Notes under the pieces: generated by a model
Database searches by the model: none
What the model was told of the DNA's origin: nothing
What the model saw: the letters and a program-made list of their open reading frames with translations, nothing else
From: a virus
IMG/VR virus record: IMGVR_UViG_3300016665_000824
Location: 64,001 to 128,000 of that record
Reading direction: 5' to 3' (one strand)
DNA: 64,000 bases
Program-made: the position numbers and the translations under genes
Part shown: piece after piece, positions 1-64,000 of the stretch
How the letters are laid out: each line of letters begins with the position of its first letter
Numbering within the stretch: the stretch's first letter is position 1

Positions 1-686
1 TGTTCCCCTTCAAACCAAATCATCGGTTTGATCCTACAAATTTACAGTTTGAAGGATGGTTTACTGGGTGTAATTGGTACGAATTGAGAAAGGGCGAGTA
101 CATCACCGCAGAAGAGGAAGTTCTTGACGGCATTGCCTATCAAGGACAGGAAGTAGCGATCATCACAAAGAATGCTTACGAGGCAGAAGTTTTGAACGCC
201 AAGAATATGATGATTGTTGACGTGGATCTTGAGGGTGATCAGGCGATCGTGCAGAATGCTCAGTTCGCTCTTGACGTACTTCGATCTTTTATTAGCAACA
301 CAAAAAATTGGGATCTAGGCTTTAGGGTTTACAAAACTGCGGCAGGTTTGAGATATATCTGCACGACCCATGAATTTGAAGCGACAGATCCTCTTAGCGA
401 CAAGATTATGCGTAATTTACTCGCTGATGATCGCTACCGAGCTTTGTGTAAATTCCAAGATACCTATCGCGCTCGATTAACTCCAAAACCTTGGCGAGCT
501 TCTGACATTGCGTGGCGTAATCGCGGAGTGTGGGATGTTTCAGGCGAATGGGTGGAATATTTCAGGGTGTGTGACTCGCTTAGCCTCTACGGAAATACTA
601 ATATCCTTCCCCAGTTCGCCAAGGCGATCGAATACCATGATCGAATCACAAATGTCTTTGCCGATCCAAAACTAATCCTCGCGTAG
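1..686 (+). CDS. hypothetical protein, probably 5-prime partial (frame stays open to window start; TTG at 84 is the in-window start)
   Basis: No stop codon in this frame between nt 3 and 84; long ORF; no recognisable motif. Confidence 0.45.
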   Translation, partial: FPFKPNHRFDPTNLQFEGWFTGCNWYELRKGEYITAEEEVLDGIAYQGQEVAIITKNAYEAEVLNAKNMMIVDVDLEGDQAIVQNAQFALDVLRSFISNTKNWDLGFRVYKTAAGLRYICTTHEFEATDPLSDKIMRNLLADDRYRALCKFQDTYRARLTPKPWRASDIAWRNRGVWDVSGEWVEYFRVCDSLSLYGNTNILPQFAKAIEYHDRITNVFADPKLILA

Positions 687-1109
687 ATACTCTTCCAGAA
701 TAATCCCGATCTCTACCTCATCCTCTTTGGATACACCCAAGAACTTACGCACGGGTAAACCCTCTAGTCCTAATTGATGCTTCCGCATATAGTCCACATT
801 AGTACCCACAACCACGCGATCTTTAGTTGCCGCATAGTTAATCGAAGCTCGACCTCGACCTGACGCTTGGAGGATTTTATCGATATACCCCTTAGCCTTC
901 TTTAGTCGCCTTGTATAGGGCGTATTAGCCTTCCAAGGGTTTCCGTCGGGGTCAACCTCTTTCTCGAATCTCTGGTCTGTACTCAATAGAAGTTGCTGTC
1001 CGATCTCATTCATTACTGGAGTGAGGTCGGATGTTTTTTTGATCAACTTTCGGAGTTGCTCTTGGATGGCTTTGTCATTATAAGTGAGCGAGATGATTGG
1101 ATCAGCCAT
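672..1109 (-). CDS. phage virion morphogenesis protein (Mu gpG-like)
   Basis: 145 aa; ILQASGRGRASINY segment typical of Mu G-like family; directly downstream of Mu F-like gene with 8-nt overlap. Confidence 0.5.
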   Translation of the reverse strand: MADPIISLTYNDKAIQEQLRKLIKKTSDLTPVMNEIGQQLLLSTDQRFEKEVDPDGNPWKANTPYTRRLKKAKGYIDKILQASGRGRASINYAATKDRVVVGTNVDYMRKHQLGLEGLPVRKFLGVSKEDEVEIGIILEEYLRED

Positions 1110-1812
1110 TGACTTTCGCCTTGATTTGCTTCTTGACTTGAGTTCTCAGGTCTGGGGATAGTCGCTTCAGTCCCTGATTCAATATTTGCTGAGTTGTCTT
1201 CGCGTCTGTACCGCGACGAAAGTTGACACCCATGATCGTGTCGGGATCTGGTGGGTTTTCCAAGATTTCAATACCATTTCGCTCGCAGTAAGCGCGAGAC
1301 ACAGCGATCGCAGTACACTTGCAATTCCAATCACATGGAAATCCTATTCGCCTCCAGAAAGGAGAGGCTGCGGGAATCCCTTTATTGTGTAAAGCCTTAT
1401 GTGCTGGACGAGGCACTACCGAGTCGCGATGTCTCCATACCCATATATCGAGTTTCGCCATCACTTCAGGACTCCGCATCACCTTCTCCCTACCCTGCCA
1501 ATAAGACTTGTTGATATTCGTATCAAAAATCAACTTAATCTTCTGACCATTCGGCTGATATCCTGCGCGACCGATACGACGGTTAAAGCTACGAGTAAAT
1601 TGCTCGAAGGACGTGCCATCTTCAAGGGCTTTACCGATTAACCACTTAGTTGCTTCAAGTAAATCTGCTCGCATTAATCCAGATACCATAAAAGCGTGGT
1701 CGTGGATACGGGCATCTAAACCTTTGTAGTCGGATATAGGTAGAGCTAACCGATCGCGTAAGGCTGCGATCGCATCAACAGGTTTTAACTTCAAATACTC
1801 AGGGGTTGCCAC
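1102..1812 (-). CDS. phage head morphogenesis protein, Mu F / SPP1 gp7 family
   Basis: 236 aa; C-terminal PCDWNCKC resembles the conserved HPNCRC-type motif of the Mu F family; stop/start overlaps neighbours. Confidence 0.6.
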   Translation of the reverse strand: MATPEYLKLKPVDAIAALRDRLALPISDYKGLDARIHDHAFMVSGLMRADLLEATKWLIGKALEDGTSFEQFTRSFNRRIGRAGYQPNGQKIKLIFDTNINKSYWQGREKVMRSPEVMAKLDIWVWRHRDSVVPRPAHKALHNKGIPAASPFWRRIGFPCDWNCKCTAIAVSRAYCERNGIEILENPPDPDTIMGVNFRRGTDAKTTQQILNQGLKRLSPDLRTQVKKQIKAKVNG

Positions 1813-4394
1813 TAGCTCACCCTCCGAAACTTGTCGCGGGTTTCCCAGTAGGCTGCGAGGTAGACTTCCGATGTGGCGATCGCGTCGTTATTGAGTTGAC
1901 TGTCAATGAAGTCGCGTCCCTCCTTCTGCTTTTTCTGGATTTGCTCTTGTTGATAGGCGATCGCTTTTTGTAGTTTTGAGATCTGCTTCTCAGGGGTTAG
2001 TGTTCCAAATCCAGTTATATCTATCCCCATATTGGTTAGTGCTGTTTGAGATGCAGCTAGCGGCTTCTTCCCTGACTGAATTCGAGCAAGGGTCGCCTCT
2101 AAGGTCTTAGTGGTTGCCTCCATCTTGCTGATGTTGTTTTGAAGCGTTTTCAAGTCTATAGGCGGAGTAGCAGTCTTTGATTCAGTACTTGCAGCAGTAT
2201 CCACTGATTTATTTTTACGCGATCGTTTTTGGGTTGCGGTAGTACTGGTTGCAGTACTTACTGATTTACTGCTAGGCGATCGCGTAGAACTTTTTGAAAG
2301 GGGTGGCGCGGCGGAAGACTTAGCTCCGTAGTTTTCGGGATATCGGGCTTTGTTTTCTTGCACCAGTGATTCGTAGTAATCGGCGAATCCGTCTGCCGCT
2401 TCTTTTGCCTGTTCAAGGGAAAAGAAGCGGGTTTTATCTCTGTTCCTACCGCTAAACATATCGGCTAAATCTTCAGGTTCGTGCTCTTCGGTATAAACCA
2501 TCCACCCATCATCTTCTTTTTGGATGGAAATAAAGAGTGATGCGTCTTTGTCTGAAGCCTTTTTTCTTGCGTTGGAGCTGTATCTGTCAGCAGAGTCTGG
2601 ATCTTTAACCCACTCTCCAGCAATAACCTTGTCCAGCTTTTTATTGTATGTTTCTCGTGCTTTCTGTCTTCTCTCTGCGGCTTTCTGTTTTTTGGCAAAC
2701 TCTGCCAGTGTTTTTTCGGCGCTAGATACTAAACTGTTGGACTGACTTGAAGTCAAGTTGTCGGGTTTGCTGCTAGGCGATCGCTCTTGAGGGGTTTCGG
2801 GTTCTGCTTTAGGTGGTTTCGGAGCAACATACTTTTTACCAATCATCGCCTCATGCAGCAGCATTAATTCCTTGGCTTCAGAAGTATCAACACCTAGTGT
2901 CTCGATATCCCTAGCAATGACGGAGGCAAGCTTAGACTTTTGTTCTGGGGTAGCCTTGTCCGCAAACACCTCCTGATCCGACTGAGGAAACTTCTTGGTG
3001 TTTCTCAGCTCGTAAGCCGCATTTATGTTTGCTATCCCATCAACAGCCTTGGAAATCCTAACAGCTTCTTCCTGTGCTATTTCTTTCTTGCTTTTAGGTT
3101 TGACTGGAACATTCGCCTCCTGAGCGATCGCCGCTACTGGCTGGATAACTTCTTCAGTTTTTGGTTTTACCGCCCTGCTGCGACTCTTCTTAGGCTCGCC
3201 CTCTACGGGGTTTTTGGTTGATCTTTCTGTGTTAGGAGTCTCGTCTACCTGAGTTTTTGGAGGCTTAGCCGCTTTCTCTGTCGATCGAGACTTCGCCCGT
3301 GGGTTCTTGATGTTCTCGGCGATCGCCTCTTGAATCTTGTCTTGATTACGAGTAAACCGCATCTCGCCTACACGAATAACTCCTTTCCCATCCCTAAGAT
3401 CGATAGAGTATTGATTTGCACTCTCGGCAAGAGGAGTTCCTTTTTTCTTGTCAATGGCTCCACGAAACTGGATAGAGTCCTCAAGTCCATGTTCTTTAAG
3501 CTTGTCGTATAGTCGCTGCAAATCGACAGACTGTTTTTCGCGAGCAACCTTGTTTACAATACCGTTTCCTGCGCGAGCCTTTACGTCGTCGATACGGACA
3601 TATCCCTCATCATCAGCTAACTCAAGGTTCTGCTTCTTCCTCTCGATCTCTTCTGGGAGGAGTTGCTTACGTTTCAGTTCCGCAGCTAGAGCTAGTTCAT
3701 ACCCCCTCTTTTGGGCGGGGTAATTAACCGAAACTAGCTCCTTCAGGGCTTGAATCTTGGGTTGCTCAGCTTCGTATGCGGACTGGGCTTCTGGAGTTCT
3801 AACCTCTTGAGTCTTCTGCGGTTTTGTTACAGGAGTAGACTCAACCTGTTCAACTATGGGTTCAACCTCTTTAATATCTGTGTTTGCGGGTGGAGTTGAC
3901 TTGTTTGCGATCGCCGCACCAACACCCAATCCAACAGTCGCAGCCGCACCAACACCTACCGCAACATTTCTTGAAGTATTAGAGGGCGGAAGAGTTGGTC
4001 TCTGCCTAACGGGTTCCTGATAAGGTTCACTAGAACGCCCTGCGTTCACCACTGCGCCAGTCAAGGCTAGTCCGCCAACAGCTAATCCCGCACCGATCGC
4101 CGCTTTACTAAGAAAGCCCATCTCAGATTTTGGTGGTTCCTGCGATCGCGCCAATGCTCGCTCTAATTTTGATGGTGGTAGTACATTTACGCCCTGTCCT
4201 TGTGGAGCTTTCCGATAATAAAAACCACCCCTAACACGTCTATCCTGAACGCAAACATAACCTGCCCGTGGAGCGCAAGCATCGTAGCGCAACTTAACTT
4301 CTAGAGCCGCATCAATATACTCTTGAGGCATTACATCAAGAGTAATTTCGTCTAGATACAGACCAGCAAGGTAGTTCTTATCGAGATCTGGCAT
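1812..4394 (-). CDS. large (860 aa) membrane-anchored, low-complexity/coiled-coil protein of unknown function
   Basis: Two Gly/Ala-rich hydrophobic segments near N-terminus, long Lys/Glu/Ser/Thr-rich region; immediately upstream of Mu F-like gene. Confidence 0.55.
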   Translation of the reverse strand: MPDLDKNYLAGLYLDEITLDVMPQEYIDAALEVKLRYDACAPRAGYVCVQDRRVRGGFYYRKAPQGQGVNVLPPSKLERALARSQEPPKSEMGFLSKAAIGAGLAVGGLALTGAVVNAGRSSEPYQEPVRQRPTLPPSNTSRNVAVGVGAAATVGLGVGAAIANKSTPPANTDIKEVEPIVEQVESTPVTKPQKTQEVRTPEAQSAYEAEQPKIQALKELVSVNYPAQKRGYELALAAELKRKQLLPEEIERKKQNLELADDEGYVRIDDVKARAGNGIVNKVAREKQSVDLQRLYDKLKEHGLEDSIQFRGAIDKKKGTPLAESANQYSIDLRDGKGVIRVGEMRFTRNQDKIQEAIAENIKNPRAKSRSTEKAAKPPKTQVDETPNTERSTKNPVEGEPKKSRSRAVKPKTEEVIQPVAAIAQEANVPVKPKSKKEIAQEEAVRISKAVDGIANINAAYELRNTKKFPQSDQEVFADKATPEQKSKLASVIARDIETLGVDTSEAKELMLLHEAMIGKKYVAPKPPKAEPETPQERSPSSKPDNLTSSQSNSLVSSAEKTLAEFAKKQKAAERRQKARETYNKKLDKVIAGEWVKDPDSADRYSSNARKKASDKDASLFISIQKEDDGWMVYTEEHEPEDLADMFSGRNRDKTRFFSLEQAKEAADGFADYYESLVQENKARYPENYGAKSSAAPPLSKSSTRSPSSKSVSTATSTTATQKRSRKNKSVDTAASTESKTATPPIDLKTLQNNISKMEATTKTLEATLARIQSGKKPLAASQTALTNMGIDITGFGTLTPEKQISKLQKAIAYQQEQIQKKQKEGRDFIDSQLNNDAIATSEVYLAAYWETRDKFRRVS

Positions 4395-4953
4395 AATGTC
4401 TTTTCACTTCTAGATAGGCGGCTTGGTACTCAAGGGGTTTGGTTGAGTCAACTCGTTTAGATTTTGCGAGTGGTTTCTTATAGTTCGGAGCCTTGTCTTG
4501 ACCACCACAAGCGCATTGAGCTTTAGTCAACCCTTTCTTCTTGCAGTCCGAACATCCGCATTTATCGTTCATACCCATAGAATCCACCTTGTATTTATTA
4601 CTGCCGTTAGCAGGAAGGCTCTTTGACCACAAATCTTTCCTTGCCCAATGATTGGGACTAAACACGTCGTTTGCTGTGGACTGCCCTGATTTGTTTTTAA
4701 TCCCCGCCGATCGCGCTAAGTAGCTCTTCTTCGCCTCGGCGCTGTAGTTGTTCTGATATCCAGTTGCGCCATAGTGGACAACCTTGATGCGATCGCCTTT
4801 TTTCACGAGTACAGCCCGTTTCTTGCCTGGTCGCCATGACTTGATGGGTTTGTTAAAAGCGGGAAAGGTATGCCCAGCATAGTTAATACCGCCACCTTCC
4901 TTCTTGAGGCAGCGCTTGCCTGCCGAGATATATCCTTTGCCGCATTGAGCCAT
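4378..4953 (-). CDS. basic Cys-rich hypothetical protein
   Basis: 191 aa ORF, Lys-rich with CGCSDC and CACGG cysteine clusters; 17-nt overlap with downstream gene. Confidence 0.4.
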   Translation of the reverse strand: MAQCGKGYISAGKRCLKKEGGGINYAGHTFPAFNKPIKSWRPGKKRAVLVKKGDRIKVVHYGATGYQNNYSAEAKKSYLARSAGIKNKSGQSTANDVFSPNHWARKDLWSKSLPANGSNKYKVDSMGMNDKCGCSDCKKKGLTKAQCACGGQDKAPNYKKPLAKSKRVDSTKPLEYQAAYLEVKRHYARSR

Positions 4954-5039
4954 GATTTAGATCTGAATACGTTGTCCGATAATAAGCGATCGCCAATTCA
5001 GCTTCATTTAAAATCTCCGAAGGCGCGATCGCTAAGATT

Positions 5040-6593
5040 TTGGCATTTAGTTGTGCGATCGCTATGGCAAAATTTACAACAGGAGATCAGGCTTCAACTG
5101 CTGCTCTGTCGCGAGTTGACACTCTTCTCCAAACTATAAATACCGACGCAGACTATGCGCTTTGGCGGGAATGGATTTATGACAGGGCGATCGCCAAACT
5201 AGCACTAGGCTTAACTGGCGGAGGTGGAAGCTCCACTTCAATTCTTGCGGGTTTCAAGGCGATCGCTAATGGCACTGGCTACAGTATTGGCGATTTGATA
5301 TTTTTGCGGCAAACAGGAACTAACCAAACCGAATATTACAACGGTACTACAGGTTTAGTTATTACACCTGCCCCACCTAGCAGCGATCTTGGCTCTATTA
5401 TCTCTTCTAGTAATGTTGCTGTTACATCACTTCCTCCATTGCCGTCTGGCGCAAATACCATTGGCGCTATATCAAATGCTAGTTTTGGTATTAGTGGTAG
5501 CTTGCCAGCATTTGCTAGCACACCCACAGTAAATATTGGTACTACTGGCGCGATCGCCACTGATAGCACCTTACAGCAAGTAAGGGACGCGATCAAAGCA
5601 CAGATCGATATCGCCTCAACAATTTGGACAGATAACACAGATACTTTTTATGTACGACGAGATCTGGTAAACGAAGGAACGGGAGTAATCACTGTATCTT
5701 TTACTTTGCCAGACGGTACGGCGGCTACACCTAGCGCTGGACTTAGACCTCTAGCAACCGTAGATAAAGATGTTCTTAGTGATTATTACGATGTATTGAT
5801 TGCGGGTACTGGCTATGCGATCGGGGATTTATTAGCAAGGGTTGCGATCATTGATGCAAACGGTGCTTCTCCAACATCAACATTTATCTGGCTGAATTTG
5901 ACGGCAGGGACAATCCTCGGAACAGCACCTAGTTCTGCAAATATTGAAAGAGCGAACGAAACTATCGGTGCTAGGCAAAGCGGTACATGGAATATCACCA
6001 ATATTAGTGGTACGGTATCACTACCTACGGGAGCCAGTACATCGGCTAATCAGGCTACAGCGATCTCAAGCCTTGGCAGCATTGACGGAAAACTCCCTGC
6101 GAGTTTAGGGGTAAAAACTGCTGCTAATTCACTTGCTGTAACGCTTTCAACGGATGGAATCGCGAGTGGAATTGACACAAAAATTGGCGAAGTCCAAACA
6201 ACTCCAACTGCTAATACTGTTTTGGCGAGATTAAAAAATATTGCTGATGCGTTGGTGTTTGGGGCAAAATCACCAGCTAATAGTATTTCAGTTACCCAAG
6301 CTTTCGCCGCAACATCTACCCTAGCGAATGTGGCTAGTAGTGCGACATCAGTTAGCTTGTTAGCTGCCAACAATAACCGCAAAACAGCAATCATTCTAAA
6401 TGATTCGACTTCAGATTTATACGTTACTCTCAACGCAAGCGCCGCCAGTACGACGAATTATTCATTATTTTTAGCCGCTAAAGTTGGTAACACGCCATCA
6501 TTTTTAGCTATAAATGGTGATGATTATTCGGGCGAAATTCGTGGAATTTGGAGTAGTGCTAATGGTTTCGCAAGAATTACGGAGGTCGTGTAA
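5040..6593 (+). CDS. tail fibre-like protein (Ser/Thr/Ala/Gly-rich); ATG at 5064 is an alternative start
   Basis: 517 aa low-complexity S/T/A/G/N-rich composition typical of fibre/receptor-binding proteins; stop overlaps next start (TAATG). Confidence 0.5.
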   Translation: MAFSCAIAMAKFTTGDQASTAALSRVDTLLQTINTDADYALWREWIYDRAIAKLALGLTGGGGSSTSILAGFKAIANGTGYSIGDLIFLRQTGTNQTEYYNGTTGLVITPAPPSSDLGSIISSSNVAVTSLPPLPSGANTIGAISNASFGISGSLPAFASTPTVNIGTTGAIATDSTLQQVRDAIKAQIDIASTIWTDNTDTFYVRRDLVNEGTGVITVSFTLPDGTAATPSAGLRPLATVDKDVLSDYYDVLIAGTGYAIGDLLARVAIIDANGASPTSTFIWLNLTAGTILGTAPSSANIERANETIGARQSGTWNITNISGTVSLPTGASTSANQATAISSLGSIDGKLPASLGVKTAANSLAVTLSTDGIASGIDTKIGEVQTTPTANTVLARLKNIADALVFGAKSPANSISVTQAFAATSTLANVASSATSVSLLAANNNRKTAIILNDSTSDLYVTLNASAASTTNYSLFLAAKVGNTPSFLAINGDDYSGEIRGIWSSANGFARITEVV

Positions 6594-7498
6594 TGATTAT
6601 TGTTAATAATTCCACTAGTGCTGCTGGCATTGGGAAAAACTATTTTAAGAATCCCAATTTTCAAGTAATCCAAGGCACTGCATCAGGGACGCTCGCCAAT
6701 TCCACAGCATTACCCACAGCATCACTAGGATACCTAGGTGAGACTGAATGGGGTATTGCGGCGGCGGGTGGCACTCCTGCTTATGCTTTTAGCTCAGCGA
6801 ATGAATCTGTTACCTTTACGGGTGCAGCATCAACTACCGCTATTTATTTGCTTCAAAGACTTGAAAGCAGAGATATTACTACTCTAGCCAACAAACTGGC
6901 GACAATTACTTTTAGTGCTGAGATATCTAATTCGCTGCTTACTTCGGTAATTTGGGAAGTATTTCGCCCTACTACCACTGCTGACACTCATGGCACAATT
7001 GGCACACCTACGCAGACATTGATTGCTAGTGGAACGTTCACCGTAAACTCAACGCTGACAAAGTATAGCGCCACATTTACCCTTCCTGCATTAGCTGCTA
7101 ATGGACTGGAGGTAAGACTAAGAGTAGGGGCGCAAACTTCTGGAACTTGGGTGGTGTCAAGGTTGCAATTAGAAGAAGGTAGTGTTGCTACTAACTTCAT
7201 TTGTGATGATTATTTGACTGAATTGAATCAATGTCAAAGATACTTTAGAAGATTATCAGATTATCTATATGTTTATTTTGGTACTACTGGTGTATTAAAT
7301 AGTGAACGAATGCATTTAAATATGTTTGGTACTACTAGAATTAGAAATTTAATAGCACAAAATTCAATAGGTGGAACTGGAGTTACTATATCAGCAGGAC
7401 TTAATGAAGATTCAACTAGAGCTAATTATATAAATAATGCTGGAGCTGGTTACTATGGTGGCAATCCATTATATACAGTGTCAGCACACATCCCTTAA
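6593..7498 (+). CDS. tail fibre-like protein
   Basis: 301 aa, S/T/A/G-rich, translationally coupled to upstream fibre-like gene. Confidence 0.45.
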
Positions 7499-7515
7499 AA
7501 ATACAAATAAAAACA

Positions 7516-7896
7516 ATGGAATTTACATATAAACTAATACAAAATCAACCAAACTCCATCATAAGACTTGAAGATGGAGCAATTATCCCAGAAGGGCATA
7601 ATGGTGATTGGCAACTTTACGAGGCATGGTTAGCTGAAGGAAATACGCCTGAAGCCGCTGATGCGCTGCCTATTGTAGTGCGGGAAATCGATGCTCGTAA
7701 ACTGCGATTAGCTTTGCTTCAATTAGGGCATCTATCTACCGTCACTAGCGCTATTTCTAGCCTTGGTGAGGCTGCAATCATTGATTGGGAATATGCCACA
7801 ATCATTCGCGAAGATTACCCTTTGGTACTGGCTTTGGCAAGCAATTTAAATTTGGATATTAAAGCAATATTTGATTTAGCGAATTCATTGGTGTAA
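7516..7896 (+). CDS. hypothetical protein (possible tail-fibre assembly/chaperone by position)
   Basis: 126 aa ORF directly downstream of fibre-like genes; positional inference only. Confidence 0.35.
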
Positions 7897-7898
7897 TT

Positions 7899-8444
7899 GT
7901 GGCAGGAGATCTAATCCCAATCTTAAAGAGCTATTTTGATTTTGCGGTGATCGCGCAAATATCGGACAATAGAGGTACGGTTGGGATACCTTCTCAATCA
8001 AATCCCCCCGACAGCAGCATCAGCCAGATCAGCACTGCTGCTGTCGGTAGTGCTGTCGTTGTTACTGCTCTTTTTAAATTGTTTGAAAAATTTGGAACAA
8101 ATGTAATTGATGGGCAAAAAAGCAGGCTTAGCCTTGATTTAAAGGCTAAAGAGCTAGAGCTAGAATTTGAAAAGGCTGAAAAGTTGGCAGCCAGAAAAGA
8201 GGAAGAGCGCAAAACTGAACTAATCGAACAAATACTGAATAACGCACTGTCACACGTTTACAGCACAGCCAAAGAAAACAAAGAAATTTACCATGAATTG
8301 CTTGAAAAATTCCAAAAAAGTAACGAAATTAACGAGAAAGCTTGGAGCAAAATAGAAGAACAAAGCCAAGAAATCCATTTGTTAAACCAAACTTTAAAAG
8401 ATGTTTTAGCGACGCTAAGTTTGAAAGATCGTCAAAAAACCTAA
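7899..8444 (+). CDS. hypothetical protein with hydrophobic segment and Lys/Glu-rich coiled-coil region
   Basis: 181 aa ORF; start 3 nt after upstream stop. Confidence 0.4.
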   Translation: MAGDLIPILKSYFDFAVIAQISDNRGTVGIPSQSNPPDSSISQISTAAVGSAVVVTALFKLFEKFGTNVIDGQKSRLSLDLKAKELELEFEKAEKLAARKEEERKTELIEQILNNALSHVYSTAKENKEIYHELLEKFQKSNEINEKAWSKIEEQSQEIHLLNQTLKDVLATLSLKDRQKT

Positions 8445-8510
8445 AACAAAAGCCCAACTCAAGCTATGGCAAGAATTGGGCGTAGGTTACGGACAGGGGT
8501 GGCTATGGGG

Positions 8511-8930
8511 TCAGGCCATTCCTACTTGATCTTGACCAGATAACGTAGCGATCGCCAACCACTCCGCTAGTCCATCGGCAAATCCTTTGTCACTGTATTC
8601 GTCAAGGCTGTAGATAGAGTCGATGCGATCACGCACCTCTTCTAGCGTCAAACCTTCTTTTTGCCATTGTTTTAGCTTTCGCCCAATCACTTGATTGAAC
8701 TTCTCGATTTGTGGCGCTAGATTTTCTCTCGCCAACTCAGAAATGCGATCGCGCAAATCATTCTCTTCGATTTCGGAGATCTCATCGTCAAACCGTTGCA
8801 GATATTCGGGATTTTCTTGAGCAATGCGAACGCGGAGTAGCTGTATCGCATCATCGAACAGGATGTCGATTTCGTTAGGTGCGATCGCGTCAGTCCTATA
8901 GCCAAGCTTTTCTAATACTTCGAGTTTCAT
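8511..8930 (-). CDS. hypothetical protein
   Basis: 139 aa ORF, 4-nt overlap with upstream gene. Confidence 0.4.
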   Translation of the reverse strand: MKLEVLEKLGYRTDAIAPNEIDILFDDAIQLLRVRIAQENPEYLQRFDDEISEIEENDLRDRISELARENLAPQIEKFNQVIGRKLKQWQKEGLTLEEVRDRIDSIYSLDEYSDKGFADGLAEWLAIATLSGQDQVGMA

Positions 8931-9337
8931 ACCTCTACCGCCTTAACACCATAATCGAAACTGAGAAGCTTGATCAAAAAGCTTGGCAACTCATCTTCAA
9001 GTCTAGTAAATCCAGTCTCTGACTGCCCTTCAAGATACGTGTAAACGTAGTAGGGAGCTTCTTCTTGGAGTAAGAAATAAAATTGATATCCTTGATGATC
9101 GTAAAAAACAATAGCTTCGTCAGGAAGTTCCTTTAAAAACCCATCCTCTTTGAGCAAAGATTTAAAAGCTGCTTTTACTTCGGAGCAAGAGTGAACAAGC
9201 AGGGCTATCAACTTGTTGTTCTCGCCTAGTAGTAGTTCTGTACTCATAGACTGATGGAGTCGCTCAAACTCTTCGGTAGGAGCGTCGGAAAAATTTATTC
9301 TTAGGAGATCCTGAACCTTATCGAAAACTATATACAT
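8927..9337 (-). CDS. hypothetical protein (start moved to internal ATG at 9337)
   Basis: Track ORF 8927..9442 overlaps upstream gene; internal Met (MYIVFDKV) removes most of the overlap. Confidence 0.4.
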   Translation of the reverse strand: MYIVFDKVQDLLRINFSDAPTEEFERLHQSMSTELLLGENNKLIALLVHSCSEVKAAFKSLLKEDGFLKELPDEAIVFYDHQGYQFYFLLQEEAPYYVYTYLEGQSETGFTRLEDELPSFLIKLLSFDYGVKAVEV

Positions 9338-9552
9338 TTTAATCCTAAATCCTTGGTGGCTTTGATAGCGTCCTTTTCTGAGTCGGCGGCGTACAGGCAA
9401 AACTTGTCGGCGATCGCCTGTACCTTCCATAGCCCTGCCCATCCCTGCTCGATCTCAACTGGTTCCTGTGTATTCACAATGTTGGTGGCACGAATCAAGG
9501 TGTTGCTGAGCAGGTGGGAGTTTTGAATATCTTCGAGTGTTAATTTTGCCAT
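9328..9552 (-). CDS. hypothetical small protein
   Basis: 74 aa; ATG immediately follows the stop of the 551-aa gene (TAAATG on minus strand). Confidence 0.4.
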   Translation of the reverse strand: MAKLTLEDIQNSHLLSNTLIRATNIVNTQEPVEIEQGWAGLWKVQAIADKFCLYAADSEKDAIKATKDLGLKCI

Positions 9553-11208
9553 TTATTTGAGTCGTCCCTCAACCCACATCTTAGCAAAGGGAGAGTCCAA
9601 ATCCTTAAACAACCGAGAAGCAATTTCTACAGCCGAAACGGAATCCTGTTTAACACCTTCTTCGGGAGGTGTATCTGCTTGACCCTGATCTGCACCTTGA
9701 TCGCCAAAGTAGTCGCCACCTTGATCGCCGCCATATCCCTGTAGAGCTGCAAGCTCTTGTTGCTGCTTGGCTAATTCTTCATCCTGCTTCAGTTTTTCCC
9801 ACGCTTCCTTATCGAGAGAGACCTCATAGGAGTACTCTGTTCCACCGTAGAGGCTAGCGCGAACTTCATCCTTAGTAATTGCTCCCGACTGGGTTTGCAG
9901 AGCGATAAGCATATTAGTGTGAGCAGTTTGGTTGGCTACTTCATCTTTGCGACTCTCTACATAGAGGGGTTTAAACTTATAAGACCATCCTTCAGGGATC
10001 TTACCCTTCGTAGGGCCATCTTGAGCGAGCCAAATATACTTGTAAAGCATATCCAACTTGCGGTGGCGATAATTCTGCTCTTGATAGGCAGCAACGGTCT
10101 TTGACCAAACCTGATCTTCGGTTTCTCCAGTACCACCTGCCGCTAACCCTTTTGGTCCACGCCCAAAGATCATTGTGTAAGGAATCCCCACCGCAGCAAC
10201 CAAATCTTCTTGAAAGCTCGCTTTCATGTCGGACAAGCCTTGGTAGTTCCGCACTAGATAAGTAAGGTCATCTTCCGAGTCTACCGACACCGCCCCCAGC
10301 TTCCGCATCTGCATCTTCATGGCGCGAAACTGTTCTGAAAGAATGGTTAAAGCTTTTGGCACTCCATTGGTAGTGGCAGCTCCACCAGCAGCTTTTTCTT
10401 GGGCAAGATTTTGTTTGATCAGGTTTTGCAGGTTCTTCATCTTGTGGAGAAGAATCGTGTGATCTTGAATCATCTCCGCCATTGCGTCGGAGACTTTTGT
10501 GTAGCGAGCAATTTCTTTGAGTGCTGAGACGATTAGCGGATCGCCCCATCCACCCGTCGATCGCAACAATCTTGGAGGTAATCGAGAACCATCAAATCGA
10601 ATAATCCGCGATTTGTGAATTAAGTTGAACGAGGTGTAGTTTGAGCCTAACTTATCTATCTTGGATTTCGATTCTTGGGAGTAAAAGACCTGATAAAAGT
10701 CGGGGTCATCAGAGGGTGCATCAAGGTTTGGGAAATACGGGCGGATATCCTGCGGGTCAAGCTCGTAGATACCCTTGATGGTTTTAATTTTTGCCGTGTT
10801 AACTGGCTCGTTTGGGGGTAGCCCATCATCGATATTGACGAGAATAGCTGCGCCGCCATAAATATTCGCTAGCCAGTCAGCCTTATTAAATTTGTATTTC
10901 GCTTCTATCCTTTCTTCGTACTGTTCAAAGGCTGTGGCAATCTTGCGATCAGTGTCCTTAACTAAGCTAATCTCAGTCCATTTTCTTGTTGCCTCGTCAG
11001 GAAACACCGAGACAATTTTCTTTCCTAGCCAGTCCCTAGATAGTTCTTCGAGGGCTTTGTAGCTTAGTCTGCGCCGATCGCCTGTGCTATTCATCCCCAG
11101 ATCATTCTGAGCGAGCAGGTTGTTGTTGTACTCAGCCTCATAGAGCGCATCGATAATGGCTCCGTCTTGTCTCACATAGACTTCGGGATAATCTGTTTCT
11201 TTGGACAT
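9553..11208 (-). CDS. major virion structural protein (portal or major capsid candidate; not resolvable by eye)
   Basis: 551 aa ORF with Gly/Asp/Gln-rich C-terminal tail; preceded by intrinsic terminator and leader inverted repeat; downstream of a coiled-coil scaffold-like gene. Confidence 0.6.
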   Translation of the reverse strand: MSKETDYPEVYVRQDGAIIDALYEAEYNNNLLAQNDLGMNSTGDRRRLSYKALEELSRDWLGKKIVSVFPDEATRKWTEISLVKDTDRKIATAFEQYEERIEAKYKFNKADWLANIYGGAAILVNIDDGLPPNEPVNTAKIKTIKGIYELDPQDIRPYFPNLDAPSDDPDFYQVFYSQESKSKIDKLGSNYTSFNLIHKSRIIRFDGSRLPPRLLRSTGGWGDPLIVSALKEIARYTKVSDAMAEMIQDHTILLHKMKNLQNLIKQNLAQEKAAGGAATTNGVPKALTILSEQFRAMKMQMRKLGAVSVDSEDDLTYLVRNYQGLSDMKASFQEDLVAAVGIPYTMIFGRGPKGLAAGGTGETEDQVWSKTVAAYQEQNYRHRKLDMLYKYIWLAQDGPTKGKIPEGWSYKFKPLYVESRKDEVANQTAHTNMLIALQTQSGAITKDEVRASLYGGTEYSYEVSLDKEAWEKLKQDEELAKQQQELAALQGYGGDQGGDYFGDQGADQGQADTPPEEGVKQDSVSAVEIASRLFKDLDSPFAKMWVEGRLK

Positions 11209-11257
11209 ATTCAGTGGCGATCGCGTATGTCCATCTGACAGGCGATCGCCACTGAAT
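11209..11257. promoter_or_regulatory. perfect 16-bp inverted repeat (ATTCAGTGGCGATCGC / GCGATCGCCACTGAAT, 17-nt spacer) abutting the start codon of the 551-aa gene
   Basis: Read directly: arms 11209-11224 and 11242-11257; start codon at 11206-11208 on minus strand. Confidence 0.55.
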
Positions 11258-11279
11258 CAGGAGTATTTGCTAAAAAAGC

Positions 11280-11309
11280 AAAACAGGACTGCGTTGGCAA
11301 TCCTGTTTT
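11280..11309 (-). terminator. rho-independent terminator-like hairpin for minus-strand transcripts
   Basis: 9-bp stem AAAACAGGA/TCCTGTTTT with 12-nt loop; on the minus strand followed by GCTTTTTTA. Confidence 0.5.
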
Positions 11310-11310
11310 A

Positions 11311-11328
11311 GGTGATTCAGATCGGAAT
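11311..11328. repeat. 18-mer GGTGATTCAGATCGGAAT (copy 1), abutting stop codon of minus-strand gene 11329..12120
   Basis: Exact copy at 21272-21289; one-mismatch copy at 49106-49123. Confidence 0.6.
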
Positions 11329-12120
11329 CTATTCTGGGATGTCTATATCCCCAAGCGCTCTTATCTTCTCTCTAAACTCTATAAATGTCCTTACCACGCC
11401 TATGTAGTCACTAAATCGAGTCTTAAGCTCAGAGACTTCTTTCTGGCTTAGCTGTAGAGACTCAATATAGTTTTGTTCTCGATCCTTGAGGTTCGCGTTC
11501 TCTTCCTTAAGATCCGCAATCTGTCTGCGTAGATCGGCGATCGCTATTAGGATCTGATCAATCTCCTCCTTTGTTATTGCGCTTGGAGGATCTTCAAACT
11601 CCCCATTCTGTAGGGCGATCGCGCCAATCTTCCGAATAGCTTCGCGGTACTGAAGTCTTTCTTTCTGGAGGTCGTAGGCACTTTTCTCGATCTTTGTATA
11701 CTCTGCGTCAGTCACGTATGGAGGGGACTCCACTTCGACACACAGAAAGTTCGTGCCAATTCTTGCTAATCTATACCCAATCTCGGACTTAGCTCGACGG
11801 ATATGATTTATCTGGGATTCCAGCTTTGTATAGAACTCGTCGGTCTCAACGTCGGACGGAGAAAAACCTTCGTCTAGCAAGAGCCTGCCAAGATAATCAA
11901 TCTTTTTAGCGAATAGCTTCTTGGTTTCTACTGCTCGTTCGTAGTCTTCTAGCTGCTCAACATAGGTCTGTGCAAGCGTCTGAATACTCTCGTACTGCGA
12001 TCGCGGAACGAACCACTTGGAAAGGATGTCGTTAATTAGATTCAAATCAATCCTCCAGCTCATCTGCGTCTGGGGGTGCGGGAGTGCTAACCACAGTAAG
12101 CCAATTAGCTTTTTGCTCAA
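11329..12120 (-). CDS. coiled-coil protein (scaffold-like by composition and position)
   Basis: 263 aa, Glu/Lys/Leu/Gln-rich heptad-like stretches; immediately upstream of the major virion gene. Confidence 0.4.
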   Translation of the reverse strand: MSKKLIGLLWLALPHPQTQMSWRIDLNLINDILSKWFVPRSQYESIQTLAQTYVEQLEDYERAVETKKLFAKKIDYLGRLLLDEGFSPSDVETDEFYTKLESQINHIRRAKSEIGYRLARIGTNFLCVEVESPPYVTDAEYTKIEKSAYDLQKERLQYREAIRKIGAIALQNGEFEDPPSAITKEEIDQILIAIADLRRQIADLKEENANLKDREQNYIESLQLSQKEVSELKTRFSDYIGVVRTFIEFREKIRALGDIDIPE

Positions 12121-12736
12121 CTAAAGCCGCTTGATAGTCCTGCTCCTCAAGAGTGGAGAGATCGGGGCGCAACTCGGCTAGTTTTTCGTCAGGAATGGCA
12201 ATCAATTTTTCGGCAGTTTTGACTGCGGCGATTTCTTCGGGAGTTACTTGCTGCCCAGTGAGATCTTCTAGGGTTGGCGCTTCAGGAGTTTTTTCGCCGA
12301 AGCCTTTTTTCTTGCGAGATTTCTTTTCTGGTTGAGGCTCCTCCACTGCGGCTTCCGTATTTTGAGGTAACACCGCATTGATAAATTCAATCAGTTCAGT
12401 TGCACCCAAACTTGCTGGCAAGGTGGGGATTAGCTTTCTGAGATTATTCTCCAATGCTACGCGGGGATTCTTGGCGGGGTCTGGCTCGATTTCAGGGTCT
12501 AGGTTTAGAGAGAACAAGAAAGCCGAGTCGCGATCGCTAGATTGTGTTTCCACCATTAGATCCTGAAAGGCTTTTACGGGATCTTTGGTTGTTAGCGCCG
12601 ACTCATAGGCTTTGGCGGACGAAATTTTTAAAAGCGACCAAATAATCTTGGTGGCAGGATCGATCGCGGCATCGCCAGAAACGAAGGGGTACTCAACGCC
12701 GCGCACGGTGATAGTGTTACTCAACGAATTCTCCAT
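12047..12736 (-). CDS. acidic hypothetical protein
   Basis: 229 aa ORF, Glu/Asp/Pro-rich C-terminus. Confidence 0.4.
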   Translation of the reverse strand: MENSLSNTITVRGVEYPFVSGDAAIDPATKIIWSLLKISSAKAYESALTTKDPVKAFQDLMVETQSSDRDSAFLFSLNLDPEIEPDPAKNPRVALENNLRKLIPTLPASLGATELIEFINAVLPQNTEAAVEEPQPEKKSRKKKGFGEKTPEAPTLEDLTGQQVTPEEIAAVKTAEKLIAIPDEKLAELRPDLSTLEEQDYQAALVEQKANWLTVVSTPAPPDADELED

Positions 12737-13247
12737 AAATATTTAGGTTTGACTGATATCGAAAAATCACGCCGAAGGGGATATCGACTATCCATGCAGG
12801 TGACTGCTCATACTGCGTCCTTATGGGCTGTCTTGGTACAGGGGTAATATCCCGTCCGTCCCATTCGACTCCTAAGAAGTTTTTGCTGGGGATTTTAAAT
12901 CTGTTGTACTTCGCGATCGCGTGAGAGATGAACGCCAGTTCGACAGGAACTTTTTGTTTGTATTCAGTCTCGTTGGCATATCCTTTGATCGCCAAAACCT
13001 CAATCCTTTGCATTCGATAAGCCCTGTTTGGGCTGTCGGGACGCTCAGAATCTTTGCCGTGGTCGCCAATTGAAGCTATGCCGACGGTCTCGCCTTCGAT
13101 CACGTTGTAGTAATCCCCACTAGTGTCTAAGTGCAGCTCACTGATAATGTGTGCGACAAAGTGATTTATCGACTCGGTTATAAGCCCTTTGTAATAGTCT
13201 TCAAAGTTCATCGTGGCGATCGCAAAATATTGCCTTGATATTACCAC
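12717..13247 (-). CDS. hypothetical protein
   Basis: 176 aa ORF in minus-strand structural block. Confidence 0.4.
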   Translation of the reverse strand: MVISRQYFAIATMNFEDYYKGLITESINHFVAHIISELHLDTSGDYYNVIEGETVGIASIGDHGKDSERPDSPNRAYRMQRIEVLAIKGYANETEYKQKVPVELAFISHAIAKYNRFKIPSKNFLGVEWDGRDITPVPRQPIRTQYEQSPAWIVDIPFGVIFRYQSNLNIYGEFVE

Positions 13248-13373
13248 AGAAATGCGTTATGGTTGTTATGCGATCGCCAAGTCTCAATTGGCAGGAAGAA
13301 TGTCACTGGCGACAAACATAAGGATACGCGGCGAGATACTGGCGATCATCTTAAAAGAAATCGTAAAAACCAC

Positions 13374-13805
13374 ATGAAAGAACTTGAAAACAATAAAGAT
13401 CTTGAATCTTTTCTAAAAGAGCTGCGAGAGCAGGCGGTTGCGGGTGACTTTGGTGTGGATGCTCTGCTTAACGAAGTAAGGAAAGCCGCAAAAAAGTGTG
13501 AAGAATTTAGGAATACAGAGTCTAGTCAGCCCAAGGATATTGAGTTTATTCAAGCTCTAATGCGATTTGCCGCTAACCAGCCCAGTCTTGCATTTCTAAC
13601 CCCTTATTTTGGCAAACAAAAATCAGAAGAAGAAGTTCAGGCTATTTTTAAATCGTTGCTGCTTAGGGAGTTAGGAGAACTCAAACTCTCTGCTAATCAC
13701 CACAAAGCCAGTATTCAGTTCTATCAATATGAACTAAAAAGGAACGAGAGATATCGAGCAGACATAGAAGAAGCGATCTCCAGAAATTATCCAAACCTAA
13801 AATAA
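13374..13805 (+). CDS. hypothetical protein (opposite-strand insert in the structural block)
   Basis: In-frame ATG at 13374 inside track ORF 13263..13805; Lys/Glu-rich. Confidence 0.35.
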   Translation: MKELENNKDLESFLKELREQAVAGDFGVDALLNEVRKAAKKCEEFRNTESSQPKDIEFIQALMRFAANQPSLAFLTPYFGKQKSEEEVQAIFKSLLLRELGELKLSANHHKASIQFYQYELKRNERYRADIEEAISRNYPNLK

Positions 13806-14050
13806 TGAACTTGTATATTTCAATTCTGTCGTACCTATCCCTTGGAGTTGCCTATACTCTTCTGAGGTACAAATACCTTGAAGACAACTGTATTAGGGCT
13901 TTGCGAGACAATTTTTCTTATCTGGATTCACGAACTCAAAATCTTCTGCTAAAACAGGTTCTTTTCTCCGTCGTCTTGACTTATCCTCTGTTTATTCTTG
14001 GAGGCATTTGGGACTGGATATGCGATCGCTTTAATCCGCCCGAAGACTAA
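13805..14050 (+). CDS. small membrane protein (two hydrophobic helices)
   Basis: 81 aa; ILSYLSLGVAYTLL and LTYPLFILGGIW hydrophobic segments; start overlaps upstream stop. Confidence 0.4.
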   Translation: MNLYISILSYLSLGVAYTLLRYKYLEDNCIRALRDNFSYLDSRTQNLLLKQVLFSVVLTYPLFILGGIWDWICDRFNPPED

Positions 14051-14781
14051 AACCCATCGGGGAAACAAACTCCCCGATCGCGCAGAATTCCCGCAATATC
14101 ATCCTTAACCCCTTCCCAGTATTCCCGATCAATCTTGCCGACTGCGACAGTCCGAGAAGTGGTCGGGAATTTTTGATCTTTCTCGGCATCTTTAGGATCT
14201 CGCTGGAGGTTAGCAGCTTCCTCAAGAATATCCATGACCATGCCCATGCCAAAACTCTTAAGCACCGTATCGCCAGAGCCTTTGAAATTTAGATGTACTG
14301 CGGCAATGATGCGAGCGTCCAAATTGCCTGTCGAGAGCGGTGCGGAAGGCTTGTCTTTGGACTGTTTGGGTTGACGACTTTGCTTGGCGGGATAGGTCAA
14401 ACCCATCAACAATTGCAGTTGTGATAGACCAGGCATTTCCTGCTCGTAGCCAACGGGTTTAACTGGCTCGGTACAGAAGAAAAAGTTGTGGCGGGACTTA
14501 GTGGTGAGATTGTCGATATTTAGGAGGCAGTCTGGCTGGGTGCGGCGAAATATCAGCGCGATCGCCTCTAAATGTTTGCGCGATCGATATACCAAGAACT
14601 GATGCACCGTAATTTCATCCTTTAATACTGCGTCGGGCGGATATACTGGTACACCCCTGATGAGTTCGAGCATGTCGTCGATAACAGGGATTAACTCGGA
14701 ACGGGTATGAAAAGATGGTTCGCGAATAAATTCCCACGACTCGTCTTCATAGTTAATTTTCTGAGGATAAATTAAGGGCAC
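14047..14781 (-). CDS. hypothetical protein (structural block)
   Basis: 244 aa ORF. Confidence 0.45.
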   Translation of the reverse strand: MPLIYPQKINYEDESWEFIREPSFHTRSELIPVIDDMLELIRGVPVYPPDAVLKDEITVHQFLVYRSRKHLEAIALIFRRTQPDCLLNIDNLTTKSRHNFFFCTEPVKPVGYEQEMPGLSQLQLLMGLTYPAKQSRQPKQSKDKPSAPLSTGNLDARIIAAVHLNFKGSGDTVLKSFGMGMVMDILEEAANLQRDPKDAEKDQKFPTTSRTVAVGKIDREYWEGVKDDIAGILRDRGVCFPDGF

Positions 14782-15508
14782 TTACGGCTAAATTGTTGTT
14801 ATCGAAAGCTAATCTCAAGGTGATGTTCTGCGCGTCGGCATCAAAAGCCTCAATTACGGGCAAAACATCCTTGATGACAACATGGTACGGCACTTCGCTT
14901 TTTATTGCCACAAGATTTAATTCGATGGGGGGTAAGGGCTGATTAGTGTTAACAACAACATCGTCCACCAAAACAACTGCCATTTGAGAGACGATCCGTT
15001 TGCCATAAAAGCTCCTGTTAACTTGAAAAGTACCATCGGGTGCGATCGCCACATCATTCCCATCGGTGTATTTGTCAGCAATCCGTAACGAAATATTGTC
15101 GCAAAGAACTTTGGGCTGGTCGGTTGTATCGAGCTTATAGTTAGCCGTCAATCGCTGAGTTGGTTCTAGCCTGCCCGTACCATCTTGATTGACGTTGGCT
15201 TGAAACAAGTAGCGTTGGCGGTAGTTTTTGTGGACTTTGTAATCTGAGCCAGAGGCGATCGCCACAATCTCCGCGCTATTAACAGTCTCAAATGACAATG
15301 CGACCACAGGCATTTTTACTGGCGTACTTTCCTGTGATCGCATCTTACCGAAAAACATTTTGTCCGAGCAGGCATCTCGAAAGATCTCCTGCTCGGAGAT
15401 GGCGATCGCGCCCAAGGACGGATACGCCGAAACTACTCGGCTTGGCTCCAATACAAGCCAAGCGCGGTAGAACACCATATCGTCGAGACTAGACTCCACG
15501 GGCAGCAC
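14753..15508 (-). CDS. hypothetical protein (structural block)
   Basis: 251 aa ORF. Confidence 0.45.
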   Translation of the reverse strand: MLPVESSLDDMVFYRAWLVLEPSRVVSAYPSLGAIAISEQEIFRDACSDKMFFGKMRSQESTPVKMPVVALSFETVNSAEIVAIASGSDYKVHKNYRQRYLFQANVNQDGTGRLEPTQRLTANYKLDTTDQPKVLCDNISLRIADKYTDGNDVAIAPDGTFQVNRSFYGKRIVSQMAVVLVDDVVVNTNQPLPPIELNLVAIKSEVPYHVVIKDVLPVIEAFDADAQNITLRLAFDNNNLAVSALNLSSEN

Positions 15509-16202
15509 GTAAAGCCTTGATAGACTTGGCGTGTTTAGCAGGTGCTAGGGTAACAACACCACTAGCACTTGCGGCGGTGGGTTGAGCACCGTCGAAGGAC
15601 TGGAAGTCCACGCTGACTTGGAAGTAAGCATCGGCATCACCAGAAACACCAGCATTGATATTGGTGGTAAAGATCTTGCCGTAGTTGGGTACACCGCTCG
15701 CAGCCGTCGCAACGGTCGTACTGGAAATTGTAAAAGATGTGCCAGTCTCGGTAACAGCGATCGTGTGGGCTTGACCAGGAACTACCGAGGTTACGGTAAT
15801 CGTGTAAGGACTAGCGACAGAAGCGGTGCTGGCGTAGAGATAAGGATTGAGGTTGATTAGAGCCAAGACAATTTCGATTACATCAGCAAGGCTGTCGCCA
15901 GACTGAACCGTGTAAGTCAACTCGCGAGTCTTGGGAGATCCAGAACCGTCGGTTGCCGAGACAATAACAGTGTCGCCTGCGGTAGGAGATGTTGCGGCAA
16001 TAGTAAAGGTGGAAACTTGAGCGATCGCGCTAGGGTTGAAAGATAGGTAGTGGTCAACTGTGTTGCGCTTGTTGGAGCCTACAAAGTTGACACTAGTTTG
16101 AGCGGTCAGAGGCAGTGTTGTAGGGGTCGAAGTGGTCGCGGTTTGACCGTAAGTAATCGAAGATACTGCTTGAGCCGAAGCTTCGGGGCTGTAGGAAGGC
16201 AT
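15489..16202 (-). CDS. Ser/Thr-rich virion structural protein candidate
   Basis: 237 aa, T/S/A/V-rich beta-rich composition. Confidence 0.45.
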   Translation of the reverse strand: MPSYSPEASAQAVSSITYGQTATTSTPTTLPLTAQTSVNFVGSNKRNTVDHYLSFNPSAIAQVSTFTIAATSPTAGDTVIVSATDGSGSPKTRELTYTVQSGDSLADVIEIVLALINLNPYLYASTASVASPYTITVTSVVPGQAHTIAVTETGTSFTISSTTVATAASGVPNYGKIFTTNINAGVSGDADAYFQVSVDFQSFDGAQPTAASASGVVTLAPAKHAKSIKALRAARGV

Positions 16203-16351
16203 TGAAAGTAATCCTCATGAGGGAATCCCCCGATACTTTCAGTTAAATAAGAAGGCTGTTTTTTTTTAGAGGAATTAGCGAATGTTATTCCCTATTTACC
16301 CTCGTTCTTGAGGTAGAATTACTTCAATCGATAACAAGCAGGGGTCTTCAC

Positions 16352-16630
16352 TTGGTGATTACGCAACAACTACGGGGGCTAGAAAGCTTCCTGTCGGAAC
16401 TATGCCCGTCACACGGATCTGGAATTGAATTAACTTCGATAGGCGATCGCGTCGTTAAAATTGCGTGTCAATACGAGGGTCACGCAAGAATTATTAGTGA
16501 TCTGCTAAAGCTGCAAAAAAACATAGCCAAGCTCGAAGGGCTTGGCTATGAAAAAGCAATAATTGTCTTTGCCAGCGCGACAAAGAAAGAAGTTATCTTG
16601 ACCGTAGAGACCTGTGACTATCTTCCCTGA
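16352..16630 (+). CDS. hypothetical protein
   Basis: 92 aa ORF. Confidence 0.3.
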   Translation: MVITQQLRGLESFLSELCPSHGSGIELTSIGDRVVKIACQYEGHARIISDLLKLQKNIAKLEGLGYEKAIIVFASATKKEVILTVETCDYLP

Positions 16631-17471
16631 TTGGCTCAAAGCCTAGTGGCGTTGCTAGCAGCTCCGCCACTGAATAGGGATCTCCATTCTCTTTCTTAAG
16701 GACTTCGAGCTTTGCTAGTTGCTTAACAATGCTCCTGATTTGTCCTAGATAAGAGCTTTCAGAGATTTTGTTTATGATCAGTTCTAGCTCCATCCTCACA
16801 AAGTTTTGTCCATCTTCGTTCATCTGATCGACTAGCGATCGCAGAACCCCGTCTTGAGTTATTCCTCTTAACGTCATTTGCTCTCTAACGTACTTACTCA
16901 GCAAGTCAGAGATGGTTGTCTCGGATTCCATGCGGTTTTCTTTTGTAGGTATTGTCTTCGACTCTATAGCCTCGACCTTCTTCCGCGAGTCGGCGGAAGG
17001 CGCTTTACTGGCAACTATTAGCGGGATCTCCTTCCTTATCCACGCATTTTTGGGTAGTTTGCCATCATCATTCGTGTCTAAATAATCAAAAACGTTGTAA
17101 TCCGAATCCACACTTCCCGTCATACAGAAGAGGAGGAATAATTTAGTCCAAGCTTCGTTCACTTTCGAGTCAGAATATCTTTGTTCTATTTCAAATCCGC
17201 GAGCCATCTCAGTAAGCTCCCCCCGCAGCCTTTCCTGAGCGGAAAATCTGTCCTTAGCTGTCAAGTTTGTGCCGTCTAGTTTGAGCAGATAGATAATAAA
17301 CTGCTGCATGTAATTACCAAACTCCGCTTGGCTCATTACCATTACATCTTTACGATAGCGCGAGAACCATCTTGAAAATGCCTTAGATCGAATTTTTGTT
17401 CTAGGGTCGTCCTTCCCCTTCTTGAGACTGCCTTGCTTTTCTTTGTCTTTCACCATAGTTGCCGAAGGCAT
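16593..17471 (-). CDS. hypothetical protein (ATG at 17471; track start 17495 is TTG)
   Basis: Long ORF; internal ATG 24 nt downstream of track start. Confidence 0.45.
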   Translation of the reverse strand: MPSATMVKDKEKQGSLKKGKDDPRTKIRSKAFSRWFSRYRKDVMVMSQAEFGNYMQQFIIYLLKLDGTNLTAKDRFSAQERLRGELTEMARGFEIEQRYSDSKVNEAWTKLFLLFCMTGSVDSDYNVFDYLDTNDDGKLPKNAWIRKEIPLIVASKAPSADSRKKVEAIESKTIPTKENRMESETTISDLLSKYVREQMTLRGITQDGVLRSLVDQMNEDGQNFVRMELELIINKISESSYLGQIRSIVKQLAKLEVLKKENGDPYSVAELLATPLGFEPIREDSHRSLRSR

Positions 17472-17595
17472 AATTTTCCTCTTGTTTTGCCACAAAATTA
17501 AAACATTTTTACGTTATATATGGTATCCTTATGAGGTGTCCATATATTGGATCAAATCCTAGTATAAGGATACACCAAAAAACGGAAAAACGAGT

Positions 17596-18051
17596 ATGTC
17601 TAACTCTAGTTCTGCCACAAAATTGGCGATCGCAAGATTAAAAGGATCTGACCTGCCTATTTTTGTTCCAGTTTCAGTCTCTGAGAAAGTCGCAACCCTA
17701 GTCAGGGAGTGTATTTTACAGTCCGACAGTTTAAAGATATTAAAAGTTACTACTACAGTTTACAACGAGCTTACTAAGCATTTAAAGCAGTACGAAAAGC
17801 CAAAATATACCATTCCTCAGTATCTTTTGATGCTCCTATATACGGTTTCTACTACTTCAGAATTGATCGAAAAACACAACAAGGGTTTAATTTCAGATGA
17901 CGAGTTTATTAACTGTATCAAAAACAACAAAAACGCAAACGGGACTAAAACCTCCCGCAAAATGGGTCGGAAGAAAGCAAGCGTTGATGCCAGCGATCGC
18001 GCAGTACTTCCCCGCGAGGTTCACAAAAGAACCAGTTCCAAGGTTTCTTGA
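17596..18051 (+). CDS. hypothetical protein (3-prime end overlaps methyltransferase start; true end uncertain)
   Basis: 151 aa ORF. Confidence 0.35.
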   Translation: MSNSSSATKLAIARLKGSDLPIFVPVSVSEKVATLVRECILQSDSLKILKVTTTVYNELTKHLKQYEKPKYTIPQYLLMLLYTVSTTSELIEKHNKGLISDDEFINCIKNNKNANGTKTSRKMGRKKASVDASDRAVLPREVHKRTSSKVS

Positions 18052-18814
18052 TTTCAAAAAGGGTGTCGGCAATTTCCACGACCCTTTCGTTGGTACTGGT
18101 AGTGCATTTTTGTATTTTGCGGATGGATTTCGAGGCGATCGCAAGATTTTTATTAGTGACAGTAATCCTGAACTCATTAATATTTGGCTGTGCATTCAAG
18201 CCGATCCTCTAAGGCTTTTAAGATCCTTGCTTGAATACAAGCGCCCTGTATTTAACAGCGCCGAATCGTACTATCACGAAAGGCAGATCTTCAATCAGCA
18301 GTTTAAAGGTTCTTACGACTACGAGCTAGCAGCAAGAATGATCTACTTAATTCAGGCTGGTTTCAATAGCCTATGGAGGGTTAACAGCGACGGTGAAATG
18401 AACACGCCTTTTGGCTCTCAGAAGCAAATTGCCCTTCTTACCGAGAATGATTTGACCGCGCTTTCGGTTCTCCTTCAAAAAGCGACAATCAAACATCAGC
18501 CTTTTGAAGAGTCGCTAAAAGATGTACAACCCAATGATGTCGTCTATCTCGACCCGCCATACATTGAAGTCAAAAAGAATTCCTTCAATAAATACACCAC
18601 AAAAGGTTTTAGCAGAGAGCAGCAGATACTCCTCCGCCAAGAAGCCGATCGCCTGCACGATCTAGGCGCTTATGTATACGCCAGTAATAGCGATACCCCC
18701 TTGAGTCGCGAAATTTGGTCGGGCTGGAAAATCGCAGAACTGACGAGATCGGGCTGCATGAACTCAGATGCAACCAAGCGTCAACGGGTTGGAGAGTTGT
18801 TATTTTATAAATAA
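17897..18814 (+). CDS. dam: DNA N6-adenine methyltransferase, Dam/D12 class
   Basis: KWVGRK near N-terminus, FVGTGS AdoMet-binding-like motif, DPPY catalytic motif. Confidence 0.7.
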   Translation: MTSLLTVSKTTKTQTGLKPPAKWVGRKQALMPAIAQYFPARFTKEPVPRFLDFKKGVGNFHDPFVGTGSAFLYFADGFRGDRKIFISDSNPELINIWLCIQADPLRLLRSLLEYKRPVFNSAESYYHERQIFNQQFKGSYDYELAARMIYLIQAGFNSLWRVNSDGEMNTPFGSQKQIALLTENDLTALSVLLQKATIKHQPFEESLKDVQPNDVVYLDPPYIEVKKNSFNKYTTKGFSREQQILLRQEADRLHDLGAYVYASNSDTPLSREIWSGWKIAELTRSGCMNSDATKRQRVGELLFYK

Positions 18815-18914
18815 AAAAAGCCAGTCGCGGGACTGGCTACAGGTAAAACAACAAAAGACAACTAAGCGGAAATCAACATATACCGAGCATTTGTGGAGAA
18901 CAGCTCAGGCACTT

Positions 18915-19418
18915 ATGGATATTAGCACAGAATTAAAACAAATCACTGTGAGATCGATGCGAGGAGGCAGCTTTTCGTTCGGTCCTCACGATATTCGAGT
19001 CGATCGCGGGTCGATCTTAGGCAATCCCTACGAGATGGCGAAAGATGAATCCAATCGCGATCGCGTATGCCTTGCCTACAAGCACTGGCTATTTGCAAAT
19101 ATTCGGTACTGGCTGGACATGAAAGAAAAAGGCATTGCAAAGGCTCTCTGGTGGCATATCGATCCAAAGAGCATAGCGATCGCCTCGGATTTAAGAATTG
19201 CTCCGTCGTGGAAGCAGTTCACTGTTGCTCAGGTGGAGAGTGAATTTACTCGCCTCTGCTATGAAGCAACCCAGCACGATATCAACCTCATTTGCTGGTG
19301 CTTTCCAAAAGCTTGCCATGCGGATGTACTGCGAGCAGCCTTGATCTGGTACTACGAGGAGCATTACTTAAAGGAGTGCTCACGGATTGAAACGACTATT
19401 AAAGAATTTTTTAGGTAA
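18915..19418 (+). CDS. DUF4326-like protein
   Basis: GNPY...CWCFPKACHADVL pattern; start placed at internal ATG 18915 to avoid overlap with the methyltransferase. Confidence 0.35.
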   Translation: MDISTELKQITVRSMRGGSFSFGPHDIRVDRGSILGNPYEMAKDESNRDRVCLAYKHWLFANIRYWLDMKEKGIAKALWWHIDPKSIAIASDLRIAPSWKQFTVAQVESEFTRLCYEATQHDINLICWCFPKACHADVLRAALIWYYEEHYLKECSRIETTIKEFFR

Positions 19419-19423
19419 ACACT

Positions 19424-19690
19424 ATGAGAAAACAAGTCCACTATGCCGTTCGCGCCGTTAAAGCCTTGATGGATGGCGATGTTGTAACAATCGATGGGAT
19501 GGATTATATCTATCAAGACGGGCAGATACTGATAAGGGCTACTCGCATTGAAGACGGCGTTGAGTCTGAAGTATGGCTGGGAGGAATGTGCTCCGAAATG
19601 AGTCTCGACTACTTTTTGAATTACTGCGCCAACAAAACTTTTGAAGATCAAGTTCTCGATTTTCCCGTAAAAATTCCATCACGGTACTAA
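19424..19690 (+). CDS. hypothetical protein
   Basis: 88 aa ORF. Confidence 0.4.
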   Translation: MRKQVHYAVRAVKALMDGDVVTIDGMDYIYQDGQILIRATRIEDGVESEVWLGGMCSEMSLDYFLNYCANKTFEDQVLDFPVKIPSRY

Positions 19691-19691
19691 T

Positions 19692-19901
19692 ATGAATACA
19701 CAAATTAAGCTCAGGCATTCCGTTGTTTTACCTACACCCCTAAAAGTTGGCGATCGCGTAGAAATCGCAGGTCCATCTCGCCACGTTGGAATTATTACGG
19801 AGATTAAAGATAGTCCATATTCGGGGCTATCCTACAGCGTCAAGTTTGGCAGCAATATCCGTCTTGACCGTATCGCCCCAGAAGCCTTGACAAAGTTATG
19901 A
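19692..19901 (+). CDS. hypothetical protein
   Basis: 69 aa ORF, 4-nt overlap with next gene. Confidence 0.4.
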   Translation: MNTQIKLRHSVVLPTPLKVGDRVEIAGPSRHVGIITEIKDSPYSGLSYSVKFGSNIRLDRIAPEALTKL

Positions 19902-20230
19902 TTAAGAAGCGTCCAGCGATCGGGCGGCTAGTAAGGTTGCCAAGTAAAATCGTCACTGTTGTGGGGTATAAGGATGGGGTTTTTCTAGTCCGCGTCGGCA
20001 CGGGAAAGACTCAGAAAATCACGGAATCGTTTCTTATGGCGCACGGCGTTCTTGTCGAGAAGGAGTGGCGCGAGGAGAAGAAGTCTGCACCCAAACAGGA
20101 ATACGTGAACCGAGAGTTTAAACGCTTCTTTGAGGAGCGAGCCGAAAGGGACTACCAAGAAAAAGTTCTTAAGGGCTTTAAGATTGAGGATGAAGTTATC
20201 GAAGGATTTGAGGCGATCGCGGAGGAATAA
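19898..20230 (+). CDS. hypothetical protein
   Basis: 110 aa; ends in junction repeat GGCGATCGCGGAGGAATAA. Confidence 0.4.
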   Translation: MIKKRPAIGRLVRLPSKIVTVVGYKDGVFLVRVGTGKTQKITESFLMAHGVLVEKEWREEKKSAPKQEYVNREFKRFFEERAERDYQEKVLKGFKIEDEVIEGFEAIAEE

Positions 20231-20233
20231 ATG
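20212..20233 (+). repeat. gene-junction repeat GGCGATCGCGGAGGAATAA + ATG (copy 1)
   Basis: Identical 19-mer at 20419-20437; degenerate third copy at 20682-20703. Confidence 0.7.
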
Positions 20234-20437
20234 GATATCGAAGAACTTGTTGCCGCAGCATCCGTAAGTCGGCATATATATCTTGAGCGCGTCGGCAAAG
20301 GTAGGCTACCAAAAGGATTTCCCTGTGGTGAGCTAATGTGCGTTAATTCGGACGGCAACCGAACTTATTTATTTGATTCGGCGAAAGTCTTAAAGTGGTG
20401 TCGAAAGCAAAATAATCAGGCGATCGCGGAGGAATAA
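20231..20437 (+). CDS. small DNA-binding protein candidate (excisionase/AlpA-like HTH)
   Basis: 68 aa; overall resemblance to excisionase-type HTH proteins; weak. Confidence 0.3.
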   Translation: MDIEELVAAASVSRHIYLERVGKGRLPKGFPCGELMCVNSDGNRTYLFDSAKVLKWCRKQNNQAIAEE

Positions 20438-20439
20438 TG
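20419..20439 (+). repeat. gene-junction repeat GGCGATCGCGGAGGAATAA + ATG (copy 2)
   Basis: Read directly; combines HIP1, GGAGGA, stop TAA and next ATG. Confidence 0.7.
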
Positions 20440-20703
20440 CGAAAAATAGACAAGGACTACAGTTTTACAGAACGAGAGATTCAGGCGTTAATGTTGATAT
20501 GCACTATTGGACGAGAAGACTGGCTCACTAAAGAGGTGAAGGAGATATTGTCGCAATACATAAGCAGAAAGATGTATCACAGGACTGCTTCTCAAGTCTT
20601 TGCTCACAGAAAAAGAGTTCTGGGTTCTTTCCCTAGCAATGCGGGTAAATACTTACTTGAAAGGCGAACTAGCTTTATTGAGCGATCGCGGAGGAGTGAG
20701 TAA
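20437..20703 (+). CDS. hypothetical protein
   Basis: 88 aa; ATG overlaps upstream stop (TAATG). Confidence 0.4.
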   Translation: MRKIDKDYSFTEREIQALMLICTIGREDWLTKEVKEILSQYISRKMYHRTASQVFAHRKRVLGSFPSNAGKYLLERRTSFIERSRRSE

Positions 20704-20710
20704 AAATATA

Positions 20711-20745
20711 AAAAGACGATCCGACGTGAGATCGGATCGTCTTTT
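20711..20745. terminator. bidirectional intrinsic terminator between convergent genes
   Basis: 14-bp perfect stem AAAAGACGATCCGA/TCGGATCGTCTTTT, 7-nt loop; A-run on one side and T-run on the other. Confidence 0.6.
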
Positions 20746-20874
20746 TATATTTTGGTAGGCTGTGAAACAACTAATACAAAAGGGTTTTAGGGTATTGGAA
20801 GGAATTTTGGTAAGGTGTGAATCTCGCTGCTTTTTAATTACGCGAATACACGTAATTCATATTTACCAATACCT

Positions 20875-22632
20875 CTAGCTAGCGATCGCCATTAATTTAG
20901 TCAACCCAGCCTTCCGCAACATCTCTTGCTGGAGCTTGGTTTGAAAATATGGCTTATCCTCAGCACTTGCTACTCGATACAGTTCCAGCCAGTATTTCTC
21001 CCGCTTCTCGCAGTGTATATGCTGAATCTTGGCGATCGCACGGTCAACCACTGCCTTGACATCGCCAGCGATCGCCTCTTGCATTGCGTAAGGTATGTCC
21101 GAAAAGTCATCGTTCAGGAATTTATCCCACAGCGCACAGTGATCGTCATGGGCAAATTCGATCTCTTGAAGCAGGATATACCCCCGCAAATCGGGATGAT
21201 GGACAAAGGCTTTTAGTATCTGCATTTCGGCTAGTTGCAGAGCAGTATAACTGGGTTTTGCGGCAACCTGTGGTGATTCAGATCGGAATACCGATCGCGC
21301 AAGTCGATGTAAATCCTCCTCAATGCGTACGGCAAGGCGAGCATTTCCCTGAGCTAACTTCTGAGCACACTTATGGGTATAGTGGCTACGTCGGGCATCC
21401 ATCGGCAATGGGGCGAGTATTTGCGCGATCGCTTGATTAGCTCGCTGGAAGTCGGCAGAATTGTTAAGGTCTTTGCCCTTAATCTCAAGGTCAATTAACC
21501 AGTCAAGGTATAGCGGCGCTTCGCGGAGCAGCGATAAGTACGCTTCAGAACCATAAGTGGTTAGGTACTCGTCGGCATCTTTTTTGCCCTCAATGGTTAG
21601 TATCCGTAGATTTACCGTACCATCCAGAACTAGCTCTAGGACTTGACTTACGGCTTTTTTAGTTGCCGTAACACCTGCTTTGTCCGAGTCGAAGTTGCAA
21701 ACTATACGCTTCGACTCAGTATGGCGTAAAACCTGTTTAATTTGAGCGGCGCTAAGCGCTGTGCCCATTGAGCCGACTGCATGGGTAATTCCATTTTGGT
21801 GCAGGGAAATCACGTCGAGGTGTCCTTCGACAATTACCGCCTCGTCGTTCTTGGCGATCGCCTCACAAGCTTTGTCTAGTCCAAACAGTAGTTCACCCTT
21901 TTTGAACAACTCGGTTTCGGGCGAGTTGATATACTTTGCGCCGTCGTCCTCACCGCTTAGCGATCGCGCAGAAAATCCAACCACGCGACCACGGATATCG
22001 GCGATCGGGATAATCAGGCGATCGCGAAATCGGTCATAGTAGCCTTCGTTTTCTTTGCGAGGTATCGCCAACCCCAATTCTTCAAGAGTTTGAACGGGGA
22101 TATTTAACTCGGCAAGGTTACTCCACCCCGCAGGCGCGTAACCGAGCTTGAACTTATTGCAGGTATCTCTGGTGATTTTGCGTTTTTCTAAGTAGGCAAG
22201 GGCTTTGGTGTTGAGCTGTTGCTGGTAGTAACGAGTGACTTTAGCTATTTGATCGAAGAGGTATTCCCTGTGCGATCGCTCCTTAACGATTTGCTCGGCA
22301 TGTTCTGGCTCTTCGGTTCTTACTTCAACCCCGTAACGACCAGCCAAATCTAGTACGGCATCTGGGAACGATTTATGACCAATCTCCATCATAAACTTGA
22401 TCGCACCACCCGACGCACCGCAGTTATGGCAGTAATACATGCCTTTGCTGGGGTCTACCGAGAGGGCGCTGGGATTCGTGCCGTTGTGAAATGGGCAAGC
22501 GCCACGAAATGAGTGACCCGACCGCTTAAGTACGACGTTTTCGCTAACGACATCAACGATGTCGGCTTTGTCGTTTACTGCGGCGATCGTATCAGCATGG
22601 ATTCGGAATGATTTAGGTTTGGCGGATTGCAT
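20875..22632 (-). CDS. DNA primase, DnaG-like (CHC2 zinc finger + Toprim)
   Basis: CPFHNGTNPSALSVDPSKGMYYCHNCGASG zinc-binding motif; Toprim-like EGHLDVISL and NFDSDKAG. Confidence 0.75.
   Translation of the reverse strand: MQSAKPKSFRIHADTIAAVNDKADIVDVVSENVVLKRSGHSFRGACPFHNGTNPSALSVDPSKGMYYCHNCGASGGAIKFMMEIGHKSFPDAVLDLAGRYGVEVRTEEPEHAEQIVKERSHREYLFDQIAKVTRYYQQQLNTKALAYLEKRKITRDTCNKFKLGYAPAGWSNLAELNIPVQTLEELGLAIPRKENEGYYDRFRDRLIIPIADIRGRVVGFSARSLSGEDDGAKYINSPETELFKKGELLFGLDKACEAIAKNDEAVIVEGHLDVISLHQNGITHAVGSMGTALSAAQIKQVLRHTESKRIVCNFDSDKAGVTATKKAVSQVLELVLDGTVNLRILTIEGKKDADEYLTTYGSEAYLSLLREAPLYLDWLIDLEIKGKDLNNSADFQRANQAIAQILAPLPMDARRSHYTHKCAQKLAQGNARLAVRIEEDLHRLARSVFRSESPQVAAKPSYTALQLAEMQILKAFVHHPDLRGYILLQEIEFAHDDHCALWDKFLNDDFSDIPYAMQEAIAGDVKAVVDRAIAKIQHIHCEKREKYWLELYRVASAEDKPYFQTKLQQEMLRKAGLTKLMAIAS
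21272..21289. repeat. 18-mer GGTGATTCAGATCGGAAT (copy 2), inside primase coding sequence
   Basis: Encodes VFRSESP in the primase frame. Confidence 0.6.
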
Positions 22633-22861
22633 CTTGATCTTCCCTATCTACGCGAGCTTCTCCCTCTAAAACTTTTTGCAGGTCTAAAACTCTGAAGCCG
22701 ACTGGGTTGCACTGAGTTAACTTGGCTGCGTCATGGATGGCATGACCATACTCTTCGTAAATCTTTCCCTCTTCTACCCCCGCTTCGGCGCAGGCAGGGC
22801 CAGAATAAGGCTCGGAGGTGTAACGACTCGATTTATTGATGATGTACTTAGGCATATTCAC
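22613..22861 (-). CDS. hypothetical protein
   Basis: 82 aa ORF overlapping primase start by 20 nt. Confidence 0.35.
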   Translation of the reverse strand: MNMPKYIINKSSRYTSEPYSGPACAEAGVEEGKIYEEYGHAIHDAAKLTQCNPVGFRVLDLQKVLEGEARVDREDQDAIRQT

Positions 22862-22896
22862 CTCTTGAGAATCTTTTGTACGATCGCTTGTTGTCG

Positions 22897-23199
22897 TTAA
22901 ACAAATAGGAAGGACTGAACTTCATCAGCCTTGGTTGCGACCAACGGCAAGTGCTGACGCAGTATCTTGTACCCTTGCATCTCCCAAGTCAAAGCAATCC
23001 TCTCCGCTAGCTCTAAAGCGTCATAACAAGGATTTAATCGATGAAAAACACCGCTCAGTAATTCGTACCCACACTCAGGGGGGAGTTGCTCAAGATCTTG
23101 GATTAGCTGAGTAATTTTAGTACTTACCGTGATACCACCTTGATTAACAAAAATAGTCGCGTCAAATGTTTTGCTTAGACCTTTCAAATTGATTGTCAT
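22897..23199 (-). CDS. hypothetical protein (start at internal ATG 23199)
   Basis: Track ORF 22897..23283 overlaps upstream gene; internal Met (MTINLKG) removes the overlap. Confidence 0.35.
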   Translation of the reverse strand: MTINLKGLSKTFDATIFVNQGGITVSTKITQLIQDLEQLPPECGYELLSGVFHRLNPCYDALELAERIALTWEMQGYKILRQHLPLVATKADEVQSFLFV

Positions 23200-23209
23200 T
23201 TTGTTCTTC

Positions 23210-23674
23210 CTATATCTTTTGCGCGATCGCTTGCTTATGGATGCGATCGCTATGTGTTTGCACTGCCGCCAATTCCCGCTCAAGCTGATCGAATGTCACT
23301 CCATCCCTCTTGTCGCCGTCAACCACTGGGGTTAGTACGGGGTTGATAACTGGGGAGTAGACACACCAGCAGATAGCGATCATGTCGAACTCGGAAGACA
23401 ATCCTTCAGCCTTAAAGACCTCTACCGAATCAACAACCCAATCGGACTTACGAGAATGTGTAGTCCCATCGTCACGCTGATGGGACTTGAGAGACTCGGT
23501 TACTGTTACTGGGTGGATAGGTCGATCGCCTTTCTTTGGCACGGGTTTTGATGAGTAGCTAAGAACCGTGTAGAGGATGTCGGTAAATAGATTGCAGTGA
23601 GTTAGCTTGCGATCGCTAGCACCCTCAGTTTGTCCCACTTTTGCCTTATAGATAATATATTTACTCACTGTCAT
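23210..23674 (-). CDS. hypothetical protein
   Basis: 154 aa ORF. Confidence 0.4.
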   Translation of the reverse strand: MTVSKYIIYKAKVGQTEGASDRKLTHCNLFTDILYTVLSYSSKPVPKKGDRPIHPVTVTESLKSHQRDDGTTHSRKSDWVVDSVEVFKAEGLSSEFDMIAICWCVYSPVINPVLTPVVDGDKRDGVTFDQLERELAAVQTHSDRIHKQAIAQKI

Positions 23675-23882
23675 TGTCTCCGTATGTTCTGGGGAATTTT
23701 GCTTCGCCTTTGTAGAAGCAGTTGTGTGTCAGGATTGGATCTCTTGTCAGCTCGTAATGAGAGTAATCCCAATCGTATTTCTTAGCCATTTTTATACATC
23801 TTTCTTCGCTTGACGCGCTGTGAGTTGTATAAAACTCCTGTTCTTCGTCGTCGTCATTCTGTGGCAAAATCTCGTTAGCCAT
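23661..23882 (-). CDS. hypothetical small protein (first gene of minus-strand operon)
   Basis: 73 aa; divergent from the HTH gene at 24028. Confidence 0.35.
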   Translation of the reverse strand: MANEILPQNDDDEEQEFYTTHSASSEERCIKMAKKYDWDYSHYELTRDPILTHNCFYKGEAKFPRTYGDNDSE

Positions 23883-24027
23883 TAGACCTCTCAGATAGGT
23901 TTGTTTGGTTAGAGGTGATTGCTTGTTGAGAGCAGGCGATCGCCTCGATAGAAATATTATTGCAGAAGTATTGCCAAAACGTCAACTATTGTTTTACACT
24001 TAGAGCATATTAATTCGGTGTAGCGAT

Positions 24028-24261
24028 ATGACTAGTTCTACTTTTGTTGTTGAAGTACCTGTAGAGGTCGGAGACCTACCCCAAAAAATATGGGAGGCTC
24101 GGAGACTTTGCCGACGCAATCATGTTGATTTGTGTAGGGATGCTGGCATAACCCGACAATATTGGACACAAATTGAGAAGGGGCAACGCAAATCAATCCC
24201 TTTACACACACTAAGAAAAATAGAAAAAGCTTTAGGCGTTGATTTTGGTATTCAGGCTTAG
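24028..24261 (+). CDS. helix-turn-helix transcriptional regulator (XRE-like)
   Basis: 77 aa; segment DAGITRQYWTQIEKGQR resembles an XRE-type HTH. Confidence 0.45.
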   Translation: MTSSTFVVEVPVEVGDLPQKIWEARRLCRRNHVDLCRDAGITRQYWTQIEKGQRKSIPLHTLRKIEKALGVDFGIQA

Positions 24262-24266
24262 AAATT

Positions 24267-24623
24267 ATGAAAAAGTTAGACCCCGATGAAATTATCAACA
24301 TCAGCTTTGGCTGGTGCTACTTACTTAAAAATGGCGATCGCGTCTGGGAGCAGGACGACGAAGCTATCTGGGCGCATGATGGTGAGGGTGAAATTCGGTG
24401 GGATCGTGTCAAGGATATTGAGGCGATCGCTGCTCAAGACCCCACCGCCAGATACTTGCTAGTTGTAGACGGAGCCATGTATTCGCGAATATACGAGCGC
24501 TTTGCAACTGGCTGGGTGCAGATTAGGCAGATGCTCGGATTTGCGGATGACTACAGCGCTGAGCTTTTTCAAGAAGAGTTGGAGCGGATTGTTCGTGAAA
24601 AGACATTGTGTTTTGTTGAATAG
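24267..24623 (+). CDS. hypothetical protein
   Basis: 118 aa ORF 6 nt after HTH gene. Confidence 0.4.
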   Translation: MKKLDPDEIINISFGWCYLLKNGDRVWEQDDEAIWAHDGEGEIRWDRVKDIEAIAAQDPTARYLLVVDGAMYSRIYERFATGWVQIRQMLGFADDYSAELFQEELERIVREKTLCFVE

Positions 24624-24655
24624 GCTGCGATCGCATAAAAATCGAGGAGAAAACC

Positions 24656-25102
24656 ATGAGTTACGACGGGAACATTTACGAGGATGCTATGGAATCAATT
24701 TCACAGTTATCCTCAACGGAAAATCTTTTGTCTTGGGCTAAGAAACTGCGAGAGGCGGCTGAAGTCGAAACGTATCGCAGTCAGTTTTTGATAAATACAG
24801 CGTGGAATCTTGAGGAGTGCGCGTGGATGCCTGAGCTATTACAGCAGCTTGAGGATATGGGGATCAAAAGAAACACAATGTTTGGCGGCGCTCCGACTGG
24901 GAGGGGGCAGACAGGATACTGGACCCATTTAGCCCCCAAGGACTGCGATTTCGATCCTTGTATCTCACCCGTGTTTGGTAAGACTGAGTATGAGTCACTG
25001 AAAGAGGCGATCGCGCTGGAGGTACAAATCCGAGAGTATATGACTGGTTGGAGCAAAATACCCTTTGCTTGTTCTATACCTGCGGAAGTAGGCGATCGCT
25101 AA
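24656..25102 (+). CDS. hypothetical protein
   Basis: 148 aa ORF. Confidence 0.4.
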   Translation: MSYDGNIYEDAMESISQLSSTENLLSWAKKLREAAEVETYRSQFLINTAWNLEECAWMPELLQQLEDMGIKRNTMFGGAPTGRGQTGYWTHLAPKDCDFDPCISPVFGKTEYESLKEAIALEVQIREYMTGWSKIPFACSIPAEVGDR

Positions 25103-25466
25103 TTTTTAATCCGCAACGTAATTTTGTTGTGCTATTGTTGTAATCACCAAAGAAGCAAATGAGAGACCCACCTGCTAAAAATAAGCAAAAAATAAAAGAG
25201 CCAACCGCCAAGTCGCTCTTTCATTCTTTGAAAATGATTGTTTGTTTCACTTCAGTTTCGGTTGTTCCTTCCACCTCGTCGTTTACACGCCTTGGCTGTT
25301 TGTGTTCAACACGACACTAATTTCCTGAATACTCTAACACATGGCGATCGCTTTGTGAAGGGGAATTTACGGAATTGGTGAAAAAACTGGAAGACAAGTG
25401 GTTTCTTGGGAATCTCAAGAACGCTTTGGTTGTTTTTTACACTTTAGTTTCGTAGGAAATTTAGTT

Positions 25467-25997
25467 ATGCTCTCAAGCGAAGAATACATACGCGACAGAC
25501 AAGACTTCGGTTGCTGGGAAGCCCGTATATTTTACTCCCCAGAATTAGATGCCGTTGTTGCGGCAGGTTTTATGGATGGGTTGATCTTCAACAAGGAAGA
25601 ACTCTTCCAGCTAGGCTCATTACTCCTTGATGCCTCAATTAACGTTTCGGGTAAAGACATCTGCCACCTCAATAATCGGACATCGGCGAGAGGTCGTTCT
25701 GACAAGGATTTTTGGCTACAGCGCAAGAATAGATCTGGACTCGTGTATCTAATCAAGGCGATCGGGACTAACTACTACAAAATTGGTAGAACAAAAGATA
25801 TTGAGACTAGATTAGAGACCCTGCAAAAGTCATCTCCATTCGACCTCTCGCTGATTCTTGCCATAGAAACATCAGACTCTTTGGCTCTAGAGAGGTACTT
25901 CCACGATAAGTACAATGATTGTCGAGTTAGGGGTGAGTGGTTTGAGCTAGATGAGTATGCGATCGCTGAATTTATGAGCTACGAGGAGGTCGCGTGA
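25467..25997 (+). CDS. GIY-YIG / T5orf172-like nuclease domain protein
   Basis: GLVYLI...YYKIGRTKDIETRLETL pattern; start placed at internal ATG 25467. Confidence 0.45.
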   Translation: MLSSEEYIRDRQDFGCWEARIFYSPELDAVVAAGFMDGLIFNKEELFQLGSLLLDASINVSGKDICHLNNRTSARGRSDKDFWLQRKNRSGLVYLIKAIGTNYYKIGRTKDIETRLETLQKSSPFDLSLILAIETSDSLALERYFHDKYNDCRVRGEWFELDEYAIAEFMSYEEVA

Positions 25998-27220
25998 TGA
26001 AAGGATACGAACAGACCTGCCCCAAAGTCGAAGCGATCGGGCAAATCAACTTTCACGGCGACGGTGTTTTTACGCCAAACAACTGGTATCACAACATCTG
26101 TCACAAGAACGGTAAACCCTATCTCGAAGCAATAATTCTTCTTGCGGATATTGTTTCTTGGTATTTGCCCATCTACGAAAGAGATGAAGTCACTGGCAAG
26201 ACGATTGGGGTCAGGAAAAAATTCAAGGCAGACAAACTCCAGCGAAACTACGACTCTTTTGCGGACCATTATGGCATGACCAAAGATCAAGCTAGAAATG
26301 CTCTGAAACACCTAGAAAGAGACGGACTCATAGACCTAGAGCTAAGAACAGTCGAAACTTCAGTACAAAAGCTTGGAAATGTTTTGTTTATCGGTGTTTA
26401 CCCAGAAAAAATCAAGGATTACACTTTCACCCTCTCGCCAAAAGAACAGACCCCTGTGCTCACAGAAACCGATAGGGGTATCGACAGAAAAGCAGAGGGG
26501 TCTGCACAGAAACAGACAGCACTCCCCACAGAAGCCCAGACAAATACAGATCAATCTACAGATCTTTCTACTGATCAATCTACTAAAAATATAAGAGCGG
26601 ATGAATTTTTTGCGATCGCTCCTTCGTCGCAAATCCAAGAAAATTCTTTTCCCGCACAAACAGAAAATCCGAGAATTGAAGAAACCCCAACACCCCCTAC
26701 CCCCTCTTCCCCTTCCGCGCCCGAAAATATCGGCAAGGCGATCGCGCCCTCGGTAGCCACCTCAAAACAGGCAGAAGCGTATATGCAGTTTGAGCAGCGC
26801 TTTAGCCAACCAAAACCTCAAAACCGCCACGTACCCAAACTGCTTGTGGAGGCTGGCTATGCAGAATGGCACAACGGCAAACACCCGAACGACTGGCGCA
26901 AATCCTTGATAGATGTTTGCATCCAAAGGAAGAAAAAGCGTGGCGATGAAGCGACTGTAGGTGCAGCCACCGACTTTATTTTTAACGTAATGAAAGACTG
27001 TATTTCCCTCGGATTCTGGGGTAAGTTCCAAGAGCTTGTTGATCAAGCCCTAAAGCTCGAAGCCGTCGAAGCGATCGCCGCACAACAAAAACAAATTGAA
27101 GATCAGCGATTCGAGCAACAGCCAGTTGAATCTAACGCCCCCACAATGACTCTTGAACTTCGCAAGCAATATGCTGCCGAATTGAGACGTAAAGCCAACA
27201 ACATGAGACTAATTGCTTAA
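25994..27220 (+). CDS. hypothetical protein translationally coupled to DnaB (replication initiator / helicase loader is a positional guess)
   Basis: 408 aa; strong GAGGAGG upstream; 8-nt overlap with dnaB-like gene; low-complexity linker in the middle. Confidence 0.35.
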   Translation: MMKGYEQTCPKVEAIGQINFHGDGVFTPNNWYHNICHKNGKPYLEAIILLADIVSWYLPIYERDEVTGKTIGVRKKFKADKLQRNYDSFADHYGMTKDQARNALKHLERDGLIDLELRTVETSVQKLGNVLFIGVYPEKIKDYTFTLSPKEQTPVLTETDRGIDRKAEGSAQKQTALPTEAQTNTDQSTDLSTDQSTKNIRADEFFAIAPSSQIQENSFPAQTENPRIEETPTPPTPSSPSAPENIGKAIAPSVATSKQAEAYMQFEQRFSQPKPQNRHVPKLLVEAGYAEWHNGKHPNDWRKSLIDVCIQRKKKRGDEATVGAATDFIFNVMKDCISLGFWGKFQELVDQALKLEAVEAIAAQQKQIEDQRFEQQPVESNAPTMTLELRKQYAAELRRKANNMRLIA

Positions 27221-28952
27221 AACTATGAAAGACCCACAACAGATCCAAAGACTCAACGCTCAGATCGAACCTAGCAACGTTGAAGCCGAACAAACGATCA
27301 TTGCGGGGGTTTTTGAAGGTGGAAGCCTTCTTAGCCTAGTCGCCGACGCAATCACACCTGAGATGTTTTTTTCGAGCCTTCTAGGGGCATTTTTTAGGGC
27401 ATCGTTGTTTTTGAGAAATAGCGATCGCGACATAAACACCCTAACCTTAGCCGCCGCGCTACAGGAGATGGGTTTTAAAGACTTTTACGGCTTTGACAGT
27501 ATCTCGGCGCTAGTCCACAACACCTATGCCGACATTATGGGCAGCACGTATATTCAAAGTCCAGCCCACTACGAATCTGCCGCCGCCCTAATCCGTGAAG
27601 CCTCCGTAAGGCGAGACCTGATTAAAGCTGGCAGAGCAGCGATCGCCGCAGCCTACGATCAAGAAATATCTGTGCTTGATGCCTGTACTAAAGCTCAAGA
27701 TTTGATTGGGGATGCTATGACATCATCTCAGGTTCGTAGTACCGTGTTTGAGGTTGGTACAACCTACACAAACATGTGTGCGGAACTTCTCGATCCTCAA
27801 ATTGGAGAGTTCAATCCCGTAATCCCCAGTGGTTATGCGGCGTGGGATGAAATGCTTGAAGGTGGTTTTCGGGGTGCTGAACTCGCGGTTATTGGTGGAG
27901 ACTCGGCGATCGGTAAGTCGATGCTCTTGTTTGGTGCGGCATGGAATATGGCGAAATTCCTTTCGGATCAAGGTAGGGTGGGTTATATCGGCTCGATGGA
28001 AATGTCCACTCGTAGCGTTGTGCATCGCTGGATTGCTTCCGAAGCGCAAGTGGCTTTATCTCGGATGCGTCGCCGAGAATTAAGCGAAGCCGATTGCGAA
28101 AGGATTATGAAGGCATCTAGCGCTGGCGAAATGTTGAATAACCTTGTAATTGACGAGGACAACAAGGCTACTATCCCCCAAATGCTTAACCGAGCCAAAG
28201 AATTTGCACGTAAACATGCTAGAAAATATGGCGGTAGCGGCGAGCTTGGCTTTATGGTTATCGACAACATCAAGATCGCCGAAAAAGGTGGTGACGATTT
28301 CAACTTGGTTAACCGATACCTCAAAGATCTCAAGGGGATTGCAAAGGATTACAACATCCCGATAATCTCTTTGTCTCAGCTAACTAGAGAATCCCTGTTA
28401 AAAAGTTCTGACAAACGCCCTACTGTTGAGGGGTTGTATGGCGGCAAAGCGATTGAAGAAAATGCTGACGACATTTTTGGCTTGTATCGAGGTGTTAAGT
28501 ACGACGATTTCTCTATCCCCACAAACCGAGCTGAGATTATTCGTCTGAAAGGTCGAAACTCAGACCAGTCAAAGGAAAATAGAACGATTTTGCTTGGCTT
28601 CAATGGCGCTCTTTCTACTTTTTACGACCTTGGCGAACCAAAACTAGCCCAAAAATCGGAGCAAAAACAAGCGATCGCCACACCAGTCACCGAAGACATT
28701 AACTACTTCGGCGATCTCGAAGATGGATGTCAAGTTGTTCTGGATATTTCCTACTCAACACCTGAAGAAAAATCGGAGATCAGCGATCGTATCAACGCAA
28801 AGCAGCTACCAAAGCCCAATGAAGTCTGTGGAGTAACCCGCCTAAGCGTTTGCGAAACTCCTGAAGTAGGTAAATTTGGGGTTGCCCACCTAATACTGCC
28901 CGACAACTCCGAAATGAAGGTTGCAGTAGACGAATTGCGCCGAGTCAGTTAG
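27213..28952 (+). CDS. dnaB: replicative DNA helicase, DnaB-like
   Basis: Walker A IGGDSAIGKS, Walker B-like FMVIDNIK, RecA-type core with N-terminal helical domain; C-terminal extension. Confidence 0.65.
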   Translation: MLKTMKDPQQIQRLNAQIEPSNVEAEQTIIAGVFEGGSLLSLVADAITPEMFFSSLLGAFFRASLFLRNSDRDINTLTLAAALQEMGFKDFYGFDSISALVHNTYADIMGSTYIQSPAHYESAAALIREASVRRDLIKAGRAAIAAAYDQEISVLDACTKAQDLIGDAMTSSQVRSTVFEVGTTYTNMCAELLDPQIGEFNPVIPSGYAAWDEMLEGGFRGAELAVIGGDSAIGKSMLLFGAAWNMAKFLSDQGRVGYIGSMEMSTRSVVHRWIASEAQVALSRMRRRELSEADCERIMKASSAGEMLNNLVIDEDNKATIPQMLNRAKEFARKHARKYGGSGELGFMVIDNIKIAEKGGDDFNLVNRYLKDLKGIAKDYNIPIISLSQLTRESLLKSSDKRPTVEGLYGGKAIEENADDIFGLYRGVKYDDFSIPTNRAEIIRLKGRNSDQSKENRTILLGFNGALSTFYDLGEPKLAQKSEQKQAIATPVTEDINYFGDLEDGCQVVLDISYSTPEEKSEISDRINAKQLPKPNEVCGVTRLSVCETPEVGKFGVAHLILPDNSEMKVAVDELRRVS

Positions 28953-28977
28953 TAAAAAGCCCACGAGACCCATTCTT

Positions 28978-29559
28978 GTGGGCAAAAACACACAAAATTA
29001 CAACAAAACTATGCAAGAAGAAATCTCACAACAGGAAATCGCTGCGATCGCAGCCGCAAAACTGAAAAGAATGCAGCGATCGCAACAACAAGAGCCGATA
29101 ACGAAGGTCGAGCCAAAAACTCCAAGTCCCGCACCAGCAAAACAGTCAAAATCAGCAACAAACAGCTACTGGAACAAACCTCAAAGCAGCATCGACATCG
29201 TGAAAAACCCCAAGCACGTTGCCGATATTTACACCATGACCCCGTGGATACCCCAGCCACAGGTAGATGATATCTGCGCGATCGCCGAAAGACCCTACGG
29301 CGACTGGATAGACCTCGAAGCGCAGCATATCGAAGGCAAGTGGGATAGGCAAAGATTCATTGAGTCAGCCTATAACTGGCCTTTCCGCGCCAAGATGCGA
29401 TGTGTTGAAATTTCTGAGGACGGACTGATGGCAACAGTATCCGTCTCAGGAGTCCGCAAACGATTACCACTAGTGTGTTTATGGGAGATGAATGAAATAG
29501 TTGACACTATGACTAATAGTGAGTATGATGAATCTTGGTTTCAGGTAAGACAATTATGA
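28978..29559 (+). CDS. hypothetical protein
   Basis: 193 aa ORF; 3-prime end lies in a duplicated junction segment. Confidence 0.4.
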   Translation: MGKNTQNYNKTMQEEISQQEIAAIAAAKLKRMQRSQQQEPITKVEPKTPSPAPAKQSKSATNSYWNKPQSSIDIVKNPKHVADIYTMTPWIPQPQVDDICAIAERPYGDWIDLEAQHIEGKWDRQRFIESAYNWPFRAKMRCVEISEDGLMATVSVSGVRKRLPLVCLWEMNEIVDTMTNSEYDESWFQVRQL

Positions 29560-29560
29560 C
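29501..29560 (+). repeat. ~60-bp junction segment, copy A
   Basis: About 80 percent identical to 29958-30016 by eye; both end in ...TTTCAGGTAA(G/A)ACAAT(T)ATGAC. Confidence 0.6.
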
Positions 29561-29870
29561 AAAGACTTTAATCTGTAGAGAGATTAAGTGCCTGTATTTC
29601 GACGTTTCAGACCCAATGAGTTCTGGTTGTAAATTCTACGAAAGCGCTCGTCAATGTCACCTACTGTCTGGGATGCTTTCTACTGAAAAGACAGCACTGG
29701 CGACTGACTACGAAATAATTGCTGAAGATTTGTATACGGCTGAAGACCTGATCAGGGTTGAAAACGATTTTTACATTAAATGTTCTGAAAAGTATTTACG
29801 CGATTGTGAGCTTCAGGGGCTTACACCTGAACCCGTAAGAGAAAATGTTCGAGCATGGTTTCGTAGATGA
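29556..29870 (+). CDS. Cys-containing hypothetical protein (ATG at 29556; track start 29535 is TTG)
   Basis: ATG overlaps upstream stop; flanked by two copies of a ~60-bp junction segment. Confidence 0.4.
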   Translation: MTKTLICREIKCLYFDVSDPMSSGCKFYESARQCHLLSGMLSTEKTALATDYEIIAEDLYTAEDLIRVENDFYIKCSEKYLRDCELQGLTPEPVRENVRAWFRR

Positions 29871-29957
29871 CTCCAGCAACTAAAGCAAGATTCACAAATA
29901 GGCGATCGCCTTCTCTGCCTCGTTTTTTAACATTTTGTGGCAGTTAAAAGAAAATGT

Positions 29958-30016
29958 TTGACAGTATGCCTAGTAGTGTGTATGATGGTATTTAGTTTCA
30001 GGTAAAACAATATGAC
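29958..30016 (+). repeat. ~60-bp junction segment, copy B (upstream region of gene 30012)
   Basis: See copy A. Confidence 0.6.
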
Positions 30017-30530
30017 GAATAGCTTGGCTGTGACCTACCAATCGCTCCCACAGAAAGAACAGCTTGAGATACTAGCAGGAGTATCACACCTTATGATAAA
30101 GGTAATGGCAGGTAAAATCCCAACAACAGAAGAGATGGACTTGGCTTCAAAAGCCCAGACCCATCCAAGCCTATTTTTAAAATGCTTCTCTGCCGAACTT
30201 ATGGGAGAGGAGTGGAGACCAAAGCTATTGCCTCAAGGCGGAGAAGGGTATATTATTCGCTGGAAATCCGATGAATACGAAGAGGTAGAGACCGACTCCT
30301 ATCCCTTTAAAAAGAGGGTTTACAAAGAAGAGGGCAATGGACTTGAAATCCAAAGCTACGAGCAGGCGATCGCCAATTGTGAATTTCTAAATAAGCAATA
30401 CCCAGAGAGGACTTACTGGCACTTCTGGGTAAACCAAGACATCCTCAACAACGCAGAAAGCGAGGGTCTTCAACTCATAGACACTGTTGCTCAGCATCTC
30501 TTTGAGGCTCTATCACAGGCTCATGGTTAG
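30012..30530 (+). CDS. hypothetical protein
   Basis: 172 aa ORF. Confidence 0.45.
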   Translation: MTNSLAVTYQSLPQKEQLEILAGVSHLMIKVMAGKIPTTEEMDLASKAQTHPSLFLKCFSAELMGEEWRPKLLPQGGEGYIIRWKSDEYEEVETDSYPFKKRVYKEEGNGLEIQSYEQAIANCEFLNKQYPERTYWHFWVNQDILNNAESEGLQLIDTVAQHLFEALSQAHG

Positions 30531-30533
30531 TTT

Positions 30534-30824
30534 ATGACCCCAGAAACTAGAGCGCGATTCAAAGAATGGGCGATCGCCTACTGGAAGAAAAATCCAAAGT
30601 TACTGAAGCCACCCGATGACTTTCTCACGCAAGGACAGCAGTTGGCGATCGCTATCTACCATGCCATTCCCGCCGATGGGAAGTTTATTAAAGCTGATGC
30701 GATCGCTACTAAGCTCAAACGCAAAACCAGACAAATAGAAGAGATTCTGGGGCTAATCAAAGAGCCGTGGCATCTCAAGTCAAGTAAAAACAACAAGGAA
30801 GGAGGATATACGAGAAATGAGTGA
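30534..30824 (+). CDS. hypothetical protein
   Basis: 96 aa ORF. Confidence 0.4.
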   Translation: MTPETRARFKEWAIAYWKKNPKLLKPPDDFLTQGQQLAIAIYHAIPADGKFIKADAIATKLKRKTRQIEEILGLIKEPWHLKSSKNNKEGGYTRNE

Positions 30825-31089
30825 CACAGTTGGTTTGATTTTTGGTAAGGAAGATAGCAGGACAGAGCAGGAAATCTCTGAGCTTGCGGAGGTCGTAAAA
30901 GCGGCTGGAATTAAGAGAAACCCTGCCATGTTTGCAAGATTTATTTACACACTCGACAAGACAAAAACCTGTCACCCGTCGATTGACCGTGAAGCCTTTC
31001 TGCTAACACTTCAAGAAGTATGGGAAGAGAAGGGACTCCAAGGACTTTCTCTCGCTGAAGAAATATATCAAAGAGGTTTTACAAGATGA
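30817..31089 (+). CDS. hypothetical protein
   Basis: 90 aa ORF, overlapping starts/stops. Confidence 0.4.
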   Translation: MSDTVGLIFGKEDSRTEQEISELAEVVKAAGIKRNPAMFARFIYTLDKTKTCHPSIDREAFLLTLQEVWEEKGLQGLSLAEEIYQRGFTR

Positions 31090-31823
31090 TTGAAAGGCAA
31101 GTTAAACTGCTGGTTCTAGACAAAGACGGTACACTCGTTCGCCCCAAATCTGGCAATACCTTCGTCCAGCACCCCGAAGATCAGGAGCTAATCGAAGGAG
31201 TGGCTGAAGCTATTCAGAGGTATGTTGCTGATGGATGGCAGTTGGCGATCGCGTCAAATCAGGGTGGATGCGAAGTGCGATGGTGTCACCCCGCCGAATT
31301 ACCTGTAGGTAGTTACTGCAATGTAGATAACATTGCCATCAAGGTTGAATACCTTCAAGACACTGGTGAGTTTATACTCGTAAATGGGCATCACCCACTA
31401 CCAAAAACTAGGTTTGCGAAGTTCCAATACAAGACTCTCGGCATAGCGATCGCAGAGATGCAGTATGCGATGAAGCTGATCGGCATTCAGTATCATGGTC
31501 TATTCTGTCCAGACATGCAAGGGAATGAATGCTACATGACTTCGGACTTTGCTGCTCCGCCATTACACAAGGTTGATAGATACAAACACTTAATAGGCTC
31601 GTTCCGTAAGCCCAGTGGTGGAATGTTGCTAGCATTAAAGCAGCACTTTGAAACACATCTTGATGATGTTGATCGGCTGCTCATGATCGGCGATCGTCCC
31701 GAAGATTTGGGATCGGCTCAAGCCGCAGGATTCGATTTTGTGTGGGCAGAAGACTGGCGAAATAACGAACTAGACAAAGTTCTGCCCTACAGGAGCGAAG
31801 AATGGATCGCTCTGAACTCCTAA
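31086..31823 (+). CDS. HAD-superfamily phosphatase
   Basis: N-terminal VLDKDGTL (DxDGT motif I) and C-terminal MIGDRPEDLGSAQAAG (motif IV-like). Confidence 0.5.
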   Translation: MIERQVKLLVLDKDGTLVRPKSGNTFVQHPEDQELIEGVAEAIQRYVADGWQLAIASNQGGCEVRWCHPAELPVGSYCNVDNIAIKVEYLQDTGEFILVNGHHPLPKTRFAKFQYKTLGIAIAEMQYAMKLIGIQYHGLFCPDMQGNECYMTSDFAAPPLHKVDRYKHLIGSFRKPSGGMLLALKQHFETHLDDVDRLLMIGDRPEDLGSAQAAGFDFVWAEDWRNNELDKVLPYRSEEWIALNS

Positions 31824-32101
31824 CTCGCATCCAAGTCCAGCGAATGTGGCTAGAGGACATCCGTGGCAAGTCTCTAGCTCCTCAGTTGGAGATTTGGAAG
31901 AACAAATACCTTGCCGCAAATAATCTCACGCATCTGGATGCTCAGGGGCTGGAGCAACTGCTTAAGGCTCTTGAGTCTATGACTAAGGCTACGGTGAGTA
32001 ACGCCGAGGAATTGGATAGTCAGATGCGCGAGAGGATTAAGAGTGGCGACTACTCGATTCGATTTGTTGAAAAGATTGTTGAAGATGATGAATATTTTTA
32101 G
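31802..32101 (+). CDS. hypothetical protein
   Basis: 99 aa; 3-prime end encoded by junction repeat R1. Confidence 0.4.
   Translation: MDRSELLTRIQVQRMWLEDIRGKSLAPQLEIWKNKYLAANNLTHLDAQGLEQLLKALESMTKATVSNAEELDSQMRERIKSGDYSIRFVEKIVEDDEYF
32074..32100 (+). repeat. junction repeat R1 (GATTGTTGAAGATGATGAATATTTTTA), copy a
   Basis: Identical 27-mer at 32619-32645; both followed by a purine-rich RBS-like GGAGG/AGAGG. Confidence 0.75.
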
Positions 32102-32120
32102 GAGGAGGTAAACCCCAACC

Positions 32121-32336
32121 ATGCGAAACGCCTACTTAACACTTTTTGTGATCAACACCCGTTCAGGACTCGCAGTTAATTATTCAATCAATACCGCAGC
32201 CGACCAGAAGGAGGCTAGAGCCGATGCTCTACTACTCATCGATGAGAGATATCGAGGTCAAAATATTCAGGTTCTAGAAACATCTATTATTCCAAACGAA
32301 GTTATCGATCAGGTTTATGAGTCTCGACACGAGTAA
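32121..32336 (+). CDS. hypothetical small protein
   Basis: 71 aa; GGAGGAGG RBS upstream. Confidence 0.4.
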   Translation: MRNAYLTLFVINTRSGLAVNYSINTAADQKEARADALLLIDERYRGQNIQVLETSIIPNEVIDQVYESRHE

Positions 32337-32340
32337 ACTC

Positions 32341-32384
32341 GATCGCCACTTTTTCAGATCTGAATTACCACAAAAGCACAATGA
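32341..32384 (+). repeat. junction repeat R2 (...AGATCTGAATTACCACAAAAGCACAATGA), copy a
   Basis: 29-bp identical core at 32356-32384 and 33097-33125, flanked by near-identical GATCGNCNCTTTTT. Confidence 0.75.
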
Positions 32385-32614
32385 TTTTAGAGGCCTATTA
32401 TGAAACGTGGGTATCTCGCCCCATTCAAAAGAGAGCTAAAGGTCGAGCCACCTATAGTAAGCCGCAGTGGGAGCATACCTCAGACACAGAAGAAGAGGCG
32501 ATCGCTCACAACAAGATGCTTTCGGCTTACTACCCCGACTGGAAGATTGAAATCAGGGCTGTCGAACAAAAACGAGAATACTGGGATGTCAAGACTGCGG
32601 CAGTTCGAGATTAA
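32381..32614 (+). CDS. hypothetical small protein
   Basis: 77 aa; ATG supplied by junction repeat R2; alternative frame 32400..32627 also open. Confidence 0.35.
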   Translation: MILEAYYETWVSRPIQKRAKGRATYSKPQWEHTSDTEEEAIAHNKMLSAYYPDWKIEIRAVEQKREYWDVKTAAVRD

Positions 32615-32618
32615 AGAA

Positions 32619-32645
32619 GATTGTTGAAGATGATGAATATTTTTA
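32619..32645 (+). repeat. junction repeat R1, copy b
   Basis: See copy a. Confidence 0.75.
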
Positions 32646-32655
32646 AGAGGTTAAT

Positions 32656-33147
32656 ATGGCAAGTGTCAAGCATTATTTAAGTTGCCCAGCTAAGCCCTAC
32701 GAAGAAGGGATACCCTTATACTCCGATCGCCTGAGAGAATGGTTTCACGATATCGGTGATGTCTGGGAATACTACGAAGATCAGATCGGAGAAGATGAGG
32801 ATATTGATCTTGAATGGGCGGAAGCCAAGCAATCGCCTCAAGGTATTTGTGAAATGGCTCGTCTTTTCTTAGGTAGACCAGTTTATTTGCCGTGGGCTGA
32901 GATTCCTGAATTTGATCTACCTGATGGTGTTGACGATATCTCGGAAATACTGCCGCCAAGCCACGAGATCAACATAAAACTTGCCGAGTTAAACAAGCTT
33001 ATCGAAGAAACAAAGCTGGTTGTTTGCTACGAGGAGTCTAGCTACCGCCCAGATCCAGAAACCTTGGACTTTAAGTGCGCGATCGTCGCTTTTTTTAGAT
33101 CTGAATTACCACAAAAGCACAATGAAAGCTCGACAGTTCGAGATTAA
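32656..33147 (+). CDS. hypothetical acidic protein
   Basis: 163 aa; C-terminal codons lie in second copy of repeat R2. Confidence 0.4.
   Translation: MASVKHYLSCPAKPYEEGIPLYSDRLREWFHDIGDVWEYYEDQIGEDEDIDLEWAEAKQSPQGICEMARLFLGRPVYLPWAEIPEFDLPDGVDDISEILPPSHEINIKLAELNKLIEETKLVVCYEESSYRPDPETLDFKCAIVAFFRSELPQKHNESSTVRD
33081..33125 (+). repeat. junction repeat R2, copy b
   Basis: See copy a; supplies C-terminal codons of gene 32656..33147 and the ATG of gene 33122..33376. Confidence 0.75.
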
Positions 33148-33376
33148 ATTTAGAAACCATCCAGAGTGCGATCGCCTAGTCGAAGCCACCAGTCATGCCA
33201 AAGCCAAGATGAAGCTCGCCTACGAGTTGGTTGAGGCGGGAGTATTTAATACTTTTGGAGAGGCTTTACTGGCGATCGCCACCTGCCGAGTCTTACAGCC
33301 AATGAAGCGAGGGAAACCCGAAGGGTGGTATCGGGTGAACCCTAAACGAAAAACAACAAGGAACAAAAAGCAGTGA
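33122..33376 (+). CDS. hypothetical small basic protein
   Basis: Internal ATG at 33122 (supplied by R2 copy) inside track ORF 33020..33376. Confidence 0.35.
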   Translation: MKARQFEIKFRNHPECDRLVEATSHAKAKMKLAYELVEAGVFNTFGEALLAIATCRVLQPMKRGKPEGWYRVNPKRKTTRNKKQ

Positions 33377-33939
33377 TTGACAAAACAAGATTAGAAATAG
33401 CGAACAAGGTCTTAGCAGTACTCAGTGAGTCTTATCGTAAGACTGAGTTTGTAGTTAGCGATCGCAACCGACTTTACCTGAACTGGTTCGATTATTACGG
33501 CAAGGCATATAGTCGTCCTTGGGCAACAAGATGTGGCTCGGCGTATCCAAGCTGGAGCGACAAACTGTCTTGCGGCGGCACGATGATGACGGCGATCGCG
33601 CAGTTGGCTTTATGGGTTCGCGGATTGCCTTGCTACCCCATTCAGACTTGGGAGTATTGGTGCGGAGAGACGGTTGGAATGAGAGGTGGGGAGAAAATTC
33701 TTCCACTCTTAAGGGACAGTGGCTGTTATCCCGATGGACTTAGTTGTGCTTTTTGTGGGGCTAGGGATGTCGAGAGGGATTGGTATTGGTTCTCGCCTCA
33801 CCCTAAGCACTCTGGGTTTGGATGCCAGCGCCCAGAATGCCAGCCAATTATAGATCTTAGGAATAGTTTGGACGTAAAACAACAAAATCGCGTCAAAAGA
33901 ATTTTATCCTCGCAACGTATCCCTGCTTCCGTAAAATAG
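33373..33939 (+). CDS. Cys/Trp-rich hypothetical protein (possible metal-binding)
   Basis: 188 aa with 12 Cys and many Trp/Tyr. Confidence 0.4.
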   Translation: MIDKTRLEIANKVLAVLSESYRKTEFVVSDRNRLYLNWFDYYGKAYSRPWATRCGSAYPSWSDKLSCGGTMMTAIAQLALWVRGLPCYPIQTWEYWCGETVGMRGGEKILPLLRDSGCYPDGLSCAFCGARDVERDWYWFSPHPKHSGFGCQRPECQPIIDLRNSLDVKQQNRVKRILSSQRIPASVK

Positions 33940-34086
33940 TTTGATCGGTAACGTAAATTTGTGGCAATATTAACAGAAGCGTTTCAAGAACAATGAACAA
34001 ACTAATTGCCTATCTGGTAAACAAAATCGAATCTGCTTACCACACTGCAAGATTCCTGCTATCTATACTTAAATTGGAGTTTCCCC

Positions 34087-34401
34087 ATGCTAGACCCCAT
34101 AGAGCTACAGGTCAGTATTTTCGAGATGGAGTTCACGCAGGCGATCGCGCACCAATCCCTCCCAGAAGCAAGAAAGGCAGTAGCCGATTATTTGCAGCTA
34201 CTGGAGCACAAGAAGGACTCGACAATCAGGCTGAGACCCCAAGTGACATCCTTGGTTTCTGGGCTGGAGACCCTCTCGATAGATTTACTAATTCAATCAA
34301 CCGAAAGTCGGGAGGAACTCAAGGCGATCGCGGTAAGGATTTGCAGGATGTTGCTGAAACTAAACACGCTGCTCAAGGAAGCGGTGAGCGGGATCTGCTA
34401 A
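34087..34401 (+). CDS. hypothetical protein
   Basis: 104 aa ORF with protein-like composition; overlapping track ORF 33993..34631 looks out-of-frame in its middle. Confidence 0.3.
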   Translation: MLDPIELQVSIFEMEFTQAIAHQSLPEARKAVADYLQLLEHKKDSTIRLRPQVTSLVSGLETLSIDLLIQSTESREELKAIAVRICRMLLKLNTLLKEAVSGIC

Positions 34402-34627
34402 CCCAGCAGGACATTATCCTAGACAAGATGCGTCGGAAGCAATCGGAATTTGAAGACTACTACGTTTTTAGCACTCACGACATAGTGACCCTATGTGAGG
34501 ACAGTCATCTGGACTGGGACTTGGCTTTTGACCAGCTAATAGCTTTAAACAAGAGGAATCTAGTTGCTATAAATCCGACATATTGCGATCGCACAGGCAA
34601 ATTTATCGGATTGTTGTGGGGTTTAAA

Positions 34628-35572
34628 ATGAGTAAAACCGTAGCCACGATGTATTCTGGCTTTGGCGGAGTTGATCAGGGTTTCGTTTTGGCAGGGTATA
34701 CGCCAGTCTTTGCGATCGATAACAATCCTGATGCAGTAGCGGTTTATATCGAGAATTTTGGCAACCACTGTCTAGAGAAGGACGTTTGTGAGTTTGATTA
34801 TTCAAGAGTTAAAGCAGATCACCTCCATGCTTCTCCAAGCTGCAAAGAGTTTAGTAGCGCCAATCACCGTAGTAGCGAAACCGATCTCGATATTCGATGC
34901 GCCCAAGCTACGGTTAAGGCGATCGCACAGATAAACCCTCAAACATTTTCCCTCGAAAATGTAAAGCAGTACGCTAAGTCTAAGTCTTTTGATTTGATTA
35001 GGCGATCGCTACGAGAAATGGGCTACGCCTGCAACGTAACCGTAGTCAACGCGAAGGATTTCGGTGTATCCCAATCACGAGAAAGGCTAATTCTTCGAGC
35101 ATGGGTTAAATCCCGCAAACGCCCTAGACCTTTGGCGTTGTACAAACAGTGTTTAACAATGGGGTGGCATGACGCGATCGCCGATTTAATCCCCACTCTC
35201 AAACCACAACCATTGAATAATTGGCAGCTAGCCTCTCTTGAGGAGCAGGGTATAGACCCCACCAACCTAACTGCACTGGTTAGCAAAGATGGGTCTCGCA
35301 AGAAAAAAGGCTTTAAAAATACTTTTGCCTTGGTAATCCCCTCGTCCAAGCCTTGCCCAACCCTCAAGGCAATGGGGCATAATCAGCACTGTCAGCAGTA
35401 TTCGATTGTGGTTAACGGTGTTGGTTATCGGATTTCTACCGAGGCGATCGCGAGACTAATGAGCTTTCCCGACTCATTCAAATTCTCAGGAGTGAATTAT
35501 AAAGACTGTATGGGTTTAGGTAATGCAGTACCGCCATTATTGGTAAGAGCGATCGCGGAAAGTTTTGCTTAA
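34628..35572 (+). CDS. DNA (cytosine-5)-methyltransferase
   Basis: Motif I-like MYSGFGG, catalytic PSCKEFSSAN (Pro-Cys), ENV motif; start at internal ATG 34628. Confidence 0.65.
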   Translation: MSKTVATMYSGFGGVDQGFVLAGYTPVFAIDNNPDAVAVYIENFGNHCLEKDVCEFDYSRVKADHLHASPSCKEFSSANHRSSETDLDIRCAQATVKAIAQINPQTFSLENVKQYAKSKSFDLIRRSLREMGYACNVTVVNAKDFGVSQSRERLILRAWVKSRKRPRPLALYKQCLTMGWHDAIADLIPTLKPQPLNNWQLASLEEQGIDPTNLTALVSKDGSRKKKGFKNTFALVIPSSKPCPTLKAMGHNQHCQQYSIVVNGVGYRISTEAIARLMSFPDSFKFSGVNYKDCMGLGNAVPPLLVRAIAESFA

Positions 35573-35605
35573 AAATCCATAAAACTACCACAAAATCGAG
35601 TTATC

Positions 35606-35875
35606 ATGAAGGAATCTGATTTAGACAATGCGATCACGCAGGCAGAACAGTTTTTAATTCTCGCAAAAGAGCTAAAAGCTGGCTTTCAAGCTCAGAAGAA
35701 GGTGATCGCCGAGGCAGAAGCCGAGGTGATTCGCGAAAATCTATCTGAGACATACGCGGAAAATAAAATCTTTTTCGCCCGTTACAACAACAAGATGGAG
35801 GGAACGAGACTAATGGGTGCAGTAAAGCATTCCTGTGTTACCCTCTCCCTCTTTTTAGCAAAGCTGAGGAAATAA
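35606..35875 (+). CDS. hypothetical protein
   Basis: 89 aa ORF. Confidence 0.4.
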   Translation: MKESDLDNAITQAEQFLILAKELKAGFQAQKKVIAEAEAEVIRENLSETYAENKIFFARYNNKMEGTRLMGAVKHSCVTLSLFLAKLRK

Positions 35876-36117
35876 TGACCCAGTATATACAGACCGAATT
35901 CTGCCTTGATTTAAGGCAAGGTGATACCGAATCACTGCCTACATGGATGAAAAGCGTAGGCGATCGCCCACCGATTCTCCCTTTAAAACCACTCTCAATT
36001 CAATTGCCACTATTCGATACAACACCCTATGCCTCAACCCAAGCTCCTGCTAAAACCAAAACCGCCAGAGGCGATCGCTATAAGCAAGTTGCTATTTCGA
36101 CCCCGCAACACCTCTAG
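35875..36117 (+). CDS. hypothetical protein
   Basis: 80 aa ORF. Confidence 0.3.
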   Translation: MTQYIQTEFCLDLRQGDTESLPTWMKSVGDRPPILPLKPLSIQLPLFDTTPYASTQAPAKTKTARGDRYKQVAISTPQHL

Positions 36118-36475
36118 CCCCAACCAGTCCCGCAGATTGATGTCTGATGGTCTGGTTGCTCACTATCCCGTACACGCCGAAGCAAGCTTGGTAATTACTG
36201 AATATACCTCCGAGATACTTCAGGAGCACCAGTCTTGCTTGGGTAAGGGTATTGATCACTTCGCGATCGCTATCTACTGGGGTAACAAAATCCGTATTGA
36301 GGCTAAACCCCTTGAGTGATTGCGCTGGCTACAGGATTCTAATTGGCGTACTGCTTTTTGGAAAGAGTTAGGCGATCGGGCGGAGAGCTATAACCCCACC
36401 ACCCATCTCAATATCGGGTACATCTCTGGAGATGGGTTGGGATGCACAAAATTACAGGCGATTTTGGAGGTGTGA

Positions 36476-36982
36476 TTGATACTTGTAGACAGGCAAATAA
36501 GAAGGTTGTGCGAACAAGGAATGGTAACACCTTTCGACCCATCCCTTCTCAACTCTCACTCTATCGATGTCCGAATAGGCGATCGCGCCAAGATTGAAGA
36601 CGGAGAAGATCTTAAGGATATTCACTTGGATTGGTACGACAAGGAGAACCCCTACAAGGTTAGACCCAACCAGTTCTTCCTATCCTGTACCCTAGAACTT
36701 GTTGACATCCCCCCTAATATCGCGGCAGAGTTTCGACTCAAATCTACCAGAGCGAGAGAAGGTTGGGTTCATGCTCTGGCGGTATGGATAGATGGTGGGT
36801 TTAACGGCTCTATTACTCTTGAGTTGGGCAATGCTCGTCAACACAAAAGCCTACCCATATACACGGGTATGAAAATTGGTCAGTTGATATTTCACGAAAC
36901 TGAGACCCCTGACGTTAGCTACGCAGAAGTCGGGAGGTATAACGGCTATACCACGGTGCAGGAGGCTAAGCCAGATGCCTAG
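36476..36982 (+). CDS. dcd: dCTP deaminase (dUTPase-fold)
   Basis: N-terminal ILVDRQIRRL...SIDVRIGD resembles Dcd N-terminus; GGAGG 5 nt upstream of TTG start. Confidence 0.6.
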   Translation: MILVDRQIRRLCEQGMVTPFDPSLLNSHSIDVRIGDRAKIEDGEDLKDIHLDWYDKENPYKVRPNQFFLSCTLELVDIPPNIAAEFRLKSTRAREGWVHALAVWIDGGFNGSITLELGNARQHKSLPIYTGMKIGQLIFHETETPDVSYAEVGRYNGYTTVQEAKPDA

Positions 36983-37367
36983 ACGTAAAAACTACTCTGT
37001 TCCAGAACCACCACCGATCGCAACCGATGAACCCGCAATCATCGACCTAGCAATCGAGGATATTGAAACCTATGGTGGTGAATTTAAGATACTTATTCCC
37101 CACCTGCGCGATCGCCTAGCTATGGGCATAGCTAAACATGGTACTCCCCTCCAGAAATCCAACGGGCGAAACCATAGGGTCGATGGATTTCAAGAGCTTG
37201 AAGACTTTATTGCTTACATGAAGCAAGGTCTTGAGCGAGGGGATGAGGAGATGAGGTGGTTTTATTATCAAGGGCTTATCCTTGCCACCGATTTCGCCAA
37301 GCTCCTAGAGGGCAAGCAATTTAACTACAACGTCAAGAAGAAAACCGTACTAAGACCAAACGAATAG
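36975..37367 (+). CDS. hypothetical protein
   Basis: 130 aa ORF, 8-nt overlap with dcd. Confidence 0.4.
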   Translation: MPRRKNYSVPEPPPIATDEPAIIDLAIEDIETYGGEFKILIPHLRDRLAMGIAKHGTPLQKSNGRNHRVDGFQELEDFIAYMKQGLERGDEEMRWFYYQGLILATDFAKLLEGKQFNYNVKKKTVLRPNE

Positions 37368-37373
37368 GAGCCA

Positions 37374-37706
37374 GTGATGACCACAAAGAAGACAATCCCG
37401 CAAGAGCCAAAGATTGATTTTGCCTTAATTGCAGAGGCGATCGCCTTTAAAACCCACGATGCTATACGAAGCGCCTTGAGATCTACCGATTCTCTATATG
37501 TGGAGAAGGCTTCCGAGGTAGCGATCGGGGACTTGGTGGCAAATATTTCCGATCTAACCGTGGGTGCTAGCTGTCTAGATAGCGTCGGCACGGTACTGGA
37601 GATTCGGGATGGCGAAATCGAAGTTCGCCGCATAGATGGAGTTACTTGGTGTGTGCTCCCTGCGATCGGTACTTATGTTGCGGCAAAAGGGGTTAGTAAT
37701 GGTTGA
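37374..37706 (+). CDS. hypothetical protein
   Basis: 110 aa ORF. Confidence 0.4.
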   Translation: MMTTKKTIPQEPKIDFALIAEAIAFKTHDAIRSALRSTDSLYVEKASEVAIGDLVANISDLTVGASCLDSVGTVLEIRDGEIEVRRIDGVTWCVLPAIGTYVAAKGVSNG

Positions 37707-37911
37707 TTTTTTTGGCGTAGCGATCGGTAAATACTATCGCAATATTAAAACTGGAGACATATACCAAGTAGTTCTTCTTTCATTTTCATCTGAGTTGGGT
37801 ACGGAACTTCTAGTTAGCTATAAGAAACAAGGAGACGCGCTTCCTTGGACTCGTCCCTTAGCTCTTTTTATTATTAAATTTGAGGAGGTCGGAAGTAATG
37901 TTCCAGCCTAA
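37699..37911 (+). CDS. hypothetical small protein (start at internal ATG 37699)
   Basis: ATG overlaps upstream stop. Confidence 0.3.
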   Translation: MVDFFGVAIGKYYRNIKTGDIYQVVLLSFSSELGTELLVSYKKQGDALPWTRPLALFIIKFEEVGSNVPA

Positions 37912-38752
37912 AGTAACGATTATTGCCGACAGCGTAAATCCGTGGGGGACGAGGCTGACCTCCTTTGCTCTTACCTATCCACGGTTTATACATGCAGAAA
38001 TGTTGCGGCACAGAGTCTTTTCTCGCTGTGTATCAAGTTCACGGGCTATTCCGATCGCCAAGATGATCAAAGCTGTCGAAGAAGCCGATCTGTATCCAGT
38101 CTTTTGGGGTGCAGCGCAAAAAGGCATGGCGGCTGACCACGAAATTAAAGAGGAAGATAAATGGTACGCGATCGCTATATGGGACGAACACAGAAAAGCG
38201 ACCATAGAAGCGGTCAAAAAGCTCTCCGACTTGGAACTGCACAAGCAAATTCCGAATAGACTGCTAGAACCATTTGCGCCAGTAACCGAACTGGTCACGG
38301 CAACTGAATATCAAAATTTCTTTGAGCTGCGAGATCACCCTGCGGCTCAGCCAGAAATTCAGGCGATCGCCAAGCTAATGCGTAAAGCATATACGGAAGG
38401 CAAACCCAAAGAGTGCGAGCTAGGTCAATGGCACATCCCGTTCATAGACCCAGAGAAAGACAAGGATTTAGATCCTGAAATTGTACTTAAGGTTGCGGTC
38501 GGTCGGTGCGCCAGAGTGAGCTATCTAACTCATGACGGCATTCGAGATCCACAGGAGGATGTCAGATTGTGCGATCGCCTATGGAATAGCAAGCCAAAGC
38601 ACCTGTCTCCGTTTGAACACGTAGCAAGGGTCGCTCCTTGGAAAACCAAGAACGATAACTTTGATGAATGGGCTAGCCTACGCCATGAGCTAAAGGTTGG
38701 CGCATTAATTTATGAGAATGGAAAAATCAAGGAGGGTCGTCGTGCTAAATAA
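37880..38752 (+). CDS. thyX: flavin-dependent thymidylate synthase ThyX
   Basis: ThyX signature RHRxxxxxxxSxR present as EMLRHRVFSRCVSSSRAIP. Confidence 0.75.
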   Translation: MRRSEVMFQPKVTIIADSVNPWGTRLTSFALTYPRFIHAEMLRHRVFSRCVSSSRAIPIAKMIKAVEEADLYPVFWGAAQKGMAADHEIKEEDKWYAIAIWDEHRKATIEAVKKLSDLELHKQIPNRLLEPFAPVTELVTATEYQNFFELRDHPAAQPEIQAIAKLMRKAYTEGKPKECELGQWHIPFIDPEKDKDLDPEIVLKVAVGRCARVSYLTHDGIRDPQEDVRLCDRLWNSKPKHLSPFEHVARVAPWKTKNDNFDEWASLRHELKVGALIYENGKIKEGRRAK

Positions 38753-39191
38753 CGAACAGATTGAAGCGATCGCCGAATCTCTTTATTGTAAAACCAGTGA
38801 CGGTTTTTGGGAAGACTCACCTCCCGAAAAGAAACAATCAGTCAAGGAGGGAATAGCTTTTATCGCAAACAGAGCGATCGCTATCCAATCAGAGCAAGAC
38901 CGCCGCAGCTTCATCGCCGTCGGGAAGTATATCGGCGTTACATTCACCTCTGAGACCGACGTGGTTTCCGCAGTCTACGACAAGCTCGACGAAATCATGA
39001 CGGTGTTTAGAGAGCATAGTCAAGAGATTGCGATCGCGCAGCAAATTAAAACCTTGAACAATCTACTGGAGAAATATGTCAAGCAACAGGAAGCCTCGCC
39101 TATTTGTACAGGGGCAGTGGGTGAAGAAACGGGAAGATCCTTTTGTGCTGGAGAAGAGTGCGTCGGAGGCTCTGAGGATTCAAACCTCTAG
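38712..39191 (+). CDS. hypothetical protein (boundaries uncertain; overlaps thyX end and next ORF)
   Basis: 159 aa ORF. Confidence 0.35.
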   Translation: MRMEKSRRVVVLNNEQIEAIAESLYCKTSDGFWEDSPPEKKQSVKEGIAFIANRAIAIQSEQDRRSFIAVGKYIGVTFTSETDVVSAVYDKLDEIMTVFREHSQEIAIAQQIKTLNNLLEKYVKQQEASPICTGAVGEETGRSFCAGEECVGGSEDSNL

Positions 39192-39373
39192 GAGAGGTGA
39201 ATCCAACTACGGCGTTGTTATTTCGTCAACAGAAAACAACAAAATTAACACAAAACTACGGATTTTATTTTACCCTCAAGGTAAGATAGAGGAGGTTGCA
39301 AAGAGTCGGCTAGACTTTGCGATCGCCCCTACTGATATCAATAGCGCTAGCCATAAATTTTTGGATACTTACA

Positions 39374-39811
39374 ATGAACGAATTAGAACTGCTTAACCAA
39401 AAGGTCGCAGAAAAAGCTGGCTGGATTGACATTCACGAATGGAGTCCTAACCCTAAATACCCGCGTCCGCGAAAATCTTACAAAGGAACAAACCCTGCCC
39501 ATCCTGAACTAGGGGCTTTTATCCCAAACTATGTCGAGGACTTGACCGCGATCGCAAAGGTATTCACCTCCCTAGGTATTGAATGGACTCTCTCCAGCAT
39601 TGGACACGCAAACACCGTAGACCCAGAAGAGATAATAACTTCTGGACTGTGTGACAGTCCCGCGATCGCACTTTGCCAACTCCTAATAAACATTGATCCC
39701 GAACCGATAAAACCCAAAGTCGAATGCGAAAAGTGTAAGACTGCTCCTAGAGACTTTCAGGCAGAAGCAGCGAAAAACAATTCTGGAGTTATCGAGGTGA
39801 GTTTTGGATGA
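39374..39811 (+). CDS. hypothetical protein (start at internal ATG 39374)
   Basis: Track ORF 39317..39811; internal Met MNELELL. Confidence 0.4.
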   Translation: MNELELLNQKVAEKAGWIDIHEWSPNPKYPRPRKSYKGTNPAHPELGAFIPNYVEDLTAIAKVFTSLGIEWTLSSIGHANTVDPEEIITSGLCDSPAIALCQLLINIDPEPIKPKVECEKCKTAPRDFQAEAAKNNSGVIEVSFG

Positions 39812-40065
39812 TGACTGTCGAGTATTCCATGCCCTGTCCACATTGCGGCGAACCTGCAACCCATAAGATTGGATTCACAAAGAAGACTGGTTATCGAAGA
39901 TTCAGGTGTCCTACATGTGGCAAAAACTTTAGTAACTCTCCCCATCCCAAGGGTAGCCGCCCTCACGGAGAGGAGCCTAAGCCTAAGTCTGTAATTGCAA
40001 TGCGATCGCGTCAAAAGAAAAAACAAGAAGCTCTGCTCGCAAAAGAAAATCATGAAATTAGCTAG
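39808..40065 (+). CDS. zinc-ribbon protein
   Basis: CPHCG...CPTCG pair of CxxC motifs; basic C-terminus. Confidence 0.45.
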   Translation: MMTVEYSMPCPHCGEPATHKIGFTKKTGYRRFRCPTCGKNFSNSPHPKGSRPHGEEPKPKSVIAMRSRQKKKQEALLAKENHEIS

Positions 40066-40339
40066 ACTACAAAAAATATTCGAGGAATTACAGACGGCTC
40101 AAAAGGAGGAGTGCGGGTTTGGGGATACCACTCCTTACTCACTCCTGATTGAGCGGATGCTTCAAGACGAAGATTCTGATTTCTGCCTAATGATTGTCGA
40201 GAGAGCGATCAACATCGGAAGAAAGAAAGAAGGGATCTTTGATCGCCAAAACCCTGAACCTGTTGTGCCAGTGATTGCTCCTGTTAAGAGAGGGCGGAAG
40301 CCCAAGGCTCAAGCAATATATGGAGCGACGGATGGCTAA
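40052..40339 (+). CDS. hypothetical protein (start at internal ATG 40052)
   Basis: Overlaps upstream stop by 14 nt. Confidence 0.35.
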   Translation: MKLARLQKIFEELQTAQKEECGFGDTTPYSLLIERMLQDEDSDFCLMIVERAINIGRKKEGIFDRQNPEPVVPVIAPVKRGRKPKAQAIYGATDG

Positions 40340-40799
40340 GCGATCGCAACCTCAACCACTTCTATCCGACGAAGAATTAAGGGACTATGCGATCGCCAAG
40401 TATATCGGGAACTTGCTTAAAGCGGAGAACGAGTCAATTGTTTTTCGCTTGCAAGGCTCGGTAGTACCCAAAGCACGACCAAGAGTGACTAAAACTGGTC
40501 AGGCATATATACCCCCGAACTATCGAGCATGGAAAGAAGAGGCGATCGCGTGTTTGAGAGGGATTAAGTTTCTCTACCCGCAGCACACTTTCCCGCTCGA
40601 ACAAGCTAACGCCATGTTCACCCTTGACGGCAAGCATAGCCGAGGCAGTGACGGAGACAATATTTCTGGGGCATTAAATGATGCTCTAGTACAGGCAGGG
40701 ATAATGAAGGAAGACAATCTACTCCATATTCCTGAGCAGGCGGTTATTTTGAATTATGACAAGACGCGATCGCCATCCACATTAATTGTTTTGTACTAG
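40332..40799 (+). CDS. rusA: Holliday-junction resolvase RusA-like
   Basis: VVPKARPRVTKTGQAYIPPNYRAWKEEA matches RusA core; start at internal ATG 40332. Confidence 0.6.
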   Translation: MAKRSQPQPLLSDEELRDYAIAKYIGNLLKAENESIVFRLQGSVVPKARPRVTKTGQAYIPPNYRAWKEEAIACLRGIKFLYPQHTFPLEQANAMFTLDGKHSRGSDGDNISGALNDALVQAGIMKEDNLLHIPEQAVILNYDKTRSPSTLIVLY

Positions 40800-40803
40800 A
40801 ACT

Positions 40804-41160
40804 ATGTCTATAAAAGTAAAAATCCTCCCAAAAGATGTTCTATGGCCACCCGAATTAGAGGGCTATGGTTTTGATGTTACTTCTGCCGACGTAGGTATCT
40901 GTGGAAAGAATGCCTATTGCCGTCTTCGGCGCTCTAAAATGAAGGCTGTTGAAGCGCTGTTTAGGGCGATCAAAGGCCAACAGAATTGTTCCGCGATATC
41001 AAGCGTGAATTTTGGCAGCTACTTTAGCGCTTCCTATAACGCGGACGGATCTATAACCTCAAGACCAAGAACAATGATGATCGATGGTGAGGAATACCTT
41101 GAATCATACATAGAAATCAATTACAGCTATCCGATCGCGATCATTGATCCCGTCGATTAA
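40804..41160 (+). CDS. hypothetical protein
   Basis: ATG at 40804 inside track ORF 40786..41160. Confidence 0.4.
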   Translation: MSIKVKILPKDVLWPPELEGYGFDVTSADVGICGKNAYCRLRRSKMKAVEALFRAIKGQQNCSAISSVNFGSYFSASYNADGSITSRPRTMMIDGEEYLESYIEINYSYPIAIIDPVD

Positions 41161-41240
41161 CTGACGTATATTTGTGGTAGTATTATTTTATTAGGCGATC
41201 GCCACAAGAATCGCATTAAACTTTTATCAGGTGAATAAAT

Positions 41241-41597
41241 ATGAGTTATCCCCAAGACAGGGAGACTGCTAATGACTATCAAGAGTATGTCGTGAAGTAT
41301 TCTAAGGGTTATGCTATCTATGGAACCGCAAATGCGTTGCCAGTCTATTCGCTCGGACTTGCTGGAGAAACTGGAGAAGTCTCAGAACTGTTGAAGCGGC
41401 ATTTTAGAGGTGACGATGTTAGCCCTGAAGCCTTTAAGGAAAAACTAACGCTCGAACTGGGTGATGTAATTGCCTATGCAGCGCTAATTGCCCATTCTTT
41501 TGATATCCGCTTGGATGACGTGCTTCAGGCTAATCTGCACAAGGCGGCTAAACGAAACGCCGCAAATACTCAACTAGGATCGGGAAGCGATCGCTAA
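41241..41597 (+). CDS. mazG: MazG-like nucleoside triphosphate pyrophosphohydrolase
   Basis: GLAGETGEVSELLKRHFRGDD and LELGDVIAYAALIA resemble the MazG EExxE/D motifs. Confidence 0.55.
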   Translation: MSYPQDRETANDYQEYVVKYSKGYAIYGTANALPVYSLGLAGETGEVSELLKRHFRGDDVSPEAFKEKLTLELGDVIAYAALIAHSFDIRLDDVLQANLHKAAKRNAANTQLGSGSDR

Positions 41598-41599
41598 CT

Positions 41600-41953
41600 A
41601 TGGCTACACAACTAGTCCACTATGAATATCTCTGTCACGGTAAGGCGTGGAAGATGCTCGCAGTAATTGGTGAACAGTTACTAAGCTACGATCAGCTATC
41701 AAGAAAGTACTTGGAGTTTGAGGGCGATTTCACTGGCGTTGTTACTACACCTGAAAAATGGGATATAGACACAACCTTGGAGGAGTTCACAAGGGCTGGA
41801 GCTATTTGTCAACGAAACACATTACTTGGAGTCAAATATTCACTCCCTCCTGAAGTCCTCGCCCTGAGCACTGACCCTCATTCTTACGAAGCTTGGGCGA
41901 CCGTATTTAGCCGAGCCTCCTTTGACGACTGGAAGACGTTACCCAAAAACTAA
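41600..41953 (+). CDS. hypothetical protein
   Basis: 117 aa ORF. Confidence 0.4.
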   Translation: MATQLVHYEYLCHGKAWKMLAVIGEQLLSYDQLSRKYLEFEGDFTGVVTTPEKWDIDTTLEEFTRAGAICQRNTLLGVKYSLPPEVLALSTDPHSYEAWATVFSRASFDDWKTLPKN

Positions 41954-41959
41954 CTAACT

Positions 41960-42415
41960 ATGAACAAACTTATATTGTCGCCCCTGACGCTGTTGGAGGG
42001 GAGAGCATCTAACACTAAAGACTCTACCCGATTTGATGGCGTGGGGTCATTCCATGAAGCCTATGGCGATCGCGCAGTTCGCCAGATTCACATCCTTGCA
42101 TTTGGCAAGACGGCTGAGCGATTGAAGGATATCGTGATCGGTAGCAAGCTGGAAACCTCTGGTGAATACCGTAGCGAGACAAGAGATCTTGGTAATGGCA
42201 GAAAAGAATATCTGAATATATTCTTGATCAACAAAATCACTAGGGTTGGCAAACCATCTGAGGTTAGCGAAGCCATTGAAGTCGAACAAGAGGCGATCGC
42301 GCCAGTAGTTGAGGCTAAGAAAGTGGCGCAGAAGACAAAGGTTGCTCCTGTTTATACACCACCCGCAGTAACAGACAGTACTGCCGACATAGATCTAGGG
42401 GACATCCCCTTTTAA
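41960..42415 (+). CDS. hypothetical protein
   Basis: 151 aa ORF immediately upstream of ssb. Confidence 0.4.
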   Translation: MNKLILSPLTLLEGRASNTKDSTRFDGVGSFHEAYGDRAVRQIHILAFGKTAERLKDIVIGSKLETSGEYRSETRDLGNGRKEYLNIFLINKITRVGKPSEVSEAIEVEQEAIAPVVEAKKVAQKTKVAPVYTPPAVTDSTADIDLGDIPF

Positions 42416-42429
42416 TTCAGGAGAATATA

Positions 42430-42792
42430 ATGATAAACGAAGCTATTTTTGTTGGCAGAGTAGGCAGAAATCCCGATATCAAATATTTTGAATCGGGCAA
42501 GTGTAACGCGACGTTATCGATCGCTGTTAATCGTAAAGGCAAAGACCTCCCTCCCGACTGGGTGAACCTTGTTGCATGGGAGAAGACCGCCGAAGTCTTT
42601 GCTCAGTACGTTCGTAAGGGCGACCTTATCGAGGTTGAAGCTAATCTAAAATTTGAGACATGGGAAGATCGCCAGACAGGGGAGCCTAGATCTAAAGCCG
42701 TGTTCCAAGTCGAGAGGTTAGGCTTGCTAGGTAAATCAAGAGGCAGTAGCCAGAATGATGCCGACTACGGAGACTATGACGACGACTTCTAG
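42430..42792 (+). CDS. ssb: single-stranded DNA-binding protein
   Basis: OB-fold-like N-terminus (FVGRVGRNPDIKYFESGK), acidic C-terminal tail ending DYDDDF. Confidence 0.7.
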   Translation: MINEAIFVGRVGRNPDIKYFESGKCNATLSIAVNRKGKDLPPDWVNLVAWEKTAEVFAQYVRKGDLIEVEANLKFETWEDRQTGEPRSKAVFQVERLGLLGKSRGSSQNDADYGDYDDDF

Positions 42793-42944
42793 TCCATGCG
42801 ATCGCTGCCGACACAACAGCGATCGCTACTGCAAGATTCTTGATGTGGCGATCGCTGAATATCCTCCCTGCCAGTATTGGTATCACAAAGCCCCTCATAG
42901 CAGGGGTATAGAATTACAACTAACAACAATTGAGGAGTTAATTA

Positions 42945-43256
42945 ATGCACACAAAGCTAAAGCTCTCGCATGATGAGATGGTGGTATTGGCGGCGATCGC
43001 TGATCAGGAATTAATGTTCTCCGAAATAAAAGAAGAAATAGGCGAATCCTGTCAAGAGGTCTTTGGTGGCAGCAACCTAAATGGGATGGTTCTTCTTCAG
43101 GGATTGATTGACAAGGGACATGTACTAAGAACATCTCCATTCAGATCGTCTCTCTTCCGTCCCTACCCACACTATTACTATAAGATCGCACCAGAAACCC
43201 TCTCGCTAAACCATCCGCCATATTCTTATGAAAGCTGGAGAAACTTAAGTGAGTAA
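42945..43256 (+). CDS. hypothetical protein
   Basis: 103 aa ORF. Confidence 0.35.
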   Translation: MHTKLKLSHDEMVVLAAIADQELMFSEIKEEIGESCQEVFGGSNLNGMVLLQGLIDKGHVLRTSPFRSSLFRPYPHYYYKIAPETLSLNHPPYSYESWRNLSE

Positions 43257-43479
43257 AAAGTCTGTCTACTGGCTAGATGAAGAATACTATCTTTATGAAC
43301 TGGAGGAGTGTGACTCTGACGAATATTTCGCCACTCTAGAAATAGACGAAGACTTTCTTCAAAAGTATCGTGACATCAAAAAGGAGTGTCTTGAGATGCA
43401 AAACCAAATTTCAAGAATGATCTGCAAGCAACATCCGCAGGAATGCCCTATCGTGAATTACAAGCCCGAAGATGAATAA
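43249..43479 (+). CDS. hypothetical small acidic protein
   Basis: 76 aa ORF, overlaps neighbours. Confidence 0.35.
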   Translation: MSKKSVYWLDEEYYLYELEECDSDEYFATLEIDEDFLQKYRDIKKECLEMQNQISRMICKQHPQECPIVNYKPEDE

Positions 43480-44668
43480 AATTATTTGGAAAGGCGATCG
43501 CTTTGAATGCAGTAGCCCCGAACTAGAAGGCGCAAAATGGCAAGTCCTAGCTTCTAACCATTTAAAGCTAAGGGATTTCATGGTTTGCTACGATTTGCGT
43601 CTCGACGAGTTTATATGCCACGCTGATCGCAGTATCACAATTCTTAAACTCAAGGAGGATCTGTCTTTTGCGGAGTTTCCGATCGCCGATGAAGGCGCAG
43701 GTTTTAATATTTGCTTTCACTTGGGAGCTTATGCGATCGCGTCAATGAATCTCGGTCAAAAGCTTGAGATCTGCGCGTACTCATTTAAGCCCTTACTGCA
43801 TCCAGTACTGTTTCAAGGTTTGGGTAAATGGTTTCGCGATCGCAGATCTTCTACTATTGATAGGAAATGTCCTTATTTTAGTGGCAGTTACGAGCTTAAG
43901 TGCGCGGTCAATCCTTCGTTGCCTTGTAATGAATGTGCCGAGGCTTCTGCAAGCTTCAGAGAGAATCTATTCGTATGGACTGCCGCCGATTTAGGCGATC
44001 GCATCCCTAGTGGCTTTGATTGGTTTAAAGCCATTGAGGATACCGTTAATCAAGGTCGAGGTTTCGACGAGATGAGACAAGCTTTTTGGGCAGCACAAGA
44101 ATCAATGCGATCGCAGATGGTAGAGATTCCTCGTATGGTCATAGGCGTAGATGAGGGTTCTGGGCAGGATACTACTGCGATCGCAATGGGACTCACTACT
44201 GAAGATGGAACTATTCTTACTGACGGTCTTGAGATCCGAGCAAATATTTCCGAGGCTGAGGCAAAAATAGAGGTAGCGATTACCAAACTTCAAGTCGCGG
44301 CTCATAAACTTCTCGATCAAAGATTGTTGGATGTATGTCAGCACGGACTAAGCGATCACATTACACCTCTACCGCCCAGACTTGAGGAGGAACGTCAACG
44401 GTATACGGAGGAGAGGAAACGGGCGAGGATCTGGTCTCACTTTGAAGGAGTAGTGGTATATCCTCAGCCCCACAGAATGCCAACGCCTCAAGAACTTTAT
44501 GGCTTGTCAACGAATACCGAGGAAGACCTCTCTAGTCGGCTAGGACTATCCCCAGAAGAGATGGCGGAGCATAAGGCTAACGGGACATTGTTTGCTGAAT
44601 TGCATAGGCGATGGCTACTAAAAAGAAACAATAGGCTTGATATTCACGATGAAAATATTCAAGGATAA
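43472..44668 (+). CDS. hypothetical protein (398 aa)
   Basis: Long ORF, Cys-rich N-terminal half; no recognisable motif. Confidence 0.5.
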   Translation: MNKIIWKGDRFECSSPELEGAKWQVLASNHLKLRDFMVCYDLRLDEFICHADRSITILKLKEDLSFAEFPIADEGAGFNICFHLGAYAIASMNLGQKLEICAYSFKPLLHPVLFQGLGKWFRDRRSSTIDRKCPYFSGSYELKCAVNPSLPCNECAEASASFRENLFVWTAADLGDRIPSGFDWFKAIEDTVNQGRGFDEMRQAFWAAQESMRSQMVEIPRMVIGVDEGSGQDTTAIAMGLTTEDGTILTDGLEIRANISEAEAKIEVAITKLQVAAHKLLDQRLLDVCQHGLSDHITPLPPRLEEERQRYTEERKRARIWSHFEGVVVYPQPHRMPTPQELYGLSTNTEEDLSSRLGLSPEEMAEHKANGTLFAELHRRWLLKRNNRLDIHDENIQG

Positions 44669-44797
44669 AGAAACCTTTGGTGAACCTACGTGGATTTGTT
44701 TCCACGACTGTTACATGTACACAGATGCGACATTCTGGGGCTTGATCGCTCAGATGCTGCGTGAGTGGAATGACGGCAAAAATCTTATAGGGTAGAT

Positions 44798-45160
44798 ATG
44801 GGTACTTGGACTGCATTTGTATTTAACGCGGTAATCAAAGATGATTCTGCCGCTAGTAGTTGGTTCTTGATTGAGCTTGATAATAAATTAGAGCAATTTC
44901 GCGATCGCCGAAGCTGTTACTTTCCTGCGGTAAAGCATTACGCCGTATTTAAGCAAGAGCCTACCGAGTGCTACGAAGTTGAGAATACTGTGTCGATTTG
45001 CTGTTCGACTAAAAACTATCACAACAAAATTGAAGGCTTCTTGGATTGGATTAATCCCCATCTTGCGGAATGGCAAAAGCCGACTCAGTGTCTTGGCTAT
45101 AAGCAGGTTATGGAGAACGAAAATCCGCCAGAGTTTATTTTTCGGAGGGTCTATGACTAG
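44798..45160 (+). CDS. hypothetical protein
   Basis: 120 aa ORF. Confidence 0.4.
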   Translation: MGTWTAFVFNAVIKDDSAASSWFLIELDNKLEQFRDRRSCYFPAVKHYAVFKQEPTECYEVENTVSICCSTKNYHNKIEGFLDWINPHLAEWQKPTQCLGYKQVMENENPPEFIFRRVYD

Positions 45161-45386
45161 AGAAGATGCTGAAGAATGCTTAGCTAAAAATCTAAAGGTT
45201 GTAACGCGCTATGGGCTAGGCGAAATTATTTCGATCGCCAAGAAAAGCGACCCAGTACAATGGGCAGAGATAAAACAACTTGACCGCGATCGCCAGTTTG
45301 AAGTACCCAGATGTCTATACCTATCGAGCATCAGCAGATATACTGCTGTTTTGGTTGAGCAAAGTGAAGTAGAAAGTATTTTTTAA
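45153..45386 (+). CDS. hypothetical small protein (start at ATG 45153 after GGAGGG)
   Basis: Internal ATG of track ORF 44979..45386 with RBS. Confidence 0.35.
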   Translation: MTREDAEECLAKNLKVVTRYGLGEIISIAKKSDPVQWAEIKQLDRDRQFEVPRCLYLSSISRYTAVLVEQSEVESIF

Positions 45387-47011
45387 TATCCCGATCGCCA
45401 CACGATATCCATCAGAGTTTCCCTACCAGCGAAAGCAATAACACAAGCGTCACTACAATTAGGCGATCGCCCCAATCTACGAATAGTTTTAGAAGCCTTA
45501 TCCTCAATGCGTAACTTCGCGTTGGGGGTTTCTTCGTAGTAGACGTTACTAAAGTCCGTCATCAGATATTCTTCCTCCTCTAGTGGTGCGATCGCCGATA
45601 TATCGTCATTGCCATCGGCAGCAGCAAAGAATTCACGCAGTTTCCAATACCATTGAGCCTTCCAGTTCATATATAGCTGATCGAAGTCTTGGTTGGCATC
45701 TTCTTCTACCGCATCACCAAAGTTAGCTGCCCATACTTGCGCTCCCCATCCGCGATCGAGCAAGTAAGCTAATGTACCCGAACCAACACCCGTGGCATCT
45801 ATACCCACTTTACAGTTAGGATAGACGCGCAGATATTCTTCCTCAATGATTTGGGCAATACGAATAACGTCTTTGCGATCGCCTACACAGGGGATAACCC
45901 TCGCGATCTTAAGCACATTACCTTGAAACCCACAAATAGCATGGTCATCACTCATGGAGCCGACATCTACACCAAAACTCCAAGGTGTATTGACATTGAT
46001 AATTGTTTCCCACAGATCGGGATTGAGATCGTATCTTGCCCGTGCCGCAACAAAGTAGCTCTTGGGAAGTATAGACGCGCCACCCGATTCCGAGAACAAG
46101 CCCTCAATACGAGTCAGCCAGAAAGGTGAGTTTTCACCCTTCTTGATACGCATCCTTTCAATCCATGCGATCGAGATAGCACCCTTGATTACATCTCTGG
46201 GTAAGTCAGCATCCCATTCGGATTGAGGTTTGATTGGCTCGTCGCGAGAGTTGGGGTCATTAGGCGATCGCTTAATCTTTGCCTCGACCTCTGGTTTAAG
46301 TCGGTGCATCCCATCAAGATGCAGGTCGTAAGCCCATTCAACATTTGGGTGCTGCCATGCACTGCATCTGATATGGCTGAGGTTGCAAGCAGTATAGAAA
46401 GGGGAGTCACATCTGGTTGGGTTGCCAATACGAAGAATCTTATTTTGTTCCCCTGTAAGACAGCTTTCTAGGGAGGTATCTACGGCAGGACTGATACCAC
46501 AGGCTTCATCTTCAATAATAAGCATTCGTTCTGAGTGGATACCCTGCGCTGCCGAATCATTATGGTCACTACTGGAAAAGCCGTATGCCTCAACCCCTTC
46601 TTCGAGGAATACCCGCAGCTCATTTCTCTTGCCGCCGAGCTTCTTCTTGTGTTTGTCGTATAGACGACGGACAACGCCCCAAAGCAACTTAGTAACCTGT
46701 CGGTGAGTTGGTGCGGTAGAGATAACAAGCGATCGCACAGCAAATACCGCCCAGAGGACTAACCACCCACTCAAGTATGTCTTGCCTAAACCGTGGCAGG
46801 CGGCAACATTGGTAACACGCTTGTTCTTGACCGATTCAAGAATGGTGATCTGTTGTCCCGTGATAACAATATCGGGTTCAAGGTATCGAATAAATCCTTC
46901 GGGGTCGTCGGCAAATCGGGTTAAGTCTTCACCGATCGCCACATCCCCCTCATTACCTGATACCAGCTTAATCTGCGTATTACAGCTCGTCTTCAGTCTC
47001 GCAAAGCCCAC
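45383..47011 (-). CDS. terL: terminase large subunit
   Basis: Walker A-like ACHGLGKT, Walker B-like LIIEDEA; 542 aa. Confidence 0.75.
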   Translation of the reverse strand: MGFARLKTSCNTQIKLVSGNEGDVAIGEDLTRFADDPEGFIRYLEPDIVITGQQITILESVKNKRVTNVAACHGLGKTYLSGWLVLWAVFAVRSLVISTAPTHRQVTKLLWGVVRRLYDKHKKKLGGKRNELRVFLEEGVEAYGFSSSDHNDSAAQGIHSERMLIIEDEACGISPAVDTSLESCLTGEQNKILRIGNPTRCDSPFYTACNLSHIRCSAWQHPNVEWAYDLHLDGMHRLKPEVEAKIKRSPNDPNSRDEPIKPQSEWDADLPRDVIKGAISIAWIERMRIKKGENSPFWLTRIEGLFSESGGASILPKSYFVAARARYDLNPDLWETIINVNTPWSFGVDVGSMSDDHAICGFQGNVLKIARVIPCVGDRKDVIRIAQIIEEEYLRVYPNCKVGIDATGVGSGTLAYLLDRGWGAQVWAANFGDAVEEDANQDFDQLYMNWKAQWYWKLREFFAAADGNDDISAIAPLEEEEYLMTDFSNVYYEETPNAKLRIEDKASKTIRRLGRSPNCSDACVIAFAGRETLMDIVWRSGY

Positions 47012-47567
47012 CGCTTAGTACCTCCCTGATAGTTGTTTGCGCTTGATCGGCGATCGCCATAATCGTCTCGGCTTTGGACTGCGGTAGTATTCCCTCGTTA
47101 GCCATTTGCGTCGCTAGTACATCGATTGTTGTCCGAGGTATCGCTGGCATAATCATCTCGATAATCTTGGGAGGGCAGCGCAGGATAACCTCGTTAGTAG
47201 TCTCTACCTCGTCAATGCAATCTAAGACTAATTCATCGGGCTTTTTCTTGTTTGGGACATACCGAGTCCTTTTAGTTCGAGAGGTGGTAGTCCTTGGAGA
47301 CTTGTGGCAGGTTAAATAGTCTTCTACGCAAGCCTTAGCTAAGTTAATAAAGTAATCGGGCTGCGATCGCCTGTAGGCTAGTAGCGCGTCGTCAATTTCT
47401 TCGCTCAGAGTTGGACACTCCTGTCTCAATCTGAGATACGTGTCTTTCGATAGAATACGAGGATCGTTTTTATAAATGGATTCGACCTCACCAGTTATCC
47501 TGATGCGGTCTTTTATCTCCTTTATTAATGCGGGAGTTACCTGCTTGATTACGCCTTTCTTAGCCAT
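46980..47567 (-). CDS. terminase small subunit candidate (positional)
   Basis: 195 aa immediately upstream of and overlapping terL. Confidence 0.3.
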   Translation of the reverse strand: MAKKGVIKQVTPALIKEIKDRIRITGEVESIYKNDPRILSKDTYLRLRQECPTLSEEIDDALLAYRRSQPDYFINLAKACVEDYLTCHKSPRTTTSRTKRTRYVPNKKKPDELVLDCIDEVETTNEVILRCPPKIIEMIMPAIPRTTIDVLATQMANEGILPQSKAETIMAIADQAQTTIREVLSGGLCETEDEL

Positions 47568-47598
47568 TCATCGACGAAAGCATGTCCTAACGCAGATT

Positions 47599-47847
47599 CT
47601 AGCCGATTTTGTGGTAATAGCGATCGCATTCTGCTAATTCTGACTCAATATACTTAAGATCGGACTCAAGATGAGGGGACAGAGGATTTAGATGGGCGTA
47701 TCTCATCTCGGCGGAATATCTTCTATAGAGGATCTTAAGCTCTTCCTTTGTTGGCTCAGGTAGCGATCGCCTAGCTCTGTCCTTGATCATTACATCGGAA
47801 TACTGTTCAAAAGCCAATTTATTCATTACTGATTCTGCTGATCGCAT
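47599..47847 (-). CDS. hypothetical protein
   Basis: 82 aa ORF. Confidence 0.35.
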   Translation of the reverse strand: MRSAESVMNKLAFEQYSDVMIKDRARRSLPEPTKEELKILYRRYSAEMRYAHLNPLSPHLESDLKYIESELAECDRYYHKIG

Positions 47848-48125
47848 AACACCACATTGTCAAAAGAAAATGGGACTAACTCCCCGTTGTCGAAGCGAAT
47901 CCACACCCTCTCACAAGCGATCGCCACTGTCTCTACGGTTGCCTCAAGCCCATACTTGCCATTGCCAGGGTATAGGCATACTACGCGATCGCCTTCTTCG
48001 GGAGTATATCTTCCGAGGCGTTTTAGAACTGTCTTTAGCTTGTGTATCATATTTTGCTTATTACTAACGGCAAGCCTGTTAGGAGATCGCATATTAACGA
48101 CAAACTTCAAGCTATAGACTTTCAA
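47826..48125 (-). CDS. hypothetical protein
   Basis: 99 aa ORF. Confidence 0.35.
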   Translation of the reverse strand: MKVYSLKFVVNMRSPNRLAVSNKQNMIHKLKTVLKRLGRYTPEEGDRVVCLYPGNGKYGLEATVETVAIACERVWIRFDNGELVPFSFDNVVLCDQQNQ

Positions 48126-48465
48126 AAGTTACAGCTTGATTAGCAAACATCCTGATCTGCTGAATCAACATCATTTTGTTTTCAGGGTTCGATTCTGCTT
48201 TGAGTTGATCATGCAGATTTAAAATCCACTCAGTAACCTTGACTGTGGATTCTTTTGCGGGGCTATCAAACAACCCTATGATTTGTGCGATCGCCTCCTT
48301 AGAGATTTCGTCCCACCCCATAGAGTCAATACTGCTAGCCAAAACAAAACTCAGCCTATTAACCGCTTCGTGTTTAGCTTTTCTATCCTCGGTTGTGGGC
48401 GGATGATATTTAAACCAATCACTCAACGGGATACCTAGATATAGTGCTTCCATAATTCTCCTCAA
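48112..48465 (-). CDS. hypothetical protein (first gene of terminase operon)
   Basis: 117 aa ORF. Confidence 0.4.
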   Translation of the reverse strand: MRRIMEALYLGIPLSDWFKYHPPTTEDRKAKHEAVNRLSFVLASSIDSMGWDEISKEAIAQIIGLFDSPAKESTVKVTEWILNLHDQLKAESNPENKMMLIQQIRMFANQAVTFESL

Positions 48466-48485
48466 ATGCTTTATAAAGGTAGGTT

Positions 48486-48580
48486 AAAACCCATCAGTTA
48501 AACCTTCAAGCACTGCCTTCAACAATATACGCGGCGCGTGTATCTCTGGCTTAGCTCTATTGATTTAACTGATGGGTTTT
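48486..48580. promoter_or_regulatory. perfect 17-bp inverted repeat (AAAACCCATCAGTTAAA / TTTAACTGATGGGTTTT) with 61-nt spacer
   Basis: Read directly: arms 48486-48502 and 48564-48580, inside a 657-bp ORF-free region upstream of the terminase operon. Confidence 0.5.
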
Positions 48581-49105
48581 GCAGAGAGTGGATTTTGCCT
48601 TTTTAGGAGCGCCAAGTAATTAGTTTTGGAAGAACAATTACTAACAAACTTTTATGCGATCGCACAACATGGCTTTTTCCTGATTCCTACATAGGCTTTT
48701 ACCCTGTAATGCCATGAATTTATAGGTTCAGCGATCGCATGGTAGACAGATTACTCTGTCCGCACTTTCTCTGGACAAGAAAGTAGTGGGATAATCAACC
48801 GCCAGCACCATATCTGGCATTCGTCACCACGAGGGCTTAAGGTGTGTGTTGCCACAGTTGATTGTTTGCTAGCGTACTGGAAAGGCGATCACTATTGCCT
48901 CATGACCACCTAAAACTCGCTCATATATTAAGGTTAGGCTTCGAGCAAGGCTTAATCTCAGGTCTAGCACCCCCTGTTCGACACCTTACTGCCGCAGGGA
49001 CGGTGCGATCGCCTACCAACTAGGGAAATTTATTCAATAACCACACGGAGAGACCCCGACGTTCATTGATAGTGCGATCGCAACATAATTCTAACACAGT
49101 CTTGT

Positions 49106-49123
49106 GGTGGTTCAGATCGGAAT
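49106..49123. repeat. 18-mer GGTGGTTCAGATCGGAAT (copy 3), overlapping stop codon of minus-strand gene 49123..49605
   Basis: One mismatch relative to copies 1 and 2. Confidence 0.55.
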
Positions 49124-49605
49124 TAGTTGGCTGCTCGACCACCACATCTAGTACCATCTGCGGCAGTCTGCCATGAGTATTGACAGTTTCCAGAGTATCC
49201 AGAAGTGTTTGAGGGTGGATTGTCTAGCAAATAAACAGGCTTTTGCTGACAAGTTAAAGAAGCACTATCAAAGGTTGAATCCGTCGGGCAGGGGGCAGTA
49301 CAAAGAGTCCCATCCCCACGTCTGTCGATAGTTCCTTTTGGGCAAGCACTACCAACCAGAAACCCTTGACTTGGAGAAGTTTTTTGTGATGAGGTTGGGA
49401 TGCTTCTTGATTCGCTAGTCGTATTGATAGAAGTCCCATTGTTGCCCGTACATAGATGGTCCAGATTTACCAGAACCCCTCGGCTGTTGACCATATAACA
49501 CAAGGGCAAGTTGCTGGGTAGCCCCTCAAAAGGATCTTTAGCGATCGCTAGTTGAGGCAAGGCAAAAATAGTAACAAGAGACAACAAGACACCGATCTTT
49601 TTCAA
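49123..49605 (-). CDS. secreted Cys-rich protein
   Basis: N-terminal signal-peptide-like MKKIGVLLSLVTIFALPQLAIA; 10 Cys in the mature part. Confidence 0.5.
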   Translation of the reverse strand: MKKIGVLLSLVTIFALPQLAIAKDPFEGLPSNLPLCYMVNSRGVLVNLDHLCTGNNGTSINTTSESRSIPTSSQKTSPSQGFLVGSACPKGTIDRRGDGTLCTAPCPTDSTFDSASLTCQQKPVYLLDNPPSNTSGYSGNCQYSWQTAADGTRCGGRAAN

Positions 49606-49671
49606 GATTTCTTCCTCTTTTTAGAATATATAAATGATTATTTCACTAAAGCCCGATCATTGGGTAGGCAT

Positions 49672-50331
49672 CTAGCCTCCGTAATAGTCAGCACATAAAT
49701 ACTCAAGCGATCGCCCTATTTTAACCGAGTAATTCTCACCCTCGATACTAGCTTCCTGCATCACCTTTTCTAAAGCCGCTCTCACGATCTCCACAGCGTC
49801 CGTAGGAACACTAAAGATCATTCGAGTGAATTCATCACTGGCTTCGGGAGGAGCTTTCTCCTTGGCGGCTTCGAGCATCTTGGCGAGACTTTCCTTTGTG
49901 TGAGGTGTGGGGAGATAAGCGCGATCGCCTAATTTCTTTTCAACCCTTTTGAGGGAAACACTTAGCTTAACTGGATCTTCTTCGCCGTGAGCCTTGGATG
50001 CGGAGGTGTATAACTCGTATTCTTCATCCTGTAAGCCCGTAATGACATTGCAATAGTAGTATTCCAGCCCCTCTAAGTATCTATGTTCGCCATTTACAAT
50101 CTCGTACTCACCCTCAATATGCGGATGGGGGCGAACAACAAGCGGCTCAATTTGGGTAAACATCTTTAAGCTCTCCCCCAAAGCCTTTTGGTGGTGAGGC
50201 TGCAAAACGTTTGAGTTCCAAGAGTTCGGATGTATCTTTGAGGTCTCAATCTTTACATTCCACTCTTTCTGGATTCGTTGCGCGATCGGTAGCGAATAAT
50301 CAATCTTCTTCGTCATCTTCATCCTCTTCAA
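49672..50331 (-). CDS. ParB-like nuclease domain protein
   Basis: EIVNGEHRY resembles the ParB N-terminal GxxR-type motif; weak. Confidence 0.35.
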   Translation of the reverse strand: MKRMKMTKKIDYSLPIAQRIQKEWNVKIETSKIHPNSWNSNVLQPHHQKALGESLKMFTQIEPLVVRPHPHIEGEYEIVNGEHRYLEGLEYYYCNVITGLQDEEYELYTSASKAHGEEDPVKLSVSLKRVEKKLGDRAYLPTPHTKESLAKMLEAAKEKAPPEASDEFTRMIFSVPTDAVEIVRAALEKVMQEASIEGENYSVKIGRSLEYLCADYYGG

Positions 50332-51481
50332 ATTTCTTGGGCATAATTACCGATGTCAGGAATGATTCCTGCTCTACTCCGTCGCAAGGGCTAACCATTA
50401 CTAGCGGTCGAGTTCCCTCGTATACCTCCAGCTTAATGTGTTTTGATTTTGTGGTATCCAAAATATGCTGCAAGTATTTTATGTTGAACCGAGCAGCAAA
50501 TCCTGACACGCCAACATCGCATGGCAGTGATTCTTCCACCCTGCCAACACCCGCAACTTCAGCAACAAGTATCAACTCATCACCCTTGATAGTGATGTCA
50601 ACCAAGTAGCTAGTAATCTCACCCTCACACAACGAAGCAACGGTCTTCAAGCTGGTAATCAGCTCTTTGCGATCGCACTTTACCGACCCAGACATCTCTT
50701 TGAGCCGTACGTTAACGAGACTCGATCGTACTGGTGGAAATGGTTGAGCAATTAGTGGTGAGATGATGGTTAGCGCGTGGCTATAAAACCAAATATGGTT
50801 ACTGGCTAAACGCACTTCAGTCTCTGCTTGGGTGATGTGCAGAACCTCTTTGAGCGATCGCGCAGGTATTGTCGCATTAATCAGCTTTTCACTCAATTCG
50901 GGGTGGACAAATCTGATACAAGATCCTCGACAGCCATCGGTTGCTGTGAAGGATAGGAATCTCGTCGGGTCATCTTCACCATCAATGATTTCGTCGTACT
51001 CCGCTAGGTTCACACCCGTAAGTGCAGGCTTAGTTTCGTCGTTAGATACGAGCTTTAAGGTAGCCACAATGCCGTCCCGCAGTATATCTGTGGCGATCGC
51101 AAAGGTGTCAGCATCAGTAATCTTGGGGGTGCTTGGGTATGAGTCGGCGCTGATAGTTGGTAGTGAGATTTTACTCTTACCACACTTAATAGTGGCAATA
51201 CCTTCGGATACCTTGATTAAAACCTCTTCACCGTTGAGGGACTTTACCGCGTCGGAGAATCGCTTGGCATTGAGCGCGATCGCGCCCTCTTCTTTGATAC
51301 TATCGGAATCCTCTCTGCGGATTAGCCAAAGCTTTAGGTCGGTAGCTGTGATGGTGAAGAGATCGTTCTTCGCTTCGAGTCGAAAGTTTGTTAAGATTTC
51401 CTGCGGTGGAGACTTAGAAACAGCTTCCTTTACTGCGTCCACCATCGATTTCAACGTTTTGAGAGGGAGTGTTAGTTGCAT
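50300..51481 (-). CDS. dnaN: DNA polymerase III beta subunit-like sliding clamp
   Basis: Matches to DnaN pattern: LFTITATDL, FTATDGCRG, FNIKYLQHILD, MPKKF near C-terminus; acidic tail. Confidence 0.55.
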   Translation of the reverse strand: MQLTLPLKTLKSMVDAVKEAVSKSPPQEILTNFRLEAKNDLFTITATDLKLWLIRREDSDSIKEEGAIALNAKRFSDAVKSLNGEEVLIKVSEGIATIKCGKSKISLPTISADSYPSTPKITDADTFAIATDILRDGIVATLKLVSNDETKPALTGVNLAEYDEIIDGEDDPTRFLSFTATDGCRGSCIRFVHPELSEKLINATIPARSLKEVLHITQAETEVRLASNHIWFYSHALTIISPLIAQPFPPVRSSLVNVRLKEMSGSVKCDRKELITSLKTVASLCEGEITSYLVDITIKGDELILVAEVAGVGRVEESLPCDVGVSGFAARFNIKYLQHILDTTKSKHIKLEVYEGTRPLVMVSPCDGVEQESFLTSVIMPKKFEEDEDDEED

Positions 51482-51506
51482 TTAGTATTATTACCACAAG
51501 ATTGCG

Positions 51507-51740
51507 TTACAAAAAGTTATCAATAACATTCTTCGCTCTGGCGATCGCCGCTCCAGAAGTTGTTTCTCCGCAGTCATGGGTATTGTCGCTGAGAACCCCC
51601 TTAAAGGCGCGATCACATACAAACCAGAAGTAGTGCGGAGGGTATTGAGGTGAAGCCTGCTCCGTAATAACAATGCCTTTCTTTTTGTATTTTTCGACGG
51701 CAACAACGTGGACGGATTTAAACAGGTCTGGCGGTTTCAT
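51507..51740 (-). CDS. hypothetical small protein
   Basis: 77 aa ORF. Confidence 0.3.
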   Translation of the reverse strand: MKPPDLFKSVHVVAVEKYKKKGIVITEQASPQYPPHYFWFVCDRAFKGVLSDNTHDCGETTSGAAIARAKNVIDNFL

Positions 51741-51775
51741 TTTCTGCTCCTAAACTCTTTGGATGATTGTTATCG

Positions 51776-52279
51776 CTATTCAAAAACCGAGTGGCAAACG
51801 AGACATACATAAGCAGCGATCGCGTAGACATACTTATACTCCGATGGGAGGAATGTCGGTTGCAATAGGGCATATCCAAAGACTCCTGTGAAAACAAAGG
51901 CGATCGCTGCCACCATCTTTTTACCGATCAGTTTTGCCCATAGGTTGGCAAGACCTAAAACCAGCAACCAGAAAAGTAGTGACGGACGGAGCAACAGCCA
52001 GTTAACGAAGAATCTAACCGCATGGATGTCATGCCTGCGATGGAATAATCTAGAAACAGGGTGGACTATGCCGTGGTGAACGAAGTTACTTAAGGGTATG
52101 CAGTCTCGAAGTAGTAACTCGCGAGAAAGATTAGCGTAGGTCATGTGATGGGTCTGATTAGATTTTAGGAACGGGAATACAGCACACCTGTCGAACATAA
52201 TGCTACGAAATTTTCGAGACTTCTGCTGCCAATCTTTTGAATGAATGTAGGCTTGATAATCTACTCTTACTTTTGTCAT
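51776..52279 (-). CDS. integral membrane protein
   Basis: 167 aa with several hydrophobic segments (LLLRPSLLFWLLVLGLANLWA, AIAFVFTGVFGYALL). Confidence 0.45.
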   Translation of the reverse strand: MTKVRVDYQAYIHSKDWQQKSRKFRSIMFDRCAVFPFLKSNQTHHMTYANLSRELLLRDCIPLSNFVHHGIVHPVSRLFHRRHDIHAVRFFVNWLLLRPSLLFWLLVLGLANLWAKLIGKKMVAAIAFVFTGVFGYALLQPTFLPSEYKYVYAIAAYVCLVCHSVFE

Positions 52280-53424
52280 TGTTTTTTGAATCTCTTATAA
52301 ACAGTTTCTGTATACTCAGCAATACTGGGGTAGGAGTTTCCACCATAGGTTTGGGGACGAGTGTTGTTAAATAGAGCTGGATCTCCCGAATACCAAATCG
52401 AAGCAGCCTTCCGAATTTGTTCTTCTTCGGATTTCGATGTTGGGGCGACCTGTTTTAGAGCTTCCTCTAACTTGCAGTCAATGATCTTGACCTGCTTAGT
52501 CTTGTCTTTAAGGAATTCCTGTTCGGTTAATGGAGAGCCGAGGCATTGAGTACTCCACGACTTGATGTTTTCAGGCATTATCTGCCCATAACCCAATGCG
52601 CCGCTATCTGCATTGATAGCTTTATGGTCGTGGTTTGATTCTTGACCAGCGATCGCATTACGAAGTCTCTCAACGACAGGTTTGGCTGGAGCCTTGGTCG
52701 GCTCTGTCCCCTGCAATAACCACGAGACAATACCTCTTGGAGGATTAATCAACTCGCCCTTGAACTTAACTCCGACGTGCAGGTGTGGACCGCTAGATGC
52801 TCCCGAATTTCCAGATTTGGCAATCATCGATCCGACGGGATGCCTACCTGAATAGCACTCGTTTAAGTGGAATAACTGGATTTCATATTCGGGTAGCAGA
52901 GGGCTGGTTACATAAGCTGCCACCCCTTCTGGCGGATTGAATGGGCTGAACGGGCAGGCAACATCTACAAAACCGTCATGAAATGCACTTTTAGAGCCTA
53001 ATTTCCCGATCGCGTAAACAGGAGTTCCAACTGGAGTTGCGATGTCAACGCCTTTGTGGTCTTCGCTACATGATGGGCATGGTTTTTCTCTCTTACCAAA
53101 GCCAGAAGTGACTTCATAGCCAAGTATTTTGTCCCCAACTTTAAGTGGCTCGTTAAAGTCCTCATCGGGCTTGAAGTTAACTTCAAGAGATGTCTTTGCG
53201 ACTGTTGGTAGTCCCAGAAACCTGTAAGCCCACTTAACCGAATCGTTTGCTGGCTTGTAGAGGATCGCGATCGCAATTAACGCGATCGCGAATAATTTAC
53301 CGTTTCTCCAGCGAGTCTCCTTTGCTTCGAGCTTCTCGTGGTAAACGATCTGAAACTCTTTGCTGGTTTCCTCCAGTTTCGGTTTTGGTGGTAGAAGGGG
53401 TCTCTTCTGGTGGCTTAAAACCAT
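52276..53424 (-). CDS. bifunctional peptidoglycan hydrolase: M23 peptidase + lytic transglycosylase-like domain, membrane anchored
   Basis: M23 motifs HKGVD and HLHVG; later QESNHD...GALGYGQIMPEN resembles SLT-type motif; N-terminal hydrophobic anchor. Confidence 0.6.
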   Translation of the reverse strand: MVLSHQKRPLLPPKPKLEETSKEFQIVYHEKLEAKETRWRNGKLFAIALIAIAILYKPANDSVKWAYRFLGLPTVAKTSLEVNFKPDEDFNEPLKVGDKILGYEVTSGFGKREKPCPSCSEDHKGVDIATPVGTPVYAIGKLGSKSAFHDGFVDVACPFSPFNPPEGVAAYVTSPLLPEYEIQLFHLNECYSGRHPVGSMIAKSGNSGASSGPHLHVGVKFKGELINPPRGIVSWLLQGTEPTKAPAKPVVERLRNAIAGQESNHDHKAINADSGALGYGQIMPENIKSWSTQCLGSPLTEQEFLKDKTKQVKIIDCKLEEALKQVAPTSKSEEEQIRKAASIWYSGDPALFNNTRPQTYGGNSYPSIAEYTETVYKRFKKQ

Positions 53425-53788
53425 ATCTAATAGGCTCGTCTAGACCTTGATCGAGTTGCACGTAAAGTTGTTTGGTTGAGTTGGTAAGGAATTTAAGATA
53501 AGTAACCGATCCTTTCTTGCCTTCACAAAAATAGTTGGGGAATTCTTTGAGAACCTGTCTTGTTGTTTTACCTTCAAGCTTGAGGGCTTGACTCATTGGT
53601 ACAGGTATTGTCTGAGATGAAGTGGTAAGGCAATCTTCGGTGTTGCCATCGAGTACTTTTGCTAGCTGTGTCTCCGCGATCGGGCGGAGATCTACGAAGG
53701 CGAGATAGCCTTCTTCTGGAAGATTTAAAGAAATAGCGATAAGCGCACCTAGCAGCAATGCGTTTATCGCTATGTCACGTTTTTTCAT
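53297..53788 (-). CDS. membrane-anchored hypothetical protein (start at internal ATG 53788)
   Basis: MKKRDIAINALLLGALIAISL signal-anchor-like N-terminus. Confidence 0.4.
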   Translation of the reverse strand: MKKRDIAINALLLGALIAISLNLPEEGYLAFVDLRPIAETQLAKVLDGNTEDCLTTSSQTIPVPMSQALKLEGKTTRQVLKEFPNYFCEGKKGSVTYLKFLTNSTKQLYVQLDQGLDEPIRYGFKPPEETPSTTKTETGGNQQRVSDRLPREARSKGDSLEKR

Positions 53789-53792
53789 TGGT

Positions 53793-54311
53793 TTAGCGAC
53801 GCTCAGCCCTTGCTTGACGAGGAGAAAATGCCACATCGTCATTTTTTTTAGTGTTCTCGGCAACGATGTCGTTAACCTTTTTTTCTGCGATCACACCAGT
53901 AAACTCTTTAACCGCAGAAACTCCGTTAAAAGCCCATGCGTTAGGCATTCCACCAGCTTCCGAGGTAGTGAGATAACGAGGCGTGGGATTGAAAAAACTA
54001 AGAAGAGCCATAATGCCCATAGGAATAACCACGATCGCTGTGCATCCGTATAGAAGCGCCCATCGTTTGTTGCTCAAAACAGAGTCTATAAATGCTCTAG
54101 CGGAAACGATGATTGCCTGATGCTGATCTTTGTCGATCAAGTAAACTCTTTTACCTGATTCAAGTCCATCAACAAGACCATCACCGTTGATATCGCCACT
54201 AAAAGCCGTCTTACCTGCTTTCCCGTAAACAACAATATCGCATTCTGCTCGTTTCATTGTCATTGGTTTTCCTCCTCCACCGCCCTGTGGCGGCATATTT
54301 CCTGCGTTCAT
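53793..54311 (-). CDS. membrane protein
   Basis: 172 aa; Gly-rich N-terminus, hydrophobic segment LLYGCTAIVVIPMGIMALLSF. Confidence 0.4.
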   Translation of the reverse strand: MNAGNMPPQGGGGGKPMTMKRAECDIVVYGKAGKTAFSGDINGDGLVDGLESGKRVYLIDKDQHQAIIVSARAFIDSVLSNKRWALLYGCTAIVVIPMGIMALLSFFNPTPRYLTTSEAGGMPNAWAFNGVSAVKEFTGVIAEKKVNDIVAENTKKNDDVAFSPRQARAERR

Positions 54312-54314
54312 GTT

Positions 54315-55658
54315 TTAAGCCGTTCTTGGAAACAGCACTAGGTTGTCTTTACCGATCGCGAGGATTCTATCAAGAGCTTCCTCCACCGATTCTTCAGTGA
54401 CTTCCGACTTCTCGGAATCAAACCTGAAGCCGTCCAGATGCTTGAGATCTGGCATTAATGCAATCTTGGGTATACCCATTGTGGTTAGCAATACTGGGCG
54501 ATCGCCTTGCTTCTTAGCCATTGCGATCGCATCTCCAAGCATCCCCGCAAGAGATAATCTTTGCTGCTTATTAGGGAATAGTTTTGCATCGGCAAGAGCT
54601 GCTTCAATGGGCCTATAGCCAACATCATTCTTTTCACCCATGCGACCTAGCGCAAGAACTGAGAAGCAGCCTCGCACTGGGTCGCTGAAGCCAATTTGAG
54701 TACAAAGGTGAGTTTGCGCGACAAGAATAAGGCGAACACACATCTCTCTTCCCATAGCAACTATCTGATTGAGCATTCCAAAAAATTCTGCCTCTCTTTT
54801 TGAGGAAGCAATCATGTCTTGTAGTACCCACCACTCGTCAAGGATTAGATATTGAGGGGCAAAGACTGGGCGCTTCCCGCCTTCTCGTAATATCTTTTGT
54901 ACTGCGCGAATCCTATTCTTCATGATCTTAAAGGCGCGGCTAATCTGCTCGGAAGCAGCATCAAGCTGCTCGTCTTGCGTGTCTTGATCTAAGTAGGTGA
55001 CGATGCCATCTTCGCTTTGAAGCCCTAGCCAGTCCGTTGTCTTTGGATCGACAATACCGAATTTAGAAGCGGGGTTGATCTTCTTTATTCGCTGGATAAG
55101 CGCCTTTAGCAAGGTAGACTTACCCGCGCCAGACTTGGTGGCAATCAGTACATGAAGATCTGTGTGAGCCACCTCGCCGATAATATCTCCAGTAAACACT
55201 CCTTTCGAGTACTCGGTAACAGCTATAGGCTCTTCGTCCGTATAAGGCTCGTCATCAAACTGAGGAGGTCTAACTGCTGCTACTGGTTGAGGGCGAGGCG
55301 CGGATGTGCGCTGAACATTGGTATTGCGAATAATTACTGGGGCAGCAACTTGCTGTTGAGCGTGAGGCAGAGCTACTGGAGTCTCCTCGCCTTTGGGTTG
55401 TTCATCTTCAAGGTTGCTTGCCAAGCCGACACCTGACGCGATCGCCATGCCAAGAAAAGCCAAAGTAGCAATAGGATTATTGTAGGAACTGGGCTGAAGT
55501 ACAGCCTGTTGCCCATGATCGTTAACACTTGAGTCTACCCTCCTGTATTCGTCTGCGGACTTAAATAGGACATCTCTCGGTAATACCGACCATCCAGCAG
55601 CTCCTAGCCATGCTGCACAGCTAATGCCTAATAGTAGGTTTACTGTTGACTTCTTCAT
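54315..55658 (-). CDS. FtsK/SpoIIIE-like membrane-anchored P-loop ATPase
   Basis: Walker A IATKSGAGKST, Walker B YLILDEW; N-terminal hydrophobic segment and Pro/Gln-rich linker. Confidence 0.5.
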   Translation of the reverse strand: MKKSTVNLLLGISCAAWLGAAGWSVLPRDVLFKSADEYRRVDSSVNDHGQQAVLQPSSYNNPIATLAFLGMAIASGVGLASNLEDEQPKGEETPVALPHAQQQVAAPVIIRNTNVQRTSAPRPQPVAAVRPPQFDDEPYTDEEPIAVTEYSKGVFTGDIIGEVAHTDLHVLIATKSGAGKSTLLKALIQRIKKINPASKFGIVDPKTTDWLGLQSEDGIVTYLDQDTQDEQLDAASEQISRAFKIMKNRIRAVQKILREGGKRPVFAPQYLILDEWWVLQDMIASSKREAEFFGMLNQIVAMGREMCVRLILVAQTHLCTQIGFSDPVRGCFSVLALGRMGEKNDVGYRPIEAALADAKLFPNKQQRLSLAGMLGDAIAMAKKQGDRPVLLTTMGIPKIALMPDLKHLDGFRFDSEKSEVTEESVEEALDRILAIGKDNLVLFPRTA

Positions 55659-56389
55659 AGCTTCTTGTTCAGTTTTCCAGCTTGGGCATTGGGGCTGGAC
55701 TCGATTAGGTCTAGCCTTATTCTTTGAAGCTCGTCAAGATTGCTTCTTACTACTTCTGGAGCGGTTTCAACCAGTTCAACTCTTCCCTCGCGAGCCGCCT
55801 CAATAGCTAAAAGATTTGCGTTTGCGAGAATCATCTCCTTGGCATCTCTAGCGCGAGAAGCAGCTTGCTGGCGAGCTAGCCAAGCGTCTCGTTTTCTGTT
55901 TAGATCGCAGTCAATCCCTTTCTCGGATCGAAGGCAGTCTTTATCGTTTTTATCCTTGACCGCTTTGTTTGCGGCTTGGAGATAATCATTCGCTAGAATT
56001 TTTATTGCAGCGTCCGTGTCTTTGTCTAAGGCTGCTTTAGCACCAGCTTTCGCCTCGCTAAAACTAATCTTTTTGCCTTCTAAAGATTTTTGGAGCAACT
56101 CCTCGGATCTTTGGTCAAAGGATTTAGGAACGAAAGGATCTATTCTTTCTGCGGGTTTGGGTTGGCTGTTGACCACTGCCGCGATCGCAATAACAGTAGA
56201 GACAACGCCTAGCCCGATATATATTAAGTTTTTTGGAGTAGCCCAAGCGAGGTTCGACTGAGCGGGTGCTGTAGCTGCGGGTGTCGTGGGAGCAAGTCGG
56301 CTGGGCTGTCTTTCTGTGATTCGAGGGGTAGCGATTGGAGTATCCGCTACTTCCTCAAACTCATCTTGCATTGCGGCAGTGTCAAGCAT
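55655..56389 (-). CDS. membrane protein with coiled-coil region
   Basis: 244 aa; hydrophobic segment LIYIGLGVVSTVIAIAAVV then Ala/Lys/Asp-rich helical region. Confidence 0.4.
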   Translation of the reverse strand: MLDTAAMQDEFEEVADTPIATPRITERQPSRLAPTTPAATAPAQSNLAWATPKNLIYIGLGVVSTVIAIAAVVNSQPKPAERIDPFVPKSFDQRSEELLQKSLEGKKISFSEAKAGAKAALDKDTDAAIKILANDYLQAANKAVKDKNDKDCLRSEKGIDCDLNRKRDAWLARQQAASRARDAKEMILANANLLAIEAAREGRVELVETAPEVVRSNLDELQRIRLDLIESSPNAQAGKLNKKL

Positions 56390-56391
56390 AT

Positions 56392-56754
56392 CTACCTCCC
56401 CGCCGAAGGAAGAAATTGACTGATTGGGCGGTTCGTAGGAAGAAAAGGATTGTCTTCCGAGTTGTTCACGCCAGTAAAAAAATCACCGAGAACTTCTCCG
56501 CTATAGGCGATCGCGTCAGGGAGTTTTTGAATTACGTTGAGCGCAATCTGTTCTCCAACCGCAAAGGCGATCGTTCCTGCGATTTCATTGCCGACTTGAG
56601 TTCCGACTGTGCCAACCTGAGTGCGAACCTGCATTTGTACCTGTTCTGGGGTTAGAAGGGCGGACTGGGGAGCAGTAGCCCTAACATCTTCTACAGGAGT
56701 TACATCTAGCAAGGCTTGCTCTTCTTCGGTTAAATGAGCGTTATCTTTGGACAT
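56392..56754 (-). CDS. hypothetical protein
   Basis: 120 aa ORF. Confidence 0.35.
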   Translation of the reverse strand: MSKDNAHLTEEEQALLDVTPVEDVRATAPQSALLTPEQVQMQVRTQVGTVGTQVGNEIAGTIAFAVGEQIALNVIQKLPDAIAYSGEVLGDFFTGVNNSEDNPFLPTNRPISQFLPSAGR

Positions 56755-57016
56755 CTTCGTATGTACTCTCTAAAAAATCTGAACATTTTTGGTAATTAGA
56801 CAGGGCAGCTTTTTTTGTAAAACCTCTTGCTTTGAGGCTGGTCTCTTTTCCGATTGCGGCTATCTGTCTTGCAGTTTTAAGACCGCAAGGAGATTTGATT
56901 CTTACTCCTCTCTTCTTTAAAAGGCGGTATCCCCAATCCTTAAAAGTCCCAAAAGGTATGCCAATCTGCTCTGCCCACTCGTGAAGGTGGCGTTCTACTT
57001 GGCTTGTTTGCGTCAT
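56741..57016 (-). CDS. hypothetical protein
   Basis: 91 aa ORF. Confidence 0.35.
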   Translation of the reverse strand: MTQTSQVERHLHEWAEQIGIPFGTFKDWGYRLLKKRGVRIKSPCGLKTARQIAAIGKETSLKARGFTKKAALSNYQKCSDFLESTYEDVQR

Positions 57017-57204
57017 AGGTCTTCAAAGTTTTCTGGAACAAGGTCGAACGAATCAAAGTTTGCGAGCTGAGATTCTACCTGTTCTAGTTCCAAGCTAAGA
57101 TTCTGGGCATCTTCTCCTTGACTCTGTAACTCAGAGATAGACCTCTTAAGTTGATACTTTCTATTAAATAATGATCTAATCAACTCGTCTTGGGCGTTTT
57201 GCAT
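57013..57204 (-). CDS. hypothetical small coiled-coil protein
   Basis: 63 aa ORF, first gene of minus-strand operon. Confidence 0.3.
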   Translation of the reverse strand: MQNAQDELIRSLFNRKYQLKRSISELQSQGEDAQNLSLELEQVESQLANFDSFDLVPENFEDL

Positions 57205-57384
57205 AAGCTTTATGGATAAATATTCGTCTGATTAGACTGTCCGATCACCTGTCCAATGGACATCTGATTAGACTGTCCGATCAGAATAAAATTAGTGTAC
57301 TTAAGTTATTCGCACTTGTCAACAAAATAGTAGAAACTCGTTTTGAATGCGCTAATATTGGGCAATTCAACCTATTAAGACCTT

Positions 57385-57648
57385 ATGAGCGTCACTCAGA
57401 CTGCGCGTTTCCCCGATGATTTACATGCTGCATTGAAAGAACACTGCGATCGCACAGGAAATAGCGCCAACGCAGAAATAATCCTCGCAGTGCGAAAACA
57501 TCTGGGTATGCCAACAGTCGAAGATCGTCTCGATAGTCTTGAAGAGGGATTGAGAAAATGTATTGATAGGTTGAATAGGCTAGAGGCTAGCGCGATCGCC
57601 ACTCAGCAATCTTCCGACACCGATATTCGGTCCAGTGCGGATGATTAG
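57385..57648 (+). CDS. ribbon-helix-helix (CopG/Arc-like) DNA-binding protein
   Basis: N-terminal RFPDDLHAALKEHCDRTG...AEIILAVRKHLG pattern typical of RHH proteins. Confidence 0.4.
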   Translation: MSVTQTARFPDDLHAALKEHCDRTGNSANAEIILAVRKHLGMPTVEDRLDSLEEGLRKCIDRLNRLEASAIATQQSSDTDIRSSADD

Positions 57649-57934
57649 TCGGCGTGTACCAATTTTCATATTTGTAAGTACCCTTTGACCTGTTGCAAGG
57701 CGTACAAGCTGGTACGGTATTTGCAAAGTCGTCGCTACCCGAATCATGGCGCGGAATGATATGGTCTAGTCCGTTTGCCTCGTTACCGCAGTAGGCACAT
57801 TTATAGTCAAACTCTTGGAACGTATAATCTCTAATCTTTTGCAAAACATCTTTTTTCCTAATGCAGTCAGATAGGGATATATAGAGCATATTCAATACCC
57901 ATGTTTTGACAATGCTGCCACAAAATTGAAACAA
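57587..57934 (-). CDS. HNH endonuclease
   Basis: CAYCG...DHIIP...N...CTPCNRSKG HNH motif. Confidence 0.65.
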   Translation of the reverse strand: MFQFCGSIVKTWVLNMLYISLSDCIRKKDVLQKIRDYTFQEFDYKCAYCGNEANGLDHIIPRHDSGSDDFANTVPACTPCNRSKGTYKYENWYTPTNHPHWTEYRCRKIAEWRSR

Positions 57935-58005
57935 GTGCGGCGATCGCTACAGATTTGGCGAACCAAATATCGCTATACTGACACAAGAAGATTTTTAAAA
58001 ACTAA

Positions 58006-58212
58006 ATGCTTAAGTACAAACAAGCTGAAGTGGCGATCGCTCCCAACGGTTCGTGCGAAATTCTTTGGGGAAATAACCACCCCACAATGGCTGGAATGAA
58101 GCAAGATGTACATCTGCCTGAAGAGATCAAGGGCCACCTTGTTGCAGTAAATCAGTACGTCAGTCAGTACATTGATATCGTGACGGAGCCAGCAGATGTC
58201 TTGGACTTATAG
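58006..58212 (+). CDS. hypothetical small protein
   Basis: 68 aa ORF. Confidence 0.3.
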   Translation: MLKYKQAEVAIAPNGSCEILWGNNHPTMAGMKQDVHLPEEIKGHLVAVNQYVSQYIDIVTEPADVLDL

Positions 58213-58441
58213 AGTCTGCCGTGATTTTGAACCTAATGGGGAAGAGTTCCTCAGTATTCGCGAATGCTGGGTTAGAGAGGGCGCTTCCCCTCCCTATAAA
58301 GACGAGGACTATACTTCTTGGTCTGCCGAGCCTATTTCTGTGGTCGGAGATAATCTTGAAGAGCTGGCATGGAAGCTAGAGAAGATGGCGATCGCTCTGA
58401 AGAAAAACATTCTTGATATACCACGCGATCGCCCTGAGTAA
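58196..58441 (+). CDS. hypothetical small protein
   Basis: 81 aa ORF. Confidence 0.3.
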   Translation: MSWTYRVCRDFEPNGEEFLSIRECWVREGASPPYKDEDYTSWSAEPISVVGDNLEELAWKLEKMAIALKKNILDIPRDRPE

Positions 58442-58545
58442 ATGCACAAGAAATCCCGAAATCGTGTGCATGTTTATTCAATATACACAAGCAACCCGCC
58501 AAGCCTCTCTACGATGCTGAAACTGGCGGGTTGCTTGTGTTGTGA

Positions 58546-58929
58546 TTATACCTGAGTGGCGAAGTATTTAGAGGCGATCGCGATAAGCCTTAATTGTTCG
58601 CTGGGATAAATCCCTGAAGGTCCAACTGCCTCATATAGTCTCTTTAGCACCTCAGCTTTGCCGTACTCGGAAATCAGTAAAGCCCATCCAAGTACATGTA
58701 GCTGGAACAAAAGCTCTTTCTGGAGCCGTTCCTTATGAGCTGTACTCTTACCCTTAAACGTCGGATGTCGAACCTCTCGTACTCGCAGCTTGTTTTTCGG
58801 GAAGGAAATGTAGAGACTTGAGGTTAGGTATTCATCTATCAGAACGAGAAGTTCTTGGCGATCTTTTTGTAAGAGTTCTGCTTGCATAGACATACTCAAA
58901 AACCTTTGTATTTCTGCCAAGAAGTCCAA
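58546..58929 (-). CDS. hypothetical protein (last gene of 8-gene operon)
   Basis: 127 aa ORF. Confidence 0.4.
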   Translation of the reverse strand: MDFLAEIQRFLSMSMQAELLQKDRQELLVLIDEYLTSSLYISFPKNKLRVREVRHPTFKGKSTAHKERLQKELLFQLHVLGWALLISEYGKAEVLKRLYEAVGPSGIYPSEQLRLIAIASKYFATQV

Positions 58930-59486
58930 AGGTTTTTTACTTCAATACCCTTTTTCTTGGCATATTTCACACAGTTAGCCGTACCACCTCTCGACCCGTC
59001 CCATAGTGCGAGCATTCTGTTAGCCCGATCGCACATCCACTCATTCCTAATCTGCATCGCCGCAGCCGAGTATGGCACATCAGGGCAATGCACGGCGATC
59101 GCCTTGTCGCAGATATACTGCCATTGGTCTTGCTGCGACTGACTCCACTTAAATGAGTGGTTTAAGCAAGGTACTGCGGCGACGAGAGGTATTTCTAATT
59201 CGATCGCTGCTAATGCGATCGCGGTGTCCCATCCCAAAGCCATGCCAGAAATAACAATTACAGGTCTTTCTTGCATCAAGGCATTCTTAGCAAGGGTAGT
59301 AAGTCTGGGCAGGGTTAAGGATTCGTATTGACTCCACGTACTTTGCAGCTTCTGGGGGCGATGTCCTGTGCCAGCAACGACTAATTGCCCGTCGGTAAGA
59401 TCGAGTTTAATGTCGGAGGAGTCTGATTCGCTACCTATAGGAATATTAACTTGGAGCCAGTGATCGGTGATTGATATTGTTTTCAT
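58896..59486 (-). CDS. SLOG-fold protein, DUF1273/YpsA-like
   Basis: VVAGTGHRPQKL near N-terminus resembles the YpsA ITGYKP motif; Rossmann-like alternation. Confidence 0.4.
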   Translation of the reverse strand: MKTISITDHWLQVNIPIGSESDSSDIKLDLTDGQLVVAGTGHRPQKLQSTWSQYESLTLPRLTTLAKNALMQERPVIVISGMALGWDTAIALAAIELEIPLVAAVPCLNHSFKWSQSQQDQWQYICDKAIAVHCPDVPYSAAAMQIRNEWMCDRANRMLALWDGSRGGTANCVKYAKKKGIEVKNLWTSWQKYKGF

Positions 59487-59761
59487 TCTAAAATCCCTGC
59501 GCTTACTAGGTCTGGTTTTAGATCTCTGACGGCTTCGCTCATGGTTTTTACGATTTTATTTCGTTTCACCAAGAGGGATCTAATCTCGCCTGCTTTGGTT
59601 GTTGAGTCGTATAGAGCGAACCTCCCCCCTTGCAAGAGTTCGTCAGCGATCGCTTCAAATTCTGCGGACAAAACCCTGAAGTCCTCAGCTAAAAGCTTTG
59701 CCTCGGCAACAGCTTCTAGAAACTCGTCAAGTCTCTCAAGCCTCCAGTCTTTTTGTGTCAT
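59483..59761 (-). CDS. hypothetical protein
   Basis: 92 aa ORF, 4-nt overlaps both sides. Confidence 0.4.
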   Translation of the reverse strand: MTQKDWRLERLDEFLEAVAEAKLLAEDFRVLSAEFEAIADELLQGGRFALYDSTTKAGEIRSLLVKRNKIVKTMSEAVRDLKPDLVSAGILE

Positions 59762-60132
59762 TGCTTCTTAAAACCTTCAAAAGGGATATAAGGCTCTTGC
59801 TCCATCCACTGCTTAAGGCGATCGCGGGCAAAAGCTTCTCGATATTGCGGTGGAACAAGACTAACTTCCTGTGCTGCTGCTTCGTACTTGTCTAACTCGG
59901 CGATCGCATCATCAGCCGACATTCTCCCAAACAGTACTTCCTGATTAAGTAACGCATACTGAAGTTCGTACATTAATTCAGGATCTGTGGGCGTATATTC
60001 GGGAACAAGCTTGGACAGGTCTTCAATCGCACTGCACCAGTGTTGGTCGCTGGAGCAAGGTGCATCATCGGCTTTGACTCGTGACCATAACAAGTTGACA
60101 AGGATTAATTCGAGTTGTTTAGGATCTGCCAT
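59758..60132 (-). CDS. hypothetical protein
   Basis: 124 aa ORF. Confidence 0.4.
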   Translation of the reverse strand: MADPKQLELILVNLLWSRVKADDAPCSSDQHWCSAIEDLSKLVPEYTPTDPELMYELQYALLNQEVLFGRMSADDAIAELDKYEAAAQEVSLVPPQYREAFARDRLKQWMEQEPYIPFEGFKKQ

Positions 60133-60598
60133 GTGGGTAATACGAAAAACTATTGGGGAATATAGAACCTATTAGCAAGGAAATACCTGTATCGACGTAG
60201 TTGCAAATAGCAAATACTTCTTTCTTATTTAGGTCTAAGAATGGCAAGTCTTCCTTGAGAAACGCCTCAATACGCTTGGTAAAGATTACGCAGTTATCGG
60301 GGCAAAAACGCTCAATATTGCCTGCGTCTACTGCTATATATCTTTTATGGTCGGCAAAGAAGAAGCTTTGGGCGTTATAAGCGCTACCAAAGTCAATAAC
60401 CGTCCAGTGCGTCGGGATTATCTTGGATAAGTAGTAGTAAGTATCGACAAACCCAAGAAAGCTTGGTTCGATATCGACGTATTCTTGGTTGAACACGCGA
60501 TCGCCCTGCTCTTTAGGCAGCAAAGCCAACAGTTTGGCATTGATCGATTCAGCTTCTTGCCAGCGAAGGGCATTGTCATTAGGTATTATCATCGTCAT
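60119..60598 (-). CDS. hypothetical protein (start at internal ATG 60598)
   Basis: VIDFGSAYN segment is loosely Rossmann-like; not assignable. Confidence 0.35.
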   Translation of the reverse strand: MTMIIPNDNALRWQEAESINAKLLALLPKEQGDRVFNQEYVDIEPSFLGFVDTYYYLSKIIPTHWTVIDFGSAYNAQSFFFADHKRYIAVDAGNIERFCPDNCVIFTKRIEAFLKEDLPFLDLNKKEVFAICNYVDTGISLLIGSIFPNSFSYYPHGRS

Positions 60599-60818
60599 AC
60601 TCCTCACGATCGCGTGCTTCTTGTTCTTGGTAGCCACCAAAAGTCAGCAACATCCCACGGATTACGGACAGATTAACTTCATTGGATGAATACTTTTTAG
60701 TCGGGAGGGATTCTTCTAAGTGATCAAGGGTGTCCCGAACCCTGTAAATTAGCCGCAGCCACTCAGGAATTTCTAGAATTATTGCTGACGCGATCGCGTA
60801 AAGGACTATTAGGTTCAT
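60579..60818 (-). CDS. hypothetical small protein
   Basis: 79 aa; start directly follows upstream stop. Confidence 0.3.
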   Translation of the reverse strand: MNLIVLYAIASAIILEIPEWLRLIYRVRDTLDHLEESLPTKKYSSNEVNLSVIRGMLLTFGGYQEQEARDREEYDDDNT

Positions 60819-61238
60819 TTACAGAAGCTCCTTAGAGAAGAAAGTTGTTTCTTTAGCCACGTCGATATCGACAGGATGAAGACCAACCGCCAACGACTCT
60901 AAAGCCTCACTCGCGTTACTAGGATCTACTACCCACGTTTTTGCGTCAACTTCGGGCACTTGAGACCAGTATCTTTGCAACCACTTTAACCAGCCGTTGC
61001 GAGAAAACGGTTTAGGCGGATCGATTGCCGCCAATTTTTCAACAGCTTCTTTTACAAGGATCGCATCCTCTTCTAGGCTTGCTGAGTCAATCCAGAAACC
61101 GCATTTTTTGCAGTAAACAATATAGTTGCCACTGCGCTTTGAGATCTGAATCCCCAAAGAAATGGTCTTGCGAGCAAATCCTTGACTAACTTTTCCGTAG
61201 TTAGGATCGATCGCTTTCCGTCTTTTAGCTTCACCCAT
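60819..61238 (-). CDS. hypothetical protein with CxxC pair
   Basis: 139 aa; YCKKCGF motif. Confidence 0.4.
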   Translation of the reverse strand: MGEAKRRKAIDPNYGKVSQGFARKTISLGIQISKRSGNYIVYCKKCGFWIDSASLEEDAILVKEAVEKLAAIDPPKPFSRNGWLKWLQRYWSQVPEVDAKTWVVDPSNASEALESLAVGLHPVDIDVAKETTFFSKELL

Positions 61239-61488
61239 TAAATTTCTCCCTTGATGTTAATTCGTATAGTCCCATCTCTTCAGTTATCCTAACCAACTCA
61301 CTCAAAGCGTCCATCCTCGCAACCTTCTCCTTGGCTCGCTCAACTTCTTCAAGCATTTCACCATAGGCGAATGGTTCGTATTGCTCAATCGCCTTTGCGA
61401 GGCGATCGCGATCTAATTCATCCAAGGCAGACTTAAATTTGAGATAGGCGATCGCCTCGTTTAGATTGCTTGGTAGTTGGGTTCTCAT
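61231..61488 (-). CDS. hypothetical small helical protein (first gene of operon)
   Basis: 85 aa ORF. Confidence 0.4.
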   Translation of the reverse strand: MRTQLPSNLNEAIAYLKFKSALDELDRDRLAKAIEQYEPFAYGEMLEEVERAKEKVARMDALSELVRITEEMGLYELTSREKFNG

Positions 61489-61591
61489 TGCGATACCACT
61501 TATTTATTATTAAAAAATACATAGAAGAAATGCGGCAATTCATATTAAATGAATTACGCTCAACTCCTGAAAAGTGCAAGATATTTCGTAG

Positions 61592-62683
61592 TTAATTATG
61601 TGTTAAGGGGGTTATCTTGGAGGTTTTAGCACCCTCCTCAGAAAGCCTTGCTAGGTAAGCAGACACCCGCCGTCGCAAACTTTTTTTCGACAGTAAATCA
61701 TACTCTTTTTCAAAGATACAGCAAAGTGATTTGTAAAACAAGTTTTTATACTTGAAATAATGAGTATTCACCCTTTCTGCATCAGCAAAATGTCGAGACA
61801 GATAATAGGAATAGTTTACTTCCGCATTGGAGTCTGTTTGACAAATATGTACTCGTCTCAATCTACTGAGAGACCTGCGATCGCGTACTTCTTCGTCAAT
61901 GGCTCGAATCGCATCAAGGATCTCAAGGTCATCGCTAAATGGTTCGGCGGCTTGATGGATCTCTTTTAAGTAGGAGTCCCATCGCCGAGTTAGCGATCGC
62001 TCCTTGAGATGATTTGATATGGTTCGAGCTGTGACTCCCAATGACTTAGCTATTTCTAGCTGAGAAGCGCCATAAGGTACGAAGTTCTCGTTAGTATAAA
62101 TCCTGTCCTTAGATACTGCCTCAACACCCTCAATCCCCATAGAACATAATTCAGAGGCTTGGAGTTTTAGCAAGTCCTTTGCAGGTACTAACCTGAGTTT
62201 TTTCTTTACTTTGCGCTGCTTGTTTTTTTCTTTTTCTGCCAGTCCAGCAGCAAATTTAGAACGAGCTTGTTTTGCAAGTAATTCGGCGCGAGTACAGTGA
62301 TACTTAACTTGAGTGATCTGAATCGGACTTAGTTCGACTATCGACCCAAGTTTGGCAACATCATGTTGTTTGCAGACCTTGCCAATACTTGTGTATCGCA
62401 CCCATGCTCGACCTTCTGGTAGCCACCGATAATCGATAAGCAATCCAGCTTTGTGAGACTCCCTAATCCATTTTTTGAGTGTGTCGGGTTTTACGCCGCA
62501 ATCACTCGCCAAATGACTGATATTGAATTTAACCCAGCCTTTCCCGCGATCGCTTCTAGATGAAAACTGATCTAGCCCACGCACGACATGCCAAATATTT
62601 ACTGCGCCGATCGCATGATTTTTGATCACGGCGTAGAGAATATTTGTGTAAGTTGTGGCAATTATGGGGTAATATAGTTTCAT
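61592..62683 (-). CDS. HTH domain protein (sigma-70 region-4-like / putative regulator)
   Basis: LEIAKSLGVTARTISNHLK helix-turn-helix; 363 aa. Confidence 0.45.
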   Translation of the reverse strand: MKLYYPIIATTYTNILYAVIKNHAIGAVNIWHVVRGLDQFSSRSDRGKGWVKFNISHLASDCGVKPDTLKKWIRESHKAGLLIDYRWLPEGRAWVRYTSIGKVCKQHDVAKLGSIVELSPIQITQVKYHCTRAELLAKQARSKFAAGLAEKEKNKQRKVKKKLRLVPAKDLLKLQASELCSMGIEGVEAVSKDRIYTNENFVPYGASQLEIAKSLGVTARTISNHLKERSLTRRWDSYLKEIHQAAEPFSDDLEILDAIRAIDEEVRDRRSLSRLRRVHICQTDSNAEVNYSYYLSRHFADAERVNTHYFKYKNLFYKSLCCIFEKEYDLLSKKSLRRRVSAYLARLSEEGAKTSKITPLTHN

Positions 62684-62822
62684 CTGAGCGCTACTATCGC
62701 TTGGGTCTGCATCTCATCAGGTTGATTAAGGAATTGAGCCTCCTTAGCCAACTGGCAGTAAAAACAATATAACACAAAACCCCCGCAAACAACTTATTCT
62801 TGTGGGGGTTTTGTTGTAAAAT

Positions 62823-63533
62823 ATGTTTATGCGATCGCGTATCTCACTACCGATCGCTGACCATCCAACCATACTGGACAGTAAAAATATTATGTCATAC
62901 ATAGACAGCCTGAAAGTAACTGCGAAGAAACATGCAATAATACAGGATATTATTTCTAGGTGCTGGAATTACTGTGTTCAACCACCCAAGAGACTCAATT
63001 CTGAGATACTTAACCATCCTGACATCATCAGCCTTATTGACCATAGCTGGGATAGCAGTATTGTTGGGCTAAACGAGTACCAAAAGCTTGTATTTTCCCT
63101 TGTCAGTGAAGGGGTAAGCGTTAGAAGCGAGTACCCTCTTTGTTTTCACGACATCTTTGTTAGGTTTCTATCGGAGATGTGCCCACTAAGCCAAAGGATT
63201 TCGATAGAGGAGAACTCTATCGACGAGATACACTTAAAATTTCCAGCCAAAAGAGGGATTTATTTTTGCTTGCGTACGGTTATTGGCTTTCGCCTTGACG
63301 GTTTTAAAAACGAAGTTTGGTATGTCGGGAAGTCGGGAAATTTTAGAGAGAGGTGGAAAAGTCACCACAAGTTTGAGGCTTTAAAGGCTATCAAGAACGT
63401 TGCAGTGTGTTGGCTGCCCCTCGAAGATTACTCTGATGAGCAGCTAAGCTACGCAGAAGAAGTATATATTTACATGCTTCAACCCGTATTTAATGGCACT
63501 TCCAAGCCTGAAAGGTGTCTAGTGGTTAACTAA
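62823..63533 (+). CDS. GIY-YIG nuclease domain protein
   Basis: C-terminal RGIYFC...VWYVGKSGNFRERWKSH...E pattern. Confidence 0.4.
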   Translation: MFMRSRISLPIADHPTILDSKNIMSYIDSLKVTAKKHAIIQDIISRCWNYCVQPPKRLNSEILNHPDIISLIDHSWDSSIVGLNEYQKLVFSLVSEGVSVRSEYPLCFHDIFVRFLSEMCPLSQRISIEENSIDEIHLKFPAKRGIYFCLRTVIGFRLDGFKNEVWYVGKSGNFRERWKSHHKFEALKAIKNVAVCWLPLEDYSDEQLSYAEEVYIYMLQPVFNGTSKPERCLVVN

Positions 63534-63548
63534 CAAACAGTCTAATAG

Positions 63549-63590
63549 CCAGACAAAAAAAGATCCGAAACTGGATCTTTTTTTGTCTGG
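63549..63590. terminator. bidirectional intrinsic terminator
   Basis: 18-bp perfect stem CCAGACAAAAAAAGATCC/GGATCTTTTTTTGTCTGG with 6-nt loop between convergent genes. Confidence 0.6.
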
Positions 63591-63638
63591 CTTGGTTTTC
63601 AACAAAAAAGCACCCCGCCTAAACGAGATGCTTTTCAC

Positions 63639-63908
63639 TTACCTTGGCAGATCCCTCACGATCGCCCTAACAATCCCCTCGAACTCTCGTTCTATAAGCA
63701 TGAAAGACTCCTGCCTCGACTCCGCTCGCCTAGCCATAACGGCATCAAATATCTCCGCGTCGCGTTGCTTCAATACTAATGCTGGCTCAGTATTCGGCGA
63801 GAAGCCCCTAACGTAATACGGGAAATAATCAACCCTCCAGTACCGCACTAAGCCATCGTCGGGATTGAGGAAATCTACAGGCGCGATCACCGTGTAAATA
63901 AAGTCCAA
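63639..63908 (-). CDS. hypothetical protein
   Basis: 89 aa ORF. Confidence 0.3.
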   Translation of the reverse strand: MDFIYTVIAPVDFLNPDDGLVRYWRVDYFPYYVRGFSPNTEPALVLKQRDAEIFDAVMARRAESRQESFMLIEREFEGIVRAIVRDLPR

Positions 63909-64000
63909 ATTAATCCCGTCTAGCTCGACCTCCTCCTCGCATTGAGGGCAGATCCATCCCCGTTGAATGGTTGCATTGTCAGGTATTGAGGTGACTGGGG

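Follow-up and report, generated by a model that had tools for sequence, protein, structure and literature searches.

HIP1 (GCGATCGC) is jointly targeted in cyanobacterial hosts by DmtA (M.Ssp6803III, GATC) and DmtC (M.Ssp6803I, m5CGATCG). HIP1-rich cyanobacteria without a CGATCG methylase are also described, namely Pseudanabaena PCC 7367 and S. elongatus (Elhai, 2015). Dam- and Dcm-family methylases lacking a cognate nuclease serve phages as a counter to restriction; they are carried by phages T4 and P1 (Dam) and, as C5 enzymes, by the cyanophages PaV-LD (ORF010R) and CL131 (gp003). The N4/G7C module (gp26, gp30) combines the dCTP deaminase and ThyX families in that order, with small ORFs between.

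The window, the whole 64,000-nucleotide stretch analysed here, comes from a metagenomic phage contig of ~134 kb; the phage genome has a G+C content of 46%. Hallmark genes were found for the portal, Mu-F, tail and major capsid proteins, DnaB, DnaG, SSB, RusA and the beta clamp. The nearest isolates are the cyanosiphoviruses S-CBS4, CL131 and PaV-LD, distant kin with portals ~30% identical to that of the window phage. The element also carries partition genes (ParA, ParB-like) and might persist as a phage-plasmid. Three related contigs (L003, L004 and L005) share with it the gene order DnaB … C5 methylase … dCTP deaminase (DCD) … ThyX … RusA … SSB. The region is an ordinary early replication and nucleotide-supply block typical of phages, with two orphan methylases in addition; the surprise is the saturation of the genome with HIP1. 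Its genes encode a C5 methylase, a Dam, a DCD, a ThyX-family protein and a MazG, the functions being those predicted from sequence. The sequence-only reading had listed these together with a HAD phosphatase, and all six pass profile checks. It had called them clustered, which describes the C5 methylase, DCD and ThyX (within 4.1 kb) but not MazG (2.5 kb beyond), HAD (2.8 kb upstream) or Dam (16 kb off). The methylases, their neighbours and the HIP1 sites are as follows.

33993..34631, plus strand: 212-aa ORF, stop overlapping the C5 methylase start (no Pfam, PHROG or PADLOC match)
34628..35572, plus strand: orphan C5-cytosine DNA methyltransferase, 314 aa (PF00145, 137.7 bits, cut-off 22; TIGR00675, 124.6, cut-off 100.65)
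17897..18814, plus strand: orphan Dam-family N6-adenine methyltransferase, 305 aa (PF02086, 147.6 bits; TIGR00571, 188.8, cut-off 114.85)
18915..19418, plus strand: DUF4326 protein neighbouring Dam (PF14216, 51.6 bits)
1..64000, no strand: HIP1 sites, n = 185 (counts and positions; GATC and CGATCG nested within)

The C5 methylase is catalytically complete. Motifs I (SGFGG), IV (SPSCK, the usual variant within its subfamily), VI (ENV), VIII (QSRER) and X (GNAVPP) were found, and the alignment is collinear with M.HaeIII and M.HhaI. Homologues number 14 at 67–100% identity, the next reaching at most 48%; cellular relatives share no more than 39% and are scattered across many phyla, and the homologue searches returned no close cyanobacterial relative of DmtC type. 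The gene occupies the same place as in PaV-LD, downstream of DnaB and abutting an ORF (~190 aa in PaV-LD), but the PaV-LD and CL131 enzymes are just 26–35% identical to it.

Dam contains KWVGRK, FVGTGS and DPPY. It had been shortened to 234 aa by the metagenome gene call, motifs X and I lying in the 305-aa ORF. The best solved relative in a PDB search was the GATC methylase DpnM (132 bits), and further top matches included several entries titled 'DNA adenine methylase', which we take to be E. coli/T4 Dam. We infer that Dam targets GATC. Its DUF4326 neighbour was considered as a restriction enzyme and rejected: the domain is proposed to process ADP-ribose phosphate and is of rhodanese-phosphatase type (PMC9503650), and the protein has no PADLOC match.

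HIP1 saturation and the extreme purging of palindromes, both overlooked by the sequence-only reading, are what make the two methylases interesting. HIP1 occurs 185 times in the window against 0.7 expected (2.9 per kb), with 43 of these sites at 30000–42500 and five inside the C5 methylase gene. CGATCG is found 244 times, a 16.8-fold excess over first-order Markov simulations, and GATC 522 times (1.9-fold over-represented). Depleted sites are CCGG (0), GGCC (9), CCWGG (4) and GGWCC (9), and 27 of the 64 six-base palindromes are missing altogether. CCGG and CCWGG are common in PaV-LD and CL131; because they are purged in the window phage, the site protected here probably differs from theirs.

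We consider it probable that these features belong to an uncultured tailed phage of ~134 kb infecting a HIP1-rich freshwater cyanobacterium, with an early replication and nucleotide module, DNA made of canonical bases, Dam methylating GATC and the C5 enzyme methylating a short tolerated site. That site would most probably be CGATCG, the core of HIP1, as the leading candidate; CGCG, GCNGC, AGCT, TCGA and GCGC are alternatives, several C-containing sites besides CGATCG also being tolerated in the window according to the site statistics. In favour of this reading, ten of the 14 variants at positions 2 and 7 are explained by C-to-T decay at the first C of CGATCG, and no core position has more than one variant. 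Together the two methylases would place a full methylation pattern on progeny DNA independently of host enzymes, and all other GC-rich palindromes would be evaded through their purging from the sequence. The earlier suggestion of orphan anti-restriction methylases is in keeping with the C5 cassette, which is swapped at a fixed locus between near-identical relatives and thus fits arms-race or anti-restriction use. Should the host be a HIP1-rich cyanobacterium without a CGATCG methylase, CGATCG methylation would be left without an obvious protective purpose.

It is possible, though on balance doubtful, that the phage methylases form a self-contained copy of the DmtA/DmtC pair (GATC, CGATCG) and that HIP1 is retained since methylated HIP1 is useful, the suggested functions being mismatch-repair strand marking, recombination and passing as self. 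DmtA and DmtC act jointly on HIP1 in hosts, and the phage likewise has one enzyme per chemical class in a HIP1-saturated genome. At 2.9–3.4 sites per kb, the window and its close relatives have a record HIP1 density; S. elongatus PCC 7942 reaches ~2.7, CL131 1.4 and PaV-LD 0.54. Between relatives, 65–80% of HIP1 sites are conserved versus 13–16% for other 8-mers, and synonymous-codon identity is 93–97% within HIP1 versus 55–60% elsewhere; these conservation tests do not separate selection from biased repair. The decay hierarchy, GATC > CGATCG > HIP1, is that of host genomes; conservation and decay of HIP1 in the phage both agree with host chromosomes, and CGATCG is the sole GC-rich palindrome to escape the purge. 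Unlike the host pair, however, the phage target sites are predicted and the C5 enzyme is not detectable as a DmtC orthologue. Passive upkeep of HIP1 by host replication and repair is also possible on a long-resident phage-plasmid with ParA and a ParB-like protein.

That both methylases lack an adjacent restriction enzyme, as the sequence-only reading had stated, is borne out by profiles: the four flanking ORFs, and also the ORF next upstream of the Dam neighbour (16593–17495), have no PADLOC defence or restriction-endonuclease match. Restriction enzymes often escape profile detection, and one or both methylases might be paired with a nuclease unrecognised among the neighbours, such as the 212-aa ORF, in a restriction-modification or addiction module serving plasmid-like maintenance or superinfection exclusion. 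The partition genes would suit such a module, as would the stop-start overlap, an arrangement repeated in the relatives and PaV-LD. We nevertheless regard it as improbable. The 212-aa ORF is not recognisable as a nuclease by Pfam, PHROG or PADLOC; its middle third is of low complexity and its seven invariant columns hold no nuclease-like motif. It shares only 29–36% identity with its positional counterparts, compared with 73–85% for the methylases there. Its C-terminal third is replaced along with the methylase cassette in L005, but the two do not co-vary consistently, because the window ORF has an L005-like tail and the window methylase is of L004 type.

The nucleotide genes and the HAD phosphatase are listed below.

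31086..31823, plus strand: HAD-IIIA phosphatase, 245 aa, accessory (TIGR01662, 55.6, cut-off 44.6; PNK3P, 35.5, cut-off 22)
36476..36982, plus strand: DCD, 168 aa, TTG start (TIGR02274 equivalog, 102.1, cut-off 92.8; PF22769, 94 bits)
36975..37367, plus strand: conserved helical protein, 130 aa, between DCD and ThyX (family conservation)
37898..38752, plus strand: flavin-dependent thymidylate synthase ThyX, 284 aa (PF02511, 49.4 bits, cut-off 24.8, spanning profile positions 60–187 only; phrog_85, 210 bits)
41241..41597, plus strand: MazG-type nucleoside triphosphate pyrophosphohydrolase, 118 aa (PF03819, 31.7 bits, cut-off 22; phrog_229, 65.7 bits)

DCD and then ThyX make up the textbook route from dCTP through dUMP to dTMP. 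In the canonical-base reading preferred here, DCD would convert dCTP directly to dUMP if bifunctional like its closest solved relatives, and otherwise to dUTP; ThyX would methylate dUMP to dTMP, boosting the dTTP supply for replication of the genome; and MazG would trim or sanitise the NTP pool. DCD and ThyX, together with MazG, are pyrimidine-pool enzymes as had been proposed, but 'rewiring' overstates a textbook route whose gene order recurs in N4-like G7C and in two further contigs (L006 and L007). The window module differs from that of N4/G7C in lying within a cyanosiphovirus-like replication block with the C5 methylase, RusA, MazG and SSB, and in having another, conserved protein between DCD and ThyX.

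The best solved relatives of DCD are the M. tuberculosis structures 2qxx and 2qlp (64 bits; E. coli Dcd, 35 bits); the M. tuberculosis enzyme is bifunctional. Judged by this similarity ranking, DCD is probably of the dUMP-forming bifunctional type; the Pfam calls of the window include no separate dUTPase. Its KSTRAREG and ITLELGN segments align with the catalytic Ser/Arg/Glu region, and the TTG start is also used in L004.

The ThyX ORF opens at 37880 (37880–38752), with 37898 as the probable gene start. PF02511 and phrog_85 confirm the family, but the score for the TIGR02170 equivalog (48.4) is below its cut-off (87.9). The protein belongs to a large clade carrying a relocated segment ('ARVSY...SPFEH'): canonical residues ~26–71, which precede the RHR motif in T. 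maritima TM0449 and PBCV-1 A674R, sit at ~200–249 near the C-terminus, leaving just ~150 collinear columns. The protein matches solved ThyX non-collinearly; moving the segment back in silico gave a continuous alignment, compared with no match in a search with the unaltered sequence. The AF2 model (pLDDT 85) has the same fold as canonical ThyX and PolB, a ThyX-like (d)UMP methylase; all top Foldseek matches were ThyX or PolB (probability 1.00). Given the score below the equivalog cut-off and the rearranged topology, ThyX chemistry is predicted from the conserved motifs, with RHR(x7)S at residues 37–47. The N4/G7C protein is of the same clade (42–43% identity).

MazG shows the acidic motifs GETGEVSE and LELGD. 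HAD has DKDGT, SNQ, RKP and GDR..D, and had been counted with the dNTP-pool genes: it is accessory rather than conserved in the module, and a role in the dNTP pool would be a guess because none of the specific equivalogs (GmhB, HisB-N, DNA 3'-phosphatase) reaches its cut-off. The precomputed Pfam lists of the related contigs contain no HAD match in L003–L005 and a MazG match in L003, with none in L004 or L005.

Modification beyond simple methylation, as once suggested, is unsupported because the Pfam calls of the 64 kb include no ThyA-type hydroxymethylase, nucleotide kinase, glycosyl- or aminoacyl-transferase, DpdA/Que, deazaguanine, PurZ or Mom-like gene; the search covered this part of the 134 kb and ~10 kb on each side, and many small ORFs are without annotation. 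MazG-family dCTPases and dUTPases are employed by modified-base phages. It is nonetheless highly improbable that DCD, the rearranged ThyX, MazG and HAD make and install a non-canonical pyrimidine (for example, with the ThyX-like enzyme modifying dUMP, MazG clearing a canonical dNTP and HAD dephosphorylating a competing dNMP), as the sub-cut-off, rearranged ThyX and the intervening 130-aa protein might hint, since no transferase, kinase or hydroxymethylase was called, Pfam matches to HAD are absent from all the relatives and those to MazG from L004 and L005, the ThyX catalytic elements RHR(x7)S, R49 and SPFEH are invariant, this clade of ThyX is encoded on the chromosome of Pseudanabaena (under the name FAD-dependent thymidylate synthase in the sources) as well as present in N4-like phages, and the wholesale restriction-site avoidance observed would be needless with hypermodified bases.

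The 130-aa protein has no Pfam match, nor have ten remote relatives; there was no significant PDB fold match, and BFVD gave only an uncharacterised phage protein. It is 60–100% identical across 20 family members and is modelled by AF2 as four helices (pLDDT 74); a profile search for remote relatives gave 5,089 representatives.

The methylase and dNTP-pool genes, which the sequence-only reading had described as clustered, do not form a dedicated modification cluster and belong to a conserved replication/nucleotide module, as judged from synteny in three related contigs (L003, a 141-kb relative, L004 and L005). The order common to all three is DnaB … ~220-aa ORF – C5 methyltransferase (MTase) … dCTP deaminase (DCD) … 130/148-aa ORF … ThyX … RusA … SSB. 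Their ThyX proteins are 81% (L003) and 67% (L004 and L005) identical to that of the window; among these relatives a MazG Pfam match was obtained for L003 only and a HAD Pfam match for none. Two more distant phages (L006 and L007) retain DCD – small ORF – ThyX. In the N4-like phage G7C the dCTP deaminase (gp26) likewise precedes ThyX (gp30), and in the Planktothrix cyanophage PaV-LD the C5 MTase is again placed after DnaB and an abutting ORF. The N6-adenine methylase (Dam) gene lies 16 kb from the module and adjoins a DUF4326 gene. The genes concerned are as follows.

17897-18814, Dam-type N6-adenine methylase
31086-31823, HAD phosphatase
34628-35572, C5 cytosine MTase
36476-36982, DCD
36975-37367, conserved predicted helical protein of 130 aa, between DCD and ThyX
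37898-38752, ThyX (gene call)
41241-41597, MazG

The enzyme ORFs are present exactly where the sequence-only reading had placed them, and all score above curated profile thresholds. Profile confirmation of each enzyme was complete at the level of family cut-offs and incomplete at the level of specific function: ThyX falls below its NCBIfam equivalog and no specific HAD equivalog was reached. The C5 MTase scores 137.7 bits against PF00145 (cut-off 22) and 124.6 against TIGR00675 (cut-off 100.65), Dam 188.8 against TIGR00571 (cut-off 114.85) and DCD 102.1 against the TIGR02274 equivalog (cut-off 92.8). MazG was identified by PF03819 (31.7, gathering cut-off 22) and phrog_229 (65.7 bits), with no NCBIfam match. 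The HAD protein scores 55.6 against TIGR01662 (HAD-IIIA, cut-off 44.6) and carries 'DKDGT' at residues 12–16, the DxDxT nucleophile motif; the specific equivalogs were all below cut-off (GmhB 62.6/178, HisB-N 27.2/140, DNA 3'-phosphatase 34.8/107.65). DCD and ThyX in succession make up the standard dCTP→dUMP→dTMP route. The gene cluster is a routine one, and its combination of orphan methylases with a route from dCTP to dTMP is shared with many phages. The observation behind the sequence-only reading was confirmed and its interpretation partly supported.

DCD aligns with the Mycobacterium tuberculosis enzyme (2qxx) from residue 1 and keeps 'KS..R' and 'ITLELxN', the context of the catalytic Ser, Arg and Glu. 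Its similarity to solved entries is highest for M. tuberculosis DCD (64 bits), which we take to be bifunctional, followed by that of M. jannaschii (46.6) and E. coli Dcd (35.5); by this ranking the phage enzyme may be of the bifunctional, dUMP-forming type. An N-terminal truncation or in-frame stop was considered and rejected; the relatives share the TTG start, and the C-terminal tail is their sole difference. The family of the 130-aa protein includes 5,089 remote representatives, of which some are fused to larger proteins. Its assignment as MazG-like or NMAD-type was rejected, as no Pfam match at E<=10 was obtained for four orthologues and none for 10 remote relatives. It gave no profile match to the PDB and no PDB fold match, its sole match in BFVD was an uncharacterised protein, and it shows no homology to the 84-aa ORF that separates DCD from ThyX in L006.

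ThyX scores 49.4 with Pfam (cut-off 24.8) and 210 bits with phrog_85; the TIGR02170 equivalog score of 48.4 is under the cut-off of 87.9, and the PF02511 match covers profile positions 60–187 of 191 only. The catalytic elements are R37-H38-R39...S47 (RHR(x7)S), R49, H235 and S237-P238-F239-E240-H241 (SPFEH), and all except R37 and H38 are among the invariant columns listed for 23 ThyX sequences. A phmmer search of the PDB with the native protein gave no match at E ≤ 0.01. The 23-sequence profile aligned with solved ThyX non-collinearly: query residues 22–170 correspond to canonical residues 71–225, and residues 200–249 (GRCARVSY…HLSPFEH) to canonical residues 26–71. When the latter block was moved in silico behind residue 17, 13 ThyX matches were obtained, with one unbroken alignment crossing the artificial junction. 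An AF2 model (pLDDT 85, pTM 0.83) was searched with Foldseek; the best 50 of 144 matches at E<=0.001 were all ThyX or PolB with probability 1.00 over about 151 aligned columns.

The canonical N-terminal 'ARVS...SPFEH' block thus lies near the C-terminus, a rearrangement presumably common to the clade. At least 7,881 homologues were detected in this clade, among them proteins of N4-like phages and, on Pseudanabaena chromosomes, genes annotated as thymidylate synthase. Relocation of this active-site segment accounts for the partial Pfam match and sub-threshold NCBIfam score here, and for low curated-model scores across the clade. Since the catalytic elements are kept and the Pseudanabaena members are so named, a thymidylate synthase function is the reasonable inference. 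No solved structure was detected within this clade, and a literature search for permuted ThyX returned nothing relevant.

DNA modification beyond methylation, raised as a possibility from the sequence alone, found no support. Pfam calls of every called gene in the window and about 10 kb at each end were searched for a ThyA-type hydroxymethylase, nucleotide/hmU kinase, transferase, PurZ, DpdA/Que and Mom, covering the hmC/hmU, glycosylation, dZ, deazaguanine and Mom classes, and no such gene was present among them. A PurZ or other Z-genome gene at 43472-44668 was rejected, as this 398-aa ORF matches DUF6464 weakly and nothing more.

The claim that both methylases lack an adjacent restriction endonuclease held: the ORFs flanking each gave no PADLOC, Pfam or PHROG nuclease match, a profile-based result that novel nucleases could escape. 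Their description as orphan methylases is therefore supported. The DUF4326 neighbour of Dam is not a nuclease; DUF4326 has been proposed to process ADP-ribose phosphates (PMC9503650).

In Dam, motifs X, I and IV were found (KWVGRK, FVGTGS and DPPY). The metagenome gene call shortens the protein to 234 aa because an overlap was resolved that way: a 151-aa ORF in another frame (17596-18051) shares ~155 nt with the start of the Dam ORF. The 305-aa ORF is the credible gene model, as the 234-aa version lacks the AdoMet-binding motifs X and I. Among solved proteins Dam is closest to DpnM, and entries titled 'DNA adenine methylase' come next, all of which we take to be GATC enzymes; by this relationship Dam is probably specific for GATC.

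The C5 MTase aligns with M.HaeIII and M.HhaI over its full length, and motifs I, IV, VI, VIII and X were all found (SGFGG, SPSCKEFS, SLENV, QSRERL and GLGNAVPP). Its target-recognition domain is placed at residues ~160–265. The Ser before the catalytic Cys in motif IV (SPSCK) was rejected as a sign of altered chemistry, SP[PVS]C being the subfamily norm. Homologues comprise 14 family members at 67–100% identity, after which identity drops to 48% or less. When 185,579 species genomes were scanned with the single protein, no match was obtained, and a profile scan of genomes gave relatives of <=39% identity in many phyla, with four sporadic cyanobacterial matches. Given this drop and the scan results, the enzyme is probably not a close relative of DmtC, a HIP1-associated orphan methylase of cyanobacteria. 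The 212-aa ORF overlapping the MTase start shows 29–36% identity between relatives and has a low-complexity middle; co-variation of its C-terminus with MTase type was considered and rejected as inconsistent.

The cyanobacterial palindrome HIP1 (GCGATCGC) occurs at 185 sites in 64 kb, 0.7 being expected from base composition (about 260×); examples are at 30366, 34919, 35549, 36263 and 38168. The nested CGATCG occurs 244 times, 16.8× over Markov simulations, and GATC, which is not avoided, 522 times (1.9×). Other sites have been purged, including CCGG (0), GGCC (9), CCWGG (4), GGWCC (9) and CYCGRG (0), and 27 of 64 six-base palindromes are absent from the window. HIP1 density is 2.9 per kb in the window, 3.0–3.4 in L003–L005, 1.2 in L006, 1.4 in the Aphanizomenon cyanophage CL131 and 0.54 in PaV-LD. 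Among cyanobacteria with a very high HIP1 density, Synechococcus elongatus PCC 7942 carries 7,402 copies (PMC3025956), which corresponds to about 2.7 per kb at the 2.7-Mb genome size given by that source. The main HIP1 papers that were searched make no mention of phages, and a search for literature on HIP1 in phages returned nothing relevant.

Conservation of the sites was assessed in alignments with the relatives. HIP1 sites of the window are conserved at 19/29 (L003), 36/49 (L004) and 33/41 (L005) positions; other 8-mers in the same alignments, GC-matched ones included, are conserved at 13–16%. Where the amino acid is conserved, codon identity is 93–97% for codons with their third base inside HIP1 versus 55–60% elsewhere (Fisher p = 4e-9 to 2e-11). 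One-off variants number 57 at positions 1 and 8, 14 at positions 2 and 7 and <=1 each at core positions 3–6; at positions 2 and 7, ten of the 14 are C→T or G→A. In host genomes variants are likewise concentrated at positions 1 and 8, according to Elhai (PMC4390886). HIP1 is thus maintained in the phage, and both selection and biased repair acting on a long-resident element fit these data.

Host HIP1 is the joint target of DmtA (GATC) and DmtC (m5C, CGATCG) (PMC4390886; bioRxiv 2026.06.24.733823). The purged sites CCGG, GGCC, CCWGG, GGWCC and others are unlikely targets of the phage C5 MTase; candidates tolerated by the genome are CGATCG, CGCG, GCNGC, AGCT, TCGA and GCGC. CGATCG is singled out by its retention while other GC-rich palindromes were purged and by a bias towards C→T where the site begins with C, and on these grounds we rate it a plausible target at somewhat short of an even chance. 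Of the readings left open, the one of most interest is a HIP1-methylation pair encoded by the phage itself. On a reading that is on balance doubtful, a lineage of large freshwater cyanophages or phage-plasmids would keep HIP1 at a density at least that of the densest host genomes under DNA-level constraint, with its own Dam and C5 methylases for the nested GATC and CGATCG. In that case HIP1 in its methylated form would have a function that the virus copies, as a self mark or as a repair, recombination or replication signal, and would not merely be a by-product of host mutation bias. To our knowledge HIP1 has gone unexplained for about 30 years. If such a role were true, a small mobile genome would allow HIP1 function to be tested. 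With its 2.9–3.4 HIP1 per kb, conservation of the sites at synonymous positions and both methylase classes, the phage lineage is a compact system in which a function of methylated HIP1 could be tested against a repair by-product.

The C5 MTase locus itself has undergone replacement. L004 and L005 have identical ThyX proteins and DNA 97–99% identical around the locus, and carry C5 MTases of 314 and 453 aa, respectively, with little resemblance between the two; the L004 enzyme is 85% and the L005 enzyme 26% identical to that of the window. The replaced segment of ~1.55 kb is the following.

L004 6003-7552 versus L005 5987-7561, segment containing the C5 MTase

Its left breakpoint is exactly the end of a HIP1 site and its right breakpoint lies 3–14 nt after another; this coincidence with HIP1 is a single case and may be due to chance. 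Cassette replacement at a fixed locus and genome-wide palindrome purging represent two complementary anti-restriction strategies in one lineage.

The window is a section of a 134,398-bp contig of an ENA metagenome assembly (ERZ27292652 k141_20893) with phage structural genes, which encode portal, Mu-F-like and tail proteins and, a short way beyond the window, a major capsid protein. The replication genes of the element are DnaB, DnaG, SSB, RusA and the beta clamp, and an M23/SLT lysin is also encoded; no DNA polymerase gene was seen within the window. No match was obtained when 12.5 kb were compared by megablast with 50,697 phage records. The nearest portals, at 28–31% identity, are those of the cyanophages S-CBS4, Aphanizomenon CL131 and Planktothrix PaV-LD. 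No tRNA genes, sought for host inference, were found; at a weak guess the host is Pseudanabaena-like. Further features are as follows.

20875-22632 (-), DnaG primase, phage-encoded
25398-25997 (+), T5orf172/MUG113 domain protein
27213-28952 (+), DnaB helicase, phage-encoded
49672-50331 (-), weak ParB_N match
50300-51481 (-), DNA polymerase III beta clamp, phage-encoded
62823-63533 (+), GIY-YIG-like domain protein
L093 (source contig just past the window end) 13046-13922, ParA/CbiA-type ATPase and RHH protein

Because a ParA-type ATPase and its RHH partner are encoded just outside the window and there is a weak ParB_N match inside it, the element may be a phage-plasmid with plasmid-like maintenance; taken with DnaB, DnaG and the beta clamp, these genes suggest such maintenance. 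The T5orf172/MUG113 and GIY-YIG-like proteins, between which the replication module lies, are possibly homing-endonuclease-type or DNA-binding genes.

Several other genes were noted. In L003 a TnpB/Cas12f-like (OrfB_IS605) gene (4284-5465), absent from the window, is inserted between DnaB and the methylase. In the HIP1-bearing L006 and L007 the DCD–ThyX pair is followed, a few kb downstream, by a type IV-B CRISPR-like set with the gene order Csf3 – PAPS-reductase-like – Csf1 (L006 10093-12180 and L007 7065-9152); a PAPS reductase gene is present in PaV-LD also. A 447-aa P-loop/STAND-like ATPase (54315-55658, -) gave a weak PADLOC match to mad8, which forms part of MADS, the methylation-associated defence system. 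A 196-aa ORF (58896-59486, -) matches DprA (DNA_processg_A) weakly; recent HIP1 work has linked HIP1 to transformation and recombination.

Follow-up and report, generated by a model that had tools for sequence, protein, structure and literature searches.

A candidate modular leader RNA at the head of the terminase operon in a clade of HIP1-rich phages

In the late operon of phage lambda, the promoter PR', the qut site and the 6S RNA/tR' leader precede an operon that includes the terminase genes. The put element of HK022 is a pair of stem-loops of about 70 nt near the promoter, and antitermination RNAs of this kind are defined by structure. In polycistronic mRNAs of phages, other hairpins serve as RNase III processing sites, as in T7 (R sites) and in the lambda N leader. 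How cyanobacterial phages regulate their late and packaging genes is, to our knowledge, essentially unstudied. According to an IMG/VR-wide survey, 14 candidate cis-regulatory structured RNAs, all uncharacterised, are found consistently upstream of a putative large terminase gene (PMC10690425).

The window analysed here is a stretch of 64,000 nt from an IMG/VR virus record, in which a 657-bp gap heads a minus-strand operon ending in the terminase genes terS and terL. With a probability of about 0.55, this gap comprises a promoter and a structured 5' leader RNA of about 630 nt, which would be transcribed from the minus strand and act in cis at the head of the packaging operon. The leader may be likened to those of phage late operons (lambda 6S/tR', HK022 put, the RNase III sites of T7 and lambda), and by the testable criteria of membership it belongs to none of the defined families. 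As in the PR' leader of lambda, a constitutive-looking promoter with an overlapping regulator site and a long non-coding leader would precede the terminase operon, but no Q-like gene was identified here, the leader was not found to hold any conserved intrinsic terminator, and with its length of about 230-700 nt, its modules and its many conserved hairpins it has no sequence relation to that of lambda. It shares with put the conserved stem-loop modules in a leader, which would act in cis on the polymerase, whereas the distance of its modules from the promoter is variable (38 to >200 nt) and no downstream terminators that need to be bypassed were found. The resemblance to RNase III hairpins lies in a near-perfect stem of 19 pairs with internal loops, just upstream of the ribosome binding site (RBS), although the stem and loop sequences are conserved more strictly than a structural processing site needs. 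The survey candidates are alike in lying upstream of terminase, and one group of relatives of the window (L001) likewise consists in part of IMG/VR contigs; the motif may be among those candidates (PMC10690425).

The preliminary description had named positions 48466-49122 as the longest non-coding stretch of the window. This holds in all frames for ORFs of at least 60 aa and of at least 75 aa, with which the runners-up are 295 bp and 368 bp long, respectively, while three other gaps exceed this one when the cut-off is 100 aa; the ORFs within it are all of 53 aa or less. The gap had been placed between a secreted-protein gene and the first gene of the operon, and its position at the head of a minus-strand operon ending in terS/terL stands, but its bounds are corrected here to the stop codon of a 160-aa ORF and the ATG of a 113-aa gene. 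Because all the surrounding genes are on the minus strand (Table 1), the gap must be read on that strand, as the 5' region of the operon. It consists of islands, numbered from 0 at the 5' edge to 3, which are conserved among four variants of the locus, and of spacers. A coding reading was rejected: the only common small ORF, of 30 codons in island 1, has no Shine-Dalgarno (SD) sequence and is cut short to 8 codons in the variant L077, with a 5-nt indel upstream, and indels in the gap are not multiples of three. This truncation and the frame-breaking indels argue that the gap is not coding. The HIP1 octamer GCGATCGC occurs in 185 copies per 64 kb against about 1 expected, and the four octamers in the gap are attributable to this genome-wide excess. 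HIP1 richness is a signature of cyanobacteria and their phages. The window is part of a metagenomic contig of 134 kb (ENA ERZ27292652 k141_20893).

Table 1. Features of the gap and its surroundings (positions in the window unless a relative is named)
Feature	Position	Strand	Remark
M23 peptidase		minus	first of the gene series around the gap
DNA polymerase III beta clamp	50300-51481	minus	
ParB-N-domain (ParB-like) protein	49672-50331	minus	
160-aa ORF	49123-49605	minus	its stop borders the gap
18-mer ATTCCGATCTGAACCACC	49106-49123; core 49111-49122	minus	12-bp palindromic core TTCNGATCNGAA
12-bp palindrome, copies in the window	49111-49122, 11316-11327, 21277-21288, 32353-32364		
12-bp palindrome, relatives	L001 7110, L063 1410, L065 424, L077 3179		
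Extended -10-like element TGTGTTAGAAT	49088-49098; hexamer 49093-49088	minus	TG-n-TAGAAT
Module X	49005-49081	minus	HIP1-bounded; small hairpin CGGGGUCUCUCCG (49058-49046), then U-rich tail
Island 1a	48792-48864	minus	73-nt three-way junction; 4/4 variants
Island 1b	48744-48785	minus	two adjoining hairpins; absent from L077
Island 2	48607-48661	minus	55-nt hairpin, starts at a HIP1 site, conserved loop; absent from L077
Island 3	48485-48582	minus	rod-like hairpin of 96-98 nt
Small SD hairpin	48460-48478	minus	CUUUA...UGAGG, just ahead of the 113-aa ATG
113-aa gene	48112-48453; ATG 48453-48451	minus	first gene after the leader; Acb2/Tad1-hairpin-like family
Two small ORFs		minus	between the 113-aa gene and TerS
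Putative small terminase TerS, 195 aa		minus	after the two small ORFs
TerL	45383-47011	minus	PHROG 2, E 8e-28

The 113-aa protein belongs to a family of 113-144 aa with the invariant motifs YHPP..T..RKAKH and IQQ.RMFANQ. PF24729 (Acb2/Tad1 hairpin domain) is matched by 10 of 14 family members with a best E of 5.8e-10, the window's own copy reaching E 0.004 only, and the resemblance suggests an anti-CBASS/anti-Thoeris nucleotide sponge. Single and profile searches of the 113-aa protein against PDB sequences gave no meaningful match. On our own assumption, we would expect an anti-defence sponge of this class to be needed early. The gene moves between unrelated phage contexts.

Relatives were sought with TerL, then with the 113-aa protein, then with TerS and finally by contig look-ups. 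The same gap, at the head of the terS-terL operon, was recovered in three further independent variants, namely the L001 group (IMG/VR, JGI and ENA contigs; TerL 69% identical), L065 (a Logan contig) and L077 (the same variant as L078; contigs of 140 kb and 46 kb; TerS 75% identical), and these together with the window are the four variants compared. The relatives are uncultured HIP1-rich phages of a cyanobacterial phage group. L077, the minimal variant, lacks the 113-aa gene; island 0, island 1a and island 3 alone, about 235 nt in all, stand upstream of its terS. Conversely, where the 113-aa gene turns up in several other phage settings, no islands accompany it. Both findings indicate that the leader goes with the head of the operon rather than with this gene. 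Comparison of 6.1 kb with 50,697 phage records by blastn gave no match, and tblastn with TerL against sequenced phages gave a best identity of 29%, that is, no close isolate. Neither nhmmer nor covariance models found the islands in about 40 loci with TerL identities of 24-47%, all of them HIP1-containing, which limits the islands to the close clade; a long stretch without ORFs before terS is no general feature of these distant relatives either. Four exact or degenerate patterns scanned across IMG/VR retrieved L001-group contigs only, plus chance hits that were rejected by the models. In a further set of Logan/ENA contigs (L079-L082), the 3' part of the gap with islands 2 and 3 is identical to L001. 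All four independent assemblies of this related phage begin within or beside the gap, some 130-300 bp before the 113-aa gene, and their TerS is closer to that of the window (81%) despite the L001-type islands 2 and 3; this pattern points to mosaicism, together with population heterogeneity or assembly-breaking repeats in the gap.

The 18-mer ATTCCGATCTGAAYCACC, reported earlier at the far end of the gap, was found there (49106-49123) and at 11311-11328 and 21272-21289, each on the minus strand; when up to three mismatches are allowed, the window has four matches where 0.08 are expected. A terminator-like hairpin (11300-11270, minus strand) follows the copy at 11.3 kb. At the gap, the first base of the 18-mer is also the final base of the upstream gene's stop codon. 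Its palindromic core, of which 0.2 copies are expected in the window against the four present, occurs exactly once per relative and directly follows the stop codon of the preceding gene, which differs between variants; such adjacency to a stop codon is seen at 49123 and 11328 of the window and in all four relatives. The 18-mer with its palindrome is probably a protein-binding site or a cassette boundary at the 5' edge of the leader. For the palindrome itself three roles are conceivable, namely operator, boundary of a cassette, or centromere-like site of the neighbouring ParB-like protein. Close to it, the motif GTGTTAGAAT within the extended -10-like region is invariant in all four variants. 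In L065, the palindrome lies about 10 bp, one helical turn, nearer to the -10 element, so that the helical phase is kept, and it looks like an operator. A sigma-70 scan of the gap called no minus-strand promoter, the element having been missed because its -35 is poor. From its conservation we infer that TGTTAGAAT is an extended -10 promoter element and that transcription starts near 49085-49080. Of the earlier suggestion of a late-promoter or regulator region, the promoter or regulator part is supported by this invariant element and the palindrome at the 5' edge of the four variants.

Downstream of the putative start, the minus-strand sequence folds into separate modules. Module X is homologous to positions 818-893 of L065, lying before island 1 in the window and after it in L065, and its hairpin is terminator-like in the window only. 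The three-way junction of island 1a has AAUCAACU/GGUUGAUU as its helix P1. It further comprises a hairpin with a GNRA loop, GUG-GCAA-CAC, an unpaired conserved segment, CCUUAAGCCC, and a second hairpin, GCCAG-AUAUGGUG-CUGGC. The stems of island 1b are 9 bp with the loop GUCCA and 7 bp with a GNRA loop (GUAA). Island 2 has undergone three one-sided changes, all of which still pair as minus-strand RNA. Two tertiary contacts were considered and rejected. Long-range pairing of island 1a (CCUUAAGC) with island 3 (GCUUGAAGG) is suggestive in L001 and L065, and in the window and L077 the duplex energies are no better than those of shuffles. An apparent 11-nt tetraloop receptor (CCUAAG/UAUGG) is a mere resemblance, since it varies (CAUGG in L001) and clashes with a supported hairpin.

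Island 3 contains the perfect 17-bp inverted repeat of the preliminary description, the arms of which (48486-48502 and 48564-48580) are indeed 100% complementary and 61 nt apart; no inverted repeat of at least 17 nt with a spacer of at most 100 nt arose in 20 shuffles of the window. The repeat is the basal stem of the island and, as RNA, extends to 19 pairs by an added U·G and a C-G pair (arms 48580-48562 and 48504-48486) with A4/U4 at the base. Above it lie three short helices, conserved internal loops and an apical hairpin, ACGC-GCC-GCGU in the window. The GC palindrome described in the spacer is present at 48529-48539 of the plus strand, although it is odd-length and imperfect (ACGCG-G-CGCGT); it forms the 4 bp of this apical hairpin, ACGC-(G/A)CC-GCGU, in which the central base varies between relatives. 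The minimum free energy of island 3 is -40.9 kcal/mol (z = -7.39), and the 216-nt 3' part folds with z = -3.0. Over the four variants, 98.5% of the cells of island 3 are paired as against 33-45% in slid controls, and its covariance model scores 114 bits on the minus strand versus 41 bits on the plus strand. The island ends about 21-25 nt before the RBS in the proposed leader, and in every variant about 20-25 nt before a start codon. Between the island and the ATG, the small SD hairpin (pairs 195-199 with 209-213) covers the first bases of the Shine-Dalgarno sequence GAGGAG (48463-48458). Like fourU and ROSE thermometers and riboswitch platforms, it pairs a U-rich strand, CUUUA, with the 5' part of the SD sequence, G·U pairs included, and it resembles SD-sequestering hairpins in having one compensatory change; it differs from them in being weak, with only 5 bp, two of them G·U, and in its absence from L077.

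Identity of the islands between the four variants is 72-93% (85-93% in island 3, 72-93% in island 1a), while third codon positions are 68-73% identical in the adjacent 113-aa gene and 51% in TerL; the islands are conserved as strongly as first and second codon positions. Spacers between the islands are unalignable and of unequal length: the window has about 70 nt between islands 1 and 2, L001 about 110 nt and L065 about 210 nt. Nearly every module is flanked by HIP1 octamers (49074-49081, 49005-49012, 48731-48738 and 48656-48663 in the window). Since module X stands on the other side of island 1 in L065, exchange of modules by recombination at HIP1 sites is suggested, and HIP1 at the borders of exchangeable RNA modules hints at how leaders are rebuilt by recombination. 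Islands 1a and 3, the invariant pair, would form the functional core. The strict conservation of loop sequences argues for a specific partner of the leader. Stems are also strongly conserved in sequence and not in pairing alone, which fits sequence-specific recognition, so that a reader at the DNA level is also compatible.

The substitutions within the islands are of the type expected of a minus-strand RNA, in keeping with the earlier proposal of a structured non-coding RNA. Pairing survives five double compensatory changes, namely C-G to A-U in the stem of island 3, G-C to A-U and C-G to U-A at the closing pairs of the tetraloops of islands 1a and 1b, A-U to G-C in the SD hairpin of L065, and G-C to A-U in the hairpin of module X. 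Both tetraloops vary solely within the GNRA consensus (GCAA, GUAA or GCGA in island 1a; GUAA, GAAA or GGAA in island 1b). Of 15 one-sided transitions that are informative as to strand, 13 leave a G·U pair in minus-strand RNA, where plus-strand RNA would have A·C, and 2 do the opposite (binomial p of about 0.004). Pairing amounts overall to 98.7% for the minus strand and 87.2% for the plus strand, where the choice of helices by folding of the minus strand slightly favours the minus strand in percent pairing and less so in the count of variable sites. Tolerance of G·U on one strand only points to RNA rather than duplex DNA. In a column-shuffle control with the four sequences, 112/500 and 119/500 shuffles reach the observed scores, so covariation is not significant. 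For so few sequences, the evidence for an RNA and for its strand is good.

The leader RNA is most likely new relative to Rfam, restricted to this clade and modular, and it is probably cis-regulatory; as to its mechanism, we infer the following. Transcription would start just downstream of the extended -10 element, beside the 12-bp palindrome as the likely operator, and the transcript would fold into independent modules, the spacers between which can be exchanged freely. These modules would be a three-way junction bearing a GNRA hairpin, two hairpins, a 55-nt hairpin and a 96-nt rod, which would stop shortly ahead of an RBS partly held in the small hairpin. The leader would act in cis after initiation: the rod and the SD-sequestering hairpin would determine how well the first gene and the operon are translated, how stable their mRNA is, or both. 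This could plausibly come about through a site for dsRNA processing or for protein binding. Processing is plausible because 19 continuous pairs are of RNase III size; RNase III sites call for about two turns of dsRNA, and this continuous stem, kept in all variants, is a candidate for cleavage. Alternatively, the leader might attenuate transcription unless a factor is loaded at the promoter palindrome, as in PR'-qut-tR' of lambda. It is unlikely, in our estimation, that the islands are one new large modular class of phage RNA that does more than tune translation, either as a factor-independent, put-like antiterminator licensing transcription of the packaging genes or as a ligand- or protein-sensing switch; a switch, if true, would couple expression of the anti-defence sponge and terminase to the state of the infected cyanobacterium. 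A cis-acting leader at the head of terS-terL would offer a testable handle on the timing of packaging in these phages, and in most variants it would also time the Acb2/Tad1-like anti-defence gene.

The same RNA-level evidence would suit a stand-alone non-coding RNA, or several of them, situated before the packaging genes by chance, either trans-acting small RNAs or one large GNRA-containing RNA, with the A4/U4-based rod as 3' end or terminator and with a role as decoy, scaffold, factor-independent antiterminator or packaging cofactor. GNRA loops and a multi-module architecture are typical of larger functional RNAs, the modules are kept in L077 though the downstream gene differs, and island 3 ends in GGGUUUU. 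We nevertheless regard this as a rather doubtful alternative. Island 3 always ends so close to the start codon that no room is left for a separate promoter, and read-through would thus be required. An intrinsic terminator is expected to be a GC-rich hairpin with a loop of 3-8 nt followed by a U tract of at least 5 in 8, whereas the interior of island 3 measures 61 nt and its U tract is limited to 4-5 residues, which pair with the 5' A tract; a scan for intrinsic terminators did not call it, and the two hairpins that the scan did call in the gap are weak and do not keep their place among the variants. Furthermore, no large RNA or small RNA of Rfam matches. At the gathering score of Rfam 15 there is no match in the gap, where a chance mir-29 hit of 15 bits is the only one at E<=10, and the homologous loci L063, L065 and L077 have none at E<=5; as Rfam finds nothing, the leader is not a known RNA family. 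ARAGORN found zero tRNA or tmRNA genes in the whole window. The motif, being absent from Rfam, could be added once more homologues give significant covariation.

That the conserved blocks are DNA sites, namely a pac/cos site for the small terminase, a replication origin or operator arrays, appears improbable. The gap lies between replication genes (clamp, ParB-like) and packaging genes, pac/cos sites of several phages lie immediately upstream of terS, the conservation of stem sequences suits recognition by a protein, and the palindrome TTCNGATCNGAA is a plausible protein site. Recognition of duplex DNA, however, predicts neither the 13:2 strand asymmetry nor the five compensatory pairs, and variation restricted to GNRA loops has no rationale in DNA; the one-strand tolerance of G·U speaks against the packaging site that had been proposed. 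An origin, also proposed, finds no support in the gap, which has no iterons, no direct repeats other than HIP1 octamers and no AT-rich stretch for unwinding (GC content 36-52%). Nor is there a skew feature at 48.5-49.1 kb: cumulative skew follows gene orientation and turns at a peak at about 45-46 kb, where genes converge. Candidates for origin or operator repeats are found elsewhere, at 57227 and 57263. More improbable still is that the inverted repeat marks a MITE or another selfish insertion, or that the gap holds functionless remnants of decayed genes. Perfect 17-bp, terminal-like inverted repeats bounding about 95 bp would fit an insertion, as would the change in position of module X and the HIP1-bounded modules. 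Against this, the covariance models (R1 and R2) match only the syntenic site of the four variants, with no other copy in the 64-kb window or about 40 other loci, and a single-copy, syntenic element is not a MITE; the interior matches the arms in conservation, synonymous sites are less conserved, and the one small ORF shared by the variants is not maintained.

Some other parts of the window carry repeats or RNA-like features of their own. Identical 21-nt direct repeats TCTGATTAGACTGTCCGATCA lie 36 bp apart at 57227-57247 and 57263-57283, with a 76% copy at 4962, in a setting of 832 bp free of ORFs of at least 100 aa (368 bp at a cut-off of at least 75 aa). They look iteron- or operator-like and would be a better candidate than the gap for an origin or regulatory site. 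An abiF RNA (RF03085) at 58495-58531 on the plus strand (46.9 bits, E 1.7e-5) is the only Rfam match of the window above the gathering score. Perfect inverted repeats of 22 bp and 20 bp with loops of 6-7 nt and A/T tracts, at 20703-20753 and 63547-63592, look like bidirectional terminators. Finally, three copies of GCGATCGCGGAGGA(A/G)T, in which HIP1 is fused to an SD-like GGAGGA, are spaced by 207 and 262 bp ahead of short ORFs at 20213-20714 and look like a repeated translation-start cassette.

What the first reader, a model, noticed from the sequence alone, without database searches (positions are those of the whole stretch)
49123..57204. Membrane-associated module: FtsK-like ATPase, M23/transglycosylase hydrolase, membrane proteins, DnaN clamp, ParB-like nuclease, secreted Cys-rich protein
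A contiguous minus-strand block combines an N-terminally anchored FtsK/SpoIIIE-type P-loop ATPase (Walker A GAGKST, Walker B LILDEW), a bifunctional membrane-anchored peptidoglycan hydrolase, at least four further membrane proteins, a sliding clamp with an acidic tail, a ParB-like nuclease and a signal-peptide Cys-rich protein. An FtsK-like translocase beside a cell-wall hydrolase is the hallmark of conjugative DNA-transfer machinery and is unusual next to a terminase operon; alternatives are a membrane-containing virion DNA-delivery apparatus or a phage-plasmid maintenance/transfer module.
Basis: partly seen in the sequence, partly recalled or inferred. Interest (0 to 1): 0.6.

Follow-up and report, generated by a model that had tools for sequence, protein, structure and literature searches.

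The report
Membrane DNA-pump-like operon in a cyanophage
A large uncultured cyanobacterial phage that also carries plasmid-partition genes has a conserved operon pairing a membrane-anchored FtsK-like motor ATPase with a cell-wall-cutting enzyme; it resembles a stripped-down conjugation module, but its function is unknown.

Summary
Window 49123-57204 (minus strand) is one tightly packed operon with a sigma70-like promoter and two perfect 21-nt operator-like repeats. It encodes:
- an FtsK-HerA-fold ATPase with an N-terminal two-helix membrane hairpin;
- an M23 + SLT-like peptidoglycan hydrolase;
- four membrane or periplasmic proteins, one missed by some gene callers and overlapping the hydrolase start;
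- DnaN, a ParB_N-like protein and a secreted Cys-rich protein.

The replicon is a tailed phage rich in the cyanobacterial HIP1 palindrome. A ParA/RHH partition pair lies just outside the window.

A six-gene core is conserved in more than 10 related contigs. The link between ATPase, a small membrane protein and a wall hydrolase recurs on cyanobacterial plasmids, with different hydrolase types. DnaN and ParB are not part of that core.

The closest annotated relatives of the ATPase are the Tn916 Orf21-type coupling protein and Nostoc plasmid proteins annotated as T4SS DNA-transfer proteins. No VirB4, relaxase or VirB6 was found, so this is neither a T4SS nor a T7SS.

Best reading (about 0.4): a minimal TraB/TcpA-like envelope DNA-translocation module. 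Rivals are a lysis cassette, protein export, replicon segregation and exclusion. It is a new variant of a known kind, of moderate to high interest.

The parts
57294..57322 (-). Best sigma70-like promoter of the region: -35 TTGACA, 17-nt spacer, -10 TACACT
   Evidence: (10 of 12 matches) and the sequence. This is a consensus match only. Promoter-like sites are not enriched in the region overall.
57227..57283 (-). Two perfect 21-nt direct repeats (TGATCGGACAGTCTAATCAGA on the coding strand), 36 nt apart. In its first copy the repeat, with the two bases before it, forms the inverted repeat TCTGAT-N11-ATCAGA. They lie between the -10 element and the first ATG, so they look like operators.
   Evidence: (family D3). 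The operator role is inferred.
57385..57648 (+). Divergent 87-aa gene that looks ribbon-helix-helix-like by eye; candidate regulator of the operon
   Evidence: sequence. A PDB sequence search gave nothing. Analogous upstream RHH_5 genes occur in L013 and L035. Weak.
57013..57204 (-). First gene of the operon: 63 aa, helical and acidic, not conserved in related loci
56741..57016 (-). 91-aa soluble basic protein, conserved in L003-L005 (39-53% identity)
   Evidence: No family match.
56392..56754 (-). 120-aa soluble protein, weakly conserved (27% identity) in L006, L007 and L039
55655..56389 (-). 244-aa bitopic protein: acidic, Pro-rich N-tail, TM at residues 55-73, then a helical periplasmic domain with two invariant Cys. 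Always sits immediately upstream of the ATPase.
   Evidence: No family match.
54315..55658 (-). 447-aa membrane-anchored FtsK-HerA-fold ATPase: TM hairpin 8-26/63-81 with a conserved periplasmic loop (SYNNP motif), a Pro/Gln linker, a RecA-like core at 155-405, and an acidic C-tail ending DNLVLFPRTA
53793..54311 (-). 172-aa (or 156-aa) bitopic protein with an N-terminal DxDGDG-type motif and a TM at residues 86-104
53297..53788 (-). 163-aa signal-anchored periplasmic protein, missed by some gene callers. It has two invariant Cys and a small alpha/beta domain with weak BLIP/BamE-like fold matches. Its last ~125 nt overlap the hydrolase ORF.
52276..53424 (-). 382-aa peptidoglycan hydrolase: short N-terminal hydrophobic anchor or signal, an M23 endopeptidase domain (H123, D127, H214, H216), and a C-terminal SLT-like glycosidase domain (E262-S)
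51776..52279 (-). 167-aa membrane protein with 2 TM segments. Accessory: present in L006 and L007, absent from L003-L005.
51507..51740 (-). 77-aa protein, weakly conserved
50300..51481 (-). DnaN sliding clamp with the acidic tail EEDEDDEED. Co-transcribed here, but not part of the conserved core.
49672..50331 (-). 219-aa ParB_N-domain protein. Not the partner of the contig's ParA, which has its own RHH partner.
49123..49605 (-). 160-aa secreted Cys-rich protein; last gene of the operon
   Evidence: (C-terminal 27 aa match phrog_14503 and phrog_3117).

Best explanation
The operon most likely builds a minimal machine in the inner membrane and periplasm for moving a macromolecule, most probably the element's own DNA, through the thick cyanobacterial wall.

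Proposed mechanism:
1. A repressor-controlled promoter switches the operon on.
2. The ATPase inserts through its N-terminal hairpin and, like FtsK, TraB and TcpA, probably assembles into a ring whose cytoplasmic motor pumps the substrate.
3. Its conserved periplasmic loop and acidic C-tail dock partner proteins.
4. The two bitopic proteins and the small periplasmic protein form the periplasmic part.
5. The anchored M23 + SLT enzyme cuts peptide cross-links and glycan strands locally to open the sacculus. The BLIP/BamE-like protein may position or restrain it.

The element looks like a phage-plasmid: a tailed phage with a ParA/RHH partition pair. The module would then give it a route of spread or exchange that does not need virions, comparable to single-protein TraB transfer in Streptomyces.

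Shown: gene content, predicted topology, fold class, homology to coupling-protein-like plasmid ATPases, and conserved linkage to wall hydrolases.
Inferred: ring formation, the substrate, the direction of transport, the regulation and the biological role.
For: - Closest annotated relatives. Tn916 orf21-type coupling protein: hhalign 97.8%, E 1.2e-12. Nostoc punctiforme pNPUN04 'type IV secretory system conjugative DNA transfer family protein': 98.5%, E 2e-15. Leptolyngbya boryana plasmid p1: 99.3%, E 9e-21.
- Distribution. The family is found only on cyanobacterial contigs and mobile elements.
- Hydrolase linkage survives swaps of catalytic type. M23+SLT here; NlpC/P60 in L008; NlpC/P60 + beta-lactamase-like + M23 + SLT in L012 and the P0043 locus; M23/DUF2927 on L. 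boryana p1.
- The six-gene core is conserved in L003-L007, L009, L011, L039 and L040.
- The hydrolase and three partners carry their own anchors or signals. That fits a resident periplasmic complex.
- Plasmid character of the element: ParA + RHH on the same contig.
- Some relatives carry C-terminal extensions that look like HTH or winged-helix domains (judged by eye only).
Against: - No relaxase, VirB4, VirB6, VirB8 or outer-membrane component was found.
- The window protein has no DNA-binding domain, only a short tail.
- No clt-like repeat array was found.
- Hosts include unicellular cyanobacteria with an outer membrane. How DNA would leave the cell is unexplained.
- The isolated Nodularia phage vB_NspS-kac65v161 carries a distant relative, gp140. 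Nothing examined indicates that this phage transfers DNA between cells.
- No other endolysin was seen in the 64 kb examined, so the hydrolase could simply be the lysin.
- The module diverges far faster than TerL: 34% against 97% identity in L004/L005. That pattern is also typical of lysis or exclusion genes.
Confidence: 0.4

Rival explanations
1. The operon is a lysis or egress cassette adapted to the thick cyanobacterial wall. The M23+SLT protein would be the endolysin, exported by its own signal. The small TM proteins would be holin- or antiholin-like. The 244-aa bitopic helical protein would be i-spanin-like. The ATPase would time or power the release or activation of the hydrolase.
For: - No other lysis-category family appears among the top 25 PHROG hits of the other 88 window ORFs. 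No other wall hydrolase appears among the listed Pfam hits.
- The operon sits next to the packaging genes.
- L008 shows the order bitopic protein, ATPase, 2-TM protein, 77-aa lipoprotein (LLAC lipobox by eye), NlpC/P60.
- The module is mosaic and fast-evolving, as lysis cassettes are.
- The PHROG hits of the hydrolase are mostly labelled 'endolysin'.
Against: - The ATPase-hydrolase pair also occurs on bona fide plasmids with no phage genes annotated in the 30 kb examined (L. boryana p1) and on a ParA-bearing contig (L015).
- To my knowledge no lysis system uses an FtsK-like ATPase.
- No o-spanin lipoprotein was found in the window.
- No holin family matched.
- The Nodularia phage, which has a distant ATPase relative, carries a separate lysozyme far from it.
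- Only 64 of 134 kb were inspected, so another lysin may exist.
Confidence: 0.2
2. The operon is a type-VII-like or holin-independent protein export system. The single-domain EssC-like ATPase would push a protein substrate across the inner membrane, for example one of the small upstream proteins or an effector. The hydrolase would clear the wall, as EssH does in Staphylococcus aureus.
For: - The best NCBIfam match is EssC, though weak (1e-4).
- L012 and the P0043 locus have a second gene directly downstream of the ATPase: a confirmed ATPase paralogue in L012, an untested 439-aa protein at P0043. This recalls the EccCa/EccCb split.
- Three small soluble proteins are encoded upstream.
Against: - There is one ATPase domain instead of three, and no FHA or DUF domain.
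- No WXG100, EssB, EccB or EccD matches were found.
- T7SS is not known in cyanobacteria (my own knowledge).
Confidence: 0.1
3. The operon is a replicon maintenance device. A membrane- or septum-anchored FtsK-like pump would work with DnaN, the ParB-like protein and ParA to keep or segregate the large phage-plasmid genome in polyploid cyanobacterial cells. The hydrolases would act at the division septum.
For: - DnaN and the ParB_N protein lie in the same operon in the closest phages.
- ParA/RHH lies nearby.
- Relatives sit in plasmid backbones beside ParM and replication genes.
- Both a phage isolate and plasmids carry relatives.
- The conserved C-tail (acidic stretch + DNV(I/V)(P/L)(F/L)) loosely resembles a clamp-binding motif. 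This is by eye only.
Against: - DnaN and ParB are absent beside the module in L039, L040, L008, L012 and L. boryana p1. L039 and L040 nevertheless keep the C-tail.
- Nothing explains why dedicated wall hydrolases of changing type are always attached.
- No KOPS- or parS-like repeats were found.
Confidence: 0.15
4. The operon is a superinfection-exclusion or defence system. It would act at the envelope to block or expel incoming DNA of competing phages or plasmids.
For: - The module is hypervariable. Three divergent ATPase cores sit on the same N-terminal hairpin and C-tail. ATPase identity is 34% while TerL is 97%.
- There is a weak PADLOC match to mad8 (5.8e-10).
- An abiF RNA motif lies about 1.3 kb upstream.
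Against: - No other PADLOC match was found in the operon.
- To my knowledge no known defence system pairs an FtsK-like ATPase with M23 or SLT hydrolases.
Confidence: 0.1

Closest known systems
TcpA (pCW3) / Orf21 (Tn916): FtsK-like type IV coupling proteins of Firmicutes conjugative elements
   Same: - Two N-terminal TM helices followed by one cytoplasmic FtsK-like ATPase domain.
- Encoded near a peptidoglycan hydrolase and small membrane proteins on a mobile element.
   Different: - No VirB4 (TcpF/Orf16), VirB6 (TcpH/Orf15), VirB8-like protein or relaxase was found.
- The host is a diderm cyanobacterium.
- The carrier is a tailed phage.
- About 31% identity over the core only.
TraB of Streptomyces conjugative plasmids (single-protein dsDNA transfer), including the plasmid-phage pZL12 (from my own knowledge)
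   Same: - A membrane-anchored FtsK-like motor on a mobile element with no relaxase or T4SS.
- Accompanied by small membrane proteins.
- Some family members carry a C-terminal extension after the motor.
- There is precedent for a replicon that is both phage and plasmid.
   Different: - The window protein has no C-terminal winged helix.
- No clt-type 8-bp repeat array was found.
- The hydrolase is tightly linked here.
- No direct sequence comparison with TraB could be run.
EssC/EccC ATPases of type VII secretion
   Same: - Two TM helices precede the ATPase.
- A split or tandem ATPase arrangement occurs in distant loci.
   Different: - One ATPase domain instead of three.
- No T7SS partners or WXG100 substrates.
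Uncharacterised ATPases of Nostoc, Leptolyngbya and other cyanobacterial plasmids, and gp140 of Nodularia phage vB_NspS-kac65v161
   Same: - Same family by profile comparison: 98.5% and 99.3% for the plasmid proteins. For gp140, 94.5% by hhalign and Foldseek E 7.8e-14.
- N-terminal TM segments.
- L. boryana p1 keeps the ATPase, 185-aa protein and M23 hydrolase in one operon.
   Different: - Only 19-28% identity.
- The relatives are longer (442-712 aa), with linkers and, in pNPUN04 and gp140, C-terminal extensions.
- The Nostoc plasmids and the Nodularia phage show no adjacent hydrolase.
- None has been studied experimentally, as far as I could find.
Multidomain wall hydrolases of transport machines and virions: PrgK (LytM+SLT+CHAP), TcpG, CwlT, phi29 gp13 (from my own knowledge)
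   Same: A membrane-anchored enzyme that combines an endopeptidase with a glycan-cleaving domain.
   Different: - The order here is M23 then SLT-like.
- The SLT domain scores below the Pfam cutoff in this protein.
- An overlapping upstream gene encodes a small periplasmic protein.

Membership tests
FtsK-HerA superfamily P-loop ATPase | Walker A and Walker B motifs in a RecA-like core | tested here: met
   GAGKST at residues 177-182 and YLILDEW at 270-276. G179, K180, D274 and G303 are invariant across 25 diverse relatives.
FtsK-HerA superfamily P-loop ATPase | Fold similarity to solved members | tested here: met
   [not shown]
Pfam FtsK_SpoIIIE (PF01580) | Score at or above the gathering threshold of 24 bits | tested here: inconclusive
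   The window protein scores 14.5 bits, E 0.024. Relatives P0037, P0038 and P0040 score 24.9-28.9 bits. Many homologues carry precomputed PF01580.
TcpA/Orf21-type T4 coupling protein within a conjugative T4SS | Two N-terminal TM helices plus a cytoplasmic FtsK-like domain, with homology to Orf21 | tested here: met
   (hhalign 97.8%, E 1.2e-12).
TcpA/Orf21-type T4 coupling protein within a conjugative T4SS | Co-encoded VirB4-type ATPase, VirB6/VirB8-like proteins and a relaxase | tested here: not met
   None appeared among the listed Pfam and PHROG hits (top 25 families each) of the other 88 window ORFs, among 74 ORFs of distant loci, or by tblastn against Tn916 genes. Only 64 of the contig's 134 kb could be examined.
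TraB-type single-protein dsDNA transfer (Actinomycetes) | C-terminal winged-helix DNA-recognition domain | tested here: not met
   The window protein ends in a roughly 40-residue low-confidence tail with one helix. The extensions in relatives are HTH-like by eye only; a PDB sequence search found nothing.
TraB-type single-protein dsDNA transfer (Actinomycetes) | A cis-acting clt locus made of short repeats | tested here: inconclusive
   Only two 21-nt repeats were found, at the promoter. No 8-bp repeat array was detected, but the recognition motif is unknown.
Type VII secretion EssC/EccC | Three tandem FtsK-like ATPase domains plus T7SS partners and WXG100 substrates | tested here: not met
   A single domain. 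No T7SS families were found in the operon.
Canonical phage lysis cassette (holin, endolysin, spanin) | An endolysin with recognised holin and spanin partners, confined to phages | tested here: inconclusive
   A hydrolase is present. Small TM proteins are present but match no holin or spanin family. No lipoprotein o-spanin was found in the window. The module also occurs on plasmids.
Peptidase M23 (LytM-type metalloendopeptidase) | Pfam score above the cutoff, plus HxxxD and HxH zinc ligands | tested here: met
   36.9 bits against a cutoff of 28.7. HKGVD (H123, D127) and HLH (H214, H216) align to TagE and other M23 structures.
SLT lytic transglycosylase | Pfam score above the cutoff, plus the catalytic Glu-Ser motif | tested here: inconclusive
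   20.2 bits against a cutoff of 21.3. QES at residues 261-263 by eye. Seven homologues carry precomputed PF01464. The domain is about 36% identical to 'glycosylase / minor tail' proteins of Streptomyces phages. No PDB sequence hit.
DnaN sliding clamp | Three beta-clamp domains | tested here: met
   PF00712 79.7 bits, PF02767 57.8 bits and PF02768 38.6 bits, all above their cutoffs. phrog_947 E 6.6e-54.
ParB/Spo0J partition protein | ParB_N score above the cutoff, plus an HTH and a dimerisation domain, with a cognate ParA | tested here: not met
   ParB_N scores 22.7 bits against a cutoff of 26.3, and only residues 41-85 match. The weak NCBIfam matches also cover mainly this N-terminal segment. 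The contig's ParA is paired with an 83-aa RHH protein instead.
Phage-plasmid | Tailed-phage structural and packaging genes plus plasmid partition genes on one replicon | tested here: met
   Portal, Mu-F-like, tail completion, tail fibre and TerL. ParA + RHH on the same contig. Extrachromosomal maintenance itself cannot be tested here.

The most novel reading that the evidence does not exclude
A tailed cyanobacterial phage-plasmid may carry a TraB-like DNA pump that needs neither a relaxase nor a T4SS. Working with its own wall-cutting enzyme, the pump would move the element's double-stranded genome directly between neighbouring cells of a colony or filament. That would be a second, virion-free infection route, and the first FtsK-type conjugation system outside Gram-positive bacteria. 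A sub-hypothesis is that the conserved acidic C-tail, ending DNV(I/V)(P/L)(F/L), docks the pump onto a sliding clamp loaded on the DNA.
Probability: 0.2. Interest if true: 0.85.

Novelty: new variant of a known kind. Interest (0 to 1): 0.6.

Why it matters
If the module moves DNA, it would show three things. Phage-plasmids of bloom-forming cyanobacteria could spread without virions. FtsK-type (TraB/TcpA-like) transfer would exist in a diderm phylum where conjugation is almost unstudied. A compact six-gene cassette would become available for cyanobacterial genetics.

If it is instead a lysis or hydrolase-control device, it would be the first lysis system driven by an FtsK-like ATPase.

Either way, this defines an uncharacterised ATPase family specific to cyanobacteria. 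A profile search found 1513 cluster representatives with E <= 1e-3, though these also include generic FtsK-like proteins. The family is shared by plasmids and large phages. Its motor core is exchanged between three very divergent versions, while the membrane hairpin and C-tail stay fixed.

Tried and rejected
- Near-identity DNA searches of the block against GenBank phages and PLSDB plasmids found nothing.
- The first genome scan with close-relative patterns found nothing.
- PADLOC gave only a weak mad8 match. I therefore did not file the operon as a known defence system.
- Packaging-ATPase reading rejected. A separate TerL/TerS pair is present. phrog_2666 (TerL) matches at only 2e-4. Packaging ATPases of large eukaryotic viruses are poorer Foldseek hits than the Nodularia protein.
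- PRD1-like membrane virion rejected. Portal, Mu-F-like and tail genes are present.
- tblastn with the module proteins, including the o55655 bitopic protein, against the Tn916 segment in the IPP61 record found only the ATPase match.
- Homology of the 244-aa bitopic protein to Nodularia phage gp130 and to L012_265 is not supported by hhalign (probability below 1%). This is despite a shared C-x-R...C motif and a BLAST E of 1e-3.
- PDB sequence searches found nothing for the SLT-like domain, the RHH-like regulator, the C-terminal extension of pNPUN04 or the P0034 core variant.
- L031 and L013 gave uninformative contexts. L035 ended right after the ATPase.
- The AFDB fold library was unavailable.
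- Literature searches found no study of this module.

Full report
**What the window is.** The 64-kb window is part of a 134,398-bp metagenomic contig (ENA ERZ27292652 k141_20893). It encodes tailed-phage and replication functions:
- portal (9553-11208), a Mu-F-like head protein, a tail-completion protein and a tail fibre;
- TerL (45383-47011) and a likely TerS;
- DnaG primase, DnaB helicase and SSB;
- Dam and Dcm methylases;
- ThyX, dCTP deaminase, MazG and RusA.

It has no near-identical relative among GenBank phages or PLSDB plasmids. TerL is below 30% identical to any isolate. The cyanobacterial HIP1 palindrome GCGATCGC occurs 185 times, against 1.0 expected. All genome hits of the ATPase family are cyanobacterial. 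The host is therefore a cyanobacterium. About 2.5 kb beyond the window's right end, the same contig carries a ParA ATPase with an 83-aa RHH partner. No integrase was seen among the listed Pfam hits of the window. A phage-plasmid lifestyle is plausible.

**Checking the observation.**
- *Hydrolase (52276-53424).* It is a solid M23 peptidase: 36.9 bits, with HKGVD and HLH motifs aligned to solved M23 enzymes. Its C-terminal SLT-like domain is just sub-threshold here (20.2 against 21.3 bits). Seven close homologues are annotated with SLT, and the domain is about 36% identical to 'glycosylase' tail proteins of Streptomyces phages.
- *Other genes.* DnaN is unambiguous. The 'ParB-like nuclease' has only a sub-threshold ParB_N segment. 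Four further proteins have predicted TM segments.

**Refinements to the observation.**
1. The 370-bp 'gap' left by some gene callers holds a real gene, 53297-53788. Its product is a 163-aa signal-anchored periplasmic protein with two invariant cysteines, 56-82% identical in 13 homologues.
2. Its last ~125 nt overlap the hydrolase ORF. Both frames stay open in five divergent loci. Third-position variation in the overlap favours the hydrolase frame.
3. The genes from 57204 to 49123 overlap or are separated by 66 nt or less, so they form one operon.
4. The best sigma70-like match of the region lies just upstream: TTGACA, 17 nt, TACACT, at 57322-57294. Two perfect 21-nt repeats follow at 57227-57283. 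The first copy, with the two bases before it, forms an inverted repeat (TCTGAT-N11-ATCAGA). A small divergent gene (57385-57648) looks RHH-like by eye only; a PDB sequence search found nothing.

**Conservation.** The order [~120 aa] [~240-aa bitopic] [ATPase] [~155-aa bitopic] [~160-aa periplasmic] [M23 hydrolase] recurs in L003-L007, L009, L011 and L019. It also recurs in the more distant L039 and L040, which were found through the hydrolase. In L039 and L040, DnaN and ParB are not adjacent. They are therefore neighbours in the closest phages, not core components.

The module evolves much faster than its surroundings. In L004/L005, TerL is 97% identical to the window, while the ATPase is 34%, the bitopic proteins 35-49%, and the C-terminal domain of the hydrolase is replaced.

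Three very divergent ATPase cores exist: the window type, the P0034/L039 type and the L040 type. All are still homologous by profile comparison. All sit on the same N-terminal hairpin, with its periplasmic SYNNP loop, and keep the same acidic C-tail ending DNV(I/V)(P/L)(F/L). These two elements are the likely docking points for conserved partners.

**Wider family.** A profile search of 1.8 billion representatives found 1513 proteins at E <= 1e-3 and 240 at E <= 1e-10. Most are single-domain proteins of 350-650 aa. The contexts of distant members repeat the link to cell-wall hydrolases of changing catalytic type:
- NlpC/P60 in L008.
- NlpC/P60 + beta-lactamase-like + M23 + SLT in L012 and on a 251-kb contig. 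In L012 the gene directly downstream of the ATPase is a second ATPase paralogue.
- M23/DUF2927 in the same operon on the 411-kb plasmid p1 of Leptolyngbya boryana, where hhalign to the ATPase family gives 99.3%.
- A GH19-like protein, by eye only, on a ParA-bearing Crocosphaera contig.

Seventeen Nostoc plasmids carry 470-607-aa relatives. RefSeq labels several of them 'type IV secretory system conjugative DNA transfer family protein'. They sit in backbones with ParM and a DUF5906 replication protein, and no VirB4 is annotated nearby. These plasmids are typed mobilizable or non-mobilizable.

The only hits in GenBank phage records are to a Tn916 orf21-type FtsK-like coupling protein, lying among genes annotated as Tn916/Tn5251 conjugative-transposon genes in a Streptococcus phage record (hhalign 97.8%). 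The best match in the viral structure library is gp140 of the isolated 146.7-kb Nodularia phage vB_NspS-kac65v161 (Foldseek E 7.8e-14; hhalign 94.5%). It has N-terminal TM segments and a C-terminal extension, and that phage has a separate lysozyme elsewhere. The ATPase family is thus shared by cyanobacterial plasmids and large cyanophages.

**What it is not.**
- *Not a T4SS.* No VirB4, VirB6, VirB8 or relaxase appeared among the listed Pfam and PHROG hits (the top 25 families of each search) for 88 other window ORFs or 74 ORFs of distant loci. Only the ATPase resembles any Tn916 gene.
- *Not a T7SS.* There is one ATPase domain and no partner families.
- *Not a packaging ATPase.* TerL and TerS are separate.
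- *Not a membrane-containing virion.* The structural genes are HK97-type tailed-phage genes.
- *Not a known defence system.* PADLOC gives only a weak mad8 match.

**Most likely mechanism (confidence about 0.4).** This would be a minimal machine in the inner membrane and periplasm, analogous to TraB or TcpA.
1. After derepression, the ATPase forms a membrane-anchored motor.
2. The bitopic and periplasmic proteins build the periplasmic part.
4. The substrate is most likely the element's own DNA.

The DNA reading rests on three points: the closest annotated relatives are coupling-protein-like; the family lives on plasmids and phage-plasmids; and some relatives carry HTH-like C-terminal extensions (by eye). 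Gene content, topology predictions, fold class, homologies and synteny are shown. Oligomerisation, substrate, direction of transport, regulation and biological role are inferred.

**Rivals.**
- *Lysis cassette with an embedded ATPase (0.2).* No other lysin was seen in the 64 kb, the module is mosaic, and L008 has a spanin-like layout. It is weakened by the module's presence on plasmids and by the lack of any precedent.
- *Replicon segregation or anchoring with DnaN, ParB and ParA (0.15).* It is weakened because DnaN and ParB are not core, and the hydrolases are left unexplained.
- *T7SS-like protein export (0.1).*
- *Exclusion or defence (0.1).* This is suggested by the hypervariability.

**Verdict.** The module is an uncharacterised variant, specific to cyanobacteria, of the known theme 'FtsK-like translocase plus dedicated wall hydrolase', and here it is carried by a tailed phage-plasmid. 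Interest is 0.6.

Noticed in passing
window 1-64000; gap at 5558-8547: The cyanobacterial HIP1 palindrome GCGATCGC occurs 185 times, against about 1 expected. None occurs between 5558 and 8547, which overlaps the window's lowest-GC stretch (0.41 at 6001-8000). That segment may be recently acquired. HIP1 copies inside TM-coding segments encode Ala-Ile-Ala, for example at 53267-53289.
   Followed up: partly
window 53300-53424: The periplasmic-protein gene and the hydrolase gene overlap by about 125 nt in different frames. Both frames stay open in five loci of about 70-75% nucleotide identity. Third-position variation favours the hydrolase frame. This may be genuine dual coding or translational coupling.
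   Followed up: partly
L004/L005 10001-11152, L039 8091-9191 and L040 7578-8684, compared with window 54315-55658: The ATPase core exists in three very divergent versions. The N-terminal membrane hairpin (SYNNP loop) and the acidic C-tail ending DNV(I/V)(P/L)(F/L) are retained in all. In L004/L005 the flanking TerL is 97% identical to the window. The tail loosely resembles a beta-clamp-binding motif; this was not tested.
   Followed up: partly
L034 13046-13922 (same contig, about 2.5 kb beyond window position 64000): A ParA (CbiA/VirC1-type, 210 aa) and an 83-aa RHH partner are followed by about 1.2 kb without called genes. This looks like a type Ib partition locus, suggesting a plasmid prophage state.
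   Followed up: partly
window 58495-58531 (+): An Rfam abiF RNA motif scores 46.9 bits, above the gathering score of 37. It coincides with a perfect 17-bp inverted repeat at 58485-58540, between convergent genes. It may simply be a terminator hairpin.
   Followed up: no
window 48466-49122: About 650 bp have no convincing ORF, between the operon's last gene and the small genes upstream of TerS. The stretch contains a perfect 17-nt inverted repeat (48486-48502 / 48564-48580, 61-nt loop) and several HIP1 sites. It could hold a pac/cos site or an RNA. There was no Rfam hit.
   Followed up: no
L012 11624-12415; P0043 locus (251-kb contig): Distant members have a second gene directly after the membrane-anchored ATPase: in L012 a soluble ATPase paralogue, at the P0043 locus an untested 439-aa protein. 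A run of up to four wall hydrolases follows: NlpC/P60, beta-lactamase-like, M23 and SLT.
   Followed up: partly
L044 37825-39963 (Nodularia phage vB_NspS-kac65v161 gp140, MK605243.1): An isolated 146.7-kb cyanophage encodes a 712-aa distant relative of the ATPase. It has N-terminal TM segments and a C-terminal HTH-like extension. Upstream lie a 3-TM protein and a coiled-coil protein that resemble the pNPUN04 neighbours by eye. It offers an experimentally tractable entry point.
   Followed up: partly
window 49123-49605: The last 27 residues of the secreted Cys-rich protein (GYSGNCQYSWQTAADGTRCGGRAAN) match two PHROG families, phrog_14503 'membrane associated protein' at 1.5e-7 and phrog_3117. 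This is a short conserved Cys motif of unknown role.
   Followed up: no
window 58896-59486 and 57587-57934: A DprA/SLOG-like protein (Pfam DNA_processg_A, 1.3e-6) and an HNH endonuclease sit just upstream of the operon and are conserved in related loci.
   Followed up: no
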